Source of the DNA: Candidatus Hodarchaeota archaeon
GTDB taxonomy: Archaea > Asgardarchaeota > Lokiarchaeia > Sigyniarchaeales > SOKP01
Direction of reading: 5' to 3'
Assembly: GCA_048886685.1 (NCBI GenBank)
Contig: JBHLKM010000015.1
Coordinates: 49,073 to 113,072, forward strand
Length of the DNA stretch: 64,000 bases
Shown: positions 1-64,000 of the stretch, piece by piece
Layout of the letters: every line of letters starts with the position of its first letter
How positions within the stretch are numbered: position 1 is the first letter of the stretch
Made by a program: the position numbers and the translations under genes
Notes under the pieces: generated by a model
Told to the model about the DNA's origin: nothing
What the model saw: the letters and a program-made list of their open reading frames with translations, nothing else
The model's database searches: none

Positions 1-588
1 GTTAAAGTTTATACAATTTCTGAAAGTCTGAGAAGGCATCTTTACATTTTTAAAACAATTACGGGAGTATTTTCTTTCCGTAAAATAGATTTAGGTACGA
101 AAATTTTGATTGAACATATGGTTATTCCTAAGGAGCCTAGTGTTCTGCTTGATTTAGGGTGTGGATATGGACCCATTGGCATTGTTTTAGGTTTTGAATC
201 ACCACATAGTCTAGTGTATTTAATAGATATTAATAAACATGCTATTTGGTGTGCTAAAGAAAACATTAAAATTAATATAAATAGAGATAAAAAAAGGGTA
301 TTTACATTATCTGGAAATTATTTTGAACCTATCAAGAATAAGAAACTAACCTTTAATGAAATTTACATGAATCCTCCTCTACGACAAGGTAGAAAAGAGT
401 TTTTGGATTTGTTTGAAATTATTCCGAAATATTTAAAATCGGAGGGTTCTTTTCAATTTGTAATCAAAAAGAAAATGGGAGCACCTCATATTCTTAATTT
501 TATTAGCAAAAGTTATCCAGATAATGATATTGAGATAATTTGTAAAAGAAGTGGTTATTGGGTTTTTAGATTTTTTCAAGTTAATTAA
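1..588 (+). CDS. Class I SAM-dependent methyltransferase (RsmC/MTS-like), 5'-partial
   Basis: Motif I LLDLGCGYGPIG and motif IV MNPP; frame is open from position 1 (…GVFSFRKIDLGTKIL), so the gene starts before the window. Confidence 0.85.
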   Translation, partial: VKVYTISESLRRHLYIFKTITGVFSFRKIDLGTKILIEHMVIPKEPSVLLDLGCGYGPIGIVLGFESPHSLVYLIDINKHAIWCAKENIKININRDKKRVFTLSGNYFEPIKNKKLTFNEIYMNPPLRQGRKEFLDLFEIIPKYLKSEGSFQFVIKKKMGAPHILNFISKSYPDNDIEIICKRSGYWVFRFFQVN

Positions 589-696
589 AATAAATTCAAC
601 CTTCATAAGTCATTTAAAAAAAGAAGAAAATTGGTAAAATTTTTTAGAAATGTATAATTTCTATAATTATAAATCGTCATATAAGAGGATTTTTCC

Positions 697-954
697 TTGA
701 CTAAGAAAAAAAGAATAGACGTCTTATTACATAAGTTTGTTCCTAAACATCTTCTTTTAACTAAAGAAGAATCTCAAGAACTCTTAGAAAAATATAAAAT
801 AGAATTAACGGATTTACCTCAAATATTTGAAAAAGATCCAGTTGCGATTGCTATTGGAGCAAAGGAGGGAGATATTGTAAAAATAATCCGAGATTCGCAC
901 ACAACGGTAAGAAGCATAGACTACTTTCGCTATGTTAAAAAAGAAAAAGGATAA
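697..954 (+). CDS. rpoH: DNA-directed RNA polymerase subunit H (Rpo5)
   Basis: HKFVPKH…LPQI…DPVA…GAKEGDIVKIIR; directly upstream of rpoB. Confidence 0.97.
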   Translation: MTKKKRIDVLLHKFVPKHLLLTKEESQELLEKYKIELTDLPQIFEKDPVAIAIGAKEGDIVKIIRDSHTTVRSIDYFRYVKKEKG

Positions 955-998
955 TATGATTTTTTTATTGGTTTTTATTTAAAATTTGTAAGGGATGA

Positions 999-3900
999 TT
1001 GATATTGAGTACTGAAAAATTATCAAATGAAGATAAATGGATTGTTTTAAAAAGTCTATTTGATGAGAAAGGTTTGGTTCGTCAGCATTTAGATTCATAC
1101 AATGGGTTCATTGAATATGAAATGCAATCCATAGTTGATGAATCTGGAGAAGTAATACCCGATATTCCAGGTTTCAAAATAAAATTTGGAAAAATTAAAG
1201 TTGGAATGCCAAAAGTTAGAGAAGCCGATGGGGCAACTATGGAAATTACTCCTATTGAAGCGAGAATAAGAGAATTAAGTTATGCAGCAGATATTGCTTT
1301 AGAAATGACCCCAATAACTATTGATGAACGAACTCAGAGGGAAGAAGCCGAAGAAACGTTAGATATCTATATTGGTAAGATACCTATTATGCTTAAAAGC
1401 TGCCGATGCCCATTAGAAAGTCTATCTGAGCAAGAATTGATTAATAGAGGTGAGGATCCGTTAGATCCAGGGGGATACTTTATAATAAATGGGACTGAAC
1501 GAGTTCTTGTTACGCAGGAAGATCTTGCGCCTAATAGAATTCTCGCAGAAGAAGCCAGTAGAAGTTCTAGTGCCACTCATCAAGCAAAAGTATTTTCAAC
1601 TAGGAGTGGGTTCCGCGCACCTGTAACGATTGAAAGGAAAAAAGATGGTAATTTAAGAGTTTCATTCCCTTCAGTTCCTGGTAAAATCCCTTTAGCAATT
1701 TTAATGAGATCTTTAGGTTTACATTCTGATAGAGAAATTTTCGAGGCTATATCTGAAAATGATGAAATTCAAAAAGAATTAATCCCTGTAATAGATGTAG
1801 CATCTGAAATCCAAGTGTTAAAGGATCCAGAGAAATCTCAACAAAATGCTCTTGATTATATTGGAAAAAGAGTAGCTATCGGACAAACTAAAGATTATCG
1901 TATTAGAAGAGCTCTTCAAGTGTTGGATAGGTATCTATTGCCTCACATTGGAAATGCTGAGGAGGACAGAATTAAAAAAGCGTATTATTTAGGCCAAATG
2001 GCACAAAAAGTAATGGAACTTGCCTTAGGATTAAGAGAACCAGATGATAAAGACCATTATGCTAATAAAAGGTTAAAACTAGCTGGAGAATTATTTACTG
2101 GTCTATTTAGAGTTGCCTTCTTAAATCTTGTAAAAGATATTAAGTATCAGCTGGAAAGAACCGCCGTTAGAGGAAGAGCACCAAATATAAAAACCGCAGT
2201 CAGAGCAGATGTAATTACAGAAAGAATTAGACATGCATTAGCTACGGGAAATTGGGTTGGAGGTAAAGCTGGTGTGAGTCAATTGTTAAATAGAAATAAT
2301 CATGTTGGTACATTGAGTCATTTAAGAAGAGTTATTTCTCCTTTAAGTAGAAGTCAACCTCATTTTGAAGCTAGAGATTTACATCCAACTCAGTGGGGAA
2401 AAATCTGTCCAGCAGAAACTCCTGAGGGGCCAAATTGTGGTTTGGTTAAAAATCTTGGATTAGCATCCATAATTTCCGTAGGAACTGATGAAAGAATTAT
2501 TGAAAATATATTATTCGATTTGGGAGTCATTCCTATAAATGAAGTGAAGACTGTAAAAGGAGATAAGGTAAAAGTTTTTCTTAATGGGAAATTAGTTGGC
2601 ATTCATCAACAATACAACCCTTTTATTAGGCAACTTAGAGAAAAAAGAAGGAAAGGAGAAATAGGACAGCATGTAAACATAGGATATTACCATGACTCTA
2701 AAGAAATTCAAATTAATTGTGATGCTGGAAGAGCAACAAGACCACTTTTTGTATTAAAAAATAAGAAACCATTGATTATTAAGGAAGATATTGAGAAATT
2801 AAGACAACATAAATATATATGGTCAGATTTAGTTCAAAAAGGTGTGATTGAGTATTTAGATGCGGAAGAAGAAGAAAATGCGTACATAGCTATGTTTGAA
2901 GAAGATATAACTGAGGAACATACTCATTTAGAAATTTCTCCAGCTGCAATTCTCGGAATTTGTGCTTCAATAATTCCATTTCCAGAACATAATCAATCAC
3001 CAAGAAATACCTACGAAGCAGGAATGGTAAAACAAGCATTAGGTTTATTTGCTGCGAATATGCATCTTAGACTTGACACAAGGGGGCACACATTACATTA
3101 CCCCCAACAACCTCTTGTAAAAACCAGTCCAATGGAGATAATTGGAATTAATAAACGACCTGCGGGGCAAAATTTTATTATTGCGATGATGAGCTTTGAG
3201 GGATTCAATATACAGGATGCTATTATAGTTAATAAAGCATCAATTGAGAGAGGTTTAGCTCGGAGTCATTTCTTTAGAACATATGATGCTGAAGAAAGAA
3301 AGTATCCAGGAGGAGAAGTTGACAAGTTCGAGATCCCAGAGAGGGGAGTGAGGGGATTCAAATCTGCCGAATCTTATCGACTTTTATCTGAAGAGGATGG
3401 CATAATAGAACCAGAAACTCAAGTTAATGGAGGAGATGTGCTTATTGGGAGAACTTCTCCACCGAGATTTATAAAATCCTATGAAGAATTTGAATTAATG
3501 CAACCTAATAGGCGTGAAACTTCAAAAAATATGAGGCATAATGAACAAGGGATAGTTGATACTGTAATTATTTCCGAAACCGTGGATGGAAATAAATTAG
3601 TAAAAATAAAAGTAAGAGATCTAAGGATACCTGAATTAGGAGATAAATTTTCTTCTCGTCATGGGCAAAAGGGCGTTCTTGGAGCGGTATTTGATCAATC
3701 TGATATGCCATTCACATCATCGGGTGTAATTCCTGATATTATTGTTAATCCACATGCTATGCCTTCACGAATGACTTTAGGACAATTATTTGAGGGAATA
3801 AGTGGTAAAATTGCGTGTGCTAATGGAAAGTTAGGTGATGCTACTGCCTTTGAATGGACAGATATAACTAAACTTCAGGAACTTTTAGTGGATTCTGGGT

Positions 3901-4376
3901 TTGAATTTAATGGTAGAGAAGTTATGTACAACGGGATAACAGGAGAAAAATATGAAGCTGGTATTTATTGCGCTCCAATCTATTATCAAAAGTTATATCA
4001 CTTAGTTGCTGATAAACTTCATGCTAGAGCACGAGGTCCTGTTCAAATATTAACAAGACAACCAACTGAAGGTAGAGCTAGAGAAGGAGGGTTAAGATTT
4101 GGTGAAATGGAGCGTGATTGTCTTGTGGGCCATGGATCTGCGCTATTGTTGAAGGAAAGACTTCTAGATGAGTCAGATAGAACAGTTATATTAGTTTGTG
4201 AAAAATGTGGACTCCTGGCTGTGTATGATCGAAATCGAGATAAGCGATATTGCCCAGTATGTGGAGAAAGCACAATAATATCAAAAGTTGTTTGTTCTTA
4301 CGCTTTCAAGTTGTTATTACAAGAGATGATGAGTTTAGGACTTGCTCCTCGACTCAAGCTCAAAGAAAAAATATAA
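999..4376 (+). CDS. rpoB: DNA-directed RNA polymerase subunit B (Rpo2), unsplit
   Basis: GGYFIINGTERV, ETPEG, GDKFSSRHGQKG, GGLRFGEMERD and C-terminal Zn motif. Confidence 0.99.
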   Translation: MILSTEKLSNEDKWIVLKSLFDEKGLVRQHLDSYNGFIEYEMQSIVDESGEVIPDIPGFKIKFGKIKVGMPKVREADGATMEITPIEARIRELSYAADIALEMTPITIDERTQREEAEETLDIYIGKIPIMLKSCRCPLESLSEQELINRGEDPLDPGGYFIINGTERVLVTQEDLAPNRILAEEASRSSSATHQAKVFSTRSGFRAPVTIERKKDGNLRVSFPSVPGKIPLAILMRSLGLHSDREIFEAISENDEIQKELIPVIDVASEIQVLKDPEKSQQNALDYIGKRVAIGQTKDYRIRRALQVLDRYLLPHIGNAEEDRIKKAYYLGQMAQKVMELALGLREPDDKDHYANKRLKLAGELFTGLFRVAFLNLVKDIKYQLERTAVRGRAPNIKTAVRADVITERIRHALATGNWVGGKAGVSQLLNRNNHVGTLSHLRRVISPLSRSQPHFEARDLHPTQWGKICPAETPEGPNCGLVKNLGLASIISVGTDERIIENILFDLGVIPINEVKTVKGDKVKVFLNGKLVGIHQQYNPFIRQLREKRRKGEIGQHVNIGYYHDSKEIQINCDAGRATRPLFVLKNKKPLIIKEDIEKLRQHKYIWSDLVQKGVIEYLDAEEEENAYIAMFEEDITEEHTHLEISPAAILGICASIIPFPEHNQSPRNTYEAGMVKQALGLFAANMHLRLDTRGHTLHYPQQPLVKTSPMEIIGINKRPAGQNFIIAMMSFEGFNIQDAIIVNKASIERGLARSHFFRTYDAEERKYPGGEVDKFEIPERGVRGFKSAESYRLLSEEDGIIEPETQVNGGDVLIGRTSPPRFIKSYEEFELMQPNRRETSKNMRHNEQGIVDTVIISETVDGNKLVKIKVRDLRIPELGDKFSSRHGQKGVLGAVFDQSDMPFTSSGVIPDIIVNPHAMPSRMTLGQLFEGISGKIACANGKLGDATAFEWTDITKLQELLVDSGFEFNGREVMYNGITGEKYEAGIYCAPIYYQKLYHLVADKLHARARGPVQILTRQPTEGRAREGGLRFGEMERDCLVGHGSALLLKERLLDESDRTVILVCEKCGLLAVYDRNRDKRYCPVCGESTIISKVVCSYAFKLLLQEMMSLGLAPRLKLKEKI

Positions 4377-4517
4377 TTCTTAAACGTTTTTTGAATTAAA
4401 TCCATTATTTCTCTCTTTATTCAACATTGTTAGTATGAGCTTGTTAGTTGTAGACTTCTAAAATTATCAATTTTTAAGAAATAAAAAAAAAAAGGATAAT
4501 TTTATTTTTTTAACTAT

Positions 4518-4961
4518 TTAAAACCCAATTCCTAAGAAAGTATACAATTCAGGAATTAAACAGTATAGAACGTAGAGTATGAGTAGGGTTAACAATGAAA
4601 TCCACACTGCATTATCCCATGGTATATCGATTAAGAACTTTACAAGGACTAATAGAATCAGAAATCCAATAATGGGTGTTAAATTGGTTAAGAAGTTTGC
4701 CCCCCCATCATCAAGAGCGTTCCTAATATCAGCTAAAGCATCCCCAATAGCACTTAGTACCTCGTTTATTGCGTTTAAAACTATTGGAAGAAGCAATACT
4801 ATTATAAAAGCTAATAAAAGTATCCAGAATTTCTTATCTGAAGCCTTAGTTTTAGACTCTAAAAGAACAACTACTATATATATTATTAATGCTATAATTA
4901 TCGTCGCAATTATTAACCATAATACAAAAAAAACAGGTTCCGCATCATTTTGAAACAACAT
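4518..4961 (-). CDS. Hypothetical multi-pass membrane protein
   Basis: 147 aa with about four hydrophobic segments. Confidence 0.7.
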   Translation of the reverse strand: MLFQNDAEPVFFVLWLIIATIIIALIIYIVVVLLESKTKASDKKFWILLLAFIIVLLLPIVLNAINEVLSAIGDALADIRNALDDGGANFLTNLTPIIGFLILLVLVKFLIDIPWDNAVWISLLTLLILYVLYCLIPELYTFLGIGF

Positions 4962-5091
4962 TTTAATGACCTGAGAAGTTTTTTTAAGATTTAATTATAA
5001 AAAATATTACATTTCTTCTTTTTTAAAGGTTGAGTTCTAAGATTATAAATGATAAAAGAAAGAGACTTCTATTAAATTATTTACATCTATC

Positions 5092-5292
5092 TCATATTCC
5101 CCAGTTTAACAAAAAGAAGTGAATAGAAAAGCCTAGAAATATCGATGCTATAATTATACTAATTACTGATAATTGGACTGATTTTTCTCTACCATATCTA
5201 GTGTAGATTACCAAAACTGTGAGAGCAACTAATCCGATTATAAGAAAAAGCCATGCTAAGACCCATAAAGTTAATGAAGGAACATCAGCCAT
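5092..5292 (-). CDS. Small two-TM membrane protein
   Basis: 66 aa, two hydrophobic helices, ATG start, fills an intergenic gap. Confidence 0.6.
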   Translation of the reverse strand: MADVPSLTLWVLAWLFLIIGLVALTVLVIYTRYGREKSVQLSVISIIIASIFLGFSIHFFLLNWGI

Positions 5293-5446
5293 TCGTATGA
5301 AACCTATTTTTTTATAACTGGTAGTTTTAAGTTATGAATGATTTTTTTTTAATTTTATTGATGAATAAAATTTAAAATAATTATTTTTTGATAGTTAATA
5401 AACAAAACTTATATTAATATTCACGAAAGTTTTTTCTAAGATAAAG

Positions 5447-6223
5447 ATGCATTTTCTAAAAAAGATTGTCGGATCTCCAATTTTAGAAGACCCTGCAAAG
5501 AAACATATTGATGTTCATCGTCACTTCTACAGATATTCTAAAGGAGAATTTATAGGCCCAGCATTAAAGATCTCAAAAACTAATACTCGTATAACGCTTA
5601 AAGGTACTCATGAATATGAAGATTTAATTCTCGAGGTAGTAGCTAATACTCTTTCTGAGGAGGAAGTTGAAATAAAGGGCAATTTAATATCTGGTAATGA
5701 TATAAGTGAAATAATTACAAATCTTGGATTTGACTGGACTTTAAAAAAATCAACAGGTCAAACCAAGAATTATAAAGCTGATATTCTAAGCACAACTACC
5801 AAAGAAACCCTTTTAAAAAGTATTGCAATTTTTAGAAAAACTAGTTATTACTTGATTTCGTTCAATATTAGCCCTATTTGTAAAGTCACAACTAAAAAAA
5901 GCATCCCACAACCTTCTAAAAAGAAAGTAGAGGAAGATGATGTAAATAAAAGGATACAATTTTGTACAGGTGTTATAAATAATAATGAACAAAATGTGAG
6001 ATTTCTATTGGATTCGGTATTACCTGATTTTAAATCAGAACTTCCCGATAAATGGAAAAACATTATTATAAAGAATAACTATAGAATAACAGAGATTATC
6101 CTGCCTGAGGATGTTGATAATTGGGGATTAAAGAGAATACTAGCGATAAGGAAAGGTAAATTGTTTCGATCCATAGATGTAGATAATGAAATTATAGAAA
6201 AACAATATAATTTTGTCGTTTAA
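5447..6223 (+). CDS. Hypothetical protein (HRHFYRYSKGEF motif), upstream of tfe
   Basis: 258 aa ORF; function not recognisable. Confidence 0.7.
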   Translation: MHFLKKIVGSPILEDPAKKHIDVHRHFYRYSKGEFIGPALKISKTNTRITLKGTHEYEDLILEVVANTLSEEEVEIKGNLISGNDISEIITNLGFDWTLKKSTGQTKNYKADILSTTTKETLLKSIAIFRKTSYYLISFNISPICKVTTKKSIPQPSKKKVEEDDVNKRIQFCTGVINNNEQNVRFLLDSVLPDFKSELPDKWKNIIIKNNYRITEIILPEDVDNWGLKRILAIRKGKLFRSIDVDNEIIEKQYNFVV

Positions 6224-6358
6224 GTCTTAAATTGTAAGTCTTTACTTTATTATTTTCAAAAAAATTTAATTTTTATGAAAAATAAATAATTATAAACTCA
6301 GTACTAAATGCGAACAAGGTAGATCTGTATTAAAGAATTAAATCCTTTTTTAAAATCT

Positions 6359-6904
6359 TTGTTATATATTATTGCTGGAGAAATAGGTGTTTATGTTGGA
6401 ATGGAACTTCTAAATTCTGAATCTATGGATATAACTGATGAGGACATTACAGAAAATATAAAAAACGAGATAAAAGGTAAAGATATTGATTTTGAACCTG
6501 ACGATACCGAAATTTTAAAGTTGAACACAGTGCGGAAAACACTTTATAAATTATATTCAGAAAAGCTTGCACAATTCAGGCGCATACGAGATAAATCTAC
6601 TGGATGGTTTATCTACTATTGGTGGCATGAATTTGATCTCCTTGAGGAGATCCTAATTGAGAAAAAAAAATTAGTAGAGACTAAATTACGAGAGCGATTA
6701 GACTTTGAGGAAAAAAATTATTTTTTCTTCTGTAAAACATGTCAAAATATCAATATTAAATATAACTTTGATGAAGCTTTTGAGCTTAACTTCAGATGTC
6801 CTGATTGTGGAAGTCCTTTAGAAGCCCAAGATAACCAGAAAATCATTGAATTTTTGAAAAACAAGATTGTTTTAAACCAGAACTTTAAAATATCAATTGA
6901 TTGA
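6359..6904 (+). CDS. tfe: Transcription factor E alpha
   Basis: wHTH LNTVRKTLYKL, RIRDKSTGWFIYYW, Zn ribbon FRCPDCGSPL; true start may be about 10 codons upstream. Confidence 0.93.
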   Translation: MLYIIAGEIGVYVGMELLNSESMDITDEDITENIKNEIKGKDIDFEPDDTEILKLNTVRKTLYKLYSEKLAQFRRIRDKSTGWFIYYWWHEFDLLEEILIEKKKLVETKLRERLDFEEKNYFFFCKTCQNINIKYNFDEAFELNFRCPDCGSPLEAQDNQKIIEFLKNKIVLNQNFKISID

Positions 6905-6978
6905 ATTACCTATTTGTAAGATTAATAATATTTTCCTTTATCTATTACCTTCAATTAAATATAAATTAGTATCTATTT

Positions 6979-9003
6979 ATGGACGAAATAGTAAGATTTG
7001 GAACATGTACAAAAGATTGCTATGGTTCTTGTGTATTTAATGGGTTTTGGAATGATAATGCTATAGAACATAAGTTGCAATATGTAACTCCTTTAAAAAG
7101 TCATCCATTTACTAACGGTTTTTTCTGTCCTAAATATAATAATCGACAGGAATTATTATATCACCCCAAGCGTTTAAAGAGTCCATTAGTTAGGGGAGAT
7201 CCAAAACCTGAAAACAGTTTCAAAAGTATTTCTTCTCAACAAGCATTTGAAATTATAGCCAAAAAAGTAATGGAAATTAAGGAAAAAAAGCAGGAAAAGT
7301 CTATAGTTGGGGCTTTTTATTCGGGAAATTCTGGATTGATATCTATGTATTCCCCTCTTAGGTTTTTTGCTAAGCTGGGGGCTACAGTTACCAGTGCTGG
7401 TCTATGTAATGAAGGTGGATGTCAAGCTCTGAAAAAAGTATTTGGAACTTATTCATTATCAAATCCCTTTCAAATTATTAATCCAGCAACTCATCTAATT
7501 GTTATTTGGGGCAGTAATCTATCAGAAAGTAATATCCATGCTTATTTTTTTGTTAAACAAGCACTTAAAAATAAAACTAAGCTAATTGTGGTTGATTCTC
7601 GCAATACCCGAATTGCCAGAAAATCAAACTGTTTTCTTCATATAAATCCTGGCACCGAACATTTAATTGTTAAGTTAGTAGTTAAAGCATTAGTTAAACA
7701 GAATGTTTGTGATGTTGAATTTTTAAGAGACAATGTTGATTCCTATAGGTCCGTTTTTTCCGGAAGCAATAATATTGATGATGATAAGCTATTGTTCCAA
7801 ATAGGAATCAATTTTGAAACATTTCAGAAATTAGTTGATTTACTAGTAGAACATAAACATCATACATTATTTATTATTGGTTATGGTGTTCAGAAGGTTT
7901 TTTATGGGGGAAGAATCGTCCAATCCATTGCTTTAATTCAAATCTTACTTGGGAATATCGGCAAACGAGGAACAGGTTTGTTATATTCTCAAAGTGATTT
8001 TATAAAGCCTATAACCCAACCAATTTTGAATTATATTACCCATTCTGCAAATAATACTAGTTTAAAGGAAATTCCCTTAATTAATCTGGGTAAAGCTTTA
8101 TCTACCGGAGAGCATAAAATTGTATTTATATATAATCTTAACCCAGTGAGTTCCTTACCAAATCAAAAATTATTAAGAGAAGCACTTTTAAATGAAGATT
8201 TATTTGTAATTGTTTTAGATTTATTCTTGAATGAAACCACAAATTATGCGGATATCGTGATGCCTGCGAAGTTTGATTTGGAGTCATACGATATAATTAC
8301 TCCATTTTATTTTCCCAGCTTATCTATAAATTTAGGGGGTCCTTGTCCATATATGGATTGTATGTCAAATTATGAGTTTTTTCAGAAATTAGCATGGAGA
8401 GTTGGCTATTGTAAATCATCAATTTTTAAAGAGTCTGAAAAAGATATATTTAATAAATGTTTAAATATGCTTCCAAAAAAGATTTATAAAGATGTTATTA
8501 CAAACGGGTATCATCTATTATTTAATAAGTCACATATTCCATTTAAAAATCTTAAATTTCCTACTTTTAATAATAAAATCCAGGCTCAATATATCAATCT
8601 GAGATTTGGTGAAAATGAGTTGAATCAGAAATTTAACCGTAAAAAAAATGAGTTTATACTAATATCACCGTCTCACTCACATTTCTTGCATTCTCAATTG
8701 GGTCAATTAAATTCTAAGTATTATGAAGATTTTAGTAAAATATTTTTAAATCCGGTAGATATAAAGTCTTTGGATTTAAACATAGATGAGGAGGTTTTAG
8801 TATCAAATAAATATGGTTCTGCTAATTACATACTGGCTGAACTCACATCTTTAAAGTCAGGCACAGCACTAATCTATTCTGGGGGATCATCACCTTATAA
8901 TGAAAGTACGAATGTTAACCTTTTTACCCCTGATATTCCTGAAGAATCGGGGCTTTCAGGAGCTTATAACTCTTCGATTATACAAATTAAGAAAGTAAAG
9001 TAG
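6979..9003 (+). CDS. Molybdopterin-dependent oxidoreductase (DMSO reductase superfamily)
   Basis: N-terminal CTKDCYGSC…FCPK Fe-S motif, RLKSPLVR, IWGSN, ADIVMPA. Confidence 0.88.
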   Translation: MDEIVRFGTCTKDCYGSCVFNGFWNDNAIEHKLQYVTPLKSHPFTNGFFCPKYNNRQELLYHPKRLKSPLVRGDPKPENSFKSISSQQAFEIIAKKVMEIKEKKQEKSIVGAFYSGNSGLISMYSPLRFFAKLGATVTSAGLCNEGGCQALKKVFGTYSLSNPFQIINPATHLIVIWGSNLSESNIHAYFFVKQALKNKTKLIVVDSRNTRIARKSNCFLHINPGTEHLIVKLVVKALVKQNVCDVEFLRDNVDSYRSVFSGSNNIDDDKLLFQIGINFETFQKLVDLLVEHKHHTLFIIGYGVQKVFYGGRIVQSIALIQILLGNIGKRGTGLLYSQSDFIKPITQPILNYITHSANNTSLKEIPLINLGKALSTGEHKIVFIYNLNPVSSLPNQKLLREALLNEDLFVIVLDLFLNETTNYADIVMPAKFDLESYDIITPFYFPSLSINLGGPCPYMDCMSNYEFFQKLAWRVGYCKSSIFKESEKDIFNKCLNMLPKKIYKDVITNGYHLLFNKSHIPFKNLKFPTFNNKIQAQYINLRFGENELNQKFNRKKNEFILISPSHSHFLHSQLGQLNSKYYEDFSKIFLNPVDIKSLDLNIDEEVLVSNKYGSANYILAELTSLKSGTALIYSGGSSPYNESTNVNLFTPDIPEESGLSGAYNSSIIQIKKVK

Positions 9004-9098
9004 TAAAGAGTTTAAGAAGCACCAGTATTTTTTAAAAATCCCTTATTAGAGAATTTTATGTATGATTTTCGATGTATTTTTCAATAGAGAGAATTAAC

Positions 9099-9647
9099 TT
9101 AGGAATCTGAATCTTTACTTTTTTTTTTAATAAACGCAATATCTCCTAAAGAACTGCCAGTTGATTTTTTCATGAATTTGGTTTCTTGAACTCTAAACTC
9201 TGTTTCATCAATTTTCTTTAATAGTTTAATTTTGTATACTTCTTGGATTTTTTTGGCTAATTTGATAGTTGGTTCTACTTTTCCTGCTTCAATTCTTCTA
9301 ATTAATGATGGTTTTTCATTTAATTTCTGAGCAAATTGATCTTGATTAATTCTAAGATTGCTCCTAACATTTCTAATTCTTTTAGCATAATCAACAACGA
9401 CTTCTAAATCTTCAATCCCCTTAGCCTTAAATGTTTGCCTTTTTGGAGCCATATGATGTTTAGTTTGAGCCGGTTTCTTTATTTGAACGTTGGTAGCTGA
9501 TTTGTAGATTTTGGTGCCATGTTGAGCACAATTATCACATACTGTGATTTTTGCCCCCTCTAATAAAACTCTCTGTCCTTTTCCCCATATTATACCTCCA
9601 CATACTGGACATTCCTTATCTACTTCATTGTATCTAGGTTTTGGCAT
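9099..9647 (-). CDS. mbf1: Multiprotein bridging factor aMBF1
   Basis: N-terminal CPVCG…VCDNC Zn ribbon plus C-terminal HTH; adjacent to pan as in many archaea. Confidence 0.9.
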   Translation of the reverse strand: MPKPRYNEVDKECPVCGGIIWGKGQRVLLEGAKITVCDNCAQHGTKIYKSATNVQIKKPAQTKHHMAPKRQTFKAKGIEDLEVVVDYAKRIRNVRSNLRINQDQFAQKLNEKPSLIRRIEAGKVEPTIKLAKKIQEVYKIKLLKKIDETEFRVQETKFMKKSTGSSLGDIAFIKKKSKDSDS

Positions 9648-9891
9648 AAACTCATCTCAAGTTTTACTAATTGATAAAATTCTCATTCATATATAGAAGT
9701 TATTTGAGAATTCTTATAATTTGTGGTTATAATTCCATTATATTTTATAATCTATAAATTTTTTAAAAATTGAGATTTTAAAGTAATAGTAAAGAAATAA
9801 CCTTAAATTTAAATGAAGAAAAGTTTATTATTAAATTAAAGCACTTTCTTAAGAAAAATAGAAAATTGAGAAAAGAAGGAGTATAATTTTT

Positions 9892-11100
9892 TTGACGACA
9901 ACCAAGGATAAGAGAAAAAGAGAAGAAACTAAAGATGGCGAGTATTTGATAACTTATACTAGACATCTAGAGAAAAGGTTAAGAAATTTAGAGACAGAAA
10001 AGCAACTATTAGATGCAGAGCGATTAAGATTAGAACAAGAGTTACACAGTTTAAGAAATGAAATTGATAGGCTAAGAGAACCACCATTGGTTTCTGCAAC
10101 TATCATAGATTTCTTAGATGATAAAGGAAGGGCAATTGTAAAAAGCTCAACAGGACCAAGTTTTGTCGTCAATGCCAGTAGAAAAGTGAAAAATGAAAAA
10201 TTAACACCAGGAATGAGAGTTGCCTTAAATCAGAGAACATTCGCTATTATGGAAGTTTTACCTACTAAACTTGATCCATTTGTTAAAGGTATGGAAGTAA
10301 TTGATTCAATTCCAGACATTTCTTATGCCGATGTTGGTGGTTTAGGAGATCAACTACAAGAAGTTAGAGAAACAGTCGAATTACCCTTGAAGAAGCCAGA
10401 ATTATTTGAAAAAATAGGTATTGATCCACCGAAAGGCGTATTATTATTTGGGCCTCCAGGGACAGGAAAAACATTATTAGCAAAAGCAGTTGCTCATGAA
10501 ACAGAAGCTACATTTATTAGAATCATTGGATCTGAATTAGTTCAAAAATTTATTGGTGAAGGTGCTCGTTTAGTGAGAGAAATTTTTAATTTGGCAAAAG
10601 AAAAAGCTCCTACAATATTATTTATTGATGAGTTAGATGCAATCGGTTCTCAGAGATTAAAAATTGCTACATCTGGAGATAGAGAGGTTCAGAGAACTTT
10701 AATGCAATTATTAAGTGAATTAGACGGTTTTGAACAGCGCGGAGATGTAAAAATTATCGGTGCTACAAATCGAATTGATATCTTAGATCCTGCCTTATTG
10801 AGACCAGGAAGATTTGATCGAATGATAGAGTTTCCTATCCCAGATGATGTGGCTAGAAAAGCAATTTTTAAGATTCATACTCGAAGATTGAATATAGAAG
10901 AAAATGTAGATTTTAATAGGCTAGTTAATTTAACAGAAGGTGCAACTGGAGCGGATATCAAAGCTATTTCTACTGAAGCAGGTATGTTTGCTATTAGAAA
11001 AGATGCTGAGATAATTGTTAGTAAAGATTTTTATGATGCTGTTGATAAAGTAATGAATAAAGTAAGAGATAAATGTGTTGAATCTAGGCTATACTCATAA
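9892..11100 (+). CDS. pan: Proteasome-activating nucleotidase
   Basis: Coiled coil and OB domain, [33 protein letters not shown]-terminal HbYX-like LYS. Confidence 0.97.
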
Positions 11101-11176
11101 TGAGTGTAGAATAGAATCTATTTATGTTTTACATTGCTTATTTTAATATATCTTATTTTATTATTTATTATTACAA

Positions 11177-11668
11177 ATGGAAAGTACACTTTTATTAGGT
11201 TTAAGACAAGTTAAAGCAATTTCGGATTATCAATTTGGCAAAGAAATAACTGACATTCTATTTAGTAAACTAGAGAATATTCATATTGAAAGATCTCTGG
11301 CTACTAATAAAATACGGTACATTTTTCATAATAACAATTTAATGCTCACTTTACGACCTAATAATGGTTTCTTTACATTGAGTTTATATTCTGCTAATAT
11401 GATAATCAAGAATATTTCAACTCCAAAATTAAGGATTATTGTTTTAAATGAGATTTCTGAGTTTATAAAGAAGGGTAGGAATGTTTTTTGTAAACATGTT
11501 GTTAATATTGATGAAAATTTAAGACCTTTAGATGAGGTAATCATAGTTAATCAAAATGATGAATTATTAGCTATTGGAAGATTAAAATTACCTATTTCAT
11601 ATGTGAAGTCTTTCTCAAGTGGAGTTGCTGTAAATGTTCGAAAAGGAGTTTATAAATCAAAAATTTAA
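11177..11668 (+). CDS. PUA-domain RNA-binding protein (ArcTGT C-terminal-like)
   Basis: DYQFG, GRNVFCKHV, RPLDEV, LAIGR, GVAVNVRKG. Confidence 0.85.
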   Translation: MESTLLLGLRQVKAISDYQFGKEITDILFSKLENIHIERSLATNKIRYIFHNNNLMLTLRPNNGFFTLSLYSANMIIKNISTPKLRIIVLNEISEFIKKGRNVFCKHVVNIDENLRPLDEVIIVNQNDELLAIGRLKLPISYVKSFSSGVAVNVRKGVYKSKI

Positions 11669-11710
11669 AATGCAAATTACTATATAATTATATAGAAATT
11701 ATAGCTAAAA

Positions 11711-12199
11711 GTGAAGATTTTGGTAAAGCTCCCAAAAGAAATGCAAGATAAAGTTAAGAATAAACCTAAAAGGCCTCAAGCAGCCCCAAAGAGAGAAGGT
11801 GCCCAATTTGGATCAAGACAGATGCGAAGAAGAATGCAACAACAAGGAATTGAAATGGATCAAATCGAAGCAACAAGAGTTATAATTGAGGGAACAGAAA
11901 AAACATTAATACTTGAACAACCTGAAGTTGTATTAATGAAACAAGCGGATCAAGAGATTTATCAGATAATAGGGCAAGCAGAAGAGCGTTCATCAGAGGA
12001 TCTTACAATTGTTACTGATGCACAAATTGAAGATGAGGAATCAATAGAAGAGACAGAAGTTAAACCAACTATAACAGAAAATGATATAATGTTAGTAGCC
12101 AGTCAAGCAAATGTCGATAAAAAAGAAGCTGAAACTGTATTAAAAGAATGTGATGGTGATATTGCTAAGGCAATTCTGTTTTTTAAAAATCGACCTTAA
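11711..12199 (+). CDS. nac: Nascent polypeptide-associated complex protein
   Basis: RQMRRRMQQQGI NAC domain and UBA-like DIMLVASQA…GDIAKAI. Confidence 0.9.
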   Translation: MKILVKLPKEMQDKVKNKPKRPQAAPKREGAQFGSRQMRRRMQQQGIEMDQIEATRVIIEGTEKTLILEQPEVVLMKQADQEIYQIIGQAEERSSEDLTIVTDAQIEDEESIEETEVKPTITENDIMLVASQANVDKKEAETVLKECDGDIAKAILFFKNRP

Positions 12200-12285
12200 G
12201 AGAATTAATTTTTTAAATTTAGAAATCATAAAAATTAAGAATTATAAAATTTTTAATATTCAAAAAGAAGATTACATGATAAGGA

Positions 12286-12639
12286 ATGTCAAAAGTTAGG
12301 AAAAAACAAATTGAGCGTCAAAAAGTTCTTTCAGAATTAGATATCAAATTTGAAAAAATTATTCAATTTTCTGGTTGGATATTCTTACTTGTTTTTGGGG
12401 GTTTTATTGGAGGTTGGATATTGCTAGATACGATGTTAGAAATAATAGATTTAAGTGTAGGTGCTATAACTTTTAGCTTCATAATATTTACTGGAACGAA
12501 CTCAGCGGTTAGTTTTGGTGTAGCATCAAAAGTAAAAAAGGACCGAAGTAAAAAAAGAGAAATTTTTCTTGATTGGTTATTAGGAGAATTTCTTTTGTGC
12601 ATGTTTGCAATATTTTCTGTTGCTGCATATCAATGGTGA
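12286..12639 (+). CDS. Hypothetical three-TM membrane protein
   Basis: 117 aa hydrophobic ORF. Confidence 0.65.
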   Translation: MSKVRKKQIERQKVLSELDIKFEKIIQFSGWIFLLVFGGFIGGWILLDTMLEIIDLSVGAITFSFIIFTGTNSAVSFGVASKVKKDRSKKREIFLDWLLGEFLLCMFAIFSVAAYQW

Positions 12640-12696
12640 ATGTCTCTTTTTTTATTCACTCTTTCTAGTCTGAAGATTATAAAAATAAAAAAAGAA

Positions 12697-13026
12697 TCAT
12701 TTATAGTCTTCTCTGGCAGGATGGAAAATATCAATCACTTCAGAATCTTCCAAAATTATAGCCCCATGTTTTTCATTTGAGTTAAAAATATATCCATCAC
12801 CCGTTTTCGCTATAAATTCACCCTTTTCTGTAAGGATTTTTAATTTTCCCTCTATTACATATCCAATTTGGTCTTCCTTGTGAGAGTGGATGGGGACCTC
12901 TGCATTTTGTTCAAGTTTAAAATGGCATAACATAAGATTATTATTAAATAATAACGTTTTTCTATAAACTCCTTCAAAAACTCTAATTTGTTTAATATTT
13001 TCCTTACTCATGATATTTTTCATCAT
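12697..13026 (-). CDS. Cupin-domain protein
   Basis: PIHSH…QIGYVIEG, EKHGA, DIFHPAREDY. Confidence 0.9.
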   Translation of the reverse strand: MMKNIMSKENIKQIRVFEGVYRKTLLFNNNLMLCHFKLEQNAEVPIHSHKEDQIGYVIEGKLKILTEKGEFIAKTGDGYIFNSNEKHGAIILEDSEVIDIFHPAREDYK

Positions 13027-13454
13027 TATAACTTCCCCCTATTAAACCAATTTGATAAATTTTTTTGTTTAAATACTCACATATTCATTTGTTAAGTAAT
13101 TATTTAATTTCAAATTTAATAAAGACTGTAATTTCCTCGACAAAATTTTAGGAGAATGGCAAGTCCAAAAATGATAAATTACAAATCAATTACACTCCAA
13201 ATAATTATGTATTTTTTTCTGATTTAAACAACCAACAAAAGATATTGCAAATAAAGTGTTAATAAAATAACTTTAAATTGGAGAAATAAATAAATTTTTA
13301 TATCAAAAGAGGTAAAATATTAACGATAATAAAGAATTAATAATTCTCTTAGTTCAGATCACGGCACCGACAAAATTTTGTCTATTTAAGGATATTAGGT
13401 TATAGTTCTTTATTGTTAAAGATAATTTGAATTTGAAAAAACAGAGGTTATAGA

Positions 13455-16400
13455 TTGGTATTGTTATCAGATCCTAAAACTATAAAAGAAAAAGATGGCA
13501 AAAAAATAAAGAGGAATTATTTAACAAAATTATTACCTCGAGTTTTTAGAACTGAAGGTGATGTTGTACCTTTTGAACCAATTAAAATTGAACAGAGTCT
13601 TATTAGAGAAACTGGTTTAGATCAAAGATCTGCTGATAGAATTACTGAACTTGTTGTTAGAAGAATAATTTCTTCAGGGATTAAATTTCTATCAGGTCCG
13701 CATATTCGAGAAATCGTTTGTTCAATTTTATCGGAACAACATTTTGAAGAAGAACGTAAAATATATACTAGAATTGGAATGCCAATAATGGATTATGAAG
13801 CTATTTTAGAATATGGTGTTGATGAAAATGCAAATCAAGATATGAATCCAGAAAGTATTCATCATTGGGCAGCGAATAGAATTTCCGATGAATACGCATT
13901 ATTGAGAATTTTGGATTCAGAAGAGGCGCACGCTCATTTATTTGGTGATCTCCATGTTCATATGCTTCGGTATTTCGATTTAAGACCTTTTTGCGTAGAT
14001 GGTAGTACAAAAATTCCCGTAATCAATAGAGAAGGGATACTAAACTATATAGAAGCAAAATATTTTGACATTTTTTTTGATGATGAGTCTTATATGAATA
14101 TTTATAATGAAGGTTATTATTTTTATACTCCGAGTGGACCTAGACGAGTGAAAATCGTATCACGAAGAGAATCTGATCCTACTATGTATAAAGTTGTAAC
14201 TGAGAAAGGAAAAGAAATTATATTAAGTGAAGATCATAAAATCATGGTCTTTAATAACCATATTCCTGAAGAAATGTCTGTGTCTAATTTAAAAACTGGC
14301 GATAAAATTAAGATTTTAGATACCTTAGTTCACCATAGAAATCTTAATGAGATTAATCTAATAGAATATTTAGAAAAAAAATGCTCATTAGAAGATTTAG
14401 AGACTATATACGTAAGAAATCTTAGAGAAGAACTTCTACATATTAAACATCAACATTCTATTTCATGGGGTGATGTTTTTCAAAAAGCAGAAATATTAGA
14501 TTATCCTAGAAGTTGGGAATCAGGAAATATACCTATAATTAAAGCAATAAATCTAATTAGAGAATATAATATTGAAATATCTAATTTAGAAATAGGTACT
14601 GTAGGTTCTCCATATTTCTTACCTGCTATATTACCTATCACCCCATCTCTCCTACAATTAGTAGGTTATTTCGTCTCTGAAGGAAATTATGATATTTCTG
14701 AAGGTAATTATTATAATTTAACATTGACTAACAGTGATCCTAGGATTTTAGCCGATATGAGATTGTGTATTGAAAATTCATTTGACACGTTTATAACTCC
14801 CTGTGAGATTGAAGGTAAAGCACCCCAATTATTTTTTGGGGGTAAACTAATTTATCTTCTTTTTAAATATGTTTTCGGAATAAAGTCTAAAGCTGAGAAC
14901 AAAAGTTTAGGTGAAATTTTTAATAATTTATCAATTCGATCATTATACTATCTTTTGAAAACTATGTTCAGTGGCGATGGTCATATTGTATATCGTCCTG
15001 AAAAAGCAGATTGTGAAATAACTTACACATCAAAATCAAAATCTCTAATTGACTTTTTAAGTTTTACATTATCTTCCTTCGATATTCGCCATAGTATAAA
15101 AAATGAAGAATATGAATATAATTTTCCTCCATACCAAGGTGAGGGAATAGAATATAGAATTCATATTTATGGACATAGAAATATAGTGCGTTTGAATTCA
15201 ATTATGGGTTTTGTGCAGCAAGAAAAACAAAATAAATTAGAAAGATTTCTTAGAGATCATCAACCAATTTTTACTGAAACTAATCTACCTTACGAATATA
15301 TAAAAGAAATAATTCCTGTACCTCCAACACATCCTTATGTTTATGATTTTTCTTTAGAAGGTGATGATTCTTGGGAGGAGCATACTTTTTATGCTGGAAA
15401 TATATTGATCCATAACTGTCAAGAATGGGATCCACGAATGGTTCTAGAACATGGATTACCTCCAGTGGAGAGTTGGGTACATTGCAGTAAATCAGGACCC
15501 GCAGGTAGCTTACGTGTAGCGGTTACTCATCTTGCTAAATGGTTGGGGATTATTCAGGGGGAATTTAGTGGAGGACAGGGGTATGATTATATAACTACGT
15601 TTTTGGCACCGTATGCTCGGGGTGTTTCTAATAGAGAAATTGAGCAATCAATGCAATGTTTAATATTTGAAACTAATCAAATATTTGCAGCAAGAGGAGG
15701 ACAAGTTCCATTTACTTCAATCTCCTGTACTCCAACAGTACCAGATGGTTTATTAAATATAACTGCAGTTGGACCTCATGGAAAAATAGAAGGAACTTAC
15801 GGTGATTATAAAGATGAATGTCTTAGACTCTTTGATGCTTTGACTGATGTTTATATCCAAGGGGATCATAATGGAAAACTATTTGCTTTCCCGAAACATG
15901 AGATTAAAATTAAAAAAGAATGGCTAAGTGAATTTGAGCCATCTTATTTAAAACTGATGGAAGAAGTTGCAACAATGGGAACTCCTTACTTTCTTAACAT
16001 GTGTCCAGATTGGATGCCTGATGAAATTCATAGCCAATGTTGCAGAAAATTCTTAAGTGGTAATCAAATAATAGAACAATGTATTCTCGATCCCGAAAAG
16101 CGAAAAAACACTAATGTATGGGAGAATTATGTGACAATTGGTTCATTACAAAGTGTTAGTTTAAATTTACCTCGCTATGCTTACCTTTCCAGTGATATAG
16201 ATGATTATTTTACAATATTGGACGAGAAAATGGAACTTTCAGCAAGAATTCTTAGAAAAAAATGGAATTTAATGGAAAGAAGATTAAAAACAGGTCATTT
16301 ACCTTTATGTAGTGGTAAAATTAATGGCAAACCTATTTTCAATATTAATGAACAGAATCTTTCAATCGGTTTTACTGGACTAAATGAAGCGGTGAAAAGC

Positions 16401-17009
16401 CTAACTGAATATGAATTACATGAGAATGATACTGCTTACGAATTAGGGAAAAAAATATTAAGTTATATGGTCGCTAAATGCAATAGTATGACAGAGAGAG
16501 ATAAAAAATATTACTCTTTATGGCAACAACCCGCAGAATCAACTTCTGGTAGATTAGCAAAACTGGATCTCAAACATTTTCCAAATAAAGCGATTCCTCA
16601 ATCATCTGGCAATTCTGTGTATTATACTAATTCTGATCATATTCGTTATGATGCAGATATATCATTATCAAGAAGAATACAATTACAAGCAGATTATCAC
16701 CCTATTGTGAATGGAGGAGTGATTACTCATATTTGGCTTGGAGAACAAAAACCTGATATCGATGGGTTATGGGAACTGACTAAAAATATTTGTCTCAATA
16801 CAAACACCGCGTATTTTGCTTATACGATTGATTTTATTTATTGCCCCTCATGTAGGAGAATGTTTAGAGGAACTCAATTTAATTGTCCCAGATGTAATTC
16901 TGACAATGTAAAAGTATATTCAAGAGTTACAGGATATTACAGTGAAGTAAATAGATATAATCCTGGAAAAAGAGCAGAATGGGATACAAGAAAGAGATAT
17001 AACTTGTAA
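13455..17009 (+). CDS. nrdD: Anaerobic (class III) ribonucleoside-triphosphate reductase with ATP-cone and one intein
   Basis: ATP-cone, GDLHVH, FSGGQG, PAES, YYTNS, CxxC…CxxC, glycyl-radical loop SRVTGYY. Confidence 0.95.
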   Translation: MVLLSDPKTIKEKDGKKIKRNYLTKLLPRVFRTEGDVVPFEPIKIEQSLIRETGLDQRSADRITELVVRRIISSGIKFLSGPHIREIVCSILSEQHFEEERKIYTRIGMPIMDYEAILEYGVDENANQDMNPESIHHWAANRISDEYALLRILDSEEAHAHLFGDLHVHMLRYFDLRPFCVDGSTKIPVINREGILNYIEAKYFDIFFDDESYMNIYNEGYYFYTPSGPRRVKIVSRRESDPTMYKVVTEKGKEIILSEDHKIMVFNNHIPEEMSVSNLKTGDKIKILDTLVHHRNLNEINLIEYLEKKCSLEDLETIYVRNLREELLHIKHQHSISWGDVFQKAEILDYPRSWESGNIPIIKAINLIREYNIEISNLEIGTVGSPYFLPAILPITPSLLQLVGYFVSEGNYDISEGNYYNLTLTNSDPRILADMRLCIENSFDTFITPCEIEGKAPQLFFGGKLIYLLFKYVFGIKSKAENKSLGEIFNNLSIRSLYYLLKTMFSGDGHIVYRPEKADCEITYTSKSKSLIDFLSFTLSSFDIRHSIKNEEYEYNFPPYQGEGIEYRIHIYGHRNIVRLNSIMGFVQQEKQNKLERFLRDHQPIFTETNLPYEYIKEIIPVPPTHPYVYDFSLEGDDSWEEHTFYAGNILIHNCQEWDPRMVLEHGLPPVESWVHCSKSGPAGSLRVAVTHLAKWLGIIQGEFSGGQGYDYITTFLAPYARGVSNREIEQSMQCLIFETNQIFAARGGQVPFTSISCTPTVPDGLLNITAVGPHGKIEGTYGDYKDECLRLFDALTDVYIQGDHNGKLFAFPKHEIKIKKEWLSEFEPSYLKLMEEVATMGTPYFLNMCPDWMPDEIHSQCCRKFLSGNQIIEQCILDPEKRKNTNVWENYVTIGSLQSVSLNLPRYAYLSSDIDDYFTILDEKMELSARILRKKWNLMERRLKTGHLPLCSGKINGKPIFNINEQNLSIGFTGLNEAVKSLTEYELHENDTAYELGKKILSYMVAKCNSMTERDKKYYSLWQQPAESTSGRLAKLDLKHFPNKAIPQSSGNSVYYTNSDHIRYDADISLSRRIQLQADYHPIVNGGVITHIWLGEQKPDIDGLWELTKNICLNTNTAYFAYTIDFIYCPSCRRMFRGTQFNCPRCNSDNVKVYSRVTGYYSEVNRYNPGKRAEWDTRKRYNL
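13992..15416 (+). mobile_element. Intein with LAGLIDADG homing endonuclease (475 aa) in nrdD
   Basis: Starts CVDGSTKI; block B SEDHKI; LVGYFVSEG and TMFSGDG endonuclease motifs; ends GNILIHN followed by Cys. Confidence 0.93.
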
Positions 17010-17166
17010 CTTACAAAATTAAATGAGAAAATTTACATTAAGCTAATAATAGATCCAAGATTCTCACTTTTTCGTAATTTTATACTTATAAATAATAAAA
17101 ACTCTTCTGATATAATTTATCAATAAATTTTTTAAATGCTTCATCAATTTCCATTTTTATCTCTGT

Positions 17167-17808
17167 TCACGTAATCAGTTTTGGAAAGAAACGTCCGGTT
17201 TTGGCTACATAATCATCATAAATTTCACCAAACATTTCTTGTAACATCTTTTCTTCCCCTCTAGCTTGGTAGGGGAGTGCTAGAAAACCAATCAAACCGA
17301 AAAATATCATCCAAGTTCCAATTGCTAGAAAAATGAAAAAATTTTCAAACACACCCGCAATATATGCTGGATGGCGAATATATTTATATGGTCCCCCAGT
17401 AGCAAGCACATATTCCTTTTCTTTCATTTGGCTGGTACAAAAAGTGTAATTGATATTATATATAAAAATTAATGATACCCAAATGCCAAGTAACCACATT
17501 CCAATAATACCTATCCAATTCACCCATATTGGTTGATTGATAATGGATATAAAATCCCAATGACCAAATATACTATGAAAAATAAAGTCAATTAATATGA
17601 TATAAGAAAATAATATCCCAAATCCAACAGCTATTTGTGACCATCGCCTTCCGGGTAATCGCTTATTATTGATTGGAGCATTTTTTCTAACAATAATAGA
17701 TCCTTTAGGTAATTTATTTCCTCGAATTTTTTTAACGATCGGAGGGAGTATAAATTTGATTGTCCATATACCAAAAATGGTGAATAATAATATAGAAATA
17801 TTTAACAT
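17167..17808 (-). CDS. Isoprenylcysteine carboxyl methyltransferase / PEMT-family membrane protein
   Basis: LATGGPYKYIRHPAY, EEKML…FGEIYDDY…TGRFFP. Confidence 0.88.
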   Translation of the reverse strand: MLNISILLFTIFGIWTIKFILPPIVKKIRGNKLPKGSIIVRKNAPINNKRLPGRRWSQIAVGFGILFSYIILIDFIFHSIFGHWDFISIINQPIWVNWIGIIGMWLLGIWVSLIFIYNINYTFCTSQMKEKEYVLATGGPYKYIRHPAYIAGVFENFFIFLAIGTWMIFFGLIGFLALPYQARGEEKMLQEMFGEIYDDYVAKTGRFFPKLIT

Positions 17809-17976
17809 GATAAAATCACCTAAAAAGAATAAAATGATACATAGATATATAACGTTTAATTAAATAATGATTTTATTTCTCAAAAAGGTTAACATAAAAA
17901 AAGTAGAATATTATTTTTTCCAAAACAAAAGATTTGGAAATGGCAATAAGATTTTGGGATAGTCACACTTCAGTTT

Positions 17977-18178
17977 ACTAAAAATTTACGTTTTACTACA
18001 AATATAGTCTATTTTGCTTATACTATTGATTTTGTTTATATTCCATCATGTAGGAAAATGTTTAGAGGGACTCAATTTAATTGTCTTATATGTAATTCTG
18101 ATGATGGAAAAGTTTAATCAAGAGTTACAGGATATTATAGAGAAGTTAATAGATATAATCCCGAAAAAAGCGGAATAG
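17977..18178 (+). pseudogene. Decayed duplicate of the nrdD 3' end
   Basis: Aligns by eye to about 16779-16983 (tattttgcttatac…tgtagg…atgtttagagg…tcaagagttacaggatatta); in-frame TAA and loss of Zn cysteines. Confidence 0.9.
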
Positions 18179-18257
18179 TAAGCTCGTAGACGTGAACAAC
18201 TTTTTCAATAATTCTTATTTTTCTATTTTTTAAATATAATCCCATACTATAAGATAT

Positions 18258-18584
18258 ATGATTAAAGAGAACTTTTTTAAAGAAGTTCAAGAATTAGTGG
18301 ACAATTGGATCCAAAACCATGGAGGATACTGGTCTCCCTTATCAATGATTTGTGCAATTGTGGAAGAGTTAGGAGAAGTTGCGAGGGAAATTAACTCTCT
18401 TGAAGGATACAAGCCCAAAAAATCTAATGATTTTAATTCAAATTTAGGAGAGGAATTAGCTGATCTTCTTTTTTCTATAATATGTATCGCTAATTATTAT
18501 AAAGTTGATTTGGGAGAAGAATTGATTAATATATTTGATAAATACTCCAAAAGAGACTCCAAACGATTTCAAGATTTAAAATAA
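18258..18584 (+). CDS. MazG-like nucleotide pyrophosphohydrolase
   Basis: GGYWSPLS, EELGEVAREIN, EELADLLF. Confidence 0.9.
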   Translation: MIKENFFKEVQELVDNWIQNHGGYWSPLSMICAIVEELGEVAREINSLEGYKPKKSNDFNSNLGEELADLLFSIICIANYYKVDLGEELINIFDKYSKRDSKRFQDLK

Positions 18585-18856
18585 TGTCTTGCTGTTCAGT
18601 GGAATACTAATTTGAAATAATCTTTAATGCAAGATTGTTTCCCTTTCTGTTTGGTATATTCAATTTTAAATACCTATTTCTAATATTGAACTCGCTAATT
18701 ATTTTTTTTATTATTATATTAAAATCAGTCTTATATCAAATCTACAGCTCCTAAATCATATTATCAACAAAAAAATATATACTCGTATTTATTACTATTT
18801 AATATTTAGTAAAAATTTATTTGGGAGTTTAATTTCATAAAATTTGATTTAGTGAT

Positions 18857-19636
18857 ATGGGGAAAGAAAAAAAGTCATTAGGGATAAAAACAACTAGATA
18901 CTTTACTAAAAATTGTTCTAAATGTGGCTTTGAATATCCTAACTGGTTTACAAATTGTCCGAAATGTGGTGCTGCGTGGGATGAAATGGAAGCAAAAGCA
19001 TTTTCTGGTGTTGAGGCAGATCAAAGGAAAACAATCAAAATTGTTGTAAAGATAACTGAAGAAGATTTTAACAAAGCCATATTATATGTAAACTTAATTT
19101 TTAGCGCGGATCAAGGAAAATCATGGTATCAAATGCCAATGGACACAAAAATGGATTATTTCATTGCTGAAATTGACGAAATTCCTACAGGTTCAATTAT
19201 CATTTATTACATCGAAGTTTATTTAGAGAATGGAGAGAGAATTATTGAGAATAATAATAATCAATATTATTACTATAAAGTAGGGGTATCTATTGGTGAA
19301 CCTGAAGAGAAAACTACTGAAAGTGAAAAGAAAGCGTTTAAAGACCAAATTCAGGAATCTCCAATCAAACCACAACAATATTTAAAGAGTACTAGCGAGC
19401 CTCAAAAATCAGGGACTTATGTAACTAGAAATATAGTTGATCAATCAACAAGGATTCCTCAAGAATCAATTAAATCCAATGCAAATACTATTACTCAGAA
19501 GCAAACCGCAAAAGATTTGACGATTTTTGGCAAACCTCAAACTAAAATTGATCCTGAATTAAAAGTTTGTACTTATTGTAAATCTAAGATAAAGAAAATG
19601 TGGAGTATCTGCCCTATTTGTGGAAAAGATTTATAA
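18857..19636 (+). CDS. Double zinc-ribbon protein
   Basis: N-terminal CSKC…CPKC and C-terminal CTYC…CPIC. Confidence 0.75.
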   Translation: MGKEKKSLGIKTTRYFTKNCSKCGFEYPNWFTNCPKCGAAWDEMEAKAFSGVEADQRKTIKIVVKITEEDFNKAILYVNLIFSADQGKSWYQMPMDTKMDYFIAEIDEIPTGSIIIYYIEVYLENGERIIENNNNQYYYYKVGVSIGEPEEKTTESEKKAFKDQIQESPIKPQQYLKSTSEPQKSGTYVTRNIVDQSTRIPQESIKSNANTITQKQTAKDLTIFGKPQTKIDPELKVCTYCKSKIKKMWSICPICGKDL

Positions 19637-19732
19637 CTAATTCTAATAATTAACTTGGATAACAAAAAATACTTTAAATTTTGAATTTAAAAGTTTAATT
19701 TTTGGTTTAGAAGTTAAATCTAAAAAAAATAA

Positions 19733-21403
19733 CTATAAGCGGTTACCACACTTGTTGCAAAAAGCATAATCAGATGATAGGATAGCCCCACAATTTTTAC
19801 AAACTATAAGCTCTTTACTACCTGATTGAGCAACTCCTCCTGCTGGTGATGGTGTTGGTTGAAGTGGTGTAAAACCACTAGATTTATTTCCGATATCAGC
19901 TGCATTTGGAATTATCCTCAGTTTACTCTCCTCCTGAATATGTGATTCTTTTTTTTCGCTAAATGGGACAAATTGGGATGATTGAGCTGTTGTTGTTTCT
20001 TCACCTTTCTGTGTTAAGGTCTGAAAAAGAGAAGGTGCATTTGTTGGTTCGCTTGCAGAAGTAGTAGGTGATATTGGGAAAGTATCGGTTAATTCTTCTT
20101 TCTCTTTCTTTTCTTTTTTAGGTTTTTCCTTCTTTTCTTTTTTAGGCTTTTTCATATCTTCTATTAGTTGTTTCTGCTTCTCCATATCTTCTTGAATTTT
20201 CTTTTCTTTCTCTTCCTTCTTCTTCTGTTTTTTCAATTTTTTCTTAGAATAAACAGGTTCAGGCATGTAATCCATTAAAGAATCAGATTTTGCTTGAGAT
20301 TCTCCTTGCGATGTAATAAAAGGGGTGGGAGGTAGATCAGATTTTTGAGTAGTTGGTATTTCTTGAGAAGATTGAAATCCTTCCGGTGCTGGTGCTGGAA
20401 TGGGGACTTTTGATGCAAAAGGAACCGTTTTTGGCTTGTAAGTTTCTTCAGTAGTGAATATAGCAGTCTTTTCAAAAGTTATAGAACTTTCAACACCCTC
20501 TTGCTTATCTTCAGCTAAAATTTCCTCAGGTGTTTTAAATTCAAATTCTATTGAATTACTTTGAATTTCTGGTTTTAGTTCAGGAATCGGTATTTCTGGC
20601 TCAAATTCTGACTCGAAAGAGGAACTGGAAGTGGGAGCCTTTATAATGGTAGGTTCTGGAACAGGAGGTGCTTCATATTCAAATTCTGGTTCTGGTTCGA
20701 ATGTTATTACTGGTTCTTGGCTTGTTATTGAAATAGGTTCAGGAACTGGAGGTGCAGAAAAGTCAATATTGGGCATTGCTTGAGGTGAGGAGGGTATATG
20801 GGTTTCAGTGCCCTCAATAGGTATAAATCCAGGGCTAAATACAACATTATCGGAAATGAGCTGATCTGGGACTCCAGATCCGATCATTAGGCAGGCAAGA
20901 ATATAGAAGCAATCTCCAACACCTTCTCCTGTTTTTGCAGAAGTCTCCATGTAATACAAATTGAAATCTCGAGTAAAATTATTGATTTCACTTAAAGAGA
21001 CCGCTCTCTGATCTACTAAATCGCTCTTATTACCAACTAATAATAAAGGAATTTCGGTTTTTACATTCGTTCTAACTTCTTCAATCCATTGAGGTAAATG
21101 TTCAAAACTAGCAGAATTCGTTAAATCAAAAATTAATAGAGCGCCTAATGATCCTCGATAATACATCGGTCTAATTGAACTAAATCGTTCTTGTCCGCCA
21201 GTATCCCATATTTGGAGTTTTGCCCTAATTGGTCCTTGATTAGAATCAATATTAATTGTTTTTACGTGAAAATCTACACCGATTGTCATTTTATAATCCT
21301 CTGTAAAGAAGCCTTTGGAAAACCTGAGAGTTAAAGCGGTCTTTCCCACGCCTCCATCTCCTACAACAATCGATTTAAAAAGATAGTCATATTCTTCTTC
21401 CAT
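19733..21403 (-). CDS. Rab-like small GTPase with long P/E/K-rich tail and C-terminal zinc ribbon
   Basis: YDYLFK, GDGGVGKT, TIGVDF, WDTGGQERF, YYRG, GNKSD, ETSAK; tail ends CKNCG…FCNKCG. Confidence 0.93.
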   Translation of the reverse strand: MEEEYDYLFKSIVVGDGGVGKTALTLRFSKGFFTEDYKMTIGVDFHVKTINIDSNQGPIRAKLQIWDTGGQERFSSIRPMYYRGSLGALLIFDLTNSASFEHLPQWIEEVRTNVKTEIPLLLVGNKSDLVDQRAVSLSEINNFTRDFNLYYMETSAKTGEGVGDCFYILACLMIGSGVPDQLISDNVVFSPGFIPIEGTETHIPSSPQAMPNIDFSAPPVPEPISITSQEPVITFEPEPEFEYEAPPVPEPTIIKAPTSSSSFESEFEPEIPIPELKPEIQSNSIEFEFKTPEEILAEDKQEGVESSITFEKTAIFTTEETYKPKTVPFASKVPIPAPAPEGFQSSQEIPTTQKSDLPPTPFITSQGESQAKSDSLMDYMPEPVYSKKKLKKQKKKEEKEKKIQEDMEKQKQLIEDMKKPKKEKKEKPKKEKKEKEELTDTFPISPTTSASEPTNAPSLFQTLTQKGEETTTAQSSQFVPFSEKKESHIQEESKLRIIPNAADIGNKSSGFTPLQPTPSPAGGVAQSGSKELIVCKNCGAILSSDYAFCNKCGNRL

Positions 21404-21736
21404 TACAGTTCCTCTGTTTACGATTCACTTTAATCTATTTAAAAAATTTTCAAAAATGTTCAAACTTCTATATATTATAACTATAAATACAAATTTATAA
21501 TTTTATTTATATCTATAAAACCGTATTCCGTCATGATACTAATAATAAAATAAGTTATTGGGGTAATATGCTTTAAGTATTTTTTAAAAATTGATCACTA
21601 GTAGAAAGATTATAGATTTAATGTTGTATTAAGGCATTAAATAATTCAATTTAAGATTTCTTCATTTATTTGTTAAAAAAATTTTTTATAGAAGATTCAT
21701 ATACTTTTTACAAGTTTTAATTGGAAGTGGATCATC

Positions 21737-22765
21737 ATGGTAAACCCTAAAGATATTGATTTTTACTCATTAGGATTTAATTTTATTGAGACTAACAGTA
21801 TGTTTGTTTCTGATTTTAAAGATGATAAATGGGATGAAGGTAAGCTTGTACCCTTTGGCAATATCGAAATTTCACCTGCAGCATGTGTATTAAATTATGG
21901 ACAAGGGATTTTTGAAGGAATGAAAGCATTAAGAGCAAAATCCGGAGAGATTACTTTATTTAAACCTTATGAAAATGGAAAAAGATTTAATAAAAGTGCT
22001 AAAAGGATGTTAATGCCGGAGTATGATATTGATAAATTCATAGAAGCTATCAAAAATGTGGTAAAAGCAAATGAAGATTACATCCCTCCTTACGATAGTG
22101 GAGGTGCTTTATATATTCGGCCTATGCTATTTGGAAATGGACCAATGCTAGGTGTATCACCTGCAAAAGAATTCAAGTTAATTATTTTTACAGCTCCGGT
22201 TGGACCATATTTCCCTGAGGGTTTTAAAGGTATTGATTTAGAGATTTCAAAAAAGTATACAAGAGCCGCACCGGGAGGAACTGGTTCGACAAAAACAATC
22301 TGTAATTACGCAGGAACAATGTTACCGGCAAAAGAAGCAAAATCTAGAGGTTTTGCTCAAATTTTATACTTAGACGCAGTTAATTTAGAGTTCATAGAGG
22401 AGGTCGGAGCAGCTAATTTTTTTGGATTAATAAAAGGTAAATTAGCTACTCCTAGAAAAACAGGAACAATACTCGAAGGAATCACAAGAGAAGCTATCTT
22501 GGAACTAGCATCAAAAAAACTAGGAATAGAAGTCGAAGAACGAGATATTTCTTATAAAGAATTATTCGAAGAGAGCTGTACTGAAGTTTTCTGTTCAGGA
22601 ACTGCCGCAGTTATTACACCGATAAGTTCGGTTTCTTTAGAAGGCAAAGAAAGGGTTTTCAATAATAAAGAACCTGGCGAAATAACAACAAAATTATATG
22701 AAATATTAACAGGAATACAGCGTTTAGAAATTGAAGATGAATTTGGATGGATAGTAAAAGTTTAA
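21737..22765 (+). CDS. ilvE: Branched-chain amino acid aminotransferase
   Basis: LNYGQGIFEGMKA, LYIRP, ILEGITR, GTAAVITP. Confidence 0.95.
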   Translation: MVNPKDIDFYSLGFNFIETNSMFVSDFKDDKWDEGKLVPFGNIEISPAACVLNYGQGIFEGMKALRAKSGEITLFKPYENGKRFNKSAKRMLMPEYDIDKFIEAIKNVVKANEDYIPPYDSGGALYIRPMLFGNGPMLGVSPAKEFKLIIFTAPVGPYFPEGFKGIDLEISKKYTRAAPGGTGSTKTICNYAGTMLPAKEAKSRGFAQILYLDAVNLEFIEEVGAANFFGLIKGKLATPRKTGTILEGITREAILELASKKLGIEVEERDISYKELFEESCTEVFCSGTAAVITPISSVSLEGKERVFNNKEPGEITTKLYEILTGIQRLEIEDEFGWIVKV

Positions 22766-22780
22766 TTATTACTTTTTCTT

Positions 22781-23290
22781 TTAATTTGATAATTTTTCAA
22801 TTAGACTATAAAAAGCTTCCTTTACATTAAATCCTGTTTTTGATGAGACTTTTAAGTATCCTATTACGTTCTTATTATTCCTTATAATCTCTGAGATATA
22901 ATCATCAAAAATATGTGCTTCACTAGTATCAACCATGTCTTTTTTTGTACCTATTATATAAGCAGGGATGCTTCCGTAATGATTTAATTTGTGAATCCAT
23001 TCCTCGACACCTTCAAGTGTATTAAATCGTGATAAGTCAAATAATATGAAAGCAGCGAGAGAGCCGTTTACAAAATCAGATAATAACTTCTTAAATTGAT
23101 TCTGTCCTGCAAGATCCCACATTACAAAGTTATATTCATATCCATTAATATGGACATCTTTAGAAAAGAAATCCACACCCTTAGTTAATTCCATATTTAT
23201 ATCGAAACTATCATGAATTAACCGGTTAAGAAATGATGTTTTTCCTACTCCTCCATCTCCAGATACAATGATTTTAATCGTTTTCTTCAT
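22781..23290 (-). CDS. Rab/Ras-like small GTPase
   Basis: GDGGVGKT, TKGVDF, WDLAGQ, variant G4 TKKD, VSSK. Confidence 0.9.
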   Translation of the reverse strand: MKKTIKIIVSGDGGVGKTSFLNRLIHDSFDINMELTKGVDFFSKDVHINGYEYNFVMWDLAGQNQFKKLLSDFVNGSLAAFILFDLSRFNTLEGVEEWIHKLNHYGSIPAYIIGTKKDMVDTSEAHIFDDYISEIIRNNKNVIGYLKVSSKTGFNVKEAFYSLIEKLSN

Positions 23291-23461
23291 TTCAATATAA
23301 CCTATTTTGTTTCAAATTTAAAAAAGTACAATAAAATTAGTTTTCCGTAATAATAGAACATAAAAAAAGTTTGTTTGTTAAATAATAGCTTTTATACAAT
23401 AACGTAAAATAGGTTTTTTGTAAATATCGGATAAAATTATTATTGTGATAATAGATCAAAT

Positions 23462-23854
23462 TTATGAGATACGGAGAAGTTGTGAACTCCCTGTACTAAT
23501 TAGTTCTTTCTCTTCATTCCAGACTTTTGCTTTACAGAAATAAATATTTTTTCCGCCTTTTATACATTTTGCATCGGTAATAAGGCGTCCTTTGGAAAAA
23601 GGTTTAAGAAATTCAACTTGTAAATCAATTGTGGTAATATATCCATTAGGATATATTAATGATAATGCAGCACACGCACATGCGGAATCTATCATAGCTG
23701 CTATAACACCCCCATGAACCATGCCATTCTGAGTTAAATCTTCTCTGACAATAAGTTCAAAAGTAGCTCTTCCATTACCAATCTCTTTCAGTTCAAGACC
23801 TAAGGTAGTGTAATATGGGATTCTCTCATAAAGAGCTTTTTTTATTTCTTCCAT
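23462..23854 (-). CDS. PaaI-family thioesterase
   Basis: QNGMVHGGVIAAMID hot-dog fold motif. Confidence 0.9.
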   Translation of the reverse strand: MEEIKKALYERIPYYTTLGLELKEIGNGRATFELIVREDLTQNGMVHGGVIAAMIDSACACAALSLIYPNGYITTIDLQVEFLKPFSKGRLITDAKCIKGGKNIYFCKAKVWNEEKELISTGSSQLLRIS

Positions 23855-23946
23855 ATTAATTATCTCATTCTCCCGGAATTTAACCTTTATTACTTAATTT
23901 TTTTTCATAAATACAAAGAAATAAAATTTAAGTAAACCACAAATTC

Positions 23947-24834
23947 TTGATGCTCAAATTTTCAGTAAATGACCACCTCGATCTTCGGCTAGAAAACAAT
24001 AAAACGAATATATATGTAAATAATGAGTTGTTTATCCAGTGCAAATATCTCCTTTTAAATGTACCTATGGAGGAAATAGATAGTTTCGATGATATAAATT
24101 CGATTGATAAAGCTGTTGTAAAATTGAATAGATCTCTTGAATTTTTAACCCAGAAAGAGATTCCTATTTCCCCAGAGATTCAATTTTGGGGACATTGTTC
24201 TAATTTGCAAGCGTGGTACGAAAATGATTATAACTCGCGTCTAATCCATAGTAATATAGCTTTTCCGTTACTTAGAAAACTCACAGAAGCAGGAGATCTT
24301 CTAGCAAAAAAGGTATTTAAAGAAGAAATCGCAAAGAGGTTTGAAACGGGACATATAGGTACAATCCAATTTTTTGCTTATAACAATTACCTAAATTTTC
24401 TAAATAAAACAGAATTAGAATGTCTATTTGAACAAACGAGTCCTAATTTAATTGAAACTGTATTAATTCAGTTAAAACAATTAATGATTTCTAGCTTGAC
24501 TAATTATAGAAAAATTAAAGATTTGATAGATATACTTTTGTTTATAGACTTAAAGTATAATAGAACCTTTCTAATTGAAATTTTTGAAAATATTCCTCAA
24601 AAATATGAAGAACAATTTGGAAAATTAGTTTTATTACATCTTAACTATAAGGAGTTTAATCACTACAAAATCCCCTATGGTAAATTTTACCACTATTTCG
24701 AGCATTTCATTACCTTTCTGTATGAAAACTATCCTTACTTTAACGAATTGCTTAGATTTTTAGATGCTGGTTTTTATAATTCTTCCTTTTCACTAGACGA
24801 GAGATTAGCTTATGGTACAGTCTCTTACAAATGA
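23947..24834 (+). CDS. Lokiarchaeal paralogous-family protein
   Basis: FWGHCSNLQAW…IAFPLLRKLTEAGD motif, which I recognise from expanded Lokiarchaeia hypothetical/LRR proteins; divergent paralog at 30555. Confidence 0.7.
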   Translation: MMLKFSVNDHLDLRLENNKTNIYVNNELFIQCKYLLLNVPMEEIDSFDDINSIDKAVVKLNRSLEFLTQKEIPISPEIQFWGHCSNLQAWYENDYNSRLIHSNIAFPLLRKLTEAGDLLAKKVFKEEIAKRFETGHIGTIQFFAYNNYLNFLNKTELECLFEQTSPNLIETVLIQLKQLMISSLTNYRKIKDLIDILLFIDLKYNRTFLIEIFENIPQKYEEQFGKLVLLHLNYKEFNHYKIPYGKFYHYFEHFITFLYENYPYFNELLRFLDAGFYNSSFSLDERLAYGTVSYK

Positions 24835-25562
24835 AAAATGAAAATACTTTAATACAAACTTTAGAAGAATTTGATTTAGGTTTTCATTCAGCAGGTCCTT
24901 TTAAATATACAAGTGCTCCTATGGTGAAAGCATGCTTAAAAACTAGTACAAACTATGTTGATATTACCGGCGAAATCCCTGTTTTTGAGCAGAATTTCAA
25001 GTATAATGCCCAAGCAAAAGCTAAAGGAATAGCAATTATATCAGGAGTAGGTTTTGATGTTTAAACCTCTTGATAAGGAAGAGGTTCGAAAAATACGGTT
25101 TTCTGATAAAGAAAGGACAGTAAGACCTGTTAGTTGGGGCGATCTATCTACTGCTCATCGAACGACTGGTATACCAAATATAACTACCTACTTTCTCTTA
25201 CCAAAAAAATTTCCAAATTTACTGGGTCTCTTGGTATTTCACCTAAAGAAATGAGTGAAAATGAGGAATCTAAGAAAAAGGTTGAAAGGTGGATTGAAGA
25301 AAATATTCATGGTCCCGATGAATTCAAGCAAAAAATCTATCGATGCTATATATCGGCTTCGGTATATAACAATAAAGGTATGATAGCGCATGCTTGGCTT
25401 GAAACAATGGAGTCTTATCGTTTCACTGCTGTTGCAGGAGTGAGATCTGTAGAGAAATTGTTCGATATTGGCCCTACAGGGGCGTTAACACCAGCTTTAG
25501 CTTTTGGGGAGGATTTTATATTAGAGATACCTGAGACAAAACGTTTTGATTCTATTAATTAA
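24831..25562 (+). pseudogene. Saccharopine dehydrogenase-like oxidoreductase, fragmented
   Basis: AGPF…YVDITGE…GVGFD, WGDLSTA…TGIPNI and GALTPALAFG lie in three ORFs; N-terminal Rossmann motif missing. Confidence 0.85.
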
Positions 25563-25656
25563 GATTTTAACAATAAATTTATTTTCTATCTAAAATATTC
25601 CATTAATAAAATCAATTTCCTATACTTCAATTCTCTGAACATTATAATTTGGATTT

Positions 25657-25872
25657 ATGACAAATTCGTCAATTATAGTAAAGTTAAATATTAAGAATTG
25701 TACTGGATGTGGTACTTGTGTCGAATATTGCCCTAATTGTGCAATCCCATATTCTTTAATTGGGTTCATATCCTCATTAGCAAAAATTGATACCAATTTA
25801 TGTAATGGATGTGGAAAATGTGTTGAAATCTGCTCACATAAAGCTATTTTAATTCTGAATCAAAATTGTTAA
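25657..25872 (+). CDS. 2[4Fe-4S] ferredoxin-like protein
   Basis: CTGCGTCVEYCP and CNGCGKCVEIC. Confidence 0.88.
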   Translation: MTNSSIIVKLNIKNCTGCGTCVEYCPNCAIPYSLIGFISSLAKIDTNLCNGCGKCVEICSHKAILILNQNC

Positions 25873-26069
25873 AAATATTCATTACATTTAAATTATTTTT
25901 ATAAATCTCAGTGAAGAGGATCATCTAAAATTTGAATCACATCTAGATCACTGATATATCAGATTTAGGAGTAATAATATTTAAGTAGTAAAAAATTATC
26001 ATTAGAAAGATTTATAAAGGTTCTAAATTAACTGAAAAAGTAAAAAGCTTCTAAAAGTGAGATTGTTCT

Positions 26070-27338
26070 ATGGAAGAAGAACATATTTTTTTAAAATTAT
26101 TTGGTCAAAAACTCATTAGTTATAAGAAGCTTAAAAATGGTCAAGTCGCAGGAACAGGTATTCTCAACCCTCTCCTTGATAGGTTACGAATATATCGTTT
26201 AATTTTTATGATACTCTTACAAGCTAATTTCTATAAAAATTATGATACAATTGGAAAATGGGAAGGAAAAATGGTTGCGAATACTTTTGCTCCTCCAATT
26301 GGAAGCCGTCCTATGATCCGTGCTTTAAAGGGATTAATAAAATCCCAATTGATGCCGTATCCCTTCCCTGTTGCGATGACTTTCGCGATTACATATAAAT
26401 GTCAGTGTAAATGTGTACATTGCAGCGCTGGCAGGCATTTTAAAAAGGATAAGAAAGAATTGTCCACAGAAGAGGCTAAAAAATTAATTGATGACGCACA
26501 GAAATTGGGTGTGACTATAATTGCCTTCACAGGAGGAGAGCCTTTAATGCGAGAAGATGTTTTTGAGCTTATATCTCATGTAGATAAAAAGAAAGCAATG
26601 CCTATAATGTTTACAAATGGTCAATTTCTTACAGATGAAAATGTGGAAAAATTAGCCGAAGCTGGACTGTATTCATTATTTTTGAGTATTGATTCCCCTA
26701 ATCCTGAAGAACATAACAATTTAAGAGGAATGCCAGGATTATTTGAGACCGCTATTGAAGGAATTAAGAAGGTGAAATCAAAAGGGATTTTTGCTGGTTT
26801 CTCCTCTTATGCTACCCGCTCTGGAACAGAAGCAGGAATATACAAAACGCTACATGAATTAGCTATGGAGCTTGGTCTTCACAACATAATCCTTTTTGAT
26901 TGCGTACCTACGGGAAATATGTTGAAGGATACAAGCGAAATGTTAACATTTGAATTGCGAGAAAAACTTCATAAATATTCTGCTGACGTGTTTAAAAATA
27001 AAATTGTTCCACCACTTTCATCTCAAGCATGGCAAAATTCTGTGGAAGCATACCTTTCCGGAATAGGTTGCTTGGCTGCTAATATTCAATACTACGCTTC
27101 TGCTTATGGAGATATTGCCCCTTGTGATTTTACTCCTCTTTCTTTTGGAAATATTAGGGATGAACCGTTAAAAAAGATCTGGATGCGAATGGTGAAACAT
27201 CCTGCCTTTAGTCACAGAAGTCCTTTCTGTAGAATGCAAAATAAAGAATTCCGAGACATTTATATTAATCCTATACCTGATGACGCTTATCTTCCATATG
27301 AAATAAAGAATCTTCCTAGTGTTGACTATCGAAAATAG
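26070..27338 (+). CDS. Radical SAM protein with SPASM/twitch-like C-terminus
   Basis: CQCKCVHC, FTGGEP, GCLAA…GDIAPCDF. Confidence 0.9.
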   Translation: MEEEHIFLKLFGQKLISYKKLKNGQVAGTGILNPLLDRLRIYRLIFMILLQANFYKNYDTIGKWEGKMVANTFAPPIGSRPMIRALKGLIKSQLMPYPFPVAMTFAITYKCQCKCVHCSAGRHFKKDKKELSTEEAKKLIDDAQKLGVTIIAFTGGEPLMREDVFELISHVDKKKAMPIMFTNGQFLTDENVEKLAEAGLYSLFLSIDSPNPEEHNNLRGMPGLFETAIEGIKKVKSKGIFAGFSSYATRSGTEAGIYKTLHELAMELGLHNIILFDCVPTGNMLKDTSEMLTFELREKLHKYSADVFKNKIVPPLSSQAWQNSVEAYLSGIGCLAANIQYYASAYGDIAPCDFTPLSFGNIRDEPLKKIWMRMVKHPAFSHRSPFCRMQNKEFRDIYINPIPDDAYLPYEIKNLPSVDYRK

Positions 27339-27365
27339 TAAATTCTTAAGCTTATAAGATAGAGA

Positions 27366-28898
27366 TTAAAAATCCGTATTTTTATTTAGGATATAATTAT
27401 TAATCTTGATAATATTACTTTTAGTCTTATAATCATGATAAACATTAAATTTCTTCCCTACTAATTCCTCCTGAATTAATTCTTCTAGTTTTTTTCCATC
27501 TCCTTTTATATGTGCTAAGGTACGAGCACCATTTGCAAGATTTCCGATTACAATACCCCCGTTTGGTATTCCATTTCTTCCATAAATGACAGTATAGGCT
27601 TCTATTGTAAGAGTTCCATTAGCTATTTCAACAGGTTTAGCAAGTTCTCCTTTTAAAATTTCTTTTTGAATTTCAGAAACTTCACTAAGACCCCATGGCT
27701 TTGTTGGGGGTTCTTTCCCATAAATTCCTACTGATTGTTTAGTATTATATCCCCCATTTGCAACTACCATGATTTTCAAGGATGGGTTCTCACGTACAAG
27801 ATCTACAGCAGTTATTACTGGATGTAGAGAGTAATTATTCCATGGACCCCCAAAAAATGGCAAGCCTCCAGTTATAGTAAGTGGTCGTGGATCTTGCTCT
27901 TTAATTTCCAGTTCGTTTAAAATAATCTGTACCATTGATGGAAAGCAACTATATAAATCAAAAAGATTAATATCCTCAATTTTAAGGCCAGCTTGTGAGA
28001 GTGCTAAATGAGAAGCATGCTTTACAGCAGGAGAGTTAATTAAGTTAGGGCGTTGAGTTATATTAAATATATTTTGAAGATCAGCACCTCCCATTGGATA
28101 AACCCATTTACGAGGATTAATATTTAATTCTTTCGCATATTCTTGAGCGGTTAACAATATGGCACCAGCTTGATCTGTAAATGGATTAGAACACATAAAT
28201 TTTGTATAAGGATGGTTTACATTGCGATTTTTAGCTGTTGGTGTAATAATTTCTTGTGCGCTATAAGGTTCTTTAAGCCAGGCATAAGGGTTTTTAGAGG
28301 CGATTTTACTAAAGTGTTCAAATAATTTTCCAATATGATGTTGGTGTTCTTCTAAGCTTCTCCCTGAGGCTGCCCTCAATGCTGTTTCAAAGAGAGCATA
28401 AGAAATTGAAGGTATAAACAACCTATAATTATTTTCAAATTCATTTAAATCCTTCCAGAATCCCCCCTCTTTAATTTTTGATTCCTTTCTTTTAGGCCAG
28501 TTTAGGACAAGTTTATTTTTTCTTGCACGACTAGTTGAATACCAAGCTTCCGCCCCTGTAATAAGTACCAATTTACTTTTTCCTTCAGTAATATTTATAG
28601 CTACCTGGTTAATAAGACTTTGAGAAGTATTACCTCCGGCTGATGAAAAAAGTTTGTTTGAGGGTTTAATTCCTACCATTTCACTTAATTCACTAGGAGC
28701 ATCTTCATATGACCAAGTTCTAAAATAAACTACATATACAGCATCAATGTATTCATTCAAATTTTTTATTCCTGTGTCTCTAATAGCTAATTTACTTACT
28801 TTAGCTATCAAGCTAAGTGGATCTAGTGGTTTTTCTGTTTCCTTAGGTTGAGTGAATTGAGCAGCACCGATAATAATTGGACAATTTTTTAAACTCAT
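27366..28898 (-). CDS. Thiolase-like acetyl-CoA acetyltransferase family protein
   Basis: GGNTSQ, FDLYSCFPS, TITGGLPFFGGPWNNYSLH. Confidence 0.85.
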   Translation of the reverse strand: MSLKNCPIIIGAAQFTQPKETEKPLDPLSLIAKVSKLAIRDTGIKNLNEYIDAVYVVYFRTWSYEDAPSELSEMVGIKPSNKLFSSAGGNTSQSLINQVAINITEGKSKLVLITGAEAWYSTSRARKNKLVLNWPKRKESKIKEGGFWKDLNEFENNYRLFIPSISYALFETALRAASGRSLEEHQHHIGKLFEHFSKIASKNPYAWLKEPYSAQEIITPTAKNRNVNHPYTKFMCSNPFTDQAGAILLTAQEYAKELNINPRKWVYPMGGADLQNIFNITQRPNLINSPAVKHASHLALSQAGLKIEDINLFDLYSCFPSMVQIILNELEIKEQDPRPLTITGGLPFFGGPWNNYSLHPVITAVDLVRENPSLKIMVVANGGYNTKQSVGIYGKEPPTKPWGLSEVSEIQKEILKGELAKPVEIANGTLTIEAYTVIYGRNGIPNGGIVIGNLANGARTLAHIKGDGKKLEELIQEELVGKKFNVYHDYKTKSNIIKINNYILNKNTDF

Positions 28899-28971
28899 CT
28901 TGATGAAAACGAATATGTTTAATTTATTTTAATTGAATTCTGTATTAAATTCATTAGTATTATTATTTCTC

Positions 28972-29517
28972 TTAGTATTTCATCAAAAATTCTTCGGGGA
29001 TTTCTTGTCCTAATCCCGCTTCTTTAAATTTCTGACCATTATCTGCATAAAGATTAGAACCCCATTCTTCCATCCTTCTACTTGGATATTCTTTTTTTTT
29101 GATAGCAGGGATACCAGCATAAAGACAGTTATCTTCTGCTTCTCCTCTAATAACCGATCCCCCTGCGATAACTACCCCAGTTCCAATTTTCGAGTTTTGT
29201 AAGACGGAGGCGCTAATTCCTATTAAAGTTTTATCACCAATAGTGGTGGGGCCATGTACCATTGATAAATGTCCGAGAGTTACATTTTTACCTATTTTAC
29301 ATAGCCCTCCAACCGTTGTATGGATGACGCAGTTCTCTTGAATACTTGTGTTTTCACCCACAATAATTTTACCCCAATCCCCTCTTAATTTCGCACCAAA
29401 CCATATGTTTACATAAGCACCAATCTCTACATCACCAATAATAATCGCGTCTTTAGCTATAAATGCTGTGGGATGAATTCTTGGAGTTGTTCCATTATAA
29501 GGTGATACAACAATCAT
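28972..29517 (-). CDS. Gamma-carbonic anhydrase family (PaaY/CaiE-like)
   Basis: Hexapeptide repeats, IIGDVEIG…LRGD…IQENCVIH. Confidence 0.9.
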   Translation of the reverse strand: MIVVSPYNGTTPRIHPTAFIAKDAIIIGDVEIGAYVNIWFGAKLRGDWGKIIVGENTSIQENCVIHTTVGGLCKIGKNVTLGHLSMVHGPTTIGDKTLIGISASVLQNSKIGTGVVIAGGSVIRGEAEDNCLYAGIPAIKKKEYPSRRMEEWGSNLYADNGQKFKEAGLGQEIPEEFLMKY

Positions 29518-29825
29518 GTTAATAACTTCAAAATCTTTTAAAAAATATTTAGGTTGAATTCTAAAGACTCAAAAATTATTTAAGATTTTTGGATAAAACT
29601 CTATTATTATATGTTTAGGTAATAAGCAGAATTATTGAACTTAAGGTAAAGAAAAACATTAAAATCATCAATATGAAACTTATGATATAACACACCTCGT
29701 GGTGAGTAATATGGCATATTGATGAAACGATAATATATAAAACCGTAAAAAGAATAAACGATAAATATGATATTGTCAGTCTATATTTCATTAAAATAGA
29801 ATATCCTTTTCTTCTATTTAGGTTT

Positions 29826-30320
29826 TCACATTTTGAAATTCTTTTTTTTTTTTAGCATATGAATCATTTCAAAAGACATGATAAATTCTTTTGTTAAATC
29901 TAGATTAACCTTATTGACTGTAAATAAAGAGTATAATACCCCTCTGTCAGAATATGTCTTTGAATCTTTCTTGTTGATAATTTTAACTTCTACTTCCATT
30001 GTATCATTTACTCTTAGAGAATTTTTAAATTTTAAATCCTTTATTCCTAATAAAGCTATAACTGTTCTTTCTAAAATACCAAGTTTCAAAAAAAGACCAA
30101 TTGCTAATGGAATAATAAACGGTCCAGGAAAAACATGAGATTTATAGGGCATTTCTTTTGTAGCATATATCTCATCGAAAAACATAGATAAATTAAACCA
30201 ACATAAATTACAGAAGTCAAGTAAATCAGCTTCCCTTAAGGTTCTCCTTGATGTAATATATATTTCTCCCTCATGAAATTCCTCAAAAAATTTTCCTCGC
30301 ATTTCAGAGATATAAAACAC
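29826..30320 (-). CDS. MaoC-like dehydratase
   Basis: GKFFEEF, RRTLREAD hot-dog fold signature. Confidence 0.8.
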   Translation of the reverse strand: MFYISEMRGKFFEEFHEGEIYITSRRTLREADLLDFCNLCWFNLSMFFDEIYATKEMPYKSHVFPGPFIIPLAIGLFLKLGILERTVIALLGIKDLKFKNSLRVNDTMEVEVKIINKKDSKTYSDRGVLYSLFTVNKVNLDLTKEFIMSFEMIHMLKKKKNFKM

Positions 30321-30554
30321 CTTAATTTCTCATGTTCCTCTCTTGAAATAATAATATTAATTTTAAATGAATTTTGAGTAGAAAATAACTTTTATTGAAA
30401 TTGGTATTCAATTTATTTTCTAGGTTCAATTTATATATTCTTTGCTTATTACTAAAGTTTATAATTTTTTTACCTTTTCTTTCTGTAAGGAAATACATAC
30501 TTTAAGACTAAAGAGAGATTTTTATAAGAAGAAATTTATAGAGTCGCATAATAA

Positions 30555-31076
30555 ATGAAGGAAAATATTAAACGGGATAATTATACTATTGTAAAATCAA
30601 ATAAAGTCAATGATTATATTTCTATAAAAATTATCACCTCATCAATTAATCAAAAGATCGAAGAAAGTGAATCTTTTAAGCTTTCTGAAAGAGGAACTAA
30701 AATAATTATTTTTGTAAAGAATAAACCTATAATTGTAATACCTAGCAGGTTGTTCCCTTCATTAAAGACGTTAAATCAGGGAATAAATGAACTAATAGAT
30801 AGATATGAATATAATCAGAAAATTTATTCAATGAAAACCATTTTCCGAAGACTTATTTCAAATTTAATCATATGGTCTGAAAATAATTACAATACACAAC
30901 TTATAGACCATAAAATTGCCTTTCCTTTGTTGAAAGAGCTTAGGAAGGTTGGAGAAACCAAATTTCAGATTATTTTACAACAAGAAATATTAAAAACCTA
31001 CGCTACAAGCCCATTTCAAGTTAAAGAATTTTTAAAATGTGAAGGATATTTAGACTTCATAGGGGATTTTTTCTAA
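30555..31076 (+). CDS. Hypothetical protein, divergent paralog of 23947
   Basis: SNLIIWSENNYNTQLIDHKIAFPLLKEL matches the 23947 motif. Confidence 0.65.
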   Translation: MKENIKRDNYTIVKSNKVNDYISIKIITSSINQKIEESESFKLSERGTKIIIFVKNKPIIVIPSRLFPSLKTLNQGINELIDRYEYNQKIYSMKTIFRRLISNLIIWSENNYNTQLIDHKIAFPLLKELRKVGETKFQIILQQEILKTYATSPFQVKEFLKCEGYLDFIGDFF

Positions 31077-31123
31077 CTTCTATATTTAAAATAGAATTAA
31101 AAAAAAAAAATTGAAAAAAAGAT

Positions 31124-32602
31124 TTAAGCTTTATTTAATTCATCCTTAATTCCGGCAATCTTTTTTACCATGTCTTTTCTGGATTCAATATCATACTGAG
31201 TTGTAATTGCTATACTTTCCATTACAGGGGAACCTCCACCATGATAACTTCCGAATAGATGAACCCCACCCGTTGCAGAACAGTAAATATCACCAACATA
31301 CCGCCAGAATTGTGCCGCATTTTCAGGTGAAATATTTGGATTTCGAGTAATATATTTGTAAAGATGTTCTTTTAACTCTGGATTCACAAAATCTCTTTCA
31401 TGGGGAAAAGTTGCAGGAATACCTCCTGAAAGATCAACAATAATTTCAGCTTCACGAAAAACATTCTCTCCTGACAAACATCTTCCAACATTACAATAAA
31501 TTGAATTTGGAATATAACTTCCGGGACCATAAGGAATGAAACCTACTCCAGGCATATATACTTCTGGTTTACCCAAATCAGAAGCAGTGTATCCTGCGGC
31601 ATAGCCAAGTTCAGTAACCATGATTAATTCAGCTAATTTACTCCTCACATGTGATGCTCTATGAATGTTATTATATTCGGCTGCTAAAGCAGCAGTTCCT
31701 ACAACTAGATCTCCTATTGCTGGTTTACATCCTGAATAACTATGACGATGAAATAGAGCAAATAACAATGCAAGAGTACCAGCATGTTGATATTCACCGC
31801 ATAGAAAAACCCTTTCCCATGGAACAAATACGTCATCAAAAATAATATATGAATCTGTTGCCCCTGGCATAAATCCACGCTTAAAATGTTCTCTTTCGCG
31901 AAGGTTATGAATAGTAACCACTTGTTTAACTCCTTCATAATCTCCAGGCACTGCAAAAGCAACAGCGTAATCCTTATCTTCTGGTCTCAATGCTCTAGTT
32001 GGAACGACTATTATCTCATCAGATACAGAAGCTTCTGAAATATGAAGTTTGCATCCACGAACAATAATTCCATCATTTCTTTTTTCTACAACTCGAACAT
32101 ACATGTCTGGATCTTCTTGATCTGCGGGTCGTTTTATTCGGTTGCCTTTAACATCGGTCTGAGCACATGCTGCTATTAAATCTTCCTTTTGAAAACGCTC
32201 CAACCATTTTTTAAAGTTCTCATGATAGTTCGTTTCTCCATTGTTGGATTTATCTGCTTCATAACTAACATTATATACAGCATTGGTTCCATCACAGCCC
32301 ATACAACGTTGAATACATCCACCGATTTTTTGACAGATTTTTCGAGTCAGATCTTGCTTTTTATGAAGATCATCAGTATTTTGATGTATATGTGTAAAGC
32401 GATTAATTATTTCACCAGAAAGGTGGGATTTTGCGAAGATTAAATCCTTATATTCTGGGTCATCTACTACATCATAAGTAGTTCCAATAGTATTGATACA
32501 AGCCATCTGTCGTTCGTCTAATCGATCAATCTTTTCCCCATTAAAGTAAATATTGTTCCTCATTTTGCTTAAAGCTTTCATATATTCTTCTTTTGTTCTC
32601 AT
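31124..32602 (-). CDS. abfD: 4-hydroxybutyryl-CoA dehydratase-like (HpaB/AbfD family)
   Basis: CIQRCMGCD and HRHSYSGCK Fe-S ligand motifs, AQTDVKG, HGGGSP. Confidence 0.8.
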   Translation of the reverse strand: MRTKEEYMKALSKMRNNIYFNGEKIDRLDERQMACINTIGTTYDVVDDPEYKDLIFAKSHLSGEIINRFTHIHQNTDDLHKKQDLTRKICQKIGGCIQRCMGCDGTNAVYNVSYEADKSNNGETNYHENFKKWLERFQKEDLIAACAQTDVKGNRIKRPADQEDPDMYVRVVEKRNDGIIVRGCKLHISEASVSDEIIVVPTRALRPEDKDYAVAFAVPGDYEGVKQVVTIHNLREREHFKRGFMPGATDSYIIFDDVFVPWERVFLCGEYQHAGTLALLFALFHRHSYSGCKPAIGDLVVGTAALAAEYNNIHRASHVRSKLAELIMVTELGYAAGYTASDLGKPEVYMPGVGFIPYGPGSYIPNSIYCNVGRCLSGENVFREAEIIVDLSGGIPATFPHERDFVNPELKEHLYKYITRNPNISPENAAQFWRYVGDIYCSATGGVHLFGSYHGGGSPVMESIAITTQYDIESRKDMVKKIAGIKDELNKA

Positions 32603-32911
32603 CTTGTAGACCTTGTTTATAATATAATATAGAATTTCACCATTTTATGCTATTACTTCTTTACAAATCATGAAAAGAGGTAATATACTAAAAAATGGTG
32701 ATCATCTACATATTATTTCAAATGATTTAAAATATTAATTATTTAATGATTTAGTTCTAGATGACCATACTTATCTTTAGTTTTTCTACCAGATTATAAA
32801 ATAACTAGTCTCCAAATTAGTCTAAATTGATTATATAATCATTTAATTCTTTAATAATCAATCTTTTTACATAATAACTTACAATAGAAGTTTTTTAATA
32901 GGAGATTTTTT

Positions 32912-34423
32912 ATGGATGTCGAAGAAAAGCTAAAACTAATGAAAATCCTGTTTAATCCGAAAAATGTTGCTCTTATAGGAGCAACTAATAAGCCAAAAAT
33001 CGGGTTTATGGTAGGAATGAGTATGCTAGGTTGTGGATTTACAAAAAAGATTTTTCCTATCAATCCAAGTCCAAGTTATAATAACAAGAAAATATTAGGA
33101 TTCAAGGTTTTTCCTTCTCTCGATAAATGTCCAGAACAAATTGATTTAGTTGGAATTGTTGTTCCCCCAAATGCAGTGGTAGATGCGGTAAAACAGGCAA
33201 TAGAAAATGATGTTAAAACAGCAGCAATAATTACGGCTGGATTTGGGGAAGTAAAAACGGAGGAAAGACAACAAGAAAACCAGGAATTGGTTAAAATTGC
33301 TGACAAAGGTGGATTAATCTTTATTGGTCCAAATTCGATGGGATTTTATTCATCTGAAGATAAAAATTCTCCTTTACATTTAGGTTTTGGATTTATGCTC
33401 CCAAAACCAGGTAAAATCTCTATCGTTTCTCAGTCAGGAACAATGGGTACAATTCTATGTGAGGCATTACAAAGAATTAGATATTTCGTTTCAAGTGGGA
33501 ATGAAGCTTCTTTAACCCTTGAAGATTATCTACAATATTATGCTCACGACGAGGAAACGAATACAATTGCACTTTTTGCTGAAGGGTTACGTGCGGGTAA
33601 ACGATTTAAGGAAATATGTACAGAAACAACTAAAACAAAACCTATTGTTATTCTCAAAGCAGGTATTACTAAAACAGGGGCAAGAGCAGCTAATAGTCAC
33701 ACAGGCTCAATTGCCGGTGCATTAGATATAAATAAATCCGTTTTTAAGCAAACGGGGGTAATATATACCGAACTAGTATCGGAATTCATCTATCTAGTCA
33801 AGGGAGCACATTACCTTCTCCCACTTCCTACCAGTGATCCTCTACGAGCTGGCATAATTAGTGGTGGAGGTGGTATGGGAGTACATTTAACTGATCTATG
33901 TGAAAAACATGGAATCAAGGTTGTTGACTTGAATTTAGAACCAAATGGACCTAAACTTATTAAGGATATTTCAGCGCACCTCCCTTTCTATTGGAGTCAA
34001 AATAATCCCATTGACATGGTAGCTACAAGAAATCCTACGGCTTTTCGAAATGTAATGGATCTAATGTTAAATTCTGACTGTTTTGATGTAATCTTTACGA
34101 TGACTTCTGCCACATTTCTCGAAAGGATAAATATGTTGAAACCTGATAATGAATATGGAAAAAAGATGAAAGAAAGCATGTTAATGATGCGAAATAACCA
34201 ATTTAGTCAAATAGCAGATTATGAAATTAAAATATGCCGTGAACATCCTGATAAAAAGATATTATATGTTTCACTAACGCCTACCCTTGATAATCCCATT
34301 TTTGATAAATATGATGAAAATCAAATCATGGTGTTTGGTGGGAATCTTGATACTGCAGCCATCGTATTGAGAAAGCTTCATGACTATCAAAAGTATATTA
34401 ATCATTTCAATAGTAAAAAATAA
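32912..34423 (+). CDS. NDP-forming acyl-CoA synthetase, alpha-type subunit
   Basis: LFNPKNVALIGA, GPNSMG, SQSG, AANSHTGSIAG phospho-His loop. Confidence 0.9.
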   Translation: MDVEEKLKLMKILFNPKNVALIGATNKPKIGFMVGMSMLGCGFTKKIFPINPSPSYNNKKILGFKVFPSLDKCPEQIDLVGIVVPPNAVVDAVKQAIENDVKTAAIITAGFGEVKTEERQQENQELVKIADKGGLIFIGPNSMGFYSSEDKNSPLHLGFGFMLPKPGKISIVSQSGTMGTILCEALQRIRYFVSSGNEASLTLEDYLQYYAHDEETNTIALFAEGLRAGKRFKEICTETTKTKPIVILKAGITKTGARAANSHTGSIAGALDINKSVFKQTGVIYTELVSEFIYLVKGAHYLLPLPTSDPLRAGIISGGGGMGVHLTDLCEKHGIKVVDLNLEPNGPKLIKDISAHLPFYWSQNNPIDMVATRNPTAFRNVMDLMLNSDCFDVIFTMTSATFLERINMLKPDNEYGKKMKESMLMMRNNQFSQIADYEIKICREHPDKKILYVSLTPTLDNPIFDKYDENQIMVFGGNLDTAAIVLRKLHDYQKYINHFNSKK

Positions 34424-34524
34424 ACTCCACACATCTAACTTTAACCGATTTTACAAACGAGAAAGGAGTAAACTTGAAACTTCCTGATATTATTCAAAAT
34501 TCATTACTTATTTTGAGAATAACT

Positions 34525-34818
34525 TTACTTCAATTCCTGAACTAATTCAAGAAAATTTGCATATGGAATAGCCGTCCAACTTTCTGCAAAAGTGGCTCCT
34601 GCCGAGCGAGAAAGTAAGGATACTTTTGCCGCGTCTTGTTCATTTTTTACTTCAAAAATGTCAAGAAAATCGTAGGGACCAAGAATCGCATAATGTGCGA
34701 TCCATTTTATATCTGGTACCTTTTCTCTGACTAATTTTAACCATTTTTCACCTTGATCTTTCCTTTTTTCTACTAAGTCAGGATTTTGGAGTTTTGTTAC
34801 GAGTATATATATAGGCAT
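34525..34818 (-). CDS. GYD-domain protein
   Basis: YAILGPYDFLDIFE. Confidence 0.85.
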   Translation of the reverse strand: MPIYILVTKLQNPDLVEKRKDQGEKWLKLVREKVPDIKWIAHYAILGPYDFLDIFEVKNEQDAAKVSLLSRSAGATFAESWTAIPYANFLELVQELK

Positions 34819-35086
34819 AAAGAAGAAAATAATAATTGAAAATTTAAATCTTATTAATGCAAAAAGTTACGAATTTCGGTAGATTCAGCTATAAATAATC
34901 TGAGTTTTACATCTACATTATTATGAATTAAGAACACATTGGTGAAGATAACTGGAATCTAATTTTACCCTAAAAAAACGAGATTTACGATTTCAAGATA
35001 TATTATTGACTAAAAGTAATAAAAATTGTGACCTCAACTGTTATTTTTAAAATTATAAAAAAAAATATTGAATAAAAAAATCTTAC

Positions 35087-35479
35087 TTATATAATTACTT
35101 GTAAACCCAAAGCCTCGCGAGCTTTTTCTATGTTATCAACTCCAATAACAATTCTGTTATTCTCAGCCAAGTAAATTAAATCAATATTTATACCGGCTTT
35201 ACCAATTTTTCGGGCCATCTTCCCCCCTGTGCCGGGTTTTCCTGCGATATGACCGATATCCAAAACTAACACTTCACGTACAGCACGTACTTCAAAACCT
35301 TCATTTTCGAGTACCCATTTGGTTGTAGTTTCATCTTCAACCAAAATATGGATGATCCCTTCATCATTTAGAGGAAATCCACATAATCCTTCCATATTAA
35401 TGCCATTTTTGCCTAGAACTTCCCCCATATCAGCTAACATCCCCGGCTGATTTTTCAAAATTACTGTTAAATCTCTCAT
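35087..35479 (-). CDS. Tandem ACT-domain protein
   Basis: NQPGMLA…GINM and KPGTGG…GINIDLIY. Confidence 0.85.
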   Translation of the reverse strand: MRDLTVILKNQPGMLADMGEVLGKNGINMEGLCGFPLNDEGIIHILVEDETTTKWVLENEGFEVRAVREVLVLDIGHIAGKPGTGGKMARKIGKAGINIDLIYLAENNRIVIGVDNIEKAREALGLQVII

Positions 35480-35666
35480 TATATTATTCCTCCTTTTTTT
35501 ATATTTGCTGTTTTTTAAATTGAACCTTATTTTGTAGTAATTTTAAAATTATTAGATTTTATACCAATGTTAAATTAAGACTTTTCTCTATTTAAGCTTT
35601 CTTTTGATATTTTTTTATAGATCAAAGCTAGAAAAGAGAAAAAATTCTCTTACTAATGAAGAAAAC

Positions 35667-36167
35667 TCAGATATTTGAAGAATATATCTTTTTTACGTAC
35701 GATCTCAACGTTTCAATATCTTCAAAATAGAATAAGGTTTCCTCCTCTTTAAAAAAAGGTGTTAATAATCCTCCTCTCTTTAGGACCTCAGTAATTTCCA
35801 CATCTTTTTGTACGAATACCTTTGTTTTGTTAAGAAATTCTTTAAAGGAGAGTATTATTCCCATTTCAATCATGTGACCTCCTTTATCATGTTCTATAAC
35901 CATAATTATCTCATTCGAAAATTTTGCTATAAGATCAAATTTTAAAATCAAATTCTCAAGGTGGGTACGTCTAAATTCTTTTTCAAAAAATCCAAGGTTA
36001 TTTTCAATATTATTCACAATCTTTTGTACTTCCTGAAGAGTAACGAAAGTGTCTTCACTGTACGAACCACATATAAAGATCTTATTTTTCCTCAAATCGT
36101 AAACTGAAAAAATGTTAGTAAATTCATCTAAAAAGTCATCCCACGCACTATCATGCGAAACTTGCAT
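35667..36167 (-). CDS. Hypothetical protein, possible nucleoside deoxyribosyltransferase/TIR-like fold
   Basis: KIFICGSY…IIMVIEHDKGGHMIEMG pattern. Confidence 0.55.
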   Translation of the reverse strand: MQVSHDSAWDDFLDEFTNIFSVYDLRKNKIFICGSYSEDTFVTLQEVQKIVNNIENNLGFFEKEFRRTHLENLILKFDLIAKFSNEIIMVIEHDKGGHMIEMGIILSFKEFLNKTKVFVQKDVEITEVLKRGGLLTPFFKEEETLFYFEDIETLRSYVKKIYSSNI

Positions 36168-36292
36168 TCTCTATCCCCAATAGATATAAAATAATTTAGG
36201 AATTCAGTTATACTATAAAATATTATATATCAATAGTAATTGACTCATTTAATTTTGAGTTAGATTTAAATATATGATTATCCATATTTAGT

Positions 36293-36682
36293 ATGGAATT
36301 AGAGGAAAAAGTAAATATAAATATGTGGGGGGTAAATGATTTGAAAACTCCAAAAAAATATGAAAATATGAGGAAGGAATTAGAAATTATATCCGAGAAG
36401 ACAAGGTATAAGATACTGCTTACGTTATTAGCCAGTGAGGAATCTCTCTCGTTCAGTCGGTTAAGGGAGTTATTACCTTCTATTCCAGAGAATACCTTAA
36501 ATTATCACCTCAAGATTCTAAAAGAGAATGACTTTATTAAGAATGAGAAAAAATTAGAATATAAACGCTCCGAACCTCGTTCTTTTTATTCTCTTAGTAA
36601 AAAATCGATTAACTTACTTGAAACTCTAGGATTGACAGCTGTAAGGGAAGAGTTTAGAGCTCTATTCAAGCAAATGACATAA
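36293..36682 (+). CDS. ArsR-family winged-helix regulator
   Basis: TRYKILLTL, LSFSRL…TLNYHLKILKE. Confidence 0.85.
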   Translation: MELEEKVNINMWGVNDLKTPKKYENMRKELEIISEKTRYKILLTLLASEESLSFSRLRELLPSIPENTLNYHLKILKENDFIKNEKKLEYKRSEPRSFYSLSKKSINLLETLGLTAVREEFRALFKQMT

Positions 36683-36838
36683 AGAACATATCTCTTATCC
36701 AGTTTTCTACATACATAGCTTATTGAGACATTATAGCGAAGGGCTGTGCTAATCACCTTCTTTTTTCTCTTCTTAGCTCTAAGAATATGATTTGCTTAAA
36801 TATTATAAATATTTAAAAGAGTTTAAATTATCAACGTT

Positions 36839-37375
36839 GTGTTTGCCAATATCAAACCTTCAATTAGACAACCACTTATTATTTATGGCACTGGGATGAT
36901 ACTAATTATCCTTTCTATAATTTTTTTTTCCCTCAGAGGGTATCCTTTAGTTACTACTGCTACTGAGACATTAAATATTGATACTCCTCCGTTGTACATG
37001 ATTCCCATATTTCTTCCTTATGGGATTTTATTAGGAGAGGTTATTTGGATGTGGAATGAAAAACAGAAAAGAATTACCTACATCTTATTATTCATTGAAA
37101 GTGTGGCATTAGGAATATTCTCTTTGATTAGATACATTATTGGGATTCCATTTAGCGGTCACGCAATTCTATTATTCTTTTATCTCCCTCATCAAGCGAT
37201 AAACAATAGATTTCAGTATCCATTAAGGTTTCTAATTGGTATAACAGTTCTTATTATTACAGGATATTACAAAATTTTTCTGTGGAATGACCCTACTACT
37301 TTCCTATTAGGAGCTGTATTAGGAGTCATTTTATGGGTTCCTGGTTTTTTTTATCGTTTAAGAAAAGCTGAATAA
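36839..37375 (+). CDS. Hypothetical membrane protein
   Basis: About six hydrophobic segments; PFSGH motif. Confidence 0.7.
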   Translation: MFANIKPSIRQPLIIYGTGMILIILSIIFFSLRGYPLVTTATETLNIDTPPLYMIPIFLPYGILLGEVIWMWNEKQKRITYILLFIESVALGIFSLIRYIIGIPFSGHAILLFFYLPHQAINNRFQYPLRFLIGITVLIITGYYKIFLWNDPTTFLLGAVLGVILWVPGFFYRLRKAE

Positions 37376-37403
37376 AAATTTTACGTAGATAGAGAAGTTG
37401 TTT

Positions 37404-37445
37404 AAAATCTTAGCTCAAGGACGTATTTCTTCCCTCTTCATCCCA
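37404..37445. repeat. Repeat B remnant (degenerate copy of the 23S trailer)
   Basis: aaaatcttagctcaaggacgtatttcttccctcttcatccca resembles 63807-63847 aaaatcaaagctcaagaacatactccttcctactcatccca. Confidence 0.6.
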
Positions 37446-37473
37446 GTTCATATTAAAAATCCTCCAAATTAAG

Positions 37474-38697
37474 TCATGGACCTATATGACCCCTTTCTGT
37501 TTGAACAATAACCTTCTTTAAACCTGCCCCTTCTAAAACATTTTTTACTTTCAGCATTTCATCAATACTAGGTCTTTTTATCTCTTGATTACGAAAAATA
37601 GGACGATAATCGAGTACGGAAACCTGAATATTACGGTCAATTTGGCTTAATTTCACGCCCCATTGATGGATTTGATCAAAGCCTGGATAAAAAGACTTAT
37701 TGTAGGGTAGTCCTATGCCCACAAAAATTTTATCTGGATAATATTGATCTACGATATACTTCACAGCTGACCATGCATTACTCATGTAAGTTTTCACAAG
37801 TTCCATGTCAGAGATCCCAGTTATTTTTGAAAAAATTTCCTCATCATGAGACTTCAAATCTGGACCTATATCCGTAATTCCTGCGTTTATTAGGTCATCA
37901 ATATAATCTTTTGTTAGAAGGCTTGCATTTGTATCCAAGTGCAACCTTGCTTTTGGATCTTCATTTAGAGTTTTTAAATCCTCAAAAAATTGAATCAACC
38001 ATTTCCTATTGAGAGTAGGTTCCCCTCCAGAAATCGCCATTCGATCCACTTTATAATTTTTTCGAACCATTGTTAATTGTGCTGCTGCTTGGATAGGAGT
38101 CATTAATGTAATTTTAGAGTTATATGTGGTTGTAAAATTCTGACATGTAGCACAGCGAAAATTGCATCCCGCAGTAAAACACGCAACCTCAATATAAATA
38201 CCTTTTTTCTTTAATTGCCATGGTGTCCCCACACCGCCTACTGAATGTGGTTGGAAACCTTGAACACGTCTTAAAGGCTCAACATTTCTAGGAATAGAAG
38301 TTTGTATGTTTATACCCTTTTTAAGACCAGAATGGCATGCAGCTGTCATTTTTCCGTTTACTAAAACAGCACATGCATAACATCCTCCTGTTTCACAAGG
38401 AGCAAAAATCCCCTTTTTTGTTGGATCCTTTGTAAATGTATAACCTGCTTTAATTAGAGCTTCTTTAATAGTAATCTCCTGCGGAACTTTGAGTTTCTTG
38501 TGGTTTACAATGATTTTAACATTATCCTTCGAAATTTCAGAAATTTCATTGAATGCCATGGAAGGACATGCCGTATAACATGCTCCACAACCAATGCACG
38601 TTCCCTTACTGGGACATTGAATTATTCTAGAACAAATACCACAATTTTGGCAGATATCATCATTTTTTCTAAATTTTACTATTTCTTGATCAACCAT
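37474..38697 (-). CDS. Radical SAM protein (PflA-like) with N-terminal 4Fe-4S and 2Fe-2S-type domains
   Basis: CQNCGIC, CIGCGACYTACP, CETGGCYAC, GCNFRCATCQN, SGGEP. Confidence 0.88.
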   Translation of the reverse strand: MVDQEIVKFRKNDDICQNCGICSRIIQCPSKGTCIGCGACYTACPSMAFNEISEISKDNVKIIVNHKKLKVPQEITIKEALIKAGYTFTKDPTKKGIFAPCETGGCYACAVLVNGKMTAACHSGLKKGINIQTSIPRNVEPLRRVQGFQPHSVGGVGTPWQLKKKGIYIEVACFTAGCNFRCATCQNFTTTYNSKITLMTPIQAAAQLTMVRKNYKVDRMAISGGEPTLNRKWLIQFFEDLKTLNEDPKARLHLDTNASLLTKDYIDDLINAGITDIGPDLKSHDEEIFSKITGISDMELVKTYMSNAWSAVKYIVDQYYPDKIFVGIGLPYNKSFYPGFDQIHQWGVKLSQIDRNIQVSVLDYRPIFRNQEIKRPSIDEMLKVKNVLEGAGLKKVIVQTERGHIGP

Positions 38698-38906
38698 TTA
38701 TTATTCCACTTTAATAGTCACCAATCCAAGAAAAACCTAATATTTTCTTGTCTTTTAACTATTCAAGAATTGCTCTTATAAATATGATTACAGCTATTCA
38801 GGTTTCAATTTAAATAATTAAACATAACTTCATTAGGTCTGATTCATGTTTATTTAATTAATCAAGTTATTTGTATACATTGAATTTCTTAAAAAAGATT
38901 CAATAG

Positions 38907-39935
38907 ATGTTCATAAAAAAAATTACTTATCCAGAATTTGACCACTGTGAGTTATGTGAGTGGCGGTGTGGGGTAAATAGAAATAAAGGAGATTTAGGTG
39001 TGTGTAGAATCCGTACTCCTATTGTTGCAAGTTGCCAATTACATCCTGCCCCACCTCAATCATATACGATATTTTTAGCCGGTTGTAATTTTAGATGCTT
39101 AAACTGCCAAAACTTTTCAATTGCGCATTATCCAGACCAACCCGACGTGTTAAGAGGTTGGATAGAGCCTAAGAAACTAGCTGAAGAAGCTTTAAAGCAG
39201 ATGAACTCTCCTTTCGGAAGATTGATAAATGCTGATTATATTTTTTTTAGCGGAGGTGCTCCAACACCATCACTTCCTTATGTTATTGAGATTATAAAAG
39301 AAGCCCGAAAACTTCAACCAAAGGTAAAAGTTAATTATGACACTAACGGCTATATGACAATTGAGTCTCTTGAAAAAATCGCTAATTTAACAACTACATT
39401 TACTTATGATATTAAAGCTTTCTATCCTGAAACTTTTTCAGCTTTAACAGGGGCAAAGATAGAGCCAGTTTTAAGAAACGCTGAAATTTTAATCTCAAGG
39501 TGGAAAGAAAAAATCTGGGAATTCCGTATTTTAGCAATTCCTGAAATTGTTGAAAAAGACGAAATAAAAGCATTATCAAAATTCATTGCGAAGCTTGATT
39601 TTACTGTTCCAGTAAGTTTTCTTACATTTCGACCTAATTTTATTTTGGATGATCATATGGGAGCAATGACTGAATTCATGAAAGATATGGTTGAAACTGC
39701 CAGGAATGCTGGGTTATCAAATGTTACCTGGGCAGGACATGCTGGAATATCTGGTAAAATAATTAAAATTAACAATGAAGATGAAAATTTAAAAAATTTG
39801 AGAATTGAAAACGCAAAAATCGCATCAGCCTATGCAATCACACACGGATGTAAAACAATACCCCGGAATTGTAAAAAATGTTTCTATACTCATAACTGTC
39901 AAATAAAAAAATACCACCCTAAGAGAATTACATAG
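38907..39935 (+). CDS. Radical SAM protein (PflX/PflA-like)
   Basis: CELCEWRCGVNR, GCNFRCLNCQN, YDTNGY, C-terminal Cys cluster. Confidence 0.88.
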   Translation: MFIKKITYPEFDHCELCEWRCGVNRNKGDLGVCRIRTPIVASCQLHPAPPQSYTIFLAGCNFRCLNCQNFSIAHYPDQPDVLRGWIEPKKLAEEALKQMNSPFGRLINADYIFFSGGAPTPSLPYVIEIIKEARKLQPKVKVNYDTNGYMTIESLEKIANLTTTFTYDIKAFYPETFSALTGAKIEPVLRNAEILISRWKEKIWEFRILAIPEIVEKDEIKALSKFIAKLDFTVPVSFLTFRPNFILDDHMGAMTEFMKDMVETARNAGLSNVTWAGHAGISGKIIKINNEDENLKNLRIENAKIASAYAITHGCKTIPRNCKKCFYTHNCQIKKYHPKRIT

Positions 39936-40107
39936 CCTATGAGTACAACTCCATAACATCATTCACCCGAATAGCATCTACTTAATTAAAATATTGTTCA
40001 ATATTTAGCTTAGAAAAGAAACAAAAATTTGAAAATTAGAACATTTGGCTTGAATTAAAAGAAGATTAAGTAGAGAAAATCCCAATCTTTTTACTTTCTA
40101 CATCGTC

Positions 40108-40135
40108 TTTTCAAAGGAATTTTCATTGAAATCAG
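40108..40135 (+). repeat. Repeat A copy 1 (left part only)
   Basis: ttttcaaaggaattttcattgaaatcag. Confidence 0.85.
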
Positions 40136-40630
40136 GCTAAAAAATAAGCAGGGTGAGTTCGTCATCGCGAAAGATAGCTTAGAGGTAAACAAACCATTGA
40201 AAATAGAAACCTAAAGGGTGTGAAAGCTAAATCTTAATAAGGATATTCAACTATCTTAGTGTGAATATCTAAAGGTGAATCCAATATTCCCTGTTTTTTT
40301 AGAAAAGTAAGAATTAGAGAATTACTGCAAACCCTTGTGGATATCTCCCAAGAACAAATCTATCAAGAGCTTCTTAAGGAAAAAAGCGATAAGGAGCTTC
40401 ATGAAATGGACGAAAATGAGCTAATATTCTTAATTCTTGAGGTGTTAAAACGATTAGAAAAGAAAAAGATGAAAAAGGAAGTTAAATTAATTTATATTTA
40501 GCCATAATCACAATTGTTCTACTTCTGCTCGTTTCATGTTCTCTCACTTCCCAGTAAAAATTCTACGAGATATTTAAATGTCTCCTTCACATTCTCTCTA
40601 AACTATTGAATACTGTTTAGTTTTTCCATT

Positions 40631-40667
40631 GAATTTTCATTGAAATCAGAAGCTGAATTTACTTTCA
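40631..40667 (+). repeat. Repeat A copy 2
   Basis: gaattttcattgaaatcagaagctgaatttactttca. Confidence 0.9.
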
Positions 40668-40766
40668 TGAATATTTTTTTTGATAGATCCCTAGATTAAA
40701 TAAAACAGAATAAGATAAGATTTAAAAAAAAAATAGTTTGATGGTTAAGAATATCAATTAAATTAT

Positions 40767-40785
40767 TACTTGATATTGTCAAGTA
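40767..40785. promoter_or_regulatory. Inverted repeat TACTTGA-N5-TCAAGTA, candidate MarR operator
   Basis: Perfect 7-bp arms just upstream of the MarR-GNAT gene. Confidence 0.55.
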
Positions 40786-40790
40786 TTTAA

Positions 40791-41774
40791 TTGCCAAAGT
40801 CAAACTTTATATTAGCAAATACATTTATTAAAAATCGATTGATGAAGATTAATCTAGAAAGAATAGGAAAAATTAGAAGTTTCAATCGTTTTTATACAAA
40901 TTTACTTGGACTTTTAGATAAGACTCTACTTAAAAGTGTATATTCTCTAACTGAAGTGAGAATAATGTTTGAACTTAACCGCTTATCAATCTCCACTGCA
41001 AGTGAACTTGTAAAAATACTTAATTTAGATGCAGCTTATCTTAGCCGAATATTACGCAAATTTGAAAAAAAATATATCGTTCAAAAAGAGCGATCGAGTA
41101 AAGATATGCGTAAACAACTAATTTCCCTTACCAATAAAGGAAAAAAGATAATTTCAGAACTAAAGGAAAAAGCAAATGAGCAGATTAAAACTTTGCTTGA
41201 GGATCTAGCAGAAGAAGATCAATATCGATTAGTTAATGCGATGAAAAATATTGAAAGAATTTTACAGAGTGAAAAGAAAAAGTCAATGTTTTATACTATA
41301 AGGTCTTACAAACCAGGTGATATTGGATATATTATTTATCGACATGGAGTAGTTTATGCAAATGAATATCAGCTTGATGCAACGTTTGAAGCTTATGTAG
41401 CTAAATATATGGCAGAATTTATTGAAAAATATGATCCAGCTAAAGAAAATATGTGGATTGTTGAAAACGAAAGTGAGATCATTGGTTCAATTGCCATTGC
41501 GAAAGTGAATGAAAAAATCGCTCAATTGCGTTGGCTTCTTGTTGAACCCCATGAACGAAATAAAGGAATTGGTAAAAAACTAATATACGAAGCTCTTAAT
41601 TTTTGTAAGAATCATGATTATGAAAAAGTGATATTAGGGACTTTTAGCGACCTTATCATAGCCCGGCACTTATATAGAAAGAATGACTTTAAATTGATCG
41701 AATCTAAAACTCATTATATATGGGGACAAAATATAACTGAAGAAGATTGGGAGTTAAAACTCCGTACAAAATAA
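40791..41774 (+). CDS. MarR-GNAT bifunctional regulator/acetyltransferase
   Basis: IRSFNRFYT…LDAAYLSRIL wHTH and AQLRWLLVEP…GIGKKL; probable real start is ATG 40842. Confidence 0.92.
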   Translation: MPKSNFILANTFIKNRLMKINLERIGKIRSFNRFYTNLLGLLDKTLLKSVYSLTEVRIMFELNRLSISTASELVKILNLDAAYLSRILRKFEKKYIVQKERSSKDMRKQLISLTNKGKKIISELKEKANEQIKTLLEDLAEEDQYRLVNAMKNIERILQSEKKKSMFYTIRSYKPGDIGYIIYRHGVVYANEYQLDATFEAYVAKYMAEFIEKYDPAKENMWIVENESEIIGSIAIAKVNEKIAQLRWLLVEPHERNKGIGKKLIYEALNFCKNHDYEKVILGTFSDLIIARHLYRKNDFKLIESKTHYIWGQNITEEDWELKLRTK

Positions 41775-41946
41775 AAAATTATTATTAAAACGGTTAGTCA
41801 ATCTGATTTTTATTTTCTACTAATTCATAACTACGCCTTTCACAGAATCTCTGACTTTCGTATAAAAATCCAGAGTTTTTGATAAACACTTAATGTATAT
41901 AAAAAAATATGATTCTTAACTACATTAAATCCATTTATAATGATCT

Positions 41947-42105
41947 ATGAAAATTGTATTATACAAGGACTATTTTGAGAAATATTGGAAGAAAAAAGAA
42001 ATTGAAATCAACTTTAAAGGATCAGGAACAGAAAAAGACCCGATTCTAATCGAAACATCAAAAAATGAAGGAAACCTTCTTTGCTATAGTTTCTTTCATC
42101 TTTGA
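41947..42105 (+). pseudogene. 3'-truncated gene remnant (GSGTEKDPILIE motif)
   Basis: Manual translation MKIVLYKDYFEKYWKKKEIEINFKGSGTEKDPILIETS…stop; ends 28 nt before repeat A3. Confidence 0.55.
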
Positions 42106-42132
42106 TTGATTATTTATCCAAAAATTTATATA

Positions 42133-42168
42133 AATTTTCATTGAACTCAGACGCTGAATTTACCATTC
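42133..42168 (+). repeat. Repeat A copy 3
   Basis: aattttcattgaactcagacgctgaatttaccattc. Confidence 0.9.
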
Positions 42169-42599
42169 GAGAAGTAGACTTTTTAAGCAAAAATTTTTAT
42201 TTAAAAATTCTTAAAAAAAATATTCGTCAATACTGAAAATGAACTCATCCTTCTATCATAAGGATAAGGAATCTATAATTCGTAAACTTTTTTAATTTTA
42301 TGATACTGTTTAGATATTCGATGGAATTATAATCGATTCAAAGCAATTTGGGACATAATTTAGTAAGGTTATCTGCTATTCCTATTAGCGAACAATCTTA
42401 TATCCCAATATTAAAAATTTCTCTCTCTTTTTGTTCTAAATCCTACAATTTCCCTCTTAATATAAATAAATTTATTAAAGTTGTTAATCTTTATTTTTAA
42501 GAATAAGAGTATATTACAACCATTTATATAAGAATTTTATATAGGTTCCATCAAAAATTCAAAATTTTCTAAATGAAAATTATGTAGAAGGAAACAATT

Positions 42600-45500
42600 T
42601 TGACAGAAAATTTATATTTTAAGAGAAAAAAAAAAAGGATTCTCTTGATTTCCTTTATTTTCATTTTTAACTTAATTTCAATAATCTTCCTACCAAGCAG
42701 TGTTATAATTATAAAAGATATAAAGAAGAGTTTTGATAATGTAATCGATGATAATACTTTTTTTATTCAAACTTCTTCAGGTGGTCCTCCTAATAGAGCC
42801 TATTTTAAATATTATAAAGTAATAACAATTGATAATGCAAAGGTCTCTGGTTCAGGAAACCATAAAAATTATCCTGTGTTAATTTCCCTATTTGATTCAG
42901 ATTTACATGATAATGTCCAACTAAATGGCGAAGATATTGCTTTTTCTAACGATACAGCATGGTTGGATCACGAACTAGAACTATTTAAAAAGGATTATAA
43001 TGGAACACACGCTCATTTGGTAACATGGGTAAGAATTCCTTCGTTATCCACTTCAACAGATACCAAATTCTATATGTATTATAGCAACTCCACTATGGGG
43101 GCTCGGGAGAATCCATCTGGCGTATGGGAAGGCAACTTCAAGGGAGTGTGGCATCTATCAGAAGACCCAACAGGAACAATCTATGATTCAACCTCCAACA
43201 ACAATGATGGTACATCCCAAGGTGTTATGACTTCAGGTGACCAAGTAGATGGTCAAATCGATGGAAGTTTGGATTTTGATGGAAATGATGATAATATTAG
43301 GATAACTGATGCTGCTAGTTTGGATATTACCTCTGCCATTACGGTTGAAGCATGGGTTAATGGAACGGGAAATTGGTGGAATTCCAAATATCAATATAGG
43401 AAAAAGATAAATATAACAAATAATTACGGCTCTACAGTTGTGGCGAATACTATAGTCAAGTTTACCGCAGACACAGCGACTCTAATTTCAACTGGCAAGC
43501 TTAGAACCGATGAGAAAGACTGGAGGATTGGATATTGGGATGGTTATTCTTGGATTGAGCTAGCAAGAGATGTTTATATTGGATGGGACACATCGAACAC
43601 AGAAACATGGTTTAGATTACAAGCAGATATAACTGATGGAAATTCGGATAACAATTATTATGTATATTATGGATATTCTGATGAGATTGGAACTCCTACA
43701 ACTTTAGGTCTTTCAGAAGGCATTATAAAACAACAACCTGCTGGAGGAATGGGATGGGACAAAGCTATAGATTACATGGATAACATAGAATGGGGACTTG
43801 CCCAAGCATATAGCTATTCACCTTCATACACAAGTTGGTATGTTGTTACAAAAATAAGCTGGTATTGCTCTCACGAAGATAGCACTACTTCCCAATTACT
43901 TGCTGGTTACATTTTTGACGGTATTAACAAGCTAGAGGGTGAGGAAATTACTAATGGAAAAAGTGCTACATTCACAGGGAGTTCAGTTGTCAAAAATGCT
44001 TATAATGATGCGGTATTCTCAAAACCATATCCTCAGCCAGAAAGAGGTAGCACTTACTATATGGCTCTCTTCCCCGATTCTAGTCGTACTGCTTCAATGG
44101 AACCTATTTTTTGGGCTATTGAACTTTCTGCTGGTAATGGAGCTTATTGGGTAATAAGATCGGGAACTTGGACTTTATGGGGAAGTAATGGAGATTTTAA
44201 ATATCAACTCTATGGATATGAAGCCCCAAATAATGACTGTGTAGCCTCTCTTGGCTTAGAAGAACAAAATGGAATCAATAAAGGGAATGCCCCTTCTCTT
44301 GCCTTTGATAATTCAAATGTTGCAGGGCTTATAAATAATAAAGTTATATTCGCCAATATTGGAGCTGGTTGGAATTATGTAGTCTTAACTTACGATGGCA
44401 CTAATCAAACATTATATGTCGATGGGGAATTAAGGGAGACCTCAGCACTCACTGGAGCTATAAACACAAATATCAATGACTTAATCATCGGAGATTTCTT
44501 CAATGGTATAATTGATGAAGTCCGCATTTCCAGTATTGCACGTTCTGCTGATTGGATTAAGACAGAATTCAACAACCATCATGAACCAAATCGTTTTTAT
44601 TCTGTTGGCAATTCCACCATGGTTGACAATATTCCCCCAAAATTTTCAAATTTAAGCGAAAGTTCAGATCCTCTAGAATTAGGTGATACTGAAATTATTA
44701 CGATAAACGTTACCGATCTATTTGGGATTAACCAAGTTTTGATAGAAAATGAAGGGGGTAACCACTCAATGACAAACATTGTGGGAGATCTGTGGCAATA
44801 TGACTCTTGGACTCCTGCAAATTTAGGTAATTATACATACACGATTTATATGGAAGATATTAACCACAATTGGAATTCTACTAGTGGCTCGATCAGAGTA
44901 GTTGATACTACGCCGCCAACCTATTCAAATTTAATAGAAAGTGCTGATCCTTTAAAATTAGGACAAAATGAAACGATAACCATTAAAGTTTATGATTCTC
45001 CAGGTTCAGGAGTGAACCAAACGATATTAGAATATGAATCATTGAATTATACGATGATATTTATGGGTGAAGAAACGTGGAATTGGAATAACTGGAAACC
45101 AACTTCCGAAGGACTCTTTCCTTATAAAATATACATGCAAGATATGCAAAATAATTGGAATGTAACAAATGGTAGCATTACTGTAATAACTACAACTGCG
45201 CCTGTTATAGAAAATCTGACCGAAAGTGCAGATCCTTTAGAATTGGGAAATAATATTACCATTGCTGTAGATGTATCTGATAATGAAACTAGCGTATCAT
45301 CAGTGCTAATCGAATTAGAGGGCGTAAATTATACAATGAGTAATATTGGAGGAAATACTTACGAATATAACTGGACGAGAAGCTTGGTTGGAATTGTTGT
45401 GTATACAATTTATGCAAATGATACAGGAAATAATTGGAATAAAATAACTAGTAGTTTTGATATTGTAGACACAACACCACCTTCTTTTACAGATCAAATT

Positions 45501-47450
45501 GAGAGTCAAAATCCATTAGAACTTGGAAATACTGAAGTAATATCTATTAATGCTACAGATCTAACTGGTATTAAACAAATAAAAATCGAATTTGAAGGAA
45601 GTAATCACTCGATGTCAAATATCGGTGGAGACACTTGGCAATATAATCTTTGGATGCCCTCTACTACAGGAAATTACTTCTACACGATTTGGATCGAAGA
45701 TAATAATAACAACTGGAATTTTTCTTTAGGTTCAATTATAGTTCAAGATACAATAGCACCTTTTTATTCAAATTTAACGAAAAGTGCTGATCCCGTGGAA
45801 TTAGGGACTATTTTAATCATAAATATTAATATTACTGATTTATCTAACATCAAACGAGCTTTAATAGAATTTGAAGGTTCTAACCACTCAATGATAAATA
45901 TTGGTGGAGATTTATGGCAATACGACTCTTGGATGCCTAACAAAATAGGTAACTATTCATACACGATTCATATGGAAGATAATAACAATAATTGGAACTC
46001 CACTAGTGGTTCAATAATTTTCCAAGATACAATTTCACCGGTTTATTCAAATTTATTTGAAAGCGCAGATCCTTTAGAATTAGGTGAAAGCATACTTATC
46101 AGAATTGATACTAATGATTTTGCAGGTATCAACCAATCTTTAATAGAATTTGAAGGATCAAATCATACTATGATTAATATCTATGGAAATACATGGCAAT
46201 ATGATTCCTGGACTCCAAATAATTGGATTATTTACCAATATAAAATTTATATCGAAGATAATAGCGGTAATTGGAATTTTACGAATGGCAATATTACAGT
46301 TTATGACACCACGCCCCCACTTCCACCTGTTATAACTATGGCTCCAAGCGGAGATGTCAGCGGGATTTTAACATTTGATTGGATAGATGGTTTTGATCCA
46401 TCAGGTATATCTTATTATATCTTAATTATTGATAATGAACCCGACCCGTTTATTACACCTGGATATGTATTTATATTTAATATTACAAATATAAGCCCTG
46501 AAAGCAGCTATTGTGAATTACCCGAAACTCTTCCGCAAGGAAAATATTATTATTTCCTAGCTCAAGTAGATGGGTTAGGACATCAAAGTAGCTATACTAC
46601 AGGAACATTTACTGTTGTCTCAACTAATAATAATCTTATGATTTATATCATTATTGGAATAACATTAATGAGTATAATTGGTTTAGTCTCTACCGCAATT
46701 ATAGTGAAAAAAAGAACGAAAAAAGATGTACTCCCTCAGAAAGAAAAGATTCCTTTTAAAATAGTAATTTCCCATATAAATAACATTTCAAGTTCGCAAT
46801 TTATTTCTGAAAAAGAAGGATCTAAGAAAAAATTAATAAAAAAAGAAACCGATAAAACATTTTGGGATGAAGAATTTCTAGATGAAAAAGAATTAGGCAA
46901 CCGATTAAATGAAATTAGATTATTAGGAGAAGAATTATTTGCTGATGGAGCTTATCTAGAAGCTCAAAAACAATTTGAGGAAGCTGAAAAACTGCTTTTG
47001 AAATTTAATAAAAAAGAAGAAGCATCTTTATATTCAGATTTAATTGCTGGAATTCAAGGATTAATTGAAGAAAGGGAAAGCAGATTGGCAAAGTTAGAAC
47101 AGGAAAAATTAGAGGGTAATTCCATGAATATCTTTAATTTGTATTATGATATAATTGAAATCTCAAGAAAGTTAAAAGATGCTGATGGTGTAAGTATGTA
47201 TCAGTCCGAATTGATTCAATTATTAAGAGATGGTAAAGTTGAATTTACAGATTTAGAATATCAAAGATTGAATTTAGAGGACCAAGCAAATGCATTACTT
47301 AATGATAATCTTTTTGAAAGAGCAGCTAAAATTTTTGAAAAATGTGAAAAAATTTCTCACTTTTTAGTTCGATCTGGAAACGATCCAGAGAAAACTAATT
47401 TAGAAAAATTTAGAAACAAAAAAAATGAATGTCTAAAGAAAACCAAATAA
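42600..47450 (+). CDS. Large membrane-anchored surface protein: DUF2341/LamG-like, six Ig-like repeats, TM helix, helical cytoplasmic tail
   Basis: N-terminal hydrophobic helix, WVRIP…YMYY, GIIDEVRIS, six ~93-aa ESADPLELG repeats, TM IYIIIGITL…KKR. Confidence 0.85.
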   Translation: MTENLYFKRKKKRILLISFIFIFNLISIIFLPSSVIIIKDIKKSFDNVIDDNTFFIQTSSGGPPNRAYFKYYKVITIDNAKVSGSGNHKNYPVLISLFDSDLHDNVQLNGEDIAFSNDTAWLDHELELFKKDYNGTHAHLVTWVRIPSLSTSTDTKFYMYYSNSTMGARENPSGVWEGNFKGVWHLSEDPTGTIYDSTSNNNDGTSQGVMTSGDQVDGQIDGSLDFDGNDDNIRITDAASLDITSAITVEAWVNGTGNWWNSKYQYRKKINITNNYGSTVVANTIVKFTADTATLISTGKLRTDEKDWRIGYWDGYSWIELARDVYIGWDTSNTETWFRLQADITDGNSDNNYYVYYGYSDEIGTPTTLGLSEGIIKQQPAGGMGWDKAIDYMDNIEWGLAQAYSYSPSYTSWYVVTKISWYCSHEDSTTSQLLAGYIFDGINKLEGEEITNGKSATFTGSSVVKNAYNDAVFSKPYPQPERGSTYYMALFPDSSRTASMEPIFWAIELSAGNGAYWVIRSGTWTLWGSNGDFKYQLYGYEAPNNDCVASLGLEEQNGINKGNAPSLAFDNSNVAGLINNKVIFANIGAGWNYVVLTYDGTNQTLYVDGELRETSALTGAINTNINDLIIGDFFNGIIDEVRISSIARSADWIKTEFNNHHEPNRFYSVGNSTMVDNIPPKFSNLSESSDPLELGDTEIITINVTDLFGINQVLIENEGGNHSMTNIVGDLWQYDSWTPANLGNYTYTIYMEDINHNWNSTSGSIRVVDTTPPTYSNLIESADPLKLGQNETITIKVYDSPGSGVNQTILEYESLNYTMIFMGEETWNWNNWKPTSEGLFPYKIYMQDMQNNWNVTNGSITVITTTAPVIENLTESADPLELGNNITIAVDVSDNETSVSSVLIELEGVNYTMSNIGGNTYEYNWTRSLVGIVVYTIYANDTGNNWNKITSSFDIVDTTPPSFTDQIESQNPLELGNTEVISINATDLTGIKQIKIEFEGSNHSMSNIGGDTWQYNLWMPSTTGNYFYTIWIEDNNNNWNFSLGSIIVQDTIAPFYSNLTKSADPVELGTILIININITDLSNIKRALIEFEGSNHSMINIGGDLWQYDSWMPNKIGNYSYTIHMEDNNNNWNSTSGSIIFQDTISPVYSNLFESADPLELGESILIRIDTNDFAGINQSLIEFEGSNHTMINIYGNTWQYDSWTPNNWIIYQYKIYIEDNSGNWNFTNGNITVYDTTPPLPPVITMAPSGDVSGILTFDWIDGFDPSGISYYILIIDNEPDPFITPGYVFIFNITNISPESSYCELPETLPQGKYYYFLAQVDGLGHQSSYTTGTFTVVSTNNNLMIYIIIGITLMSIIGLVSTAIIVKKRTKKDVLPQKEKIPFKIVISHINNISSSQFISEKEGSKKKLIKKETDKTFWDEEFLDEKELGNRLNEIRLLGEELFADGAYLEAQKQFEEAEKLLLKFNKKEEASLYSDLIAGIQGLIEERESRLAKLEQEKLEGNSMNIFNLYYDIIEISRKLKDADGVSMYQSELIQLLRDGKVEFTDLEYQRLNLEDQANALLNDNLFERAAKIFEKCEKISHFLVRSGNDPEKTNLEKFRNKKNECLKKTK

Positions 47451-47527
47451 TCGATAAAGCAAACATTACTCACATGTTTTATTTGTTATTAACAACAGGA
47501 CCTCCTGGGCCTCCTCCAGAACCATTT

Positions 47528-47640
47528 CGATTTTAAGAAGTTGCATAATCAATGGGGATATCTCATCTAATACTTCTGGATTATTATAGATAGATAGTAC
47601 CTCTAAGAGAAGATCACACAATGAGACAATCGATAAATGA
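47528..47640 (-). pseudogene. Internal fragment of a TPR gene paralogous to 60531..62573
   Basis: Closely similar to about 61235-61347 (cgattttaagaagttg…taagagaagatcacacaatg). Confidence 0.85.
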
Positions 47641-47775
47641 GAAAGAATAAAAAAACACTAGAACATTTCTTAGCACAAACTCTTACTATTGAAAGTGAAG
47701 ACCAAGAATGTTGGCAAATATAAAGAATTTGAAATTATCTTAAAATTTAAGTCAAAGAAATAATAAAAAAATTGG

Positions 47776-47911
47776 AAAATCTTTGCTCACGAACATACTC
47801 CTTTTTTACCATTCCAAATACTTCCGCAATCCCTCAAGCCCTAAGCCTGAACCTTGTGCTCCCCTTTCGACTTCCACACACTCGTGCTATTGAGAGTAGC
47901 AGGCTAAATAG
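47776..47911. repeat. Repeat B1: copy of the 23S rRNA 3' tip plus trailer
   Basis: 47831-47911 matches 63881-63961 at 80/81 nt; also gctcacgaacatactcctt. Confidence 0.95.
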
Positions 47912-48785
47912 ATTTTTTCAGCTTTTTACTAAGAAAAATTACTACAATAAATGAAATACTAAGTAGTGAAAATAGACTATATCCTGGAATTCTTTCGGTA
48001 GTCTTAAGTTGAATTGTTATCGAAAATTCTTCTGTAATATAATTTTCTTTGCTAATGGTGATAATTCCCGTAAGAGTATTTGAAGTCATCATATGTGTAG
48101 GGTAATTAAGTATGTATGTACCATTAGAAGTTTCAGTAAAATCATAAGAAGAGTCCCCTATTGTCAGTATAATAGTAGCATTTAATACAGGAATACCTCC
48201 TCGAGTAGGATCAGTCAAGTTAATTCCAATAGGGACCACACGACCTTTAGCAACGCTTATTTGATTATTCTTAAAATTACTACTCAAAGAATATTCAAGA
48301 ACCCTTTTCATAATTATTAAAAGAACAGTCGCATTTTTTGAATCGTAGTTCTCTTTATCAAAAGTTGCAATTATCTCATACGTTCCAACATCTCTCGTTT
48401 CAGTCTCGAAATCTAACACATAATGATGATTCCCAGTTTCAATAAGAAATCCGCTGCCGCTGTCAATGGTTTCATTCAGATTGTTAAATTGCTTCCAAGA
48501 ATAAGAGGCATTACTTAATCCTGTTAATGGGACACCTGATTCATTTGTATAGGTAAATGTAAAATTAACAGCATCCCAAATAAAGATGTTCGTATCTAAG
48601 TGGAATTCTGAACTCTCATTTATAAGAGTTGGTAAGTCTGCTGAATATTCTGGTATCTCTATCTTAAAATTCATAAAACTGCCATTTATATTCGGTTGTC
48701 TTAAGTCTTTTAAATACACTAAACTTATGACATTGATAAAAAGAGATATCAGAATTATTGTTCTTAATTTCTTATTTAATTTCAC
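47904..48785 (-). CDS. Secreted Ig-like surface protein with IPGY-TM-basic C-terminal anchor
   Basis: Signal-like N-terminus; C-terminus RIPGYSLFSLLSISFIVVIFLSKKLKKSI. Confidence 0.8.
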   Translation of the reverse strand: MKLNKKLRTIILISLFINVISLVYLKDLRQPNINGSFMNFKIEIPEYSADLPTLINESSEFHLDTNIFIWDAVNFTFTYTNESGVPLTGLSNASYSWKQFNNLNETIDSGSGFLIETGNHHYVLDFETETRDVGTYEIIATFDKENYDSKNATVLLIIMKRVLEYSLSSNFKNNQISVAKGRVVPIGINLTDPTRGGIPVLNATIILTIGDSSYDFTETSNGTYILNYPTHMMTSNTLTGIITISKENYITEEFSITIQLKTTERIPGYSLFSLLSISFIVVIFLSKKLKKSI

Positions 48786-48845
48786 CTTATTTTCGCCTAA
48801 TCCTATTTCTAAATAATCTAAATTATATTAGATCCGCTTATTATT

Positions 48846-49046
48846 TTAAGTTATGAAAATTCTATAGTTCTTCAAATCAATATTTATTACACTTATGTAA
48901 AAAGGACAAATAGTATTTAATGTCTTTGACATTAAAATCATATCAATAATTATGAAAAATCCACCAAAAACGACAAACAAATACCTTATAGTCCTGTATT
49001 TTCTTGGAATAAGATATAGTAGAAGTTCCGCCATTTTTGATTTCAC
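48846..49046 (-). CDS. Small hypothetical membrane protein or fragment
   Basis: 66 aa with one TM segment; weak support. Confidence 0.35.
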   Translation of the reverse strand: MKSKMAELLLYLIPRKYRTIRYLFVVFGGFFIIIDMILMSKTLNTICPFYISVINIDLKNYRIFIT

Positions 49047-49150
49047 TCAAATTATATTAGATGTACTAATAAAATGTAATTTGGAAGTAAGTAATAATTA
49101 AGCTAAATTCCTTTTTAAATATATATTTCAATTAACACTCTTAGTCTGAA

Positions 49151-49204
49151 CAATTTACCACCATTTATGTTCAATTTACCATTATTTATGATAAATTTAC
49201 TACT
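49151..49204. promoter_or_regulatory. Three AATTTAC direct repeats with 21-bp period
   Basis: caatttaccaccatttatgtt / caatttaccattatttatgat / aaatttactact upstream of 49269. Confidence 0.6.
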
Positions 49205-49268
49205 AAACTAAGGAGAAACATTTTTATTATGGAACGATGTTGATTTTTATTATTTCAGTGAGAATAAG

Positions 49269-50345
49269 ATGAGAAAATCTGGAGAAATTCGAGTAATAAT
49301 ATTACTATTATTAGGAATACTGTTTGCTTTTTTACCAAAATTTACCACCAATCTTAATTTTAAAAACTCAGAGTGTAATGATAATATAAGTTTAGATAAT
49401 GAAAATTTGAAAATTTCAAAAATATCAGGAAAAATTCATATTGATGATACCAATCCAAGTATGAACTGGTCTGTTGCGAGAGATGCGGGAATTTGCATAG
49501 GGAATGGCACTTATTCTGAGCCGTATGTCATAGAGGATTTAGTAATAAACGGCGTTGGTTCAGGAGATTGCATTTTAATCGAAAATTCGGATGTATACTT
49601 TAGGATTGAAAATTGTACGGTCTACAATTCTGGGATTTACCCTCTTAGTGGAATCTTGGAACCTTGGTATCATTTTGCAGGAATCCGATTAGAAAATGTA
49701 AACAATTCTTTATTACTTGATAATGATTGTTCCTCTAACAATGATGGAATACACGTAGCTGGTTTTAATAACACCATTTCGGGAAATACCGCAAATAACA
49801 ATATTAATGGGTCTGGAATATTTGTAGATGGTTTTAAAAACACCGTTGAGGGAAATACCGCAAATAACAATGATTTTCCTGGGATATGGTTAGGTGGATA
49901 TAATTCCACGGTTTCAGGAAATACTGCAATGAATAATAGTTTCGCAGGTATTGGGATAATGTTAATGAATTGTTATTACAACAATGTTTCTGGAAATACC
50001 GCAGCTATACAATTATTTGATAGCGATTATAACAATGTTTCTGGAAATACTGGAGCTGGAATAGCCTTGTTTGCTAGCGATTATAACACTATTTCAGGAA
50101 ATACTGCAAGTTATAGGATAATTTTAGATGAAAGCGATTATAATACCATTTCTGGCAACGAAGCATGTTGGGAGGAACGTGGTGACTGTGAAGGAAACGT
50201 ATTTAGCGATAACAATGGACCTTGTCCCCCGCCTAAAGAAGGAATTCCAATTGAATTAATAATTTTAATTTCGGTTCTTAGCGGGGGGGCAGTGATAGGG
50301 CTAACAACGATTCTGTTAATTAGACACAAAAGGAAAAGAATTTAA
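49269..50345 (+). CDS. NosD/CASH right-handed beta-helix surface protein with C-terminal TM anchor
   Basis: GNGTYSEPYVIEDLVI, repeated NTISGNTA units, C-terminal TM plus basic tail. Confidence 0.88.
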   Translation: MRKSGEIRVIILLLLGILFAFLPKFTTNLNFKNSECNDNISLDNENLKISKISGKIHIDDTNPSMNWSVARDAGICIGNGTYSEPYVIEDLVINGVGSGDCILIENSDVYFRIENCTVYNSGIYPLSGILEPWYHFAGIRLENVNNSLLLDNDCSSNNDGIHVAGFNNTISGNTANNNINGSGIFVDGFKNTVEGNTANNNDFPGIWLGGYNSTVSGNTAMNNSFAGIGIMLMNCYYNNVSGNTAAIQLFDSDYNNVSGNTGAGIALFASDYNTISGNTASYRIILDESDYNTISGNEACWEERGDCEGNVFSDNNGPCPPPKEGIPIELIILISVLSGGAVIGLTTILLIRHKRKRI

Positions 50346-50390
50346 TAGTATATTTTTTTTTAAATATCTCCCTACTTTAATTAATACAAC

Positions 50391-50448
50391 TTTTTCAAAG
50401 GAATTTTCATTGAAATCAGACGCTGAATTTACCTTTCCATTCCAATTT
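50391..50448 (+). repeat. Repeat A copy 4 (full)
   Basis: tttttcaaaggaattttcattgaaatcagacgctgaatttacctttccattccaattt. Confidence 0.97.
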
Positions 50449-50467
50449 CAAAGGAAATCTTCTTTAA

Positions 50468-51259
50468 CTATTTTTTCCCATAAATAATTGACGAACCACC
50501 AATTTTCGTCACTTTCTCCTGACTTTTTTGAATTATTTTTTCTACAACACCAGATATAATATCTTTCTGTAATTTTTTACATCCCAATATAACATCTTCT
50601 TCTGTTAAGAAGGAAAAAGTTGAAATACTATCCCTATACTTTCTTTTCAAATAGGATTCTGGTGTCTCATTTATCACTACCTCATCTTGAAAACATATAT
50701 CAAAATCTACATTTGAAAACCCAACATTTTCAAGAAGTTTAGTAATCTCTCCTACATCAGGAATTCTTGTTAAGTCCACATTAAGACCTTTTGGAAAGTA
50801 GTGATAAAACCAGAATGCTCGCATTTGTGTATGAGAACAAGAATGTATTGCTATATATGCTTCTTTCCGAAGTATACGATAGGCTTCTCTTAAGAAAGAA
50901 TTTTTGTTTTTAACATGATGGAGTACTTGGATTGCAAATATCCCATCAAAAGTTTCAGAATTGAAAGGAAGATTTTTAATATTACCATATATAAAATTTA
51001 ACATAGGATATTTCATATGAGCTTGTTTAATCATATCTATGGATATATCAATTCCGATGATGAATTGTGTTATTTGTTGCAGTGCTGCTGTATAATTTCC
51101 AGTGCCACTACCCATATCAAGAATTATTGAGTTTTGATCTATATGTAATAATTTAATCAACTTTTCTACTGTTTCACTATTTGAAGCCCTGCTTATATCG
51201 TAGATTTGACTTATTTTTTCATAACTAATAGATTTATTATATTTCCCCATATAACTCAT
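50468..51259 (-). CDS. Class I SAM-dependent methyltransferase (type 11)
   Basis: ILDMGSGTGNY, LPFNSETFD, VLHH. Confidence 0.9.
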   Translation of the reverse strand: MSYMGKYNKSISYEKISQIYDISRASNSETVEKLIKLLHIDQNSIILDMGSGTGNYTAALQQITQFIIGIDISIDMIKQAHMKYPMLNFIYGNIKNLPFNSETFDGIFAIQVLHHVKNKNSFLREAYRILRKEAYIAIHSCSHTQMRAFWFYHYFPKGLNVDLTRIPDVGEITKLLENVGFSNVDFDICFQDEVVINETPESYLKRKYRDSISTFSFLTEEDVILGCKKLQKDIISGVVEKIIQKSQEKVTKIGGSSIIYGKK

Positions 51260-51302
51260 TATTTTAAGTTTTATCTATGACACATATAAAGCAGTTTTTC
51301 AA

Positions 51303-52022
51303 TTAATAAACTATTTTAATCAAATCTTTTAGACTAGTTATTTTTTTAGCATATTTAATAGCGATACTGTCGTGATATGATAATTCATGTTTAGCAGTAT
51401 TTTGACGTTCAATTAAAATGGGAGATATATTAGCATTATATGCCGCTTCTACATCTTCAATCGTATCTCCAATATAGCAAACTTCAGAGGGTTGTAATTT
51501 TGTTTGCTTTAAAGCAAAAGAAAGGATTTGAGGATTTGGTTTCTTAACTCCTACCTCACCTGAAATTACAATTGAATCAAAAAAGTCCCTAAGCTCCAAT
51601 TTTGTTAATAAGGAATTCACGTGAGGTGGGTGATCAAAATTAGTTATTAAAGCAAGAATTTTGTCTTTTTTCAATATTTTTAAAATTGGAATTGCATTTG
51701 GATCTAAGGTTATATATTTTTGCCAAGTATTGAGACCCTTATCAGCTGCTAATCGTATCTCGTCATCTTCCAATTTTAAACCTATTTCAATACTTAAATC
51801 ATAAATTTTGTTTTCAAATATCGTTAAATGTTCTTTTTTAATTGGATTCTTAGCCTTAACAACAAATAGGTCCCACTTTAAATTAAATGATTTTTTTGAT
51901 ATTTTTAAGCCTAAATTTCTTAAGTATCTGTATATTTCTAAAAGCCCGTCCTCCTGTGACCTTTCCAAATCATTATAAATCAATAGTGTTCCATAAAGAT
52001 CAAAAAATACTCCTTTTATCAT
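51303..52022 (-). CDS. HAD-superfamily hydrolase
   Basis: FDLYGTL, LITN, KPNP, YIGDTIEDV. Confidence 0.92.
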   Translation of the reverse strand: MIKGVFFDLYGTLLIYNDLERSQEDGLLEIYRYLRNLGLKISKKSFNLKWDLFVVKAKNPIKKEHLTIFENKIYDLSIEIGLKLEDDEIRLAADKGLNTWQKYITLDPNAIPILKILKKDKILALITNFDHPPHVNSLLTKLELRDFFDSIVISGEVGVKKPNPQILSFALKQTKLQPSEVCYIGDTIEDVEAAYNANISPILIERQNTAKHELSYHDSIAIKYAKKITSLKDLIKIVY

Positions 52023-52196
52023 TGTCTTTCTATATAGATGATTCTTTCCTTATTAAATTATAAATTAGCTATATAAATATTATTAAAAATAACGATATTA
52101 AAGTGTGAGGAATAAATAATTAAGACTTTAAATCATAAAGTTAATATTTTTTAGAAAACTTTTTCGATTCCGAATCTTTCTTGATTTTACTTTGTG

Positions 52197-52280
52197 TTTT
52201 CAAAGGAATTTTCATTGAAATCAGACGCTGAATTTACCTTTCCATCCAATTTTCACAGAAAATTGGGACAAAATTAAAAA
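52197..52280 (+). repeat. Repeat A copy 5 with extended right flank
   Basis: ttttcaaaggaattttcattgaaatcagacgctgaatttacctttccatccaattttcacagaaaattgggacaaaattaaaaa. Confidence 0.97.
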
Positions 52281-53455
52281 TCTAATAAGGTTGCAATAGT
52301 AGCTTTTGAAAGTTTTTCCAGACTTCTGAAATCCATGAATTGAGACGTATCAGCAGGTGTATGGTAGAGCTCTGTTCGAAAATTTGCCCCGTCGACGATA
52401 CTTATTGCTGGAATATTATGTCTCCAAAAGGGTGCATGATCCGTCCGTAAAAGATCTGGAAATTGTTGATTAATTTGTTCATACCCCATAGGTGCCTTAA
52501 TTCCTATGTATGGCACATCAATTTCTTTCAATTCACATTTTTCCAAGAATTTATCCAATAGACTATTTGAATTTTGATCACAAAGAATGTACATAAAATT
52601 CCCAATTTCTTTTTCCCAATCAACTCGATATGATGTCCAGAAATCTGGGGGAATAGACGGTAACCGATGAGTTTTGTGTTCCTCTCTTATCCAACCAACA
52701 GCATCATAGTTAATAACACCTTTGATTGATTGAGATTCTGAGCTTAAAGAATCTACAAAATGGTTGCTTCCCACCAAAAATCTTTCTTCAGCACCTTTTA
52801 ACGGGTTCAAATCCGAATAAAAATTTTGCAAAGCTTTCAAAAATTCTAAGTTTGACTTTGAAAGTTGTTCTTTATTCTGCTCGATCACTGTTTGAACCGC
52901 TTCACCAACATTTTTTCTTGCTCTAAAATATTTGATTATTAATTTGTCACATTCCCTCATTATCTGATGCATTTGTGCAGTGGAATACCTCCATTGGGAA
53001 TCGAAAATCCCATATTTCAATCCTAGATCTCGTCGTTTTTTCATCAATCCAGGATCACCTTCTTCCAAAGTAAACGAGGCTATAATAATTGAAGGAGGAT
53101 TTTCCAATTGTGCCATAATCCGAGCAACTTCCAAGGATATTGCTACTGCAGAAAAATTATCATTAGCCCCAGGACAGTTTGGAACTGTATCATAATGTGA
53201 ACCAATTAATATCGCAGGAGAATTTTGATCCCCGATATAACCAAGTATATTTTTAAAAGTATCATCTAAGTCCGATACCTTAAATTCTTGAAATTCAACT
53301 TTCAGCCCATAACTTTCAAGTTCGTCATAAATATATTCTGCTGCTTCATTTAACTCCAACATATTGTCTAATGGATAACAAGGCCCTTCTAAATTGAGCA
53401 CATGTCGGTAAATTTGCTCTATATCTACTTGCTGAATTATTCTTTCATCATTCAT
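52274..53455 (-). CDS. M28-family metallopeptidase
   Basis: IGSHYDTV…PGANDN, FTLEE, RTDHAPFW, YHTPADT. Confidence 0.92.
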   Translation of the reverse strand: MNDERIIQQVDIEQIYRHVLNLEGPCYPLDNMLELNEAAEYIYDELESYGLKVEFQEFKVSDLDDTFKNILGYIGDQNSPAILIGSHYDTVPNCPGANDNFSAVAISLEVARIMAQLENPPSIIIASFTLEEGDPGLMKKRRDLGLKYGIFDSQWRYSTAQMHQIMRECDKLIIKYFRARKNVGEAVQTVIEQNKEQLSKSNLEFLKALQNFYSDLNPLKGAEERFLVGSNHFVDSLSSESQSIKGVINYDAVGWIREEHKTHRLPSIPPDFWTSYRVDWEKEIGNFMYILCDQNSNSLLDKFLEKCELKEIDVPYIGIKAPMGYEQINQQFPDLLRTDHAPFWRHNIPAISIVDGANFRTELYHTPADTSQFMDFRSLEKLSKATIATLLDF

Positions 53456-53580
53456 AATTTATCCCATATTTGATTCATTTGGGTTTAAGTGTTAAATAAC
53501 ACTATGGATTAAAGGTAAGGAAGAAAAGGTTTCTTAAAAGCCTTTTGAACTATAATTATAATTTAAGATTTTTTTATCTT

Positions 53581-53626
53581 TTTTCACCAAATTTTCATTG
53601 AACTCAGACGCTGAATTTACCTTTCC
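53581..53626 (+). repeat. Repeat A copy 6
   Basis: ttttcaccaaattttcattgaactcagacgctgaatttacctttcc. Confidence 0.95.
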
Positions 53627-54087
53627 TAACTTTTCTATATGCACTCGAAGAGTTAGCCTATGATATTTATAAAAATTTTGGAGGATTAATAGATACTTAT
53701 AATGGTAATATCAAACCGTTTAAAGGAATAGAAGACATAATTAACCAACATCTAAATATCTCGCCAAAAGTGAAACTTAATCAAACGGAAAAAGATATAA
53801 TAGAAAAAACAAAGTCACAACTAACTCAAACAGAGCGCGAGGTGATGAATCGACTAAAAGAAAAGTTAAAAGATTTACTTAAAAAGTTTAATGATGATGA
53901 TTTTTTTCCTTATCCATATATCTTTAAGCCTCCAAGTCCCCCTGGAGATGACGTGTTACAGGGGCAACTAAAACCAGAATTTATACCACCCAAAAAAAAG
54001 CAAGAATTTGAGCCTTATTGCAAGCATTGTGGTGCTGAACTACCTGCTGTACAATTAATTTGTCCTGCTTGCGGAAAGAAGATTTAA
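53626..54087 (+). pseudogene. 5'-truncated gene with C-terminal zinc ribbon (ORF track 53770..54087)
   Basis: Frame stays open with protein-like sequence (ALEELAYDIYKNFGGLIDTYNGNIKPFKGIEDII) back into repeat A6, with no ATG; ends YCKHCG…CPACGKKI. Confidence 0.65.
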
Positions 54088-54526
54088 GGAAACAATAAAA
54101 TCTTAGTGAATTTAGTTGTCTTCTAATTTAGAAGAAGAAGAAGAAGATTCTCGATCTCACTAGACACTTTATCCAGAAACAGCAGGTAAGCAGTGCCATC
54201 GCGATTTCATTACTTAGGAAAAAAATGGGCAATGAGTAAAGATTTTGTATTTCTAAGACACCTTAATACTTGATTGTTACAACAGATGTAGTGTCAAGTA
54301 GAAAGAATAGATTATATCCCCTCTTTCTTTCCATATTTCAGTTTACTTATTTCGGAATCCTCTTTTTTTTTACTTTTTTTCCACATATGGCACAAACCCG
54401 TCTTATAAGGTAAAGTCTTAAAAGAAAAGTGTGATCTTTTCTCATATCGACCATTTTATTACAATTTTTACACCAATAACGTCTCATTTAACCTCTCTCA
54501 CTACCTCATTAATATTTCATTCATAA

Positions 54527-54742
54527 TTAAATCCTAAGGTCATTAATTGTATATGTTTGTTGCTCTTCCCCTTTATCAATTGCAACGGCTAGGCATACTT
54601 TCGCCAAAATATTATCTGCTAAATAATGGGCTAACTCATATACGGTCGGTATTGGACTCTCAGACAATGCCAGCGCATAACTCAACATTGTTTTAATCGT
54701 TTCATGGATTTCATCTAAACTTGATCTAGGCATTTTTATCAA
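54527..54742 (-). CDS. Short hypothetical protein, possibly a 3'-truncated remnant
   Basis: 71 aa ORF between A6 and A7. Confidence 0.4.
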   Translation of the reverse strand: MIKMPRSSLDEIHETIKTMLSYALALSESPIPTVYELAHYLADNILAKVCLAVAIDKGEEQQTYTINDLRI

Positions 54743-54785
54743 TTCTTCTGTTATAATTATCTATTAAACATTTTTGTAATATAAT

Positions 54786-54840
54786 TTTTCACTAAATTTT
54801 CATTGAAATCAGACGCTGAATTTACCTTTCCATTCCAATT
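54786..54840 (+). repeat. Repeat A copy 7
   Basis: ttttcactaaattttcattgaaatcagacgctgaatttacctttccattccaatt. Confidence 0.95.
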
Positions 54841-54890
54841 GGCTTCTTGAAGTTTCTAATTTCCTCTTGCTGAATTTTAGAAGTTTTTTT

Positions 54891-55016
54891 AATGGTGATT
54901 GTACCTATGGTCAAGGAAATGGAGAACAAGCCATTTCAGGATATAATATATCACTTGTACTTAATTTTCTATTCATTATAGCAATTATAATCAGTAGAAA
55001 AATAAAGAAATCCTAA
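54891..55016 (+). pseudogene. Orphan C-terminal sorting/anchor fragment
   Basis: Manual translation NGDCTYGQGNGEQAISGYNISLVLNFLFIIAIIISRKIKKS-stop. Confidence 0.7.
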
Positions 55017-55060
55017 AATTAAATTAACGTGCTCTTTTATTTTTATTGAATTTGTTTATT

Positions 55061-55110
55061 TTTTTCAAAGGAATTTTCTTTGAAATCAGACTCTGAATTT
55101 ACCTTTCCAT
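55061..55110 (+). repeat. Repeat A copy 8
   Basis: tttttcaaaggaattttctttgaaatcagactctgaatttacctttccat. Confidence 0.95.
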
Positions 55111-55290
55111 AACATTTGAATAGATTGATAGTATTGTTCAAATTTTTAGTGGTAAATTAACCATTTTATTTGTAAATTTAGAATTTCACTAGCAAAAATG
55201 TTAAATTAGTTTTAAAAACAACTTTAACCTAATTATCATTTAACAAAAATTTTCCATGTATAATATGAATAAAAAATGAGATGACTATTT

Positions 55291-58014
55291 ATGAAAAAAT
55301 CAAGGTTTAGTTTAGTTCTTATAGTGATTATTCTAATTAGCTTTTCATTTTCTAGTTATGTTAAGCGAATAGAACCTAAAAGTCAAACTGTTGGAAACAT
55401 AGATAATGTAAAAATGTCAGGAACAGCTCCTTTCATATTTGGATTAGATTCAGAGATGGACGACTTAGATCCTCATAATTCATTGGATATAGCGGTAATT
55501 GAGCAAGTATGCGAAAAACTATTTGCATATAATCTAACTGATCCTAACTTACCAATTATCCCTCAATTAGCTTCTGATTTTGGAACATGGGATGGACCTA
55601 ATCCAGATGGAACATGGAATTATAATGTTCCTCTTAGAAGTGGTGTCTATTTTCATGATGGAACTGTTTTTAATGCAACTGCTGTAAAATGGAGTTTTGA
55701 TAGACTCTATTATTTTGTTGATAACGATCTCACTAAAATTGGAGGATTATATGAATTTTACGATGAGACGGTGGGTGGTTTGGTTTCTATCATTAATAGA
55801 GTTGAAATTGTTAATGAATTTGAAGTAAAATTTGTTTTAAATAAGTATTATGCTCCTTTTGAAGATTTACTTACATTCCCTGGTTCAAGCATATTATCTC
55901 CTGCATCCACGCCAGCTACTAGTTTTATTAATACTTATTTCGGTGATTTAGTAGGCACTGGGCCATTTGATTATGATGCCTATCATAAAAGTATAGAAGA
56001 AATCTATTTTCATGCTTTTGAGAATTATTGGGGTGATAAAGCCGATATTGATAGTATGATCTTCAAAGTTATCAGTGATGATACTTCAAGGAATAATGCT
56101 TTATTAAGTGGTACTGTTCATTTCATAGCTACTCCATTAGTTTCCTTTTATTCGTCTATTCAAACAGATCCAGATACAGTTCTCTTAGATTCCGGGTTGG
56201 TAGGGCCTACTGTAACTTACTTGGGGATGAATAATAATCTAATTAATTCAACATTCAGAAAAGCAATATCATATACGATTGATTATTCCTCTATAATTGA
56301 GTTTTATGTAGATGTTAGAGATAATGGGGCAGTAAGGGCAAAATCTCCAATTGCTGAAGGAATGAAATACTCAAATTCAACTTTTGATGCTGCTTATTTT
56401 AATATTACTAAAGCGAGAATAATTATGCAAAGTATGGGGTATGGTACTGGGTTGGATCCAACATGGCCGGGTTTAAATGAAACTGAATGGACCTCGTCTA
56501 TTTTTGATTCATTTAATTTTACCTACCATACCGGAAGTACAATTAGAGAAAGATTATCAGATTTACTCATTGCTAATCTTTCTAAAATAGGTATAGAGAT
56601 TACTCCCGCTGAAATATCATATCCTGAATTTATGTATAGCTTATTTGAGCTTGGAGGCTTCAATAGAGACATGCTACAACTCTACTGGTTAGGATGGGGA
56701 GCAGATTTTAATGATCCCAGCAATATTATAGATCATTCATTTACGAATAGAACTATTGATGGAAATGGTGTTCAATATAATGGTTATGAAGCTGCAATAG
56801 AGGCAGGAAGAAATCCATATGATTTAAATGATAATGTTCAGTTATTGATGGAAGCGGCATTACAAGAGATTAATTCAACAGTAAGAGAGGGTTTGTATGA
56901 CAGGATTCAGGAATTGCTTGTAGAAGAAGATATGCCATGGGCATTTTTAATTAGCCCTAATGTTACTTATGCTCATAATGTCAATTTAACAAATTTTCCA
57001 GAAAATAGGATGGGTAGAATATACTTTTATCCTTGTCAATGGAATGCTCCAGCCAGTACTCTCTCTGCACCTTCAAGCTTAACAGCAGATACAATTTCAT
57101 GGAATCAGATTAACCTTCAATGGATAGATACCGAATCAAATGAAGATGGCTTCCGAATTCAACGTAAATTAGGAGTAACTGGAGATTATATGGAGATTGC
57201 TACAGTAGGACCTAATATTAATACATATATTGATACTGATTTATTACCTGGTGGTATCTATTATTACAGAGTTCAAGCATATAACTTTACTCTCGGAAGT
57301 TCAGCTTGGTCAAACGAAGGAATAAATACAACTCTATCTGCCTTAGCTCCAATTTTAAATGTAATAACTCCCAATCCTGATATAGACGGAGATATTTTCT
57401 TAAATTGGAGTGATGTCGATGGTGCCTCTTATTATTATGTATATCGAGATACAGGACTAATTACGGACCTCTCAGGATTAGTTCCTATATCTAGTCCTGC
57501 AATTTCACAATATAATGATAACGGCTTACTCGAAGGAACCTATTATTATGTGATTACTGGGTATAATGCCGGTGAAGAAACACCAATCTCGAATTGTGAA
57601 TCTGCAACAGTTGACCTTCCTGAACCAGATGCCCCGGTTTTAAGTTCTATCACACCAAACCCTGATACAGATGGAATTGTAAATTTAGAATGGAATGATA
57701 TAGTTGGTGCTACTAGTTATAATGTATATCGAGACACATCGCTAATTACGGACATCTCAGGATTATCTCCTATATCTAGTCCCACAATTTCACAATATAA
57801 TGATACTGAATTAGCCGTAGGAACCTATTATTATGTGATTACCGCAGTGGGTATAGGGGGAGAATCCTTGATTTCAAACTGTGAATCAGTAGAGATAACT
57901 CAACCACCGGTTACTCCCAGGATACCTGGATTTGATTTATATTTATTTTTACCTATTGTATCAATAATCTTAATAGGAAAGATTATTCGATCCAAGAAAA
58001 AAACAATCAAATAA
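55291..58014 (+). CDS. Family 5 ABC substrate-binding protein fused to FN3-like domains, with IPGF-TM anchor
   Basis: LRSGVYFHDGTVFNA, VGTGPF, YLGMN, GWGADFNDP; FN3 YYYRVQAYN; RIPGFDLY…KKKTIK. Confidence 0.9.
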   Translation: MKKSRFSLVLIVIILISFSFSSYVKRIEPKSQTVGNIDNVKMSGTAPFIFGLDSEMDDLDPHNSLDIAVIEQVCEKLFAYNLTDPNLPIIPQLASDFGTWDGPNPDGTWNYNVPLRSGVYFHDGTVFNATAVKWSFDRLYYFVDNDLTKIGGLYEFYDETVGGLVSIINRVEIVNEFEVKFVLNKYYAPFEDLLTFPGSSILSPASTPATSFINTYFGDLVGTGPFDYDAYHKSIEEIYFHAFENYWGDKADIDSMIFKVISDDTSRNNALLSGTVHFIATPLVSFYSSIQTDPDTVLLDSGLVGPTVTYLGMNNNLINSTFRKAISYTIDYSSIIEFYVDVRDNGAVRAKSPIAEGMKYSNSTFDAAYFNITKARIIMQSMGYGTGLDPTWPGLNETEWTSSIFDSFNFTYHTGSTIRERLSDLLIANLSKIGIEITPAEISYPEFMYSLFELGGFNRDMLQLYWLGWGADFNDPSNIIDHSFTNRTIDGNGVQYNGYEAAIEAGRNPYDLNDNVQLLMEAALQEINSTVREGLYDRIQELLVEEDMPWAFLISPNVTYAHNVNLTNFPENRMGRIYFYPCQWNAPASTLSAPSSLTADTISWNQINLQWIDTESNEDGFRIQRKLGVTGDYMEIATVGPNINTYIDTDLLPGGIYYYRVQAYNFTLGSSAWSNEGINTTLSALAPILNVITPNPDIDGDIFLNWSDVDGASYYYVYRDTGLITDLSGLVPISSPAISQYNDNGLLEGTYYYVITGYNAGEETPISNCESATVDLPEPDAPVLSSITPNPDTDGIVNLEWNDIVGATSYNVYRDTSLITDISGLSPISSPTISQYNDTELAVGTYYYVITAVGIGGESLISNCESVEITQPPVTPRIPGFDLYLFLPIVSIILIGKIIRSKKKTIK

Positions 58015-58182
58015 TTCTTTTTTTTTTCATTTTTGTGAAGTAAGTTGCCTTGTTTATAAAAACTTCTACTCTGATTTTGTTTAGATAGCATAGAGAAAGT
58101 AAGGTTTTATTAAGAAATAAGAAATTAGAAAATACATTAATAAAATGAAAAATAAAGCAAAAATACATCTCAAGAAAACTAG

Positions 58183-58219
58183 TTGAAATCAGACGCTGAA
58201 TTTACCTTTCCATTTCAAT
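58183..58219 (+). repeat. Repeat A copy 9 (left part missing)
   Basis: ttgaaatcagacgctgaatttacctttccatttcaat. Confidence 0.9.
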
Positions 58220-58494
58220 GCTAATTTGAAGACCTTGAATCAAAACTTAATTTTATAAAACTGAAATTAGAAATTTCTAATTTTGTTAAATAGATCTAAA
58301 TTTGTTTTAGAAATCTTAATGAGTTAAAACAGAATAAATTCAGTAAAGGTTTAAAGTTCATTCTAAGTTCAGCAATTAAATCTATTTTATTAATAGTTAG
58401 TACAATATTCATAAGTATTGAAATAATGAAAAGGAATTTTATGGTTGAGAAAAATTGTTTGAATCAAGTCCAATTACTTTAAATCAACTAAATT

Positions 58495-60441
58495 ATGGCT
58501 CAAATAGAATCTCTAGAATTAAATAAGATAGAACGTCTCGTAAATGAGGGTAGATTTGATGATGCCCTTCAATTGATTAATAAATTTGAAGAGGGAGGAG
58601 ATATTTCTCTTTATGATAAAGTATCATGTAATCTTTTTAAGGGAGAGCTATTATATCAGCAAGGATTATTTGAAGATTCATTTCAACTTGCCAAACACGC
58701 TTATAAAGAGAGTTTGGGATTAGGAAAAAGCCTTTTAACCATTGATTGCTTATATGGTATGGCAATAAACTTAATCAGCCAAAGTAAAACTAAAGAAGCG
58801 GATCTATTAATAAAACAGGGAGAAGAACTTCTTGAAGTTATACCTCAAATAAGCCCAAAGGATTACAAGAAAAGAGAAGCAGCATTAATCTATCTTAAAG
58901 GATTGGTTTTTCATCCATGGACATCTCAAGAAAGTAATATAAATCTCGCAGTAAAATATTTCCAAGAAAGTTTAGCGATATATGAAAGTTATGATAATAA
59001 AGATGGAATAGTTGGATACCTTGTATTAATTAGTTCTATATTTAATCTGATAGGTGAATTAGAAAAAAGTTTTGAGAATATAGAGCGAGCTTTACATCTA
59101 GCTACGGAATTAAACAGAAAACACTCTATAGGATGGATTTTGTTTATTAAAGGCACATTTTATCATCTAAAGGGGAAGATCGATGAAGGTGTTAAACTTT
59201 ATCAGCAGAGTTTATACATTTTTAAAGAACTCAATAATTACAATATGGTTGCCAGTCTGCTTAACAATCTAGGTGGAATTTTTAAATTGAAAGGAGATCT
59301 AGATCACGCTTTGGAATGTTTAGAAGAGGCTGTAGAATTAGGTACCAAATTTAGTAGTTTGAAAACCATAGCAAATTTTTATGATTATTTAATTCAAATT
59401 TTAATTGAGAAAGGAGAGATCAGCAGGGCAGAAGAATGTTTAGAGAAATTAGATCAAATAAGTAAACAATTGAATCTAAAAGAAACATATTGCATATTCT
59501 TTTTTAACAAGGCTTTGATTTTAAAAACTAGTACTCGTGTTATTAATCGAGGGAAAGCAGAAGAGCTATTAAAACGAGTCCTCGAATTGGATCCAATTTA
59601 CGAATTTAAAATAGGAGCTCTAATTAATTTAAGTGATTTACTTCTAATAGAATTAAAGACGACACATAATTTAGAAGTTTTGCAAGAAATAGAAAGATAT
59701 ATTAACCAACTAATAACAATTGCAGAAAATTCGGGTTCATATGAGGTGTTGGGAGAATCTTACCTTCTACAAGCCAAATTAGCCTTAATATCATTAGAAT
59801 TGGAGGATGCTAGAAGATTATTGACTCAAGGACAACAAATTGCTGAAAAATTCGGACTACAACAATTAGCAATGAAGATTTCAAACGAACATGATGATCT
59901 ACTGAAAGAATTAAGTAACTGGGAAAAATTAAGAGAATCAAAAGCATCTTTGCCTGAACGAATGGAATTAGCTCGTTTGAATGAACAAATAGAAGGAATA
60001 ATTAAAAAACGTGTCATTGAAGTTCCAAAACTGCCTGAAGAGACACCAATGTTACTTTTAATTTTATCAGAAGGAGGAGAATCCCTTTTCTCTCAATATT
60101 TTATAGACGACCAATCGATAGACGATCATCTTTTTGCAGGTTTCTTAAGTGCTATTAATTCATTTATTAATGAAATCTTTTCTGAGGGTCTTGATAGGGT
60201 GATTTCTGGGGAGCACACTATTCTCTTAAACGCAATGGCACCATATTTTATTTGTTATATCTTCAAGGGTCAATCATATTCTGCTCATTTAAAGATTAAG
60301 GCGTTTATCGATGGTATACAAAGTGATAAAGAAATTTGGGATAGGTTTGAAAGGTTTTTCAAGATAAACCAGGAAATTCAATTAAAAGATGTTCCCTCTC
60401 TCAAAACTTTAATACAAGAGATATTCATTGAAACGACATGA
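58495..60441 (+). CDS. TPR-repeat protein with C-terminal longin/roadblock-like domain
   Basis: TPR helices (LNNLGGIFKLKGDLDHALE); C-terminal LLILSEGGESLFS…FAGFLSAINSF. Confidence 0.85.
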   Translation: MAQIESLELNKIERLVNEGRFDDALQLINKFEEGGDISLYDKVSCNLFKGELLYQQGLFEDSFQLAKHAYKESLGLGKSLLTIDCLYGMAINLISQSKTKEADLLIKQGEELLEVIPQISPKDYKKREAALIYLKGLVFHPWTSQESNINLAVKYFQESLAIYESYDNKDGIVGYLVLISSIFNLIGELEKSFENIERALHLATELNRKHSIGWILFIKGTFYHLKGKIDEGVKLYQQSLYIFKELNNYNMVASLLNNLGGIFKLKGDLDHALECLEEAVELGTKFSSLKTIANFYDYLIQILIEKGEISRAEECLEKLDQISKQLNLKETYCIFFFNKALILKTSTRVINRGKAEELLKRVLELDPIYEFKIGALINLSDLLLIELKTTHNLEVLQEIERYINQLITIAENSGSYEVLGESYLLQAKLALISLELEDARRLLTQGQQIAEKFGLQQLAMKISNEHDDLLKELSNWEKLRESKASLPERMELARLNEQIEGIIKKRVIEVPKLPEETPMLLLILSEGGESLFSQYFIDDQSIDDHLFAGFLSAINSFINEIFSEGLDRVISGEHTILLNAMAPYFICYIFKGQSYSAHLKIKAFIDGIQSDKEIWDRFERFFKINQEIQLKDVPSLKTLIQEIFIETT

Positions 60442-60450
60442 TTTTCTCTC

Positions 60451-60538
60451 TTTTTTCAAAGGTATTTTCATTGAAATCAGACCCTGAATTTACCTTTCCA
60501 TTCCATTTTCACAGAAAATTAAGACAAAATTTAAAAAA
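60451..60538 (+). repeat. Repeat A copy 10 with extended right flank
   Basis: ttttttcaaaggtattttcattgaaatcagaccctgaatttacctttccattccattttcacagaaaattaagacaaaatttaaaaaa. Confidence 0.97.
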
Positions 60539-62573
60539 TCTCATTGATCACCGTTTTGAGCGCGGGGGGCTTATCGAGCTCTAACATCTCACTAGTTTTG
60601 ACCGATTTTTCTAAAGCTTGCCAAATTTCCGAATTTTCCCTTATGGCTTCGGTAAAGCGTGATAACTTTTGCAACGCAGGATATGATTGCCCTTTAATAA
60701 CATAACATGTTAAAAACGGTTCTATCGGGTTTATTAAGATAGTATTTTCACCGATTCTAATTCGATCGATAGATTTAGAAAAGATTTCGTTACTGAATGT
60801 ATTAAAAGCAGACATAAATGAGCTAAAAAGGTTTCTATAATCCCAATTTTCTACGAAAGGATGACTAAAGTACGTAGACCCACCCTCACCCATAACAAGG
60901 AGTAATATTGGCTCCTCTTCCACTAACTCAGGAGGATCTACTGCCTGTTTTCCTTTTAATCGGTTAATGACCCCGTCAAAGGAAGCTAATTCGATTCTAT
61001 CTGCCATCGGAGCGTTTTCATACTTAAGTTTATCCCACTCCTCAGTTTTCTCAAGTAGAATATCGTATTCATTGGAAATCTTTTGTGCTAACAAGTTAAG
61101 ACCGTGGTCCTCTGCGATCTGTTGAGCTTGCATATATAAAGATTTTCCTCCTTCAAGATCCAATTGAATTAATGCCAACTTAGCTTGAAGTAATTTTGCC
61201 TCACCCAACCATGAAAACGAATGTTGGTTATCTGCGATTTTAAGAAGTTGAATAATCAATGGGGATATCTCATCTATTACTTCTGAATTATTGTAGATAG
61301 ATAGTTCTTCTAAGAGAAGATCACACAATGTAACTATCGCTAAAATATGAAATTGAGCGAAAACAATATCATGCTCAACTATTTGTTTTAATAGTCTTTC
61401 AGCATCAGTATGATCACGCATTCGGCTACTCATTTTTAATATTGATGCTTTTCCTAATAGATATCCCTGCTCAAATAATATGCTTTCATGCTGAACTGAG
61501 AGATTTTCTAATTGTTTTAAATTCTCTTGTGCTTGTTCACGGGAGTTGTTATCAAGGTTGATTAATAATAAGGCTAACAACGGAAATACCATGGATAAAC
61601 GACTTCCAATCTTTTCACCAAGTACCAAAGCCTGCTCAAAATACTCTATAGCTTGATCATTTTCACCTCCCTCCCTGCAAATTTCCCCAATAATCCGTTT
61701 ATTAAAGCTTAAATCAAAGTAATTTAAACTTTCTTCTGCTAATTTGGTTGACTGTTTAATATATTTTAAAGCTTTATTCAACTCACCTTTACTATGGTAA
61801 ATCTGCCCAATAATCCTCGTTGAGGCTGCCTTAATAAAATCGCTTATTTTCTCTATAGATAGGGACTTCTTACAAAATTCTAATGCTCTATTAAGATCTC
61901 CCTTAGCAAAATATGTTAATCCTATTGTGGAAAGAATATGTGCGATGCCGGTTTGAAAATCTAATTTTTCAAAGAGTTTTAAACTCTTCATGGCGTATTC
62001 TAAGGCTGTATCCAGTTCTCCTTTTTGAAACCATATGATGGCAATTAAGTCTAAGGTATATCCAACTTGAACGTCATATTTTATTTTTTCTCCTAGAGTT
62101 AAAGCTTCCAATGCTAAATCTAATGCAATATTATAATTAATCTTGAAAAGATAAATCCTAGATTTCAAATACGTTAGAAGGAATTTTAACTTAGCATTAT
62201 TAGCGGGAGATCCATTTGAAAGAGTATTAAATAATTCTTCGGCTTTTGAAATTAAATCAAGTGCTTCATCATGTTTTCCTAAGTATGCAATAACAGCCTT
62301 AAGGAAGAGTGCTTCAATAGATTCCGGAACCAATCCTAATTCTTGACTCATCGAATAAGCAAGTTCGCCGACTTCTACTGCTTCTTTCAATTGAGCTGTT
62401 AAACGATATATATTTCCTTTTAAAAGTAGTGCCGATAATTGATCTTTAGAAGTAAGTTCAATCTTTTTCTCAAAATTTATAACCATTTCGAGCGCTTCTC
62501 TTACTTTCCCGTTATACATGAGTTCTTTTGCGCAGATTAAATCCTCGGGTCTTGGATCGGACATCACTTTCAC
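60531..62573 (-). CDS. TPR-repeat protein with C-terminal longin/roadblock-like domain (paralog of 58495)
   Basis: Same architecture; shared LLQAKLALI, KISNE, CYVIKGQSY motifs. Confidence 0.85.
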   Translation of the reverse strand: MKVMSDPRPEDLICAKELMYNGKVREALEMVINFEKKIELTSKDQLSALLLKGNIYRLTAQLKEAVEVGELAYSMSQELGLVPESIEALFLKAVIAYLGKHDEALDLISKAEELFNTLSNGSPANNAKLKFLLTYLKSRIYLFKINYNIALDLALEALTLGEKIKYDVQVGYTLDLIAIIWFQKGELDTALEYAMKSLKLFEKLDFQTGIAHILSTIGLTYFAKGDLNRALEFCKKSLSIEKISDFIKAASTRIIGQIYHSKGELNKALKYIKQSTKLAEESLNYFDLSFNKRIIGEICREGGENDQAIEYFEQALVLGEKIGSRLSMVFPLLALLLINLDNNSREQAQENLKQLENLSVQHESILFEQGYLLGKASILKMSSRMRDHTDAERLLKQIVEHDIVFAQFHILAIVTLCDLLLEELSIYNNSEVIDEISPLIIQLLKIADNQHSFSWLGEAKLLQAKLALIQLDLEGGKSLYMQAQQIAEDHGLNLLAQKISNEYDILLEKTEEWDKLKYENAPMADRIELASFDGVINRLKGKQAVDPPELVEEEPILLLVMGEGGSTYFSHPFVENWDYRNLFSSFMSAFNTFSNEIFSKSIDRIRIGENTILINPIEPFLTCYVIKGQSYPALQKLSRFTEAIRENSEIWQALEKSVKTSEMLELDKPPALKTVINEIF

Positions 62574-62660
62574 TAAGTAAAAATTGGATCTAAAATAAGG
62601 GAAGAAGGATTTCCTTAAAAGCCTTATGTACGAGAATTTCGATTTCTGATTTTCTTTAGT

Positions 62661-62708
62661 TTTTTCAATGGAATTTTCATTGAAATCAGACGCTGAATTT
62701 ACCTTTCA
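62661..62708 (+). repeat. Repeat A copy 11
   Basis: tttttcaatggaattttcattgaaatcagacgctgaatttacctttca. Confidence 0.95.
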
Positions 62709-62729
62709 TGAATATAAAATTAAAAAATA

Positions 62730-62850
62730 AAATCTAAGCTCAAGAACATACTCCTTCTAATCCATCTCAATCTCATCCGTTTCCTACCAGCCAAAATACG
62801 ACCACAAACCCTCAAACCCTAAGCCTGAACCCTGTAATCCTCTCTCGATT
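62730..62850. repeat. Repeat B2: diverged copy of the 23S trailer
   Basis: aagctcaagaacatactccttc…ccctcaaaccctaagcctgaaccctgt is colinear with about 63808-63923. Confidence 0.88.
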
Positions 62851-62871
62851 AATTGATTTTAAATTAAATAA

Positions 62872-63696
62872 TTAAGAAGAAAGGATTTGTTTTATAAATT
62901 GTATACTATTAAGAAGATTTTTTGCGCTAGCTAACTCGATTACCAGTGCTCCTTTATATCCATAATCTCGTATTATGTCAATAATTTTGGGAAAATTAAC
63001 TTTACCAGTCCCTAAATCTGGATGAGTATCTGAATTCTTATCAAAATTTTCAACGATGTGCACATTTTTTATCCTCTCATGAAATCTCTCCCAGAAGACT
63101 CCAACATTCCCATCATTCGTCCATAAATGGGATGTATCATAAGTAATATACAAATCTGAACGATTTAGTTTAGAGAGAAAAAATTCAATCTCATCCTCAT
63201 CCAAAAATATATTCATCCGAAAATTTGGCATATTTTCTAAACATATTTTAACACCGTAATCAATAGTAGCGTTCAATAATTTATCAACGGAACCTACTAA
63301 TCTTTTTTTAGCTCTCATTCCAAGACCTGAGAAACCAGGATGAACCACCATAATTTCTGCTCCGATTTCCTGGCATATTTGAGCCGTTTGGACATAACAA
63401 TCTATTGATGATCTCGCGATCCAAGGATTACTTGAACACAATGATAAATCAAGAAATGGAGCGTGTATTTGTTTTTTAATAGAATAGGAATTACATAGTT
63501 CAATAAATCTCTTTTGACTCTCTTGATTTAACACATCTGGTGGTTCTAACACCACTTCACATATCTTAAAATTATTCTCTTCTGAAAATTCCAAACACTC
63601 TTTTGATGATTCAATTAATACGTCAATTAAATTAGTATATTTTCCCGAACGAAGACAATCTCCCCAATTTCCCGAAGAACTAATAGCTAATTCCAT
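62872..63696 (-). CDS. Sugar phosphate isomerase/epimerase (AP endonuclease 2 TIM barrel)
   Basis: IHAPFLD, VVHPG, CLENM, YDTSH, HPDLGTGKVNF, LVIE. Confidence 0.9.
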   Translation of the reverse strand: MELAISSSGNWGDCLRSGKYTNLIDVLIESSKECLEFSEENNFKICEVVLEPPDVLNQESQKRFIELCNSYSIKKQIHAPFLDLSLCSSNPWIARSSIDCYVQTAQICQEIGAEIMVVHPGFSGLGMRAKKRLVGSVDKLLNATIDYGVKICLENMPNFRMNIFLDEDEIEFFLSKLNRSDLYITYDTSHLWTNDGNVGVFWERFHERIKNVHIVENFDKNSDTHPDLGTGKVNFPKIIDIIRDYGYKGALVIELASAKNLLNSIQFIKQILSS

Positions 63697-63806
63697 TAAA
63701 TAAACCTCGTAATTAAATATAGATGTGTTTATTTTTTTGATTAATAATTATTAAAAATTTCCTATTAATCACGGATTAATGAGATTTATCGGTTAAAAAT
63801 AAAAGT

Positions 63807-63919
63807 AAAATCAAAGCTCAAGAACATACTCCTTCCTACTCATCCCAAACTTATTCTTACCAGTCAAAACACGCTTCATACCCTCAAGCTCTAAGCCTGA
63901 ACCTTGTGCTCCCCTTTCG
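63807..63919 (-). other. 23S rRNA 3' trailer, probably including the 3' strand of the pre-23S processing stem
   Basis: Purine/GC-rich segment right after the 23S end on the minus strand (GGGGAGCACAAGGTTCAGGCTTAG); pairing partner would lie outside the window. Confidence 0.55.
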
Positions 63920-64000
63920 ACTTCCACACACTCGTGCTATTGAGAGTAGCAGGCTAAATAGGTCGCCCGAAAGCTCCCTACGTACACCCCTACCTCACCA
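63920..64000 (-). rRNA. rrl: 23S rRNA, 3'-terminal ~80 nt (gene continues beyond the window; mature end approximate)
   Basis: Reverse complement TGGTGAGGTAGGGGTGTACGTAGGGAGCTTTCGGGCGACCTATTTAGCCTGCTACTCTCAATAGCACGAG fits the archaeal 23S terminal helices (GGGGTGTA…TT[CT]AGCCTGC…CAAT..C.CGAG), with pairings GUAG/CUAC and UAGG/CCUA and a UUCG loop. Confidence 0.85.

Follow-up and report, generated by a model that had tools for sequence, protein, structure and literature searches.

The 64,000-nt stretch of DNA analysed here (the window), from a Loki-type Asgard archaeon, appears to be, over part of its length, a co-oriented array of gene cassettes with a junction core of ~55 nt between them. Each cassette would carry the sequence to the right of one core (a right arm, where present) and the sequence to the left of the next (a left arm), and two cassettes with unrelated cargo, an M28 peptidase gene and a TPR-family gene, share both arms. 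We hold with moderate confidence that the cores form an att-type array, that the arms are an inheritance from founder cassettes, that the M28 open reading frame (ORF) was swapped in by illegitimate recombination, and that the left arm probably acts as a promoter.

No known prokaryotes are more closely related to eukaryotes than the Asgard archaea, whose uptake of foreign genes is an open question. The only published Asgard cassette system that we found is the canonical integron (PMC9668308); the junction repeat belongs to another system, which has a site and a recombinase family to itself. What is new is that cassettes seem to inherit recognisable founder arms, putatively the promoter of an rhh-integrase operon on one side and that of a TPR gene on the other, and that the cargo gene appears to be exchangeable almost exactly at ORF boundaries. 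Cassette genesis, still unsolved for integrons, can be compared directly in this second, independent system, which also offers concrete DNA substrates, namely the core either bare or flanked by arms, as well as candidate proteins to work on.

The junction core and its extensions

All ten core copies in the window (40.6-62.7 kb) lie on the plus strand, between small accessory-gene units of 0.28-8.3 kb, and half-site copies occur at 40108-40135 and 58179. The genome of the window holds about 45 copies, clustered at contig ends, with seven of the clusters running to the end of their contig; clusters on other contigs are mostly co-oriented, with one opposite-strand copy in a cluster at 23-30 kb of contig C19. 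The repeat was found in 49 of the 52 genomes of the genus that were searched, and the core occurs in over 100 places of other Promethearchaeota MAGs. The features of the window are as follows.

40108-40135: core copy, left half only
40617, 42118, 50387, 54780, 55057 and 58160 (span 40617..58221), plus strand: six other core copies, 62 nt each
52192..52253, plus strand: core copy bounding the M28 cassette on its left (3') side; family D2, exact 34-mer
52244..52280, plus strand: right arm of the M28 cassette; palindrome CCAATTTTC-ACA-GAAAATTGG, then GACAAAATTAAAAA
52274..53455, minus strand: M28 peptidase ORF, 393 aa, the cargo (PF04389, E 5.6e-28)
52274-52276: M28 stop codon, inside the right arm
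53456..53475, minus strand: short native M28 leader aaatatgggataaatt, common to the orthologues in L198 and L199
53488..53574, plus strand: left arm of the M28 cassette, including the block 53505-53550
53533-53544: TATA-like CTTAAAAGCCTT in that arm; the coding strand reads AAGGCTTTTAAG
53575..53636, plus strand: core copy bounding the M28 cassette on its right (5') side
60448..60509, plus strand: core copy bounding the TPR cassette on its left side
60500..60538, plus strand: right arm of the TPR cassette; TPR stop codon at 60531-60533
60531..62564, minus strand: TPR-family ORF, 677 aa from ATG (MSDPRPEDL); the ORF listing extends to a GTG at 62573
62586..62656, plus strand: left arm of the TPR cassette; CTTAAAAGCCTT at 62614-62625, 50 nt from the ATG
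62657..62718, plus strand: core copy bounding the TPR cassette on its right side

Most probably the core serves as att site for a tyrosine recombinase whose gene, in relatives, lies directly downstream of it together with that of a ribbon-helix-helix (RHH) partner. When a HAD cassette is compared between the genome of the window and a close relative (G124), identity is 96-98% as far as the core centre and drops to about 87% over the right core half and arm, and past the A-run the sequences are unrelated; this switch and the half-site copies are indirect signs of recombination at the core, which we infer. An Rfam scan of the whole window returned no family at the gathering threshold, so that a known RNA was dropped as an identity for the repeat. 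Readings as a C/D-box sRNA, a REP/RAYT element or a MITE were set aside from the sequence, since the copies form co-oriented clusters, have a link to an integrase operon, and show neither target duplications nor terminal inverted repeats.

An earlier note on this DNA had described two shared blocks, a downstream flank and an upstream block (53505-53550 and 62586-62631), as parts of one cassette frame. Both pairs are present where the note placed them; what needs correction is that they are contiguous with the core repeat rather than free-standing, and that the upstream similarity is longer than described, spanning ~110 nt from TGGAT to the core. The likeness, which the note had left to alignment statistics, is significant. 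The downstream flanks (52244-52280 and 60500-60538) reach a local score of 56, against 17.0 +/- 2.9 for 2000 dinucleotide shuffles (maximum 33), and the upstream regions (-170 to -26 of the cores at 53595 and 62676) reach 45, against 17.4 +/- 2.5 (2000 shuffles, maximum 30), so that no shuffle attains either full-region score; the 46-nt upstream block by itself scores 37, which 1 of 2000 shuffles attains. Among the 45 pairs of repeat copies in the window, 53595/62676 is the sole outlier on the left side (45 versus at most 29) and 52211/60468 the sole outlier on the right (62 versus at most 33). It is important to note that the M28/TPR left-arm pair is significant only by the positional shuffle test and the family alignment; when the genome was searched with the M28 left arm by blastn-short, the TPR left arm was not among the matches at E < 0.05. 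That the arms reflect a recent local duplication or gene conversion between neighbouring cassettes, or chance likeness of AT-rich spacers, is very improbable. The two cassettes do lie 7 kb apart in one array of about 30% GC, but such an origin is contradicted both by the shuffles and by relatives of the arms elsewhere: the arms of the M28 and TPR cassettes resemble each other at only about 76-88%, and each has closer relatives on other contigs and in other species (95% to C19 for the left TPR arm, 97% over 30 nt to C2 for the left M28 arm, and 85-94% in dozens of genomes for the right arms).

Each block extends the junction repeat in a minority of its copies only. The right arm is borne by 72 of 248 copies, leaving about 71% without it, and the left arm by only 15 of 213 scanned core copies; the exact left-arm-plus-core pattern occurs in 7 of the 52 genus genomes and not at all in a reversed control.

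Right and left arms

In relatives the right arm runs on unbroken into a Shine-Dalgarno sequence (SD), an ATG, a 172-aa NikA-like RHH gene (rhh) and then a 302-aa PF00589 integrase gene (int; E 7e-23); in one relative the pair lies at L146:1501-2019 (rhh) and L146:2016-2924 (int). The order core, right arm, rhh, int was found in three genomes (G109, G123 and G141, in which the int ORFs were read), placing a cognate tyrosine recombinase next to the same site, and in a fourth (G133) core and rhh stand at a contig end. The end points of the right arm form a nested truncation series, with 26 of 72 (36%) stopping at the A-run and others inside rhh, which is cut off after residue 58 on C20, after residue 27 on C25, and after residues 37, 30, 34 and 21 in other loci; the sample of loci is biased, because many were retrieved with an rhh query. 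Units without an integrase thereby retain relics of recombinase-proximal sequence, and the right arm itself appears to be a truncated copy, or relic, of the divergent regulatory region of the rhh-integrase operon. With the A-run as the modal end, selection could have kept the core plus 43 nt as a functional unit, in which case it would not be a neutral relic; for the same reason, a common origin of the M28 and TPR right arms in one truncated ancestor does not follow.

Besides its palindrome, the right arm contains a BRE/TATA-like ACAAAATTTAAAAA box, also written TTTAAAAA. No recombinase of the rhh-linked family was found in the assembled genome of the window, whose sole Xer-like gene is only 22% identical to the rhh-linked integrase; activity there would therefore need an enzyme supplied in trans, or is historical. 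Neither a founder element of the order core-rhh-int-TPR-left arm-core nor any integrase together with a TPR gene and left arm was found. A provirus of Lokiarchaeum described in a preprint concerns a different integration locus (10.64898/2026.02.13.705702).

The left arm, by contrast with the right, seems to be the 5' region (putative promoter and leader) native to the TPR gene family; in several species it lies 46-51 nt before TPR N-termini (MSDPRP...). It also precedes ORFs for the M28 peptidase, an ATC hydrolase, an AAT/Ntn hydrolase, a zinc-ribbon protein, a beta-lactamase-family protein and, probably, a methyltransferase (an MTase-like ORF), at least five further families in the species of the window and three others, so a third type of ORF, for which the earlier note had proposed to search other genomes, does exist. 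Both arms accompany unrelated ORFs within the genome of the window, as that note had supposed, in the M28 cassette, three TPR cassettes and an ATC hydrolase cassette (C12:165906-166644). In each of the 9 ORFs found behind the arm in one survey, the cargo is read outwards from the core, with 46-78 nt from box to ATG, and further left-arm cases have 160-217 nt to the ATG. With a TATA-like box in fixed orientation at a plausible distance upstream of the cargo start, a BRE/TATA function of the left arm is plausible, and the arm probably serves as a promoter, now driving the M28 cargo. A crude genome-wide positional profile of TATA-like hexamers is flat, giving no sharp TATA position with which to calibrate the promoter call.

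Proposed exchange of the cargo gene

The TPR cassette would be the native owner of the two-arm frame; as a whole it is 74% identical to a cassette in another genome (G127:C2:14991-17210). The M28 ORF would have been placed between TPR-type arms together with its stop codon and ~17-20 nt of native leader. At about 90% DNA identity, it matches M28 loci on three other contigs (L198, L199 and L200) from about -17 to just past the stop, with unrelated flanks, and a fourth (L215) holds a partial copy whose 3' end is as in the window. The M28 and TPR stop codons had been described as lying at equivalent positions: counted from where the 23-nt core match ends, the two TAA stops are indeed at 35 and 36 nt, but the M28 stop is the gene's own, as four other M28 contigs end ...GATTTTTAATTTT, or GATTTCTAATTTT in L200, and it overlaps the A/T box of the arm by microhomology only. 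L198 and L200 have a common upstream region, probably the native M28 promoter, that is absent from the M28 gene of the window, and 32 nt at 53476-53505 match neither TPR-type nor native M28 upstream sequence. To judge from these alignments, the M28 ORF is an ORF-sized mosaic piece whose native upstream region has been replaced here by the TPR-type arm. Insertion may have occurred by illegitimate, microhomology-type recombination, with loss of the upstream region that the orthologues in two other contigs have kept.

These informative orthologues were drawn from a protein database; the M28 ORF was not found in 50 genomes of the same genus, and M28 homologues of other genera (at most 39% identity) had no cores nearby and yielded no boundaries. 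In the array the M28 cassette has the HAD and the zinc-ribbon cassettes as its neighbours. A search with the neighbouring cassette (53630-54790) returned mosaic internal pieces only, and these give no boundary for the right side of the M28 cassette.

The earlier note had offered two readings, a standard expression frame into which ORFs are loaded, or ORF replacement inside one cassette lineage. The latter fits best, with a left arm native to TPR genes and an ORF-sized M28 mosaic that has lost the upstream region of its orthologues. A purpose-built two-part vector fares poorly, as the downstream block appears to be a truncated regulatory relic of the rhh-integrase operon rather than a dedicated 3' signal for cargo, and most junctions have no arms.

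Alternatively, the arms might work as arm-type binding sites within a composite att of lambda-like design (P-O-P'), kept for excision and re-insertion of cassettes, with any role in expression secondary. Arms on both sides of the core are what P-O-P' junctions of tandemly integrated elements should show, the first ~43 nt of the right arm (palindrome and A-run) are its commonest kept length, the palindrome stem is conserved while its loop varies, and by direct reading both arms and the core contain recurrent AAGG/CCTT motifs. Yet we think this rather unlikely: most junctions do without a right arm and 198 of 213 without a left one, the truncation points are nested and run into rhh coding sequence, and no integrase-encoding element with both arms was found. 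Junctions adjoining rhh, whether integrase-bearing or relic, have the right arm and, on the left, variable sequence or the start of a 441-aa gene, which in the integrase-bearing elements of relatives takes up the left core half. More doubtful still is a dedicated process that fits a standard frame to transcripts or ORFs, for instance by RNA-mediated capture. It would explain an M28 unit that runs from a short leader to a T-run past the stop and is ORF-sized (about -17 to TAATTTT) in five different contexts, as well as at least six unrelated ORF families behind one left arm; but the Rfam scan offers it no RNA family in the window, arm lengths and arm-to-ATG distances (46-217 nt) vary, the start in L198 predicted from the shared upstream TATA-like box would not be at -17, and selection on ORFs with rapid indel turnover of AT-rich spacers can yield the same picture.

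Beside the reading that we prefer, inheritance of the arms from founder cassettes, stands a more far-reaching one that we advance only tentatively. In it the array would be a gene-collecting platform of Loki-type Asgard archaea unrelated to integrons, composed of a dyad att core, an RHH/tyrosine-recombinase operon and outward-facing, cassette-borne promoter arms on both sides of the junction, in which cargo in either orientation is expressed and ORF-sized units, possibly transcript-derived, have repeatedly been loaded into a few standard frames.

Integrons and other modular systems

A canonical integron or a CALIN, which is an attC cluster without an integrase, with the blocks as parts of attC, is the least probable of the readings weighed here, although the array is co-oriented, its units mostly carry single genes, and about 8% of Asgard genomes are reported to have integrons (PMC9668308). 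Searches of the genome of the window with TIGR02249 and PF00589 found no integron integrase in the genome or beside the array: the best match to the IntI profile has 48 bits against a cut-off of 265, and the one PF00589 gene (C2:183383-184300) is far from the arrays. Nor does the core have attC anatomy (R''/L''-L'/R' boxes, RYYYAAC ... GTTRRRY, crossover in R'), since GTT and AAC are absent on either strand, leaving no R boxes, and the identity switch against G124 falls at the core centre, not at one end. Cargo stands in both orientations, and the recombinase linked to the site is a tyrosine recombinase of another kind, which has an RHH partner and whose transcription leads away from the site. 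Lacking IntI and attC, the system is, as far as its sequence tells, not an integron.

Vibrio VCR-type attC sites show how one site type can flank unrelated ORFs. Sedentary chromosomal integrons and CALINs, including archaeal ones (Ghaly et al. 2022, PMC9668308), resemble the present system in their long co-oriented arrays of small, mostly single-gene accessory units, in the one conserved site type around unrelated ORFs, and in the lack of a recombinase gene from most arrays; besides the differences in recombinase, attC anatomy and cargo orientation given above, they differ from it in that the core here is of dyad type with a central homology switch and the promoter-like arms are cassette-borne.

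Tandem accretion of integrative elements and integrase-less CIMEs is known from ICESt1/ICESt3 of Streptococcus thermophilus under the accretion-mobilisation model. As in CIMEs, modules lie between directly repeated att sites, autonomous relatives have an integrase next to att, and decayed modules retain integrase-proximal relics, here a truncated rhh and its promoter; unlike CIMEs, the present modules are of single-gene scale, with dozens of junctions per genome, in an Asgard host, and a gene-family promoter arm is reused by unrelated ORFs. The lambda-type attP (P-O-P') is similar in that a core lies between extended conserved arms and tandem units carry P' at one end and P at the other, whereas most junctions here dispense with arms, the left arm is missing from integrase-bearing elements, and the arms coincide with putative promoter regions of adjacent genes. 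The dif/pdif modules of Acinetobacter plasmids (XerC/XerD) are likewise small accessory modules bounded by short recombinase sites in varied contexts; pdif sites, however, alternate in orientation and use host Xer enzymes, whereas the cores here are co-oriented and have a dedicated rhh-int operon.

Two look-alike cassettes and their junction core

In a window of ~30% GC, the two cargo genes compared here and the strings that they share are present as the earlier note had described them:

52274-53455, minus strand, M28 peptidase gene (PF04389, E 5.6e-28)
60531-62573, minus strand, TPR protein gene

Against 2000 dinucleotide shuffles, the downstream flanks of the two genes align with a local score of 56 (shuffles 17.0 +/- 2.9, maximum 33), and their upstream regions, from -170 to -26 of the cores, with a score of 45 (17.4 +/- 2.5, maximum 30). 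No shuffle reaches either score; the similarity on which the note built its proposal of a common cassette frame is significant, and the shared blocks are real, not chance. When the window's repeat copies are compared in all 45 pairs, no cassettes other than those of M28 and TPR show this likeness in either arm. Local duplication or chance as its source is excluded.

Each shared block continues unbroken into a ~55-nt repeat, the core (consensus TTTTCAAAGGAATTTTCATTGAAATCAGACGCTGAATTTACCTTTCC), which forms the junction between gene cassettes. The blocks first noticed are extensions of the core on a minority of copies, the upstream block being its left arm and the downstream flank its right arm; anchored column conservation shows that the part common to all copies spans only about -20 to +40. 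The window holds 10 cores (0 expected by chance), all on the plus strand at 40.6-62.7 kb, separating units of 0.28-8.3 kb that carry unrelated genes in both orientations: MarR-GNAT, a 1616-aa LamG protein, NosD-like, methyltransferase plus HAD, M28, zinc-ribbon, SBP_bac_5, and two TPR genes. The 4.4 Mb source genome (G000) has ~45 copies, mostly in co-oriented clusters, most of which lie at contig ends (C12, C15, C19, C20, C25 and C34), with further copies on C5 and lone copies elsewhere. An exact 21-nt core pattern was matched at >100 sites in MAGs of other Promethearchaeota (Loki-type Asgard), and core plus right arm was matched in 49 of 52 genomes searched within the genus. Two window cores at 54780-55118 lie 277 nt apart with no ORF of at least 60 aa between them; this unit is empty or decayed.

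Origin of the arms

In 38 copies the core is followed by CCAATTTC-loop-GAAATTGG and then GACAAAATTTAAAAA, to which the longest copies add GGCTCGAACCTTGTGTCTCTTAAAACGGAGGAAAATACAA and then ATG AGC GAA AAA TCG. This ATG opens a 172-aa protein (rhh) whose N-terminus carries a NikA-like ribbon-helix-helix domain (PF21983; at 26.2 bits it falls just short of the 27-bit cut-off). The rhh stop is overlapped by a 302-aa tyrosine recombinase ORF (int; PF00589, E 7e-23). Both ORFs are read in three relatives (G109, G123, G141), and in two others (G133, G045) core and right arm are accompanied by rhh, either complete or truncated. The core is att-like and adjoined in relatives by a dedicated rhh-integrase operon, and since the right arm runs into rhh-int, it is the regulatory region of that operon. 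It comprises a palindrome that could plausibly serve as an operator, followed by a BRE/TATA-like ACAAAA-TTTAAAAA and an SD. Only remnants of rhh occur in the source genome (residues 1 to ~57-58 on C20, 1-26 on C25), and no copy of the rhh-linked integrase was found there; the sole PF00589 gene of that genome (C2:183383) is 22% identical to it and far from the arrays.

A recognisable right arm is present in 72 of the 248 distinct junction copies examined, a sample biased by the many loci fetched with an rhh query. The end points form a nested series, with 26 at the A-run, 13 at 6-20 nt beyond, and the remainder at the SD or various rhh codons. M28 (42) and TPR (43) each belong to the most frequent class, so their shared end is no evidence of a common truncated ancestor. 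At one locus of the source genome (C20:459-2724, L103), core and full right arm are followed by an rhh that breaks off after residue 58 against the 3' end of a convergent TPR paralogue of 610 aa. This resembles a midway step of the truncation series that the window's TPR cassette displays.

The left arm, with a conserved heart TTTCCTTAAAAGCCTT-TGTACTATAATTTCGATTT ~45-110 nt left of the core, is found on 15 copies. In most of these a TPR-family gene begins next on the left (N-termini MSDPRPEDL, MSDPRTEEL, MSNSVPKEL, MCDPRPQEL, MPRIMPEEL) with its ATG 46-51 nt from the left-arm box, an arrangement present in G000, G127 and G071, and with a decayed TPR start in G133. The arms are thus a truncated rhh regulatory region on the right and a TPR-gene 5' region on the left. 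Unrelated ORFs reuse the latter:

Other ORFs behind the left arm
Window: M28
C12: 172-aa ATC_hydrolase, PF14196
C34: 339-aa AAT/Ntn hydrolase, PF03417
G127: 112-aa zinc-ribbon protein
G124: 525-aa beta-lactamase-family protein, PF00144
At greater distance: putative methyltransferase-like ORF; small membrane protein

The exact left-arm-plus-core pattern has 13 occurrences in 7 of the 52 genus genomes (reversed-pattern control, 0). Cassettes with both arms in the source genome are those of M28, of TPR paralogues on C15, C19:89580-87585 and C5:243866-241695, and of the ATC hydrolase (C12:165906-166644). The last provides a third ORF type, so the note's refuting case, in which the blocks never flank one, does not hold. 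In G071 the order is core, right arm, 12-codon rhh stump, TPR, left arm, core. Of the 'standard expression frame', about half stands: an arm that probably bears a promoter is reused, but the 3' block arose as a by-product from the regulatory region of the system itself.

M28 as a mosaic piece, and cassette boundaries

A search of 50 genomes of the genus did not find M28, whose homologues in other genera of the order reach <=39% identity, with no cores nearby. A protein database search returned orthologues at 82-88% identity; the whole ORF is present at ~90% DNA identity on three contigs (L198, L199, L200), and another (L215) has an incomplete copy that shares their 3' end. The replacement is ORF-sized: similarity begins ~17 nt ahead of the ATG (aaatatgggataaatt, a stretch missing from L200 through a ~38-nt deletion) and ends at TAATTTT just past the stop, and the flanks outside this piece differ in all five contexts. 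L198 and L200 have a native upstream region in common, so spacers at such divergence are still alignable; the window M28 has lost this region, with a TPR-type left arm in its place. The L200 gene is also a cassette, with a core ~130 nt upstream of its ATG and neither arm. The stop is native (GAT TTT TAA TTTT in L198, L199 and L215; GAT TTC TAA TTTT in L200) and overlaps the right arm's TTTTTAAATTTT by microhomology; this accounts for the form AAAATTAAAAA in the window arm, with one T fewer than the canonical box. TPR paralogue ends after ...EIF vary (IF, IFI, IFVQ or IFN before the stop), placing the TPR cassette joint also within the T-run. Outside the Asgard orthologues, proteins of Bacteroidota and Izemoplasma are among the named matches to the window's M28 at 42-47% identity, whereas M28 genes from other Asgard genera reach only 32-39%; this hints at a cross-domain origin of the cargo lineage.

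A close relative with the same methyltransferase-HAD unit, G124, is 96-98% identical to the source genome as far as the centre of the core at 52211, and ~87% over the right core half and right arm, more change than flank divergence predicts. Beyond the A-run the two are unrelated, G124 having a plus-strand 143-aa ORF in place of M28. Half cores also occur, with only the left half at 40108-40135 and without it at 58179 and C25:3965. This identity switch and the half cores, indirect evidence from few positions, fit exchange at the core centre, the right arm moving with the unit on its right. The left-half core ends at GAAATCAG, then unrelated sequence, ~500 nt ahead of the first full copy, and may be an array boundary or hybrid site. 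Inner pieces of the window unit 53630-54790 occur at 94-99% identity in G142, G070, G109 and C19 of the source genome without the rest of the unit, indicating mosaicism inside cassettes too.

Proposed mechanism and related elements

We infer that the integrase reshuffles entire units at the core, and that illegitimate recombination at A/T-rich microhomologies near ORF ends brings new cargo into units already present. The left arm would provide the cargo promoter, as suggested by cargo pointing away from the core in 9/9 left-arm ORFs, 46-78 nt from the box; the right-arm relic may terminate transcripts or fire antisense. Lambda-like arm-type sites would explain why core plus 43 nt is preferentially retained, but many junctions are arm-less and the integrase-bearing elements are without the left arm. 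RNA-mediated cassette genesis would explain ORF-sized units, but has no direct support in this analysis.

The junction system is functionally like sedentary integrons or CALINs, and like tandem integrase-less derivatives of integrative elements, but by the defining tests it is not an integron; a canonical integron, the one type of cassette platform that the literature searched reports from Asgard archaea (PMC9668308), is excluded, the core having no R boxes. A literature search on Asgard mobile elements found nothing on the junction repeat. The origin of both arms and the ORF-level mosaicism of M28 are what this analysis adds.

A G109 locus (L150, C129:1-20000) holds two tandem rhh-integrase elements ~12.4 kb apart; among their genes are several for leucine-rich-repeat proteins and one for a P-loop-like protein, and none was recognised as a viral or plasmid hallmark. 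In integrase-bearing elements of the same genome (L150:12380-12460 and L151:2290-2330), a leftward gene of 441/442 aa, belonging to no known family, has its start codon at the core centre, where CAGACGCTGA becomes CGGACATGAA, and the left half of the core encodes the first ~12 residues of its product.

The window and contig end within the 3' end of a 23S rRNA gene (63920-64000, minus strand; RF02540 model positions 2908-2987 of 2987, E 2.4e-9). A stretch of 81 nt that overlaps this tip (63881-63961) has a 99% identical copy at 47831-47911, immediately behind a minus-strand gene, and weaker copies are present at 62723-62848. The cassette array thus abuts the rRNA gene and has copies of the rRNA tail inside it.
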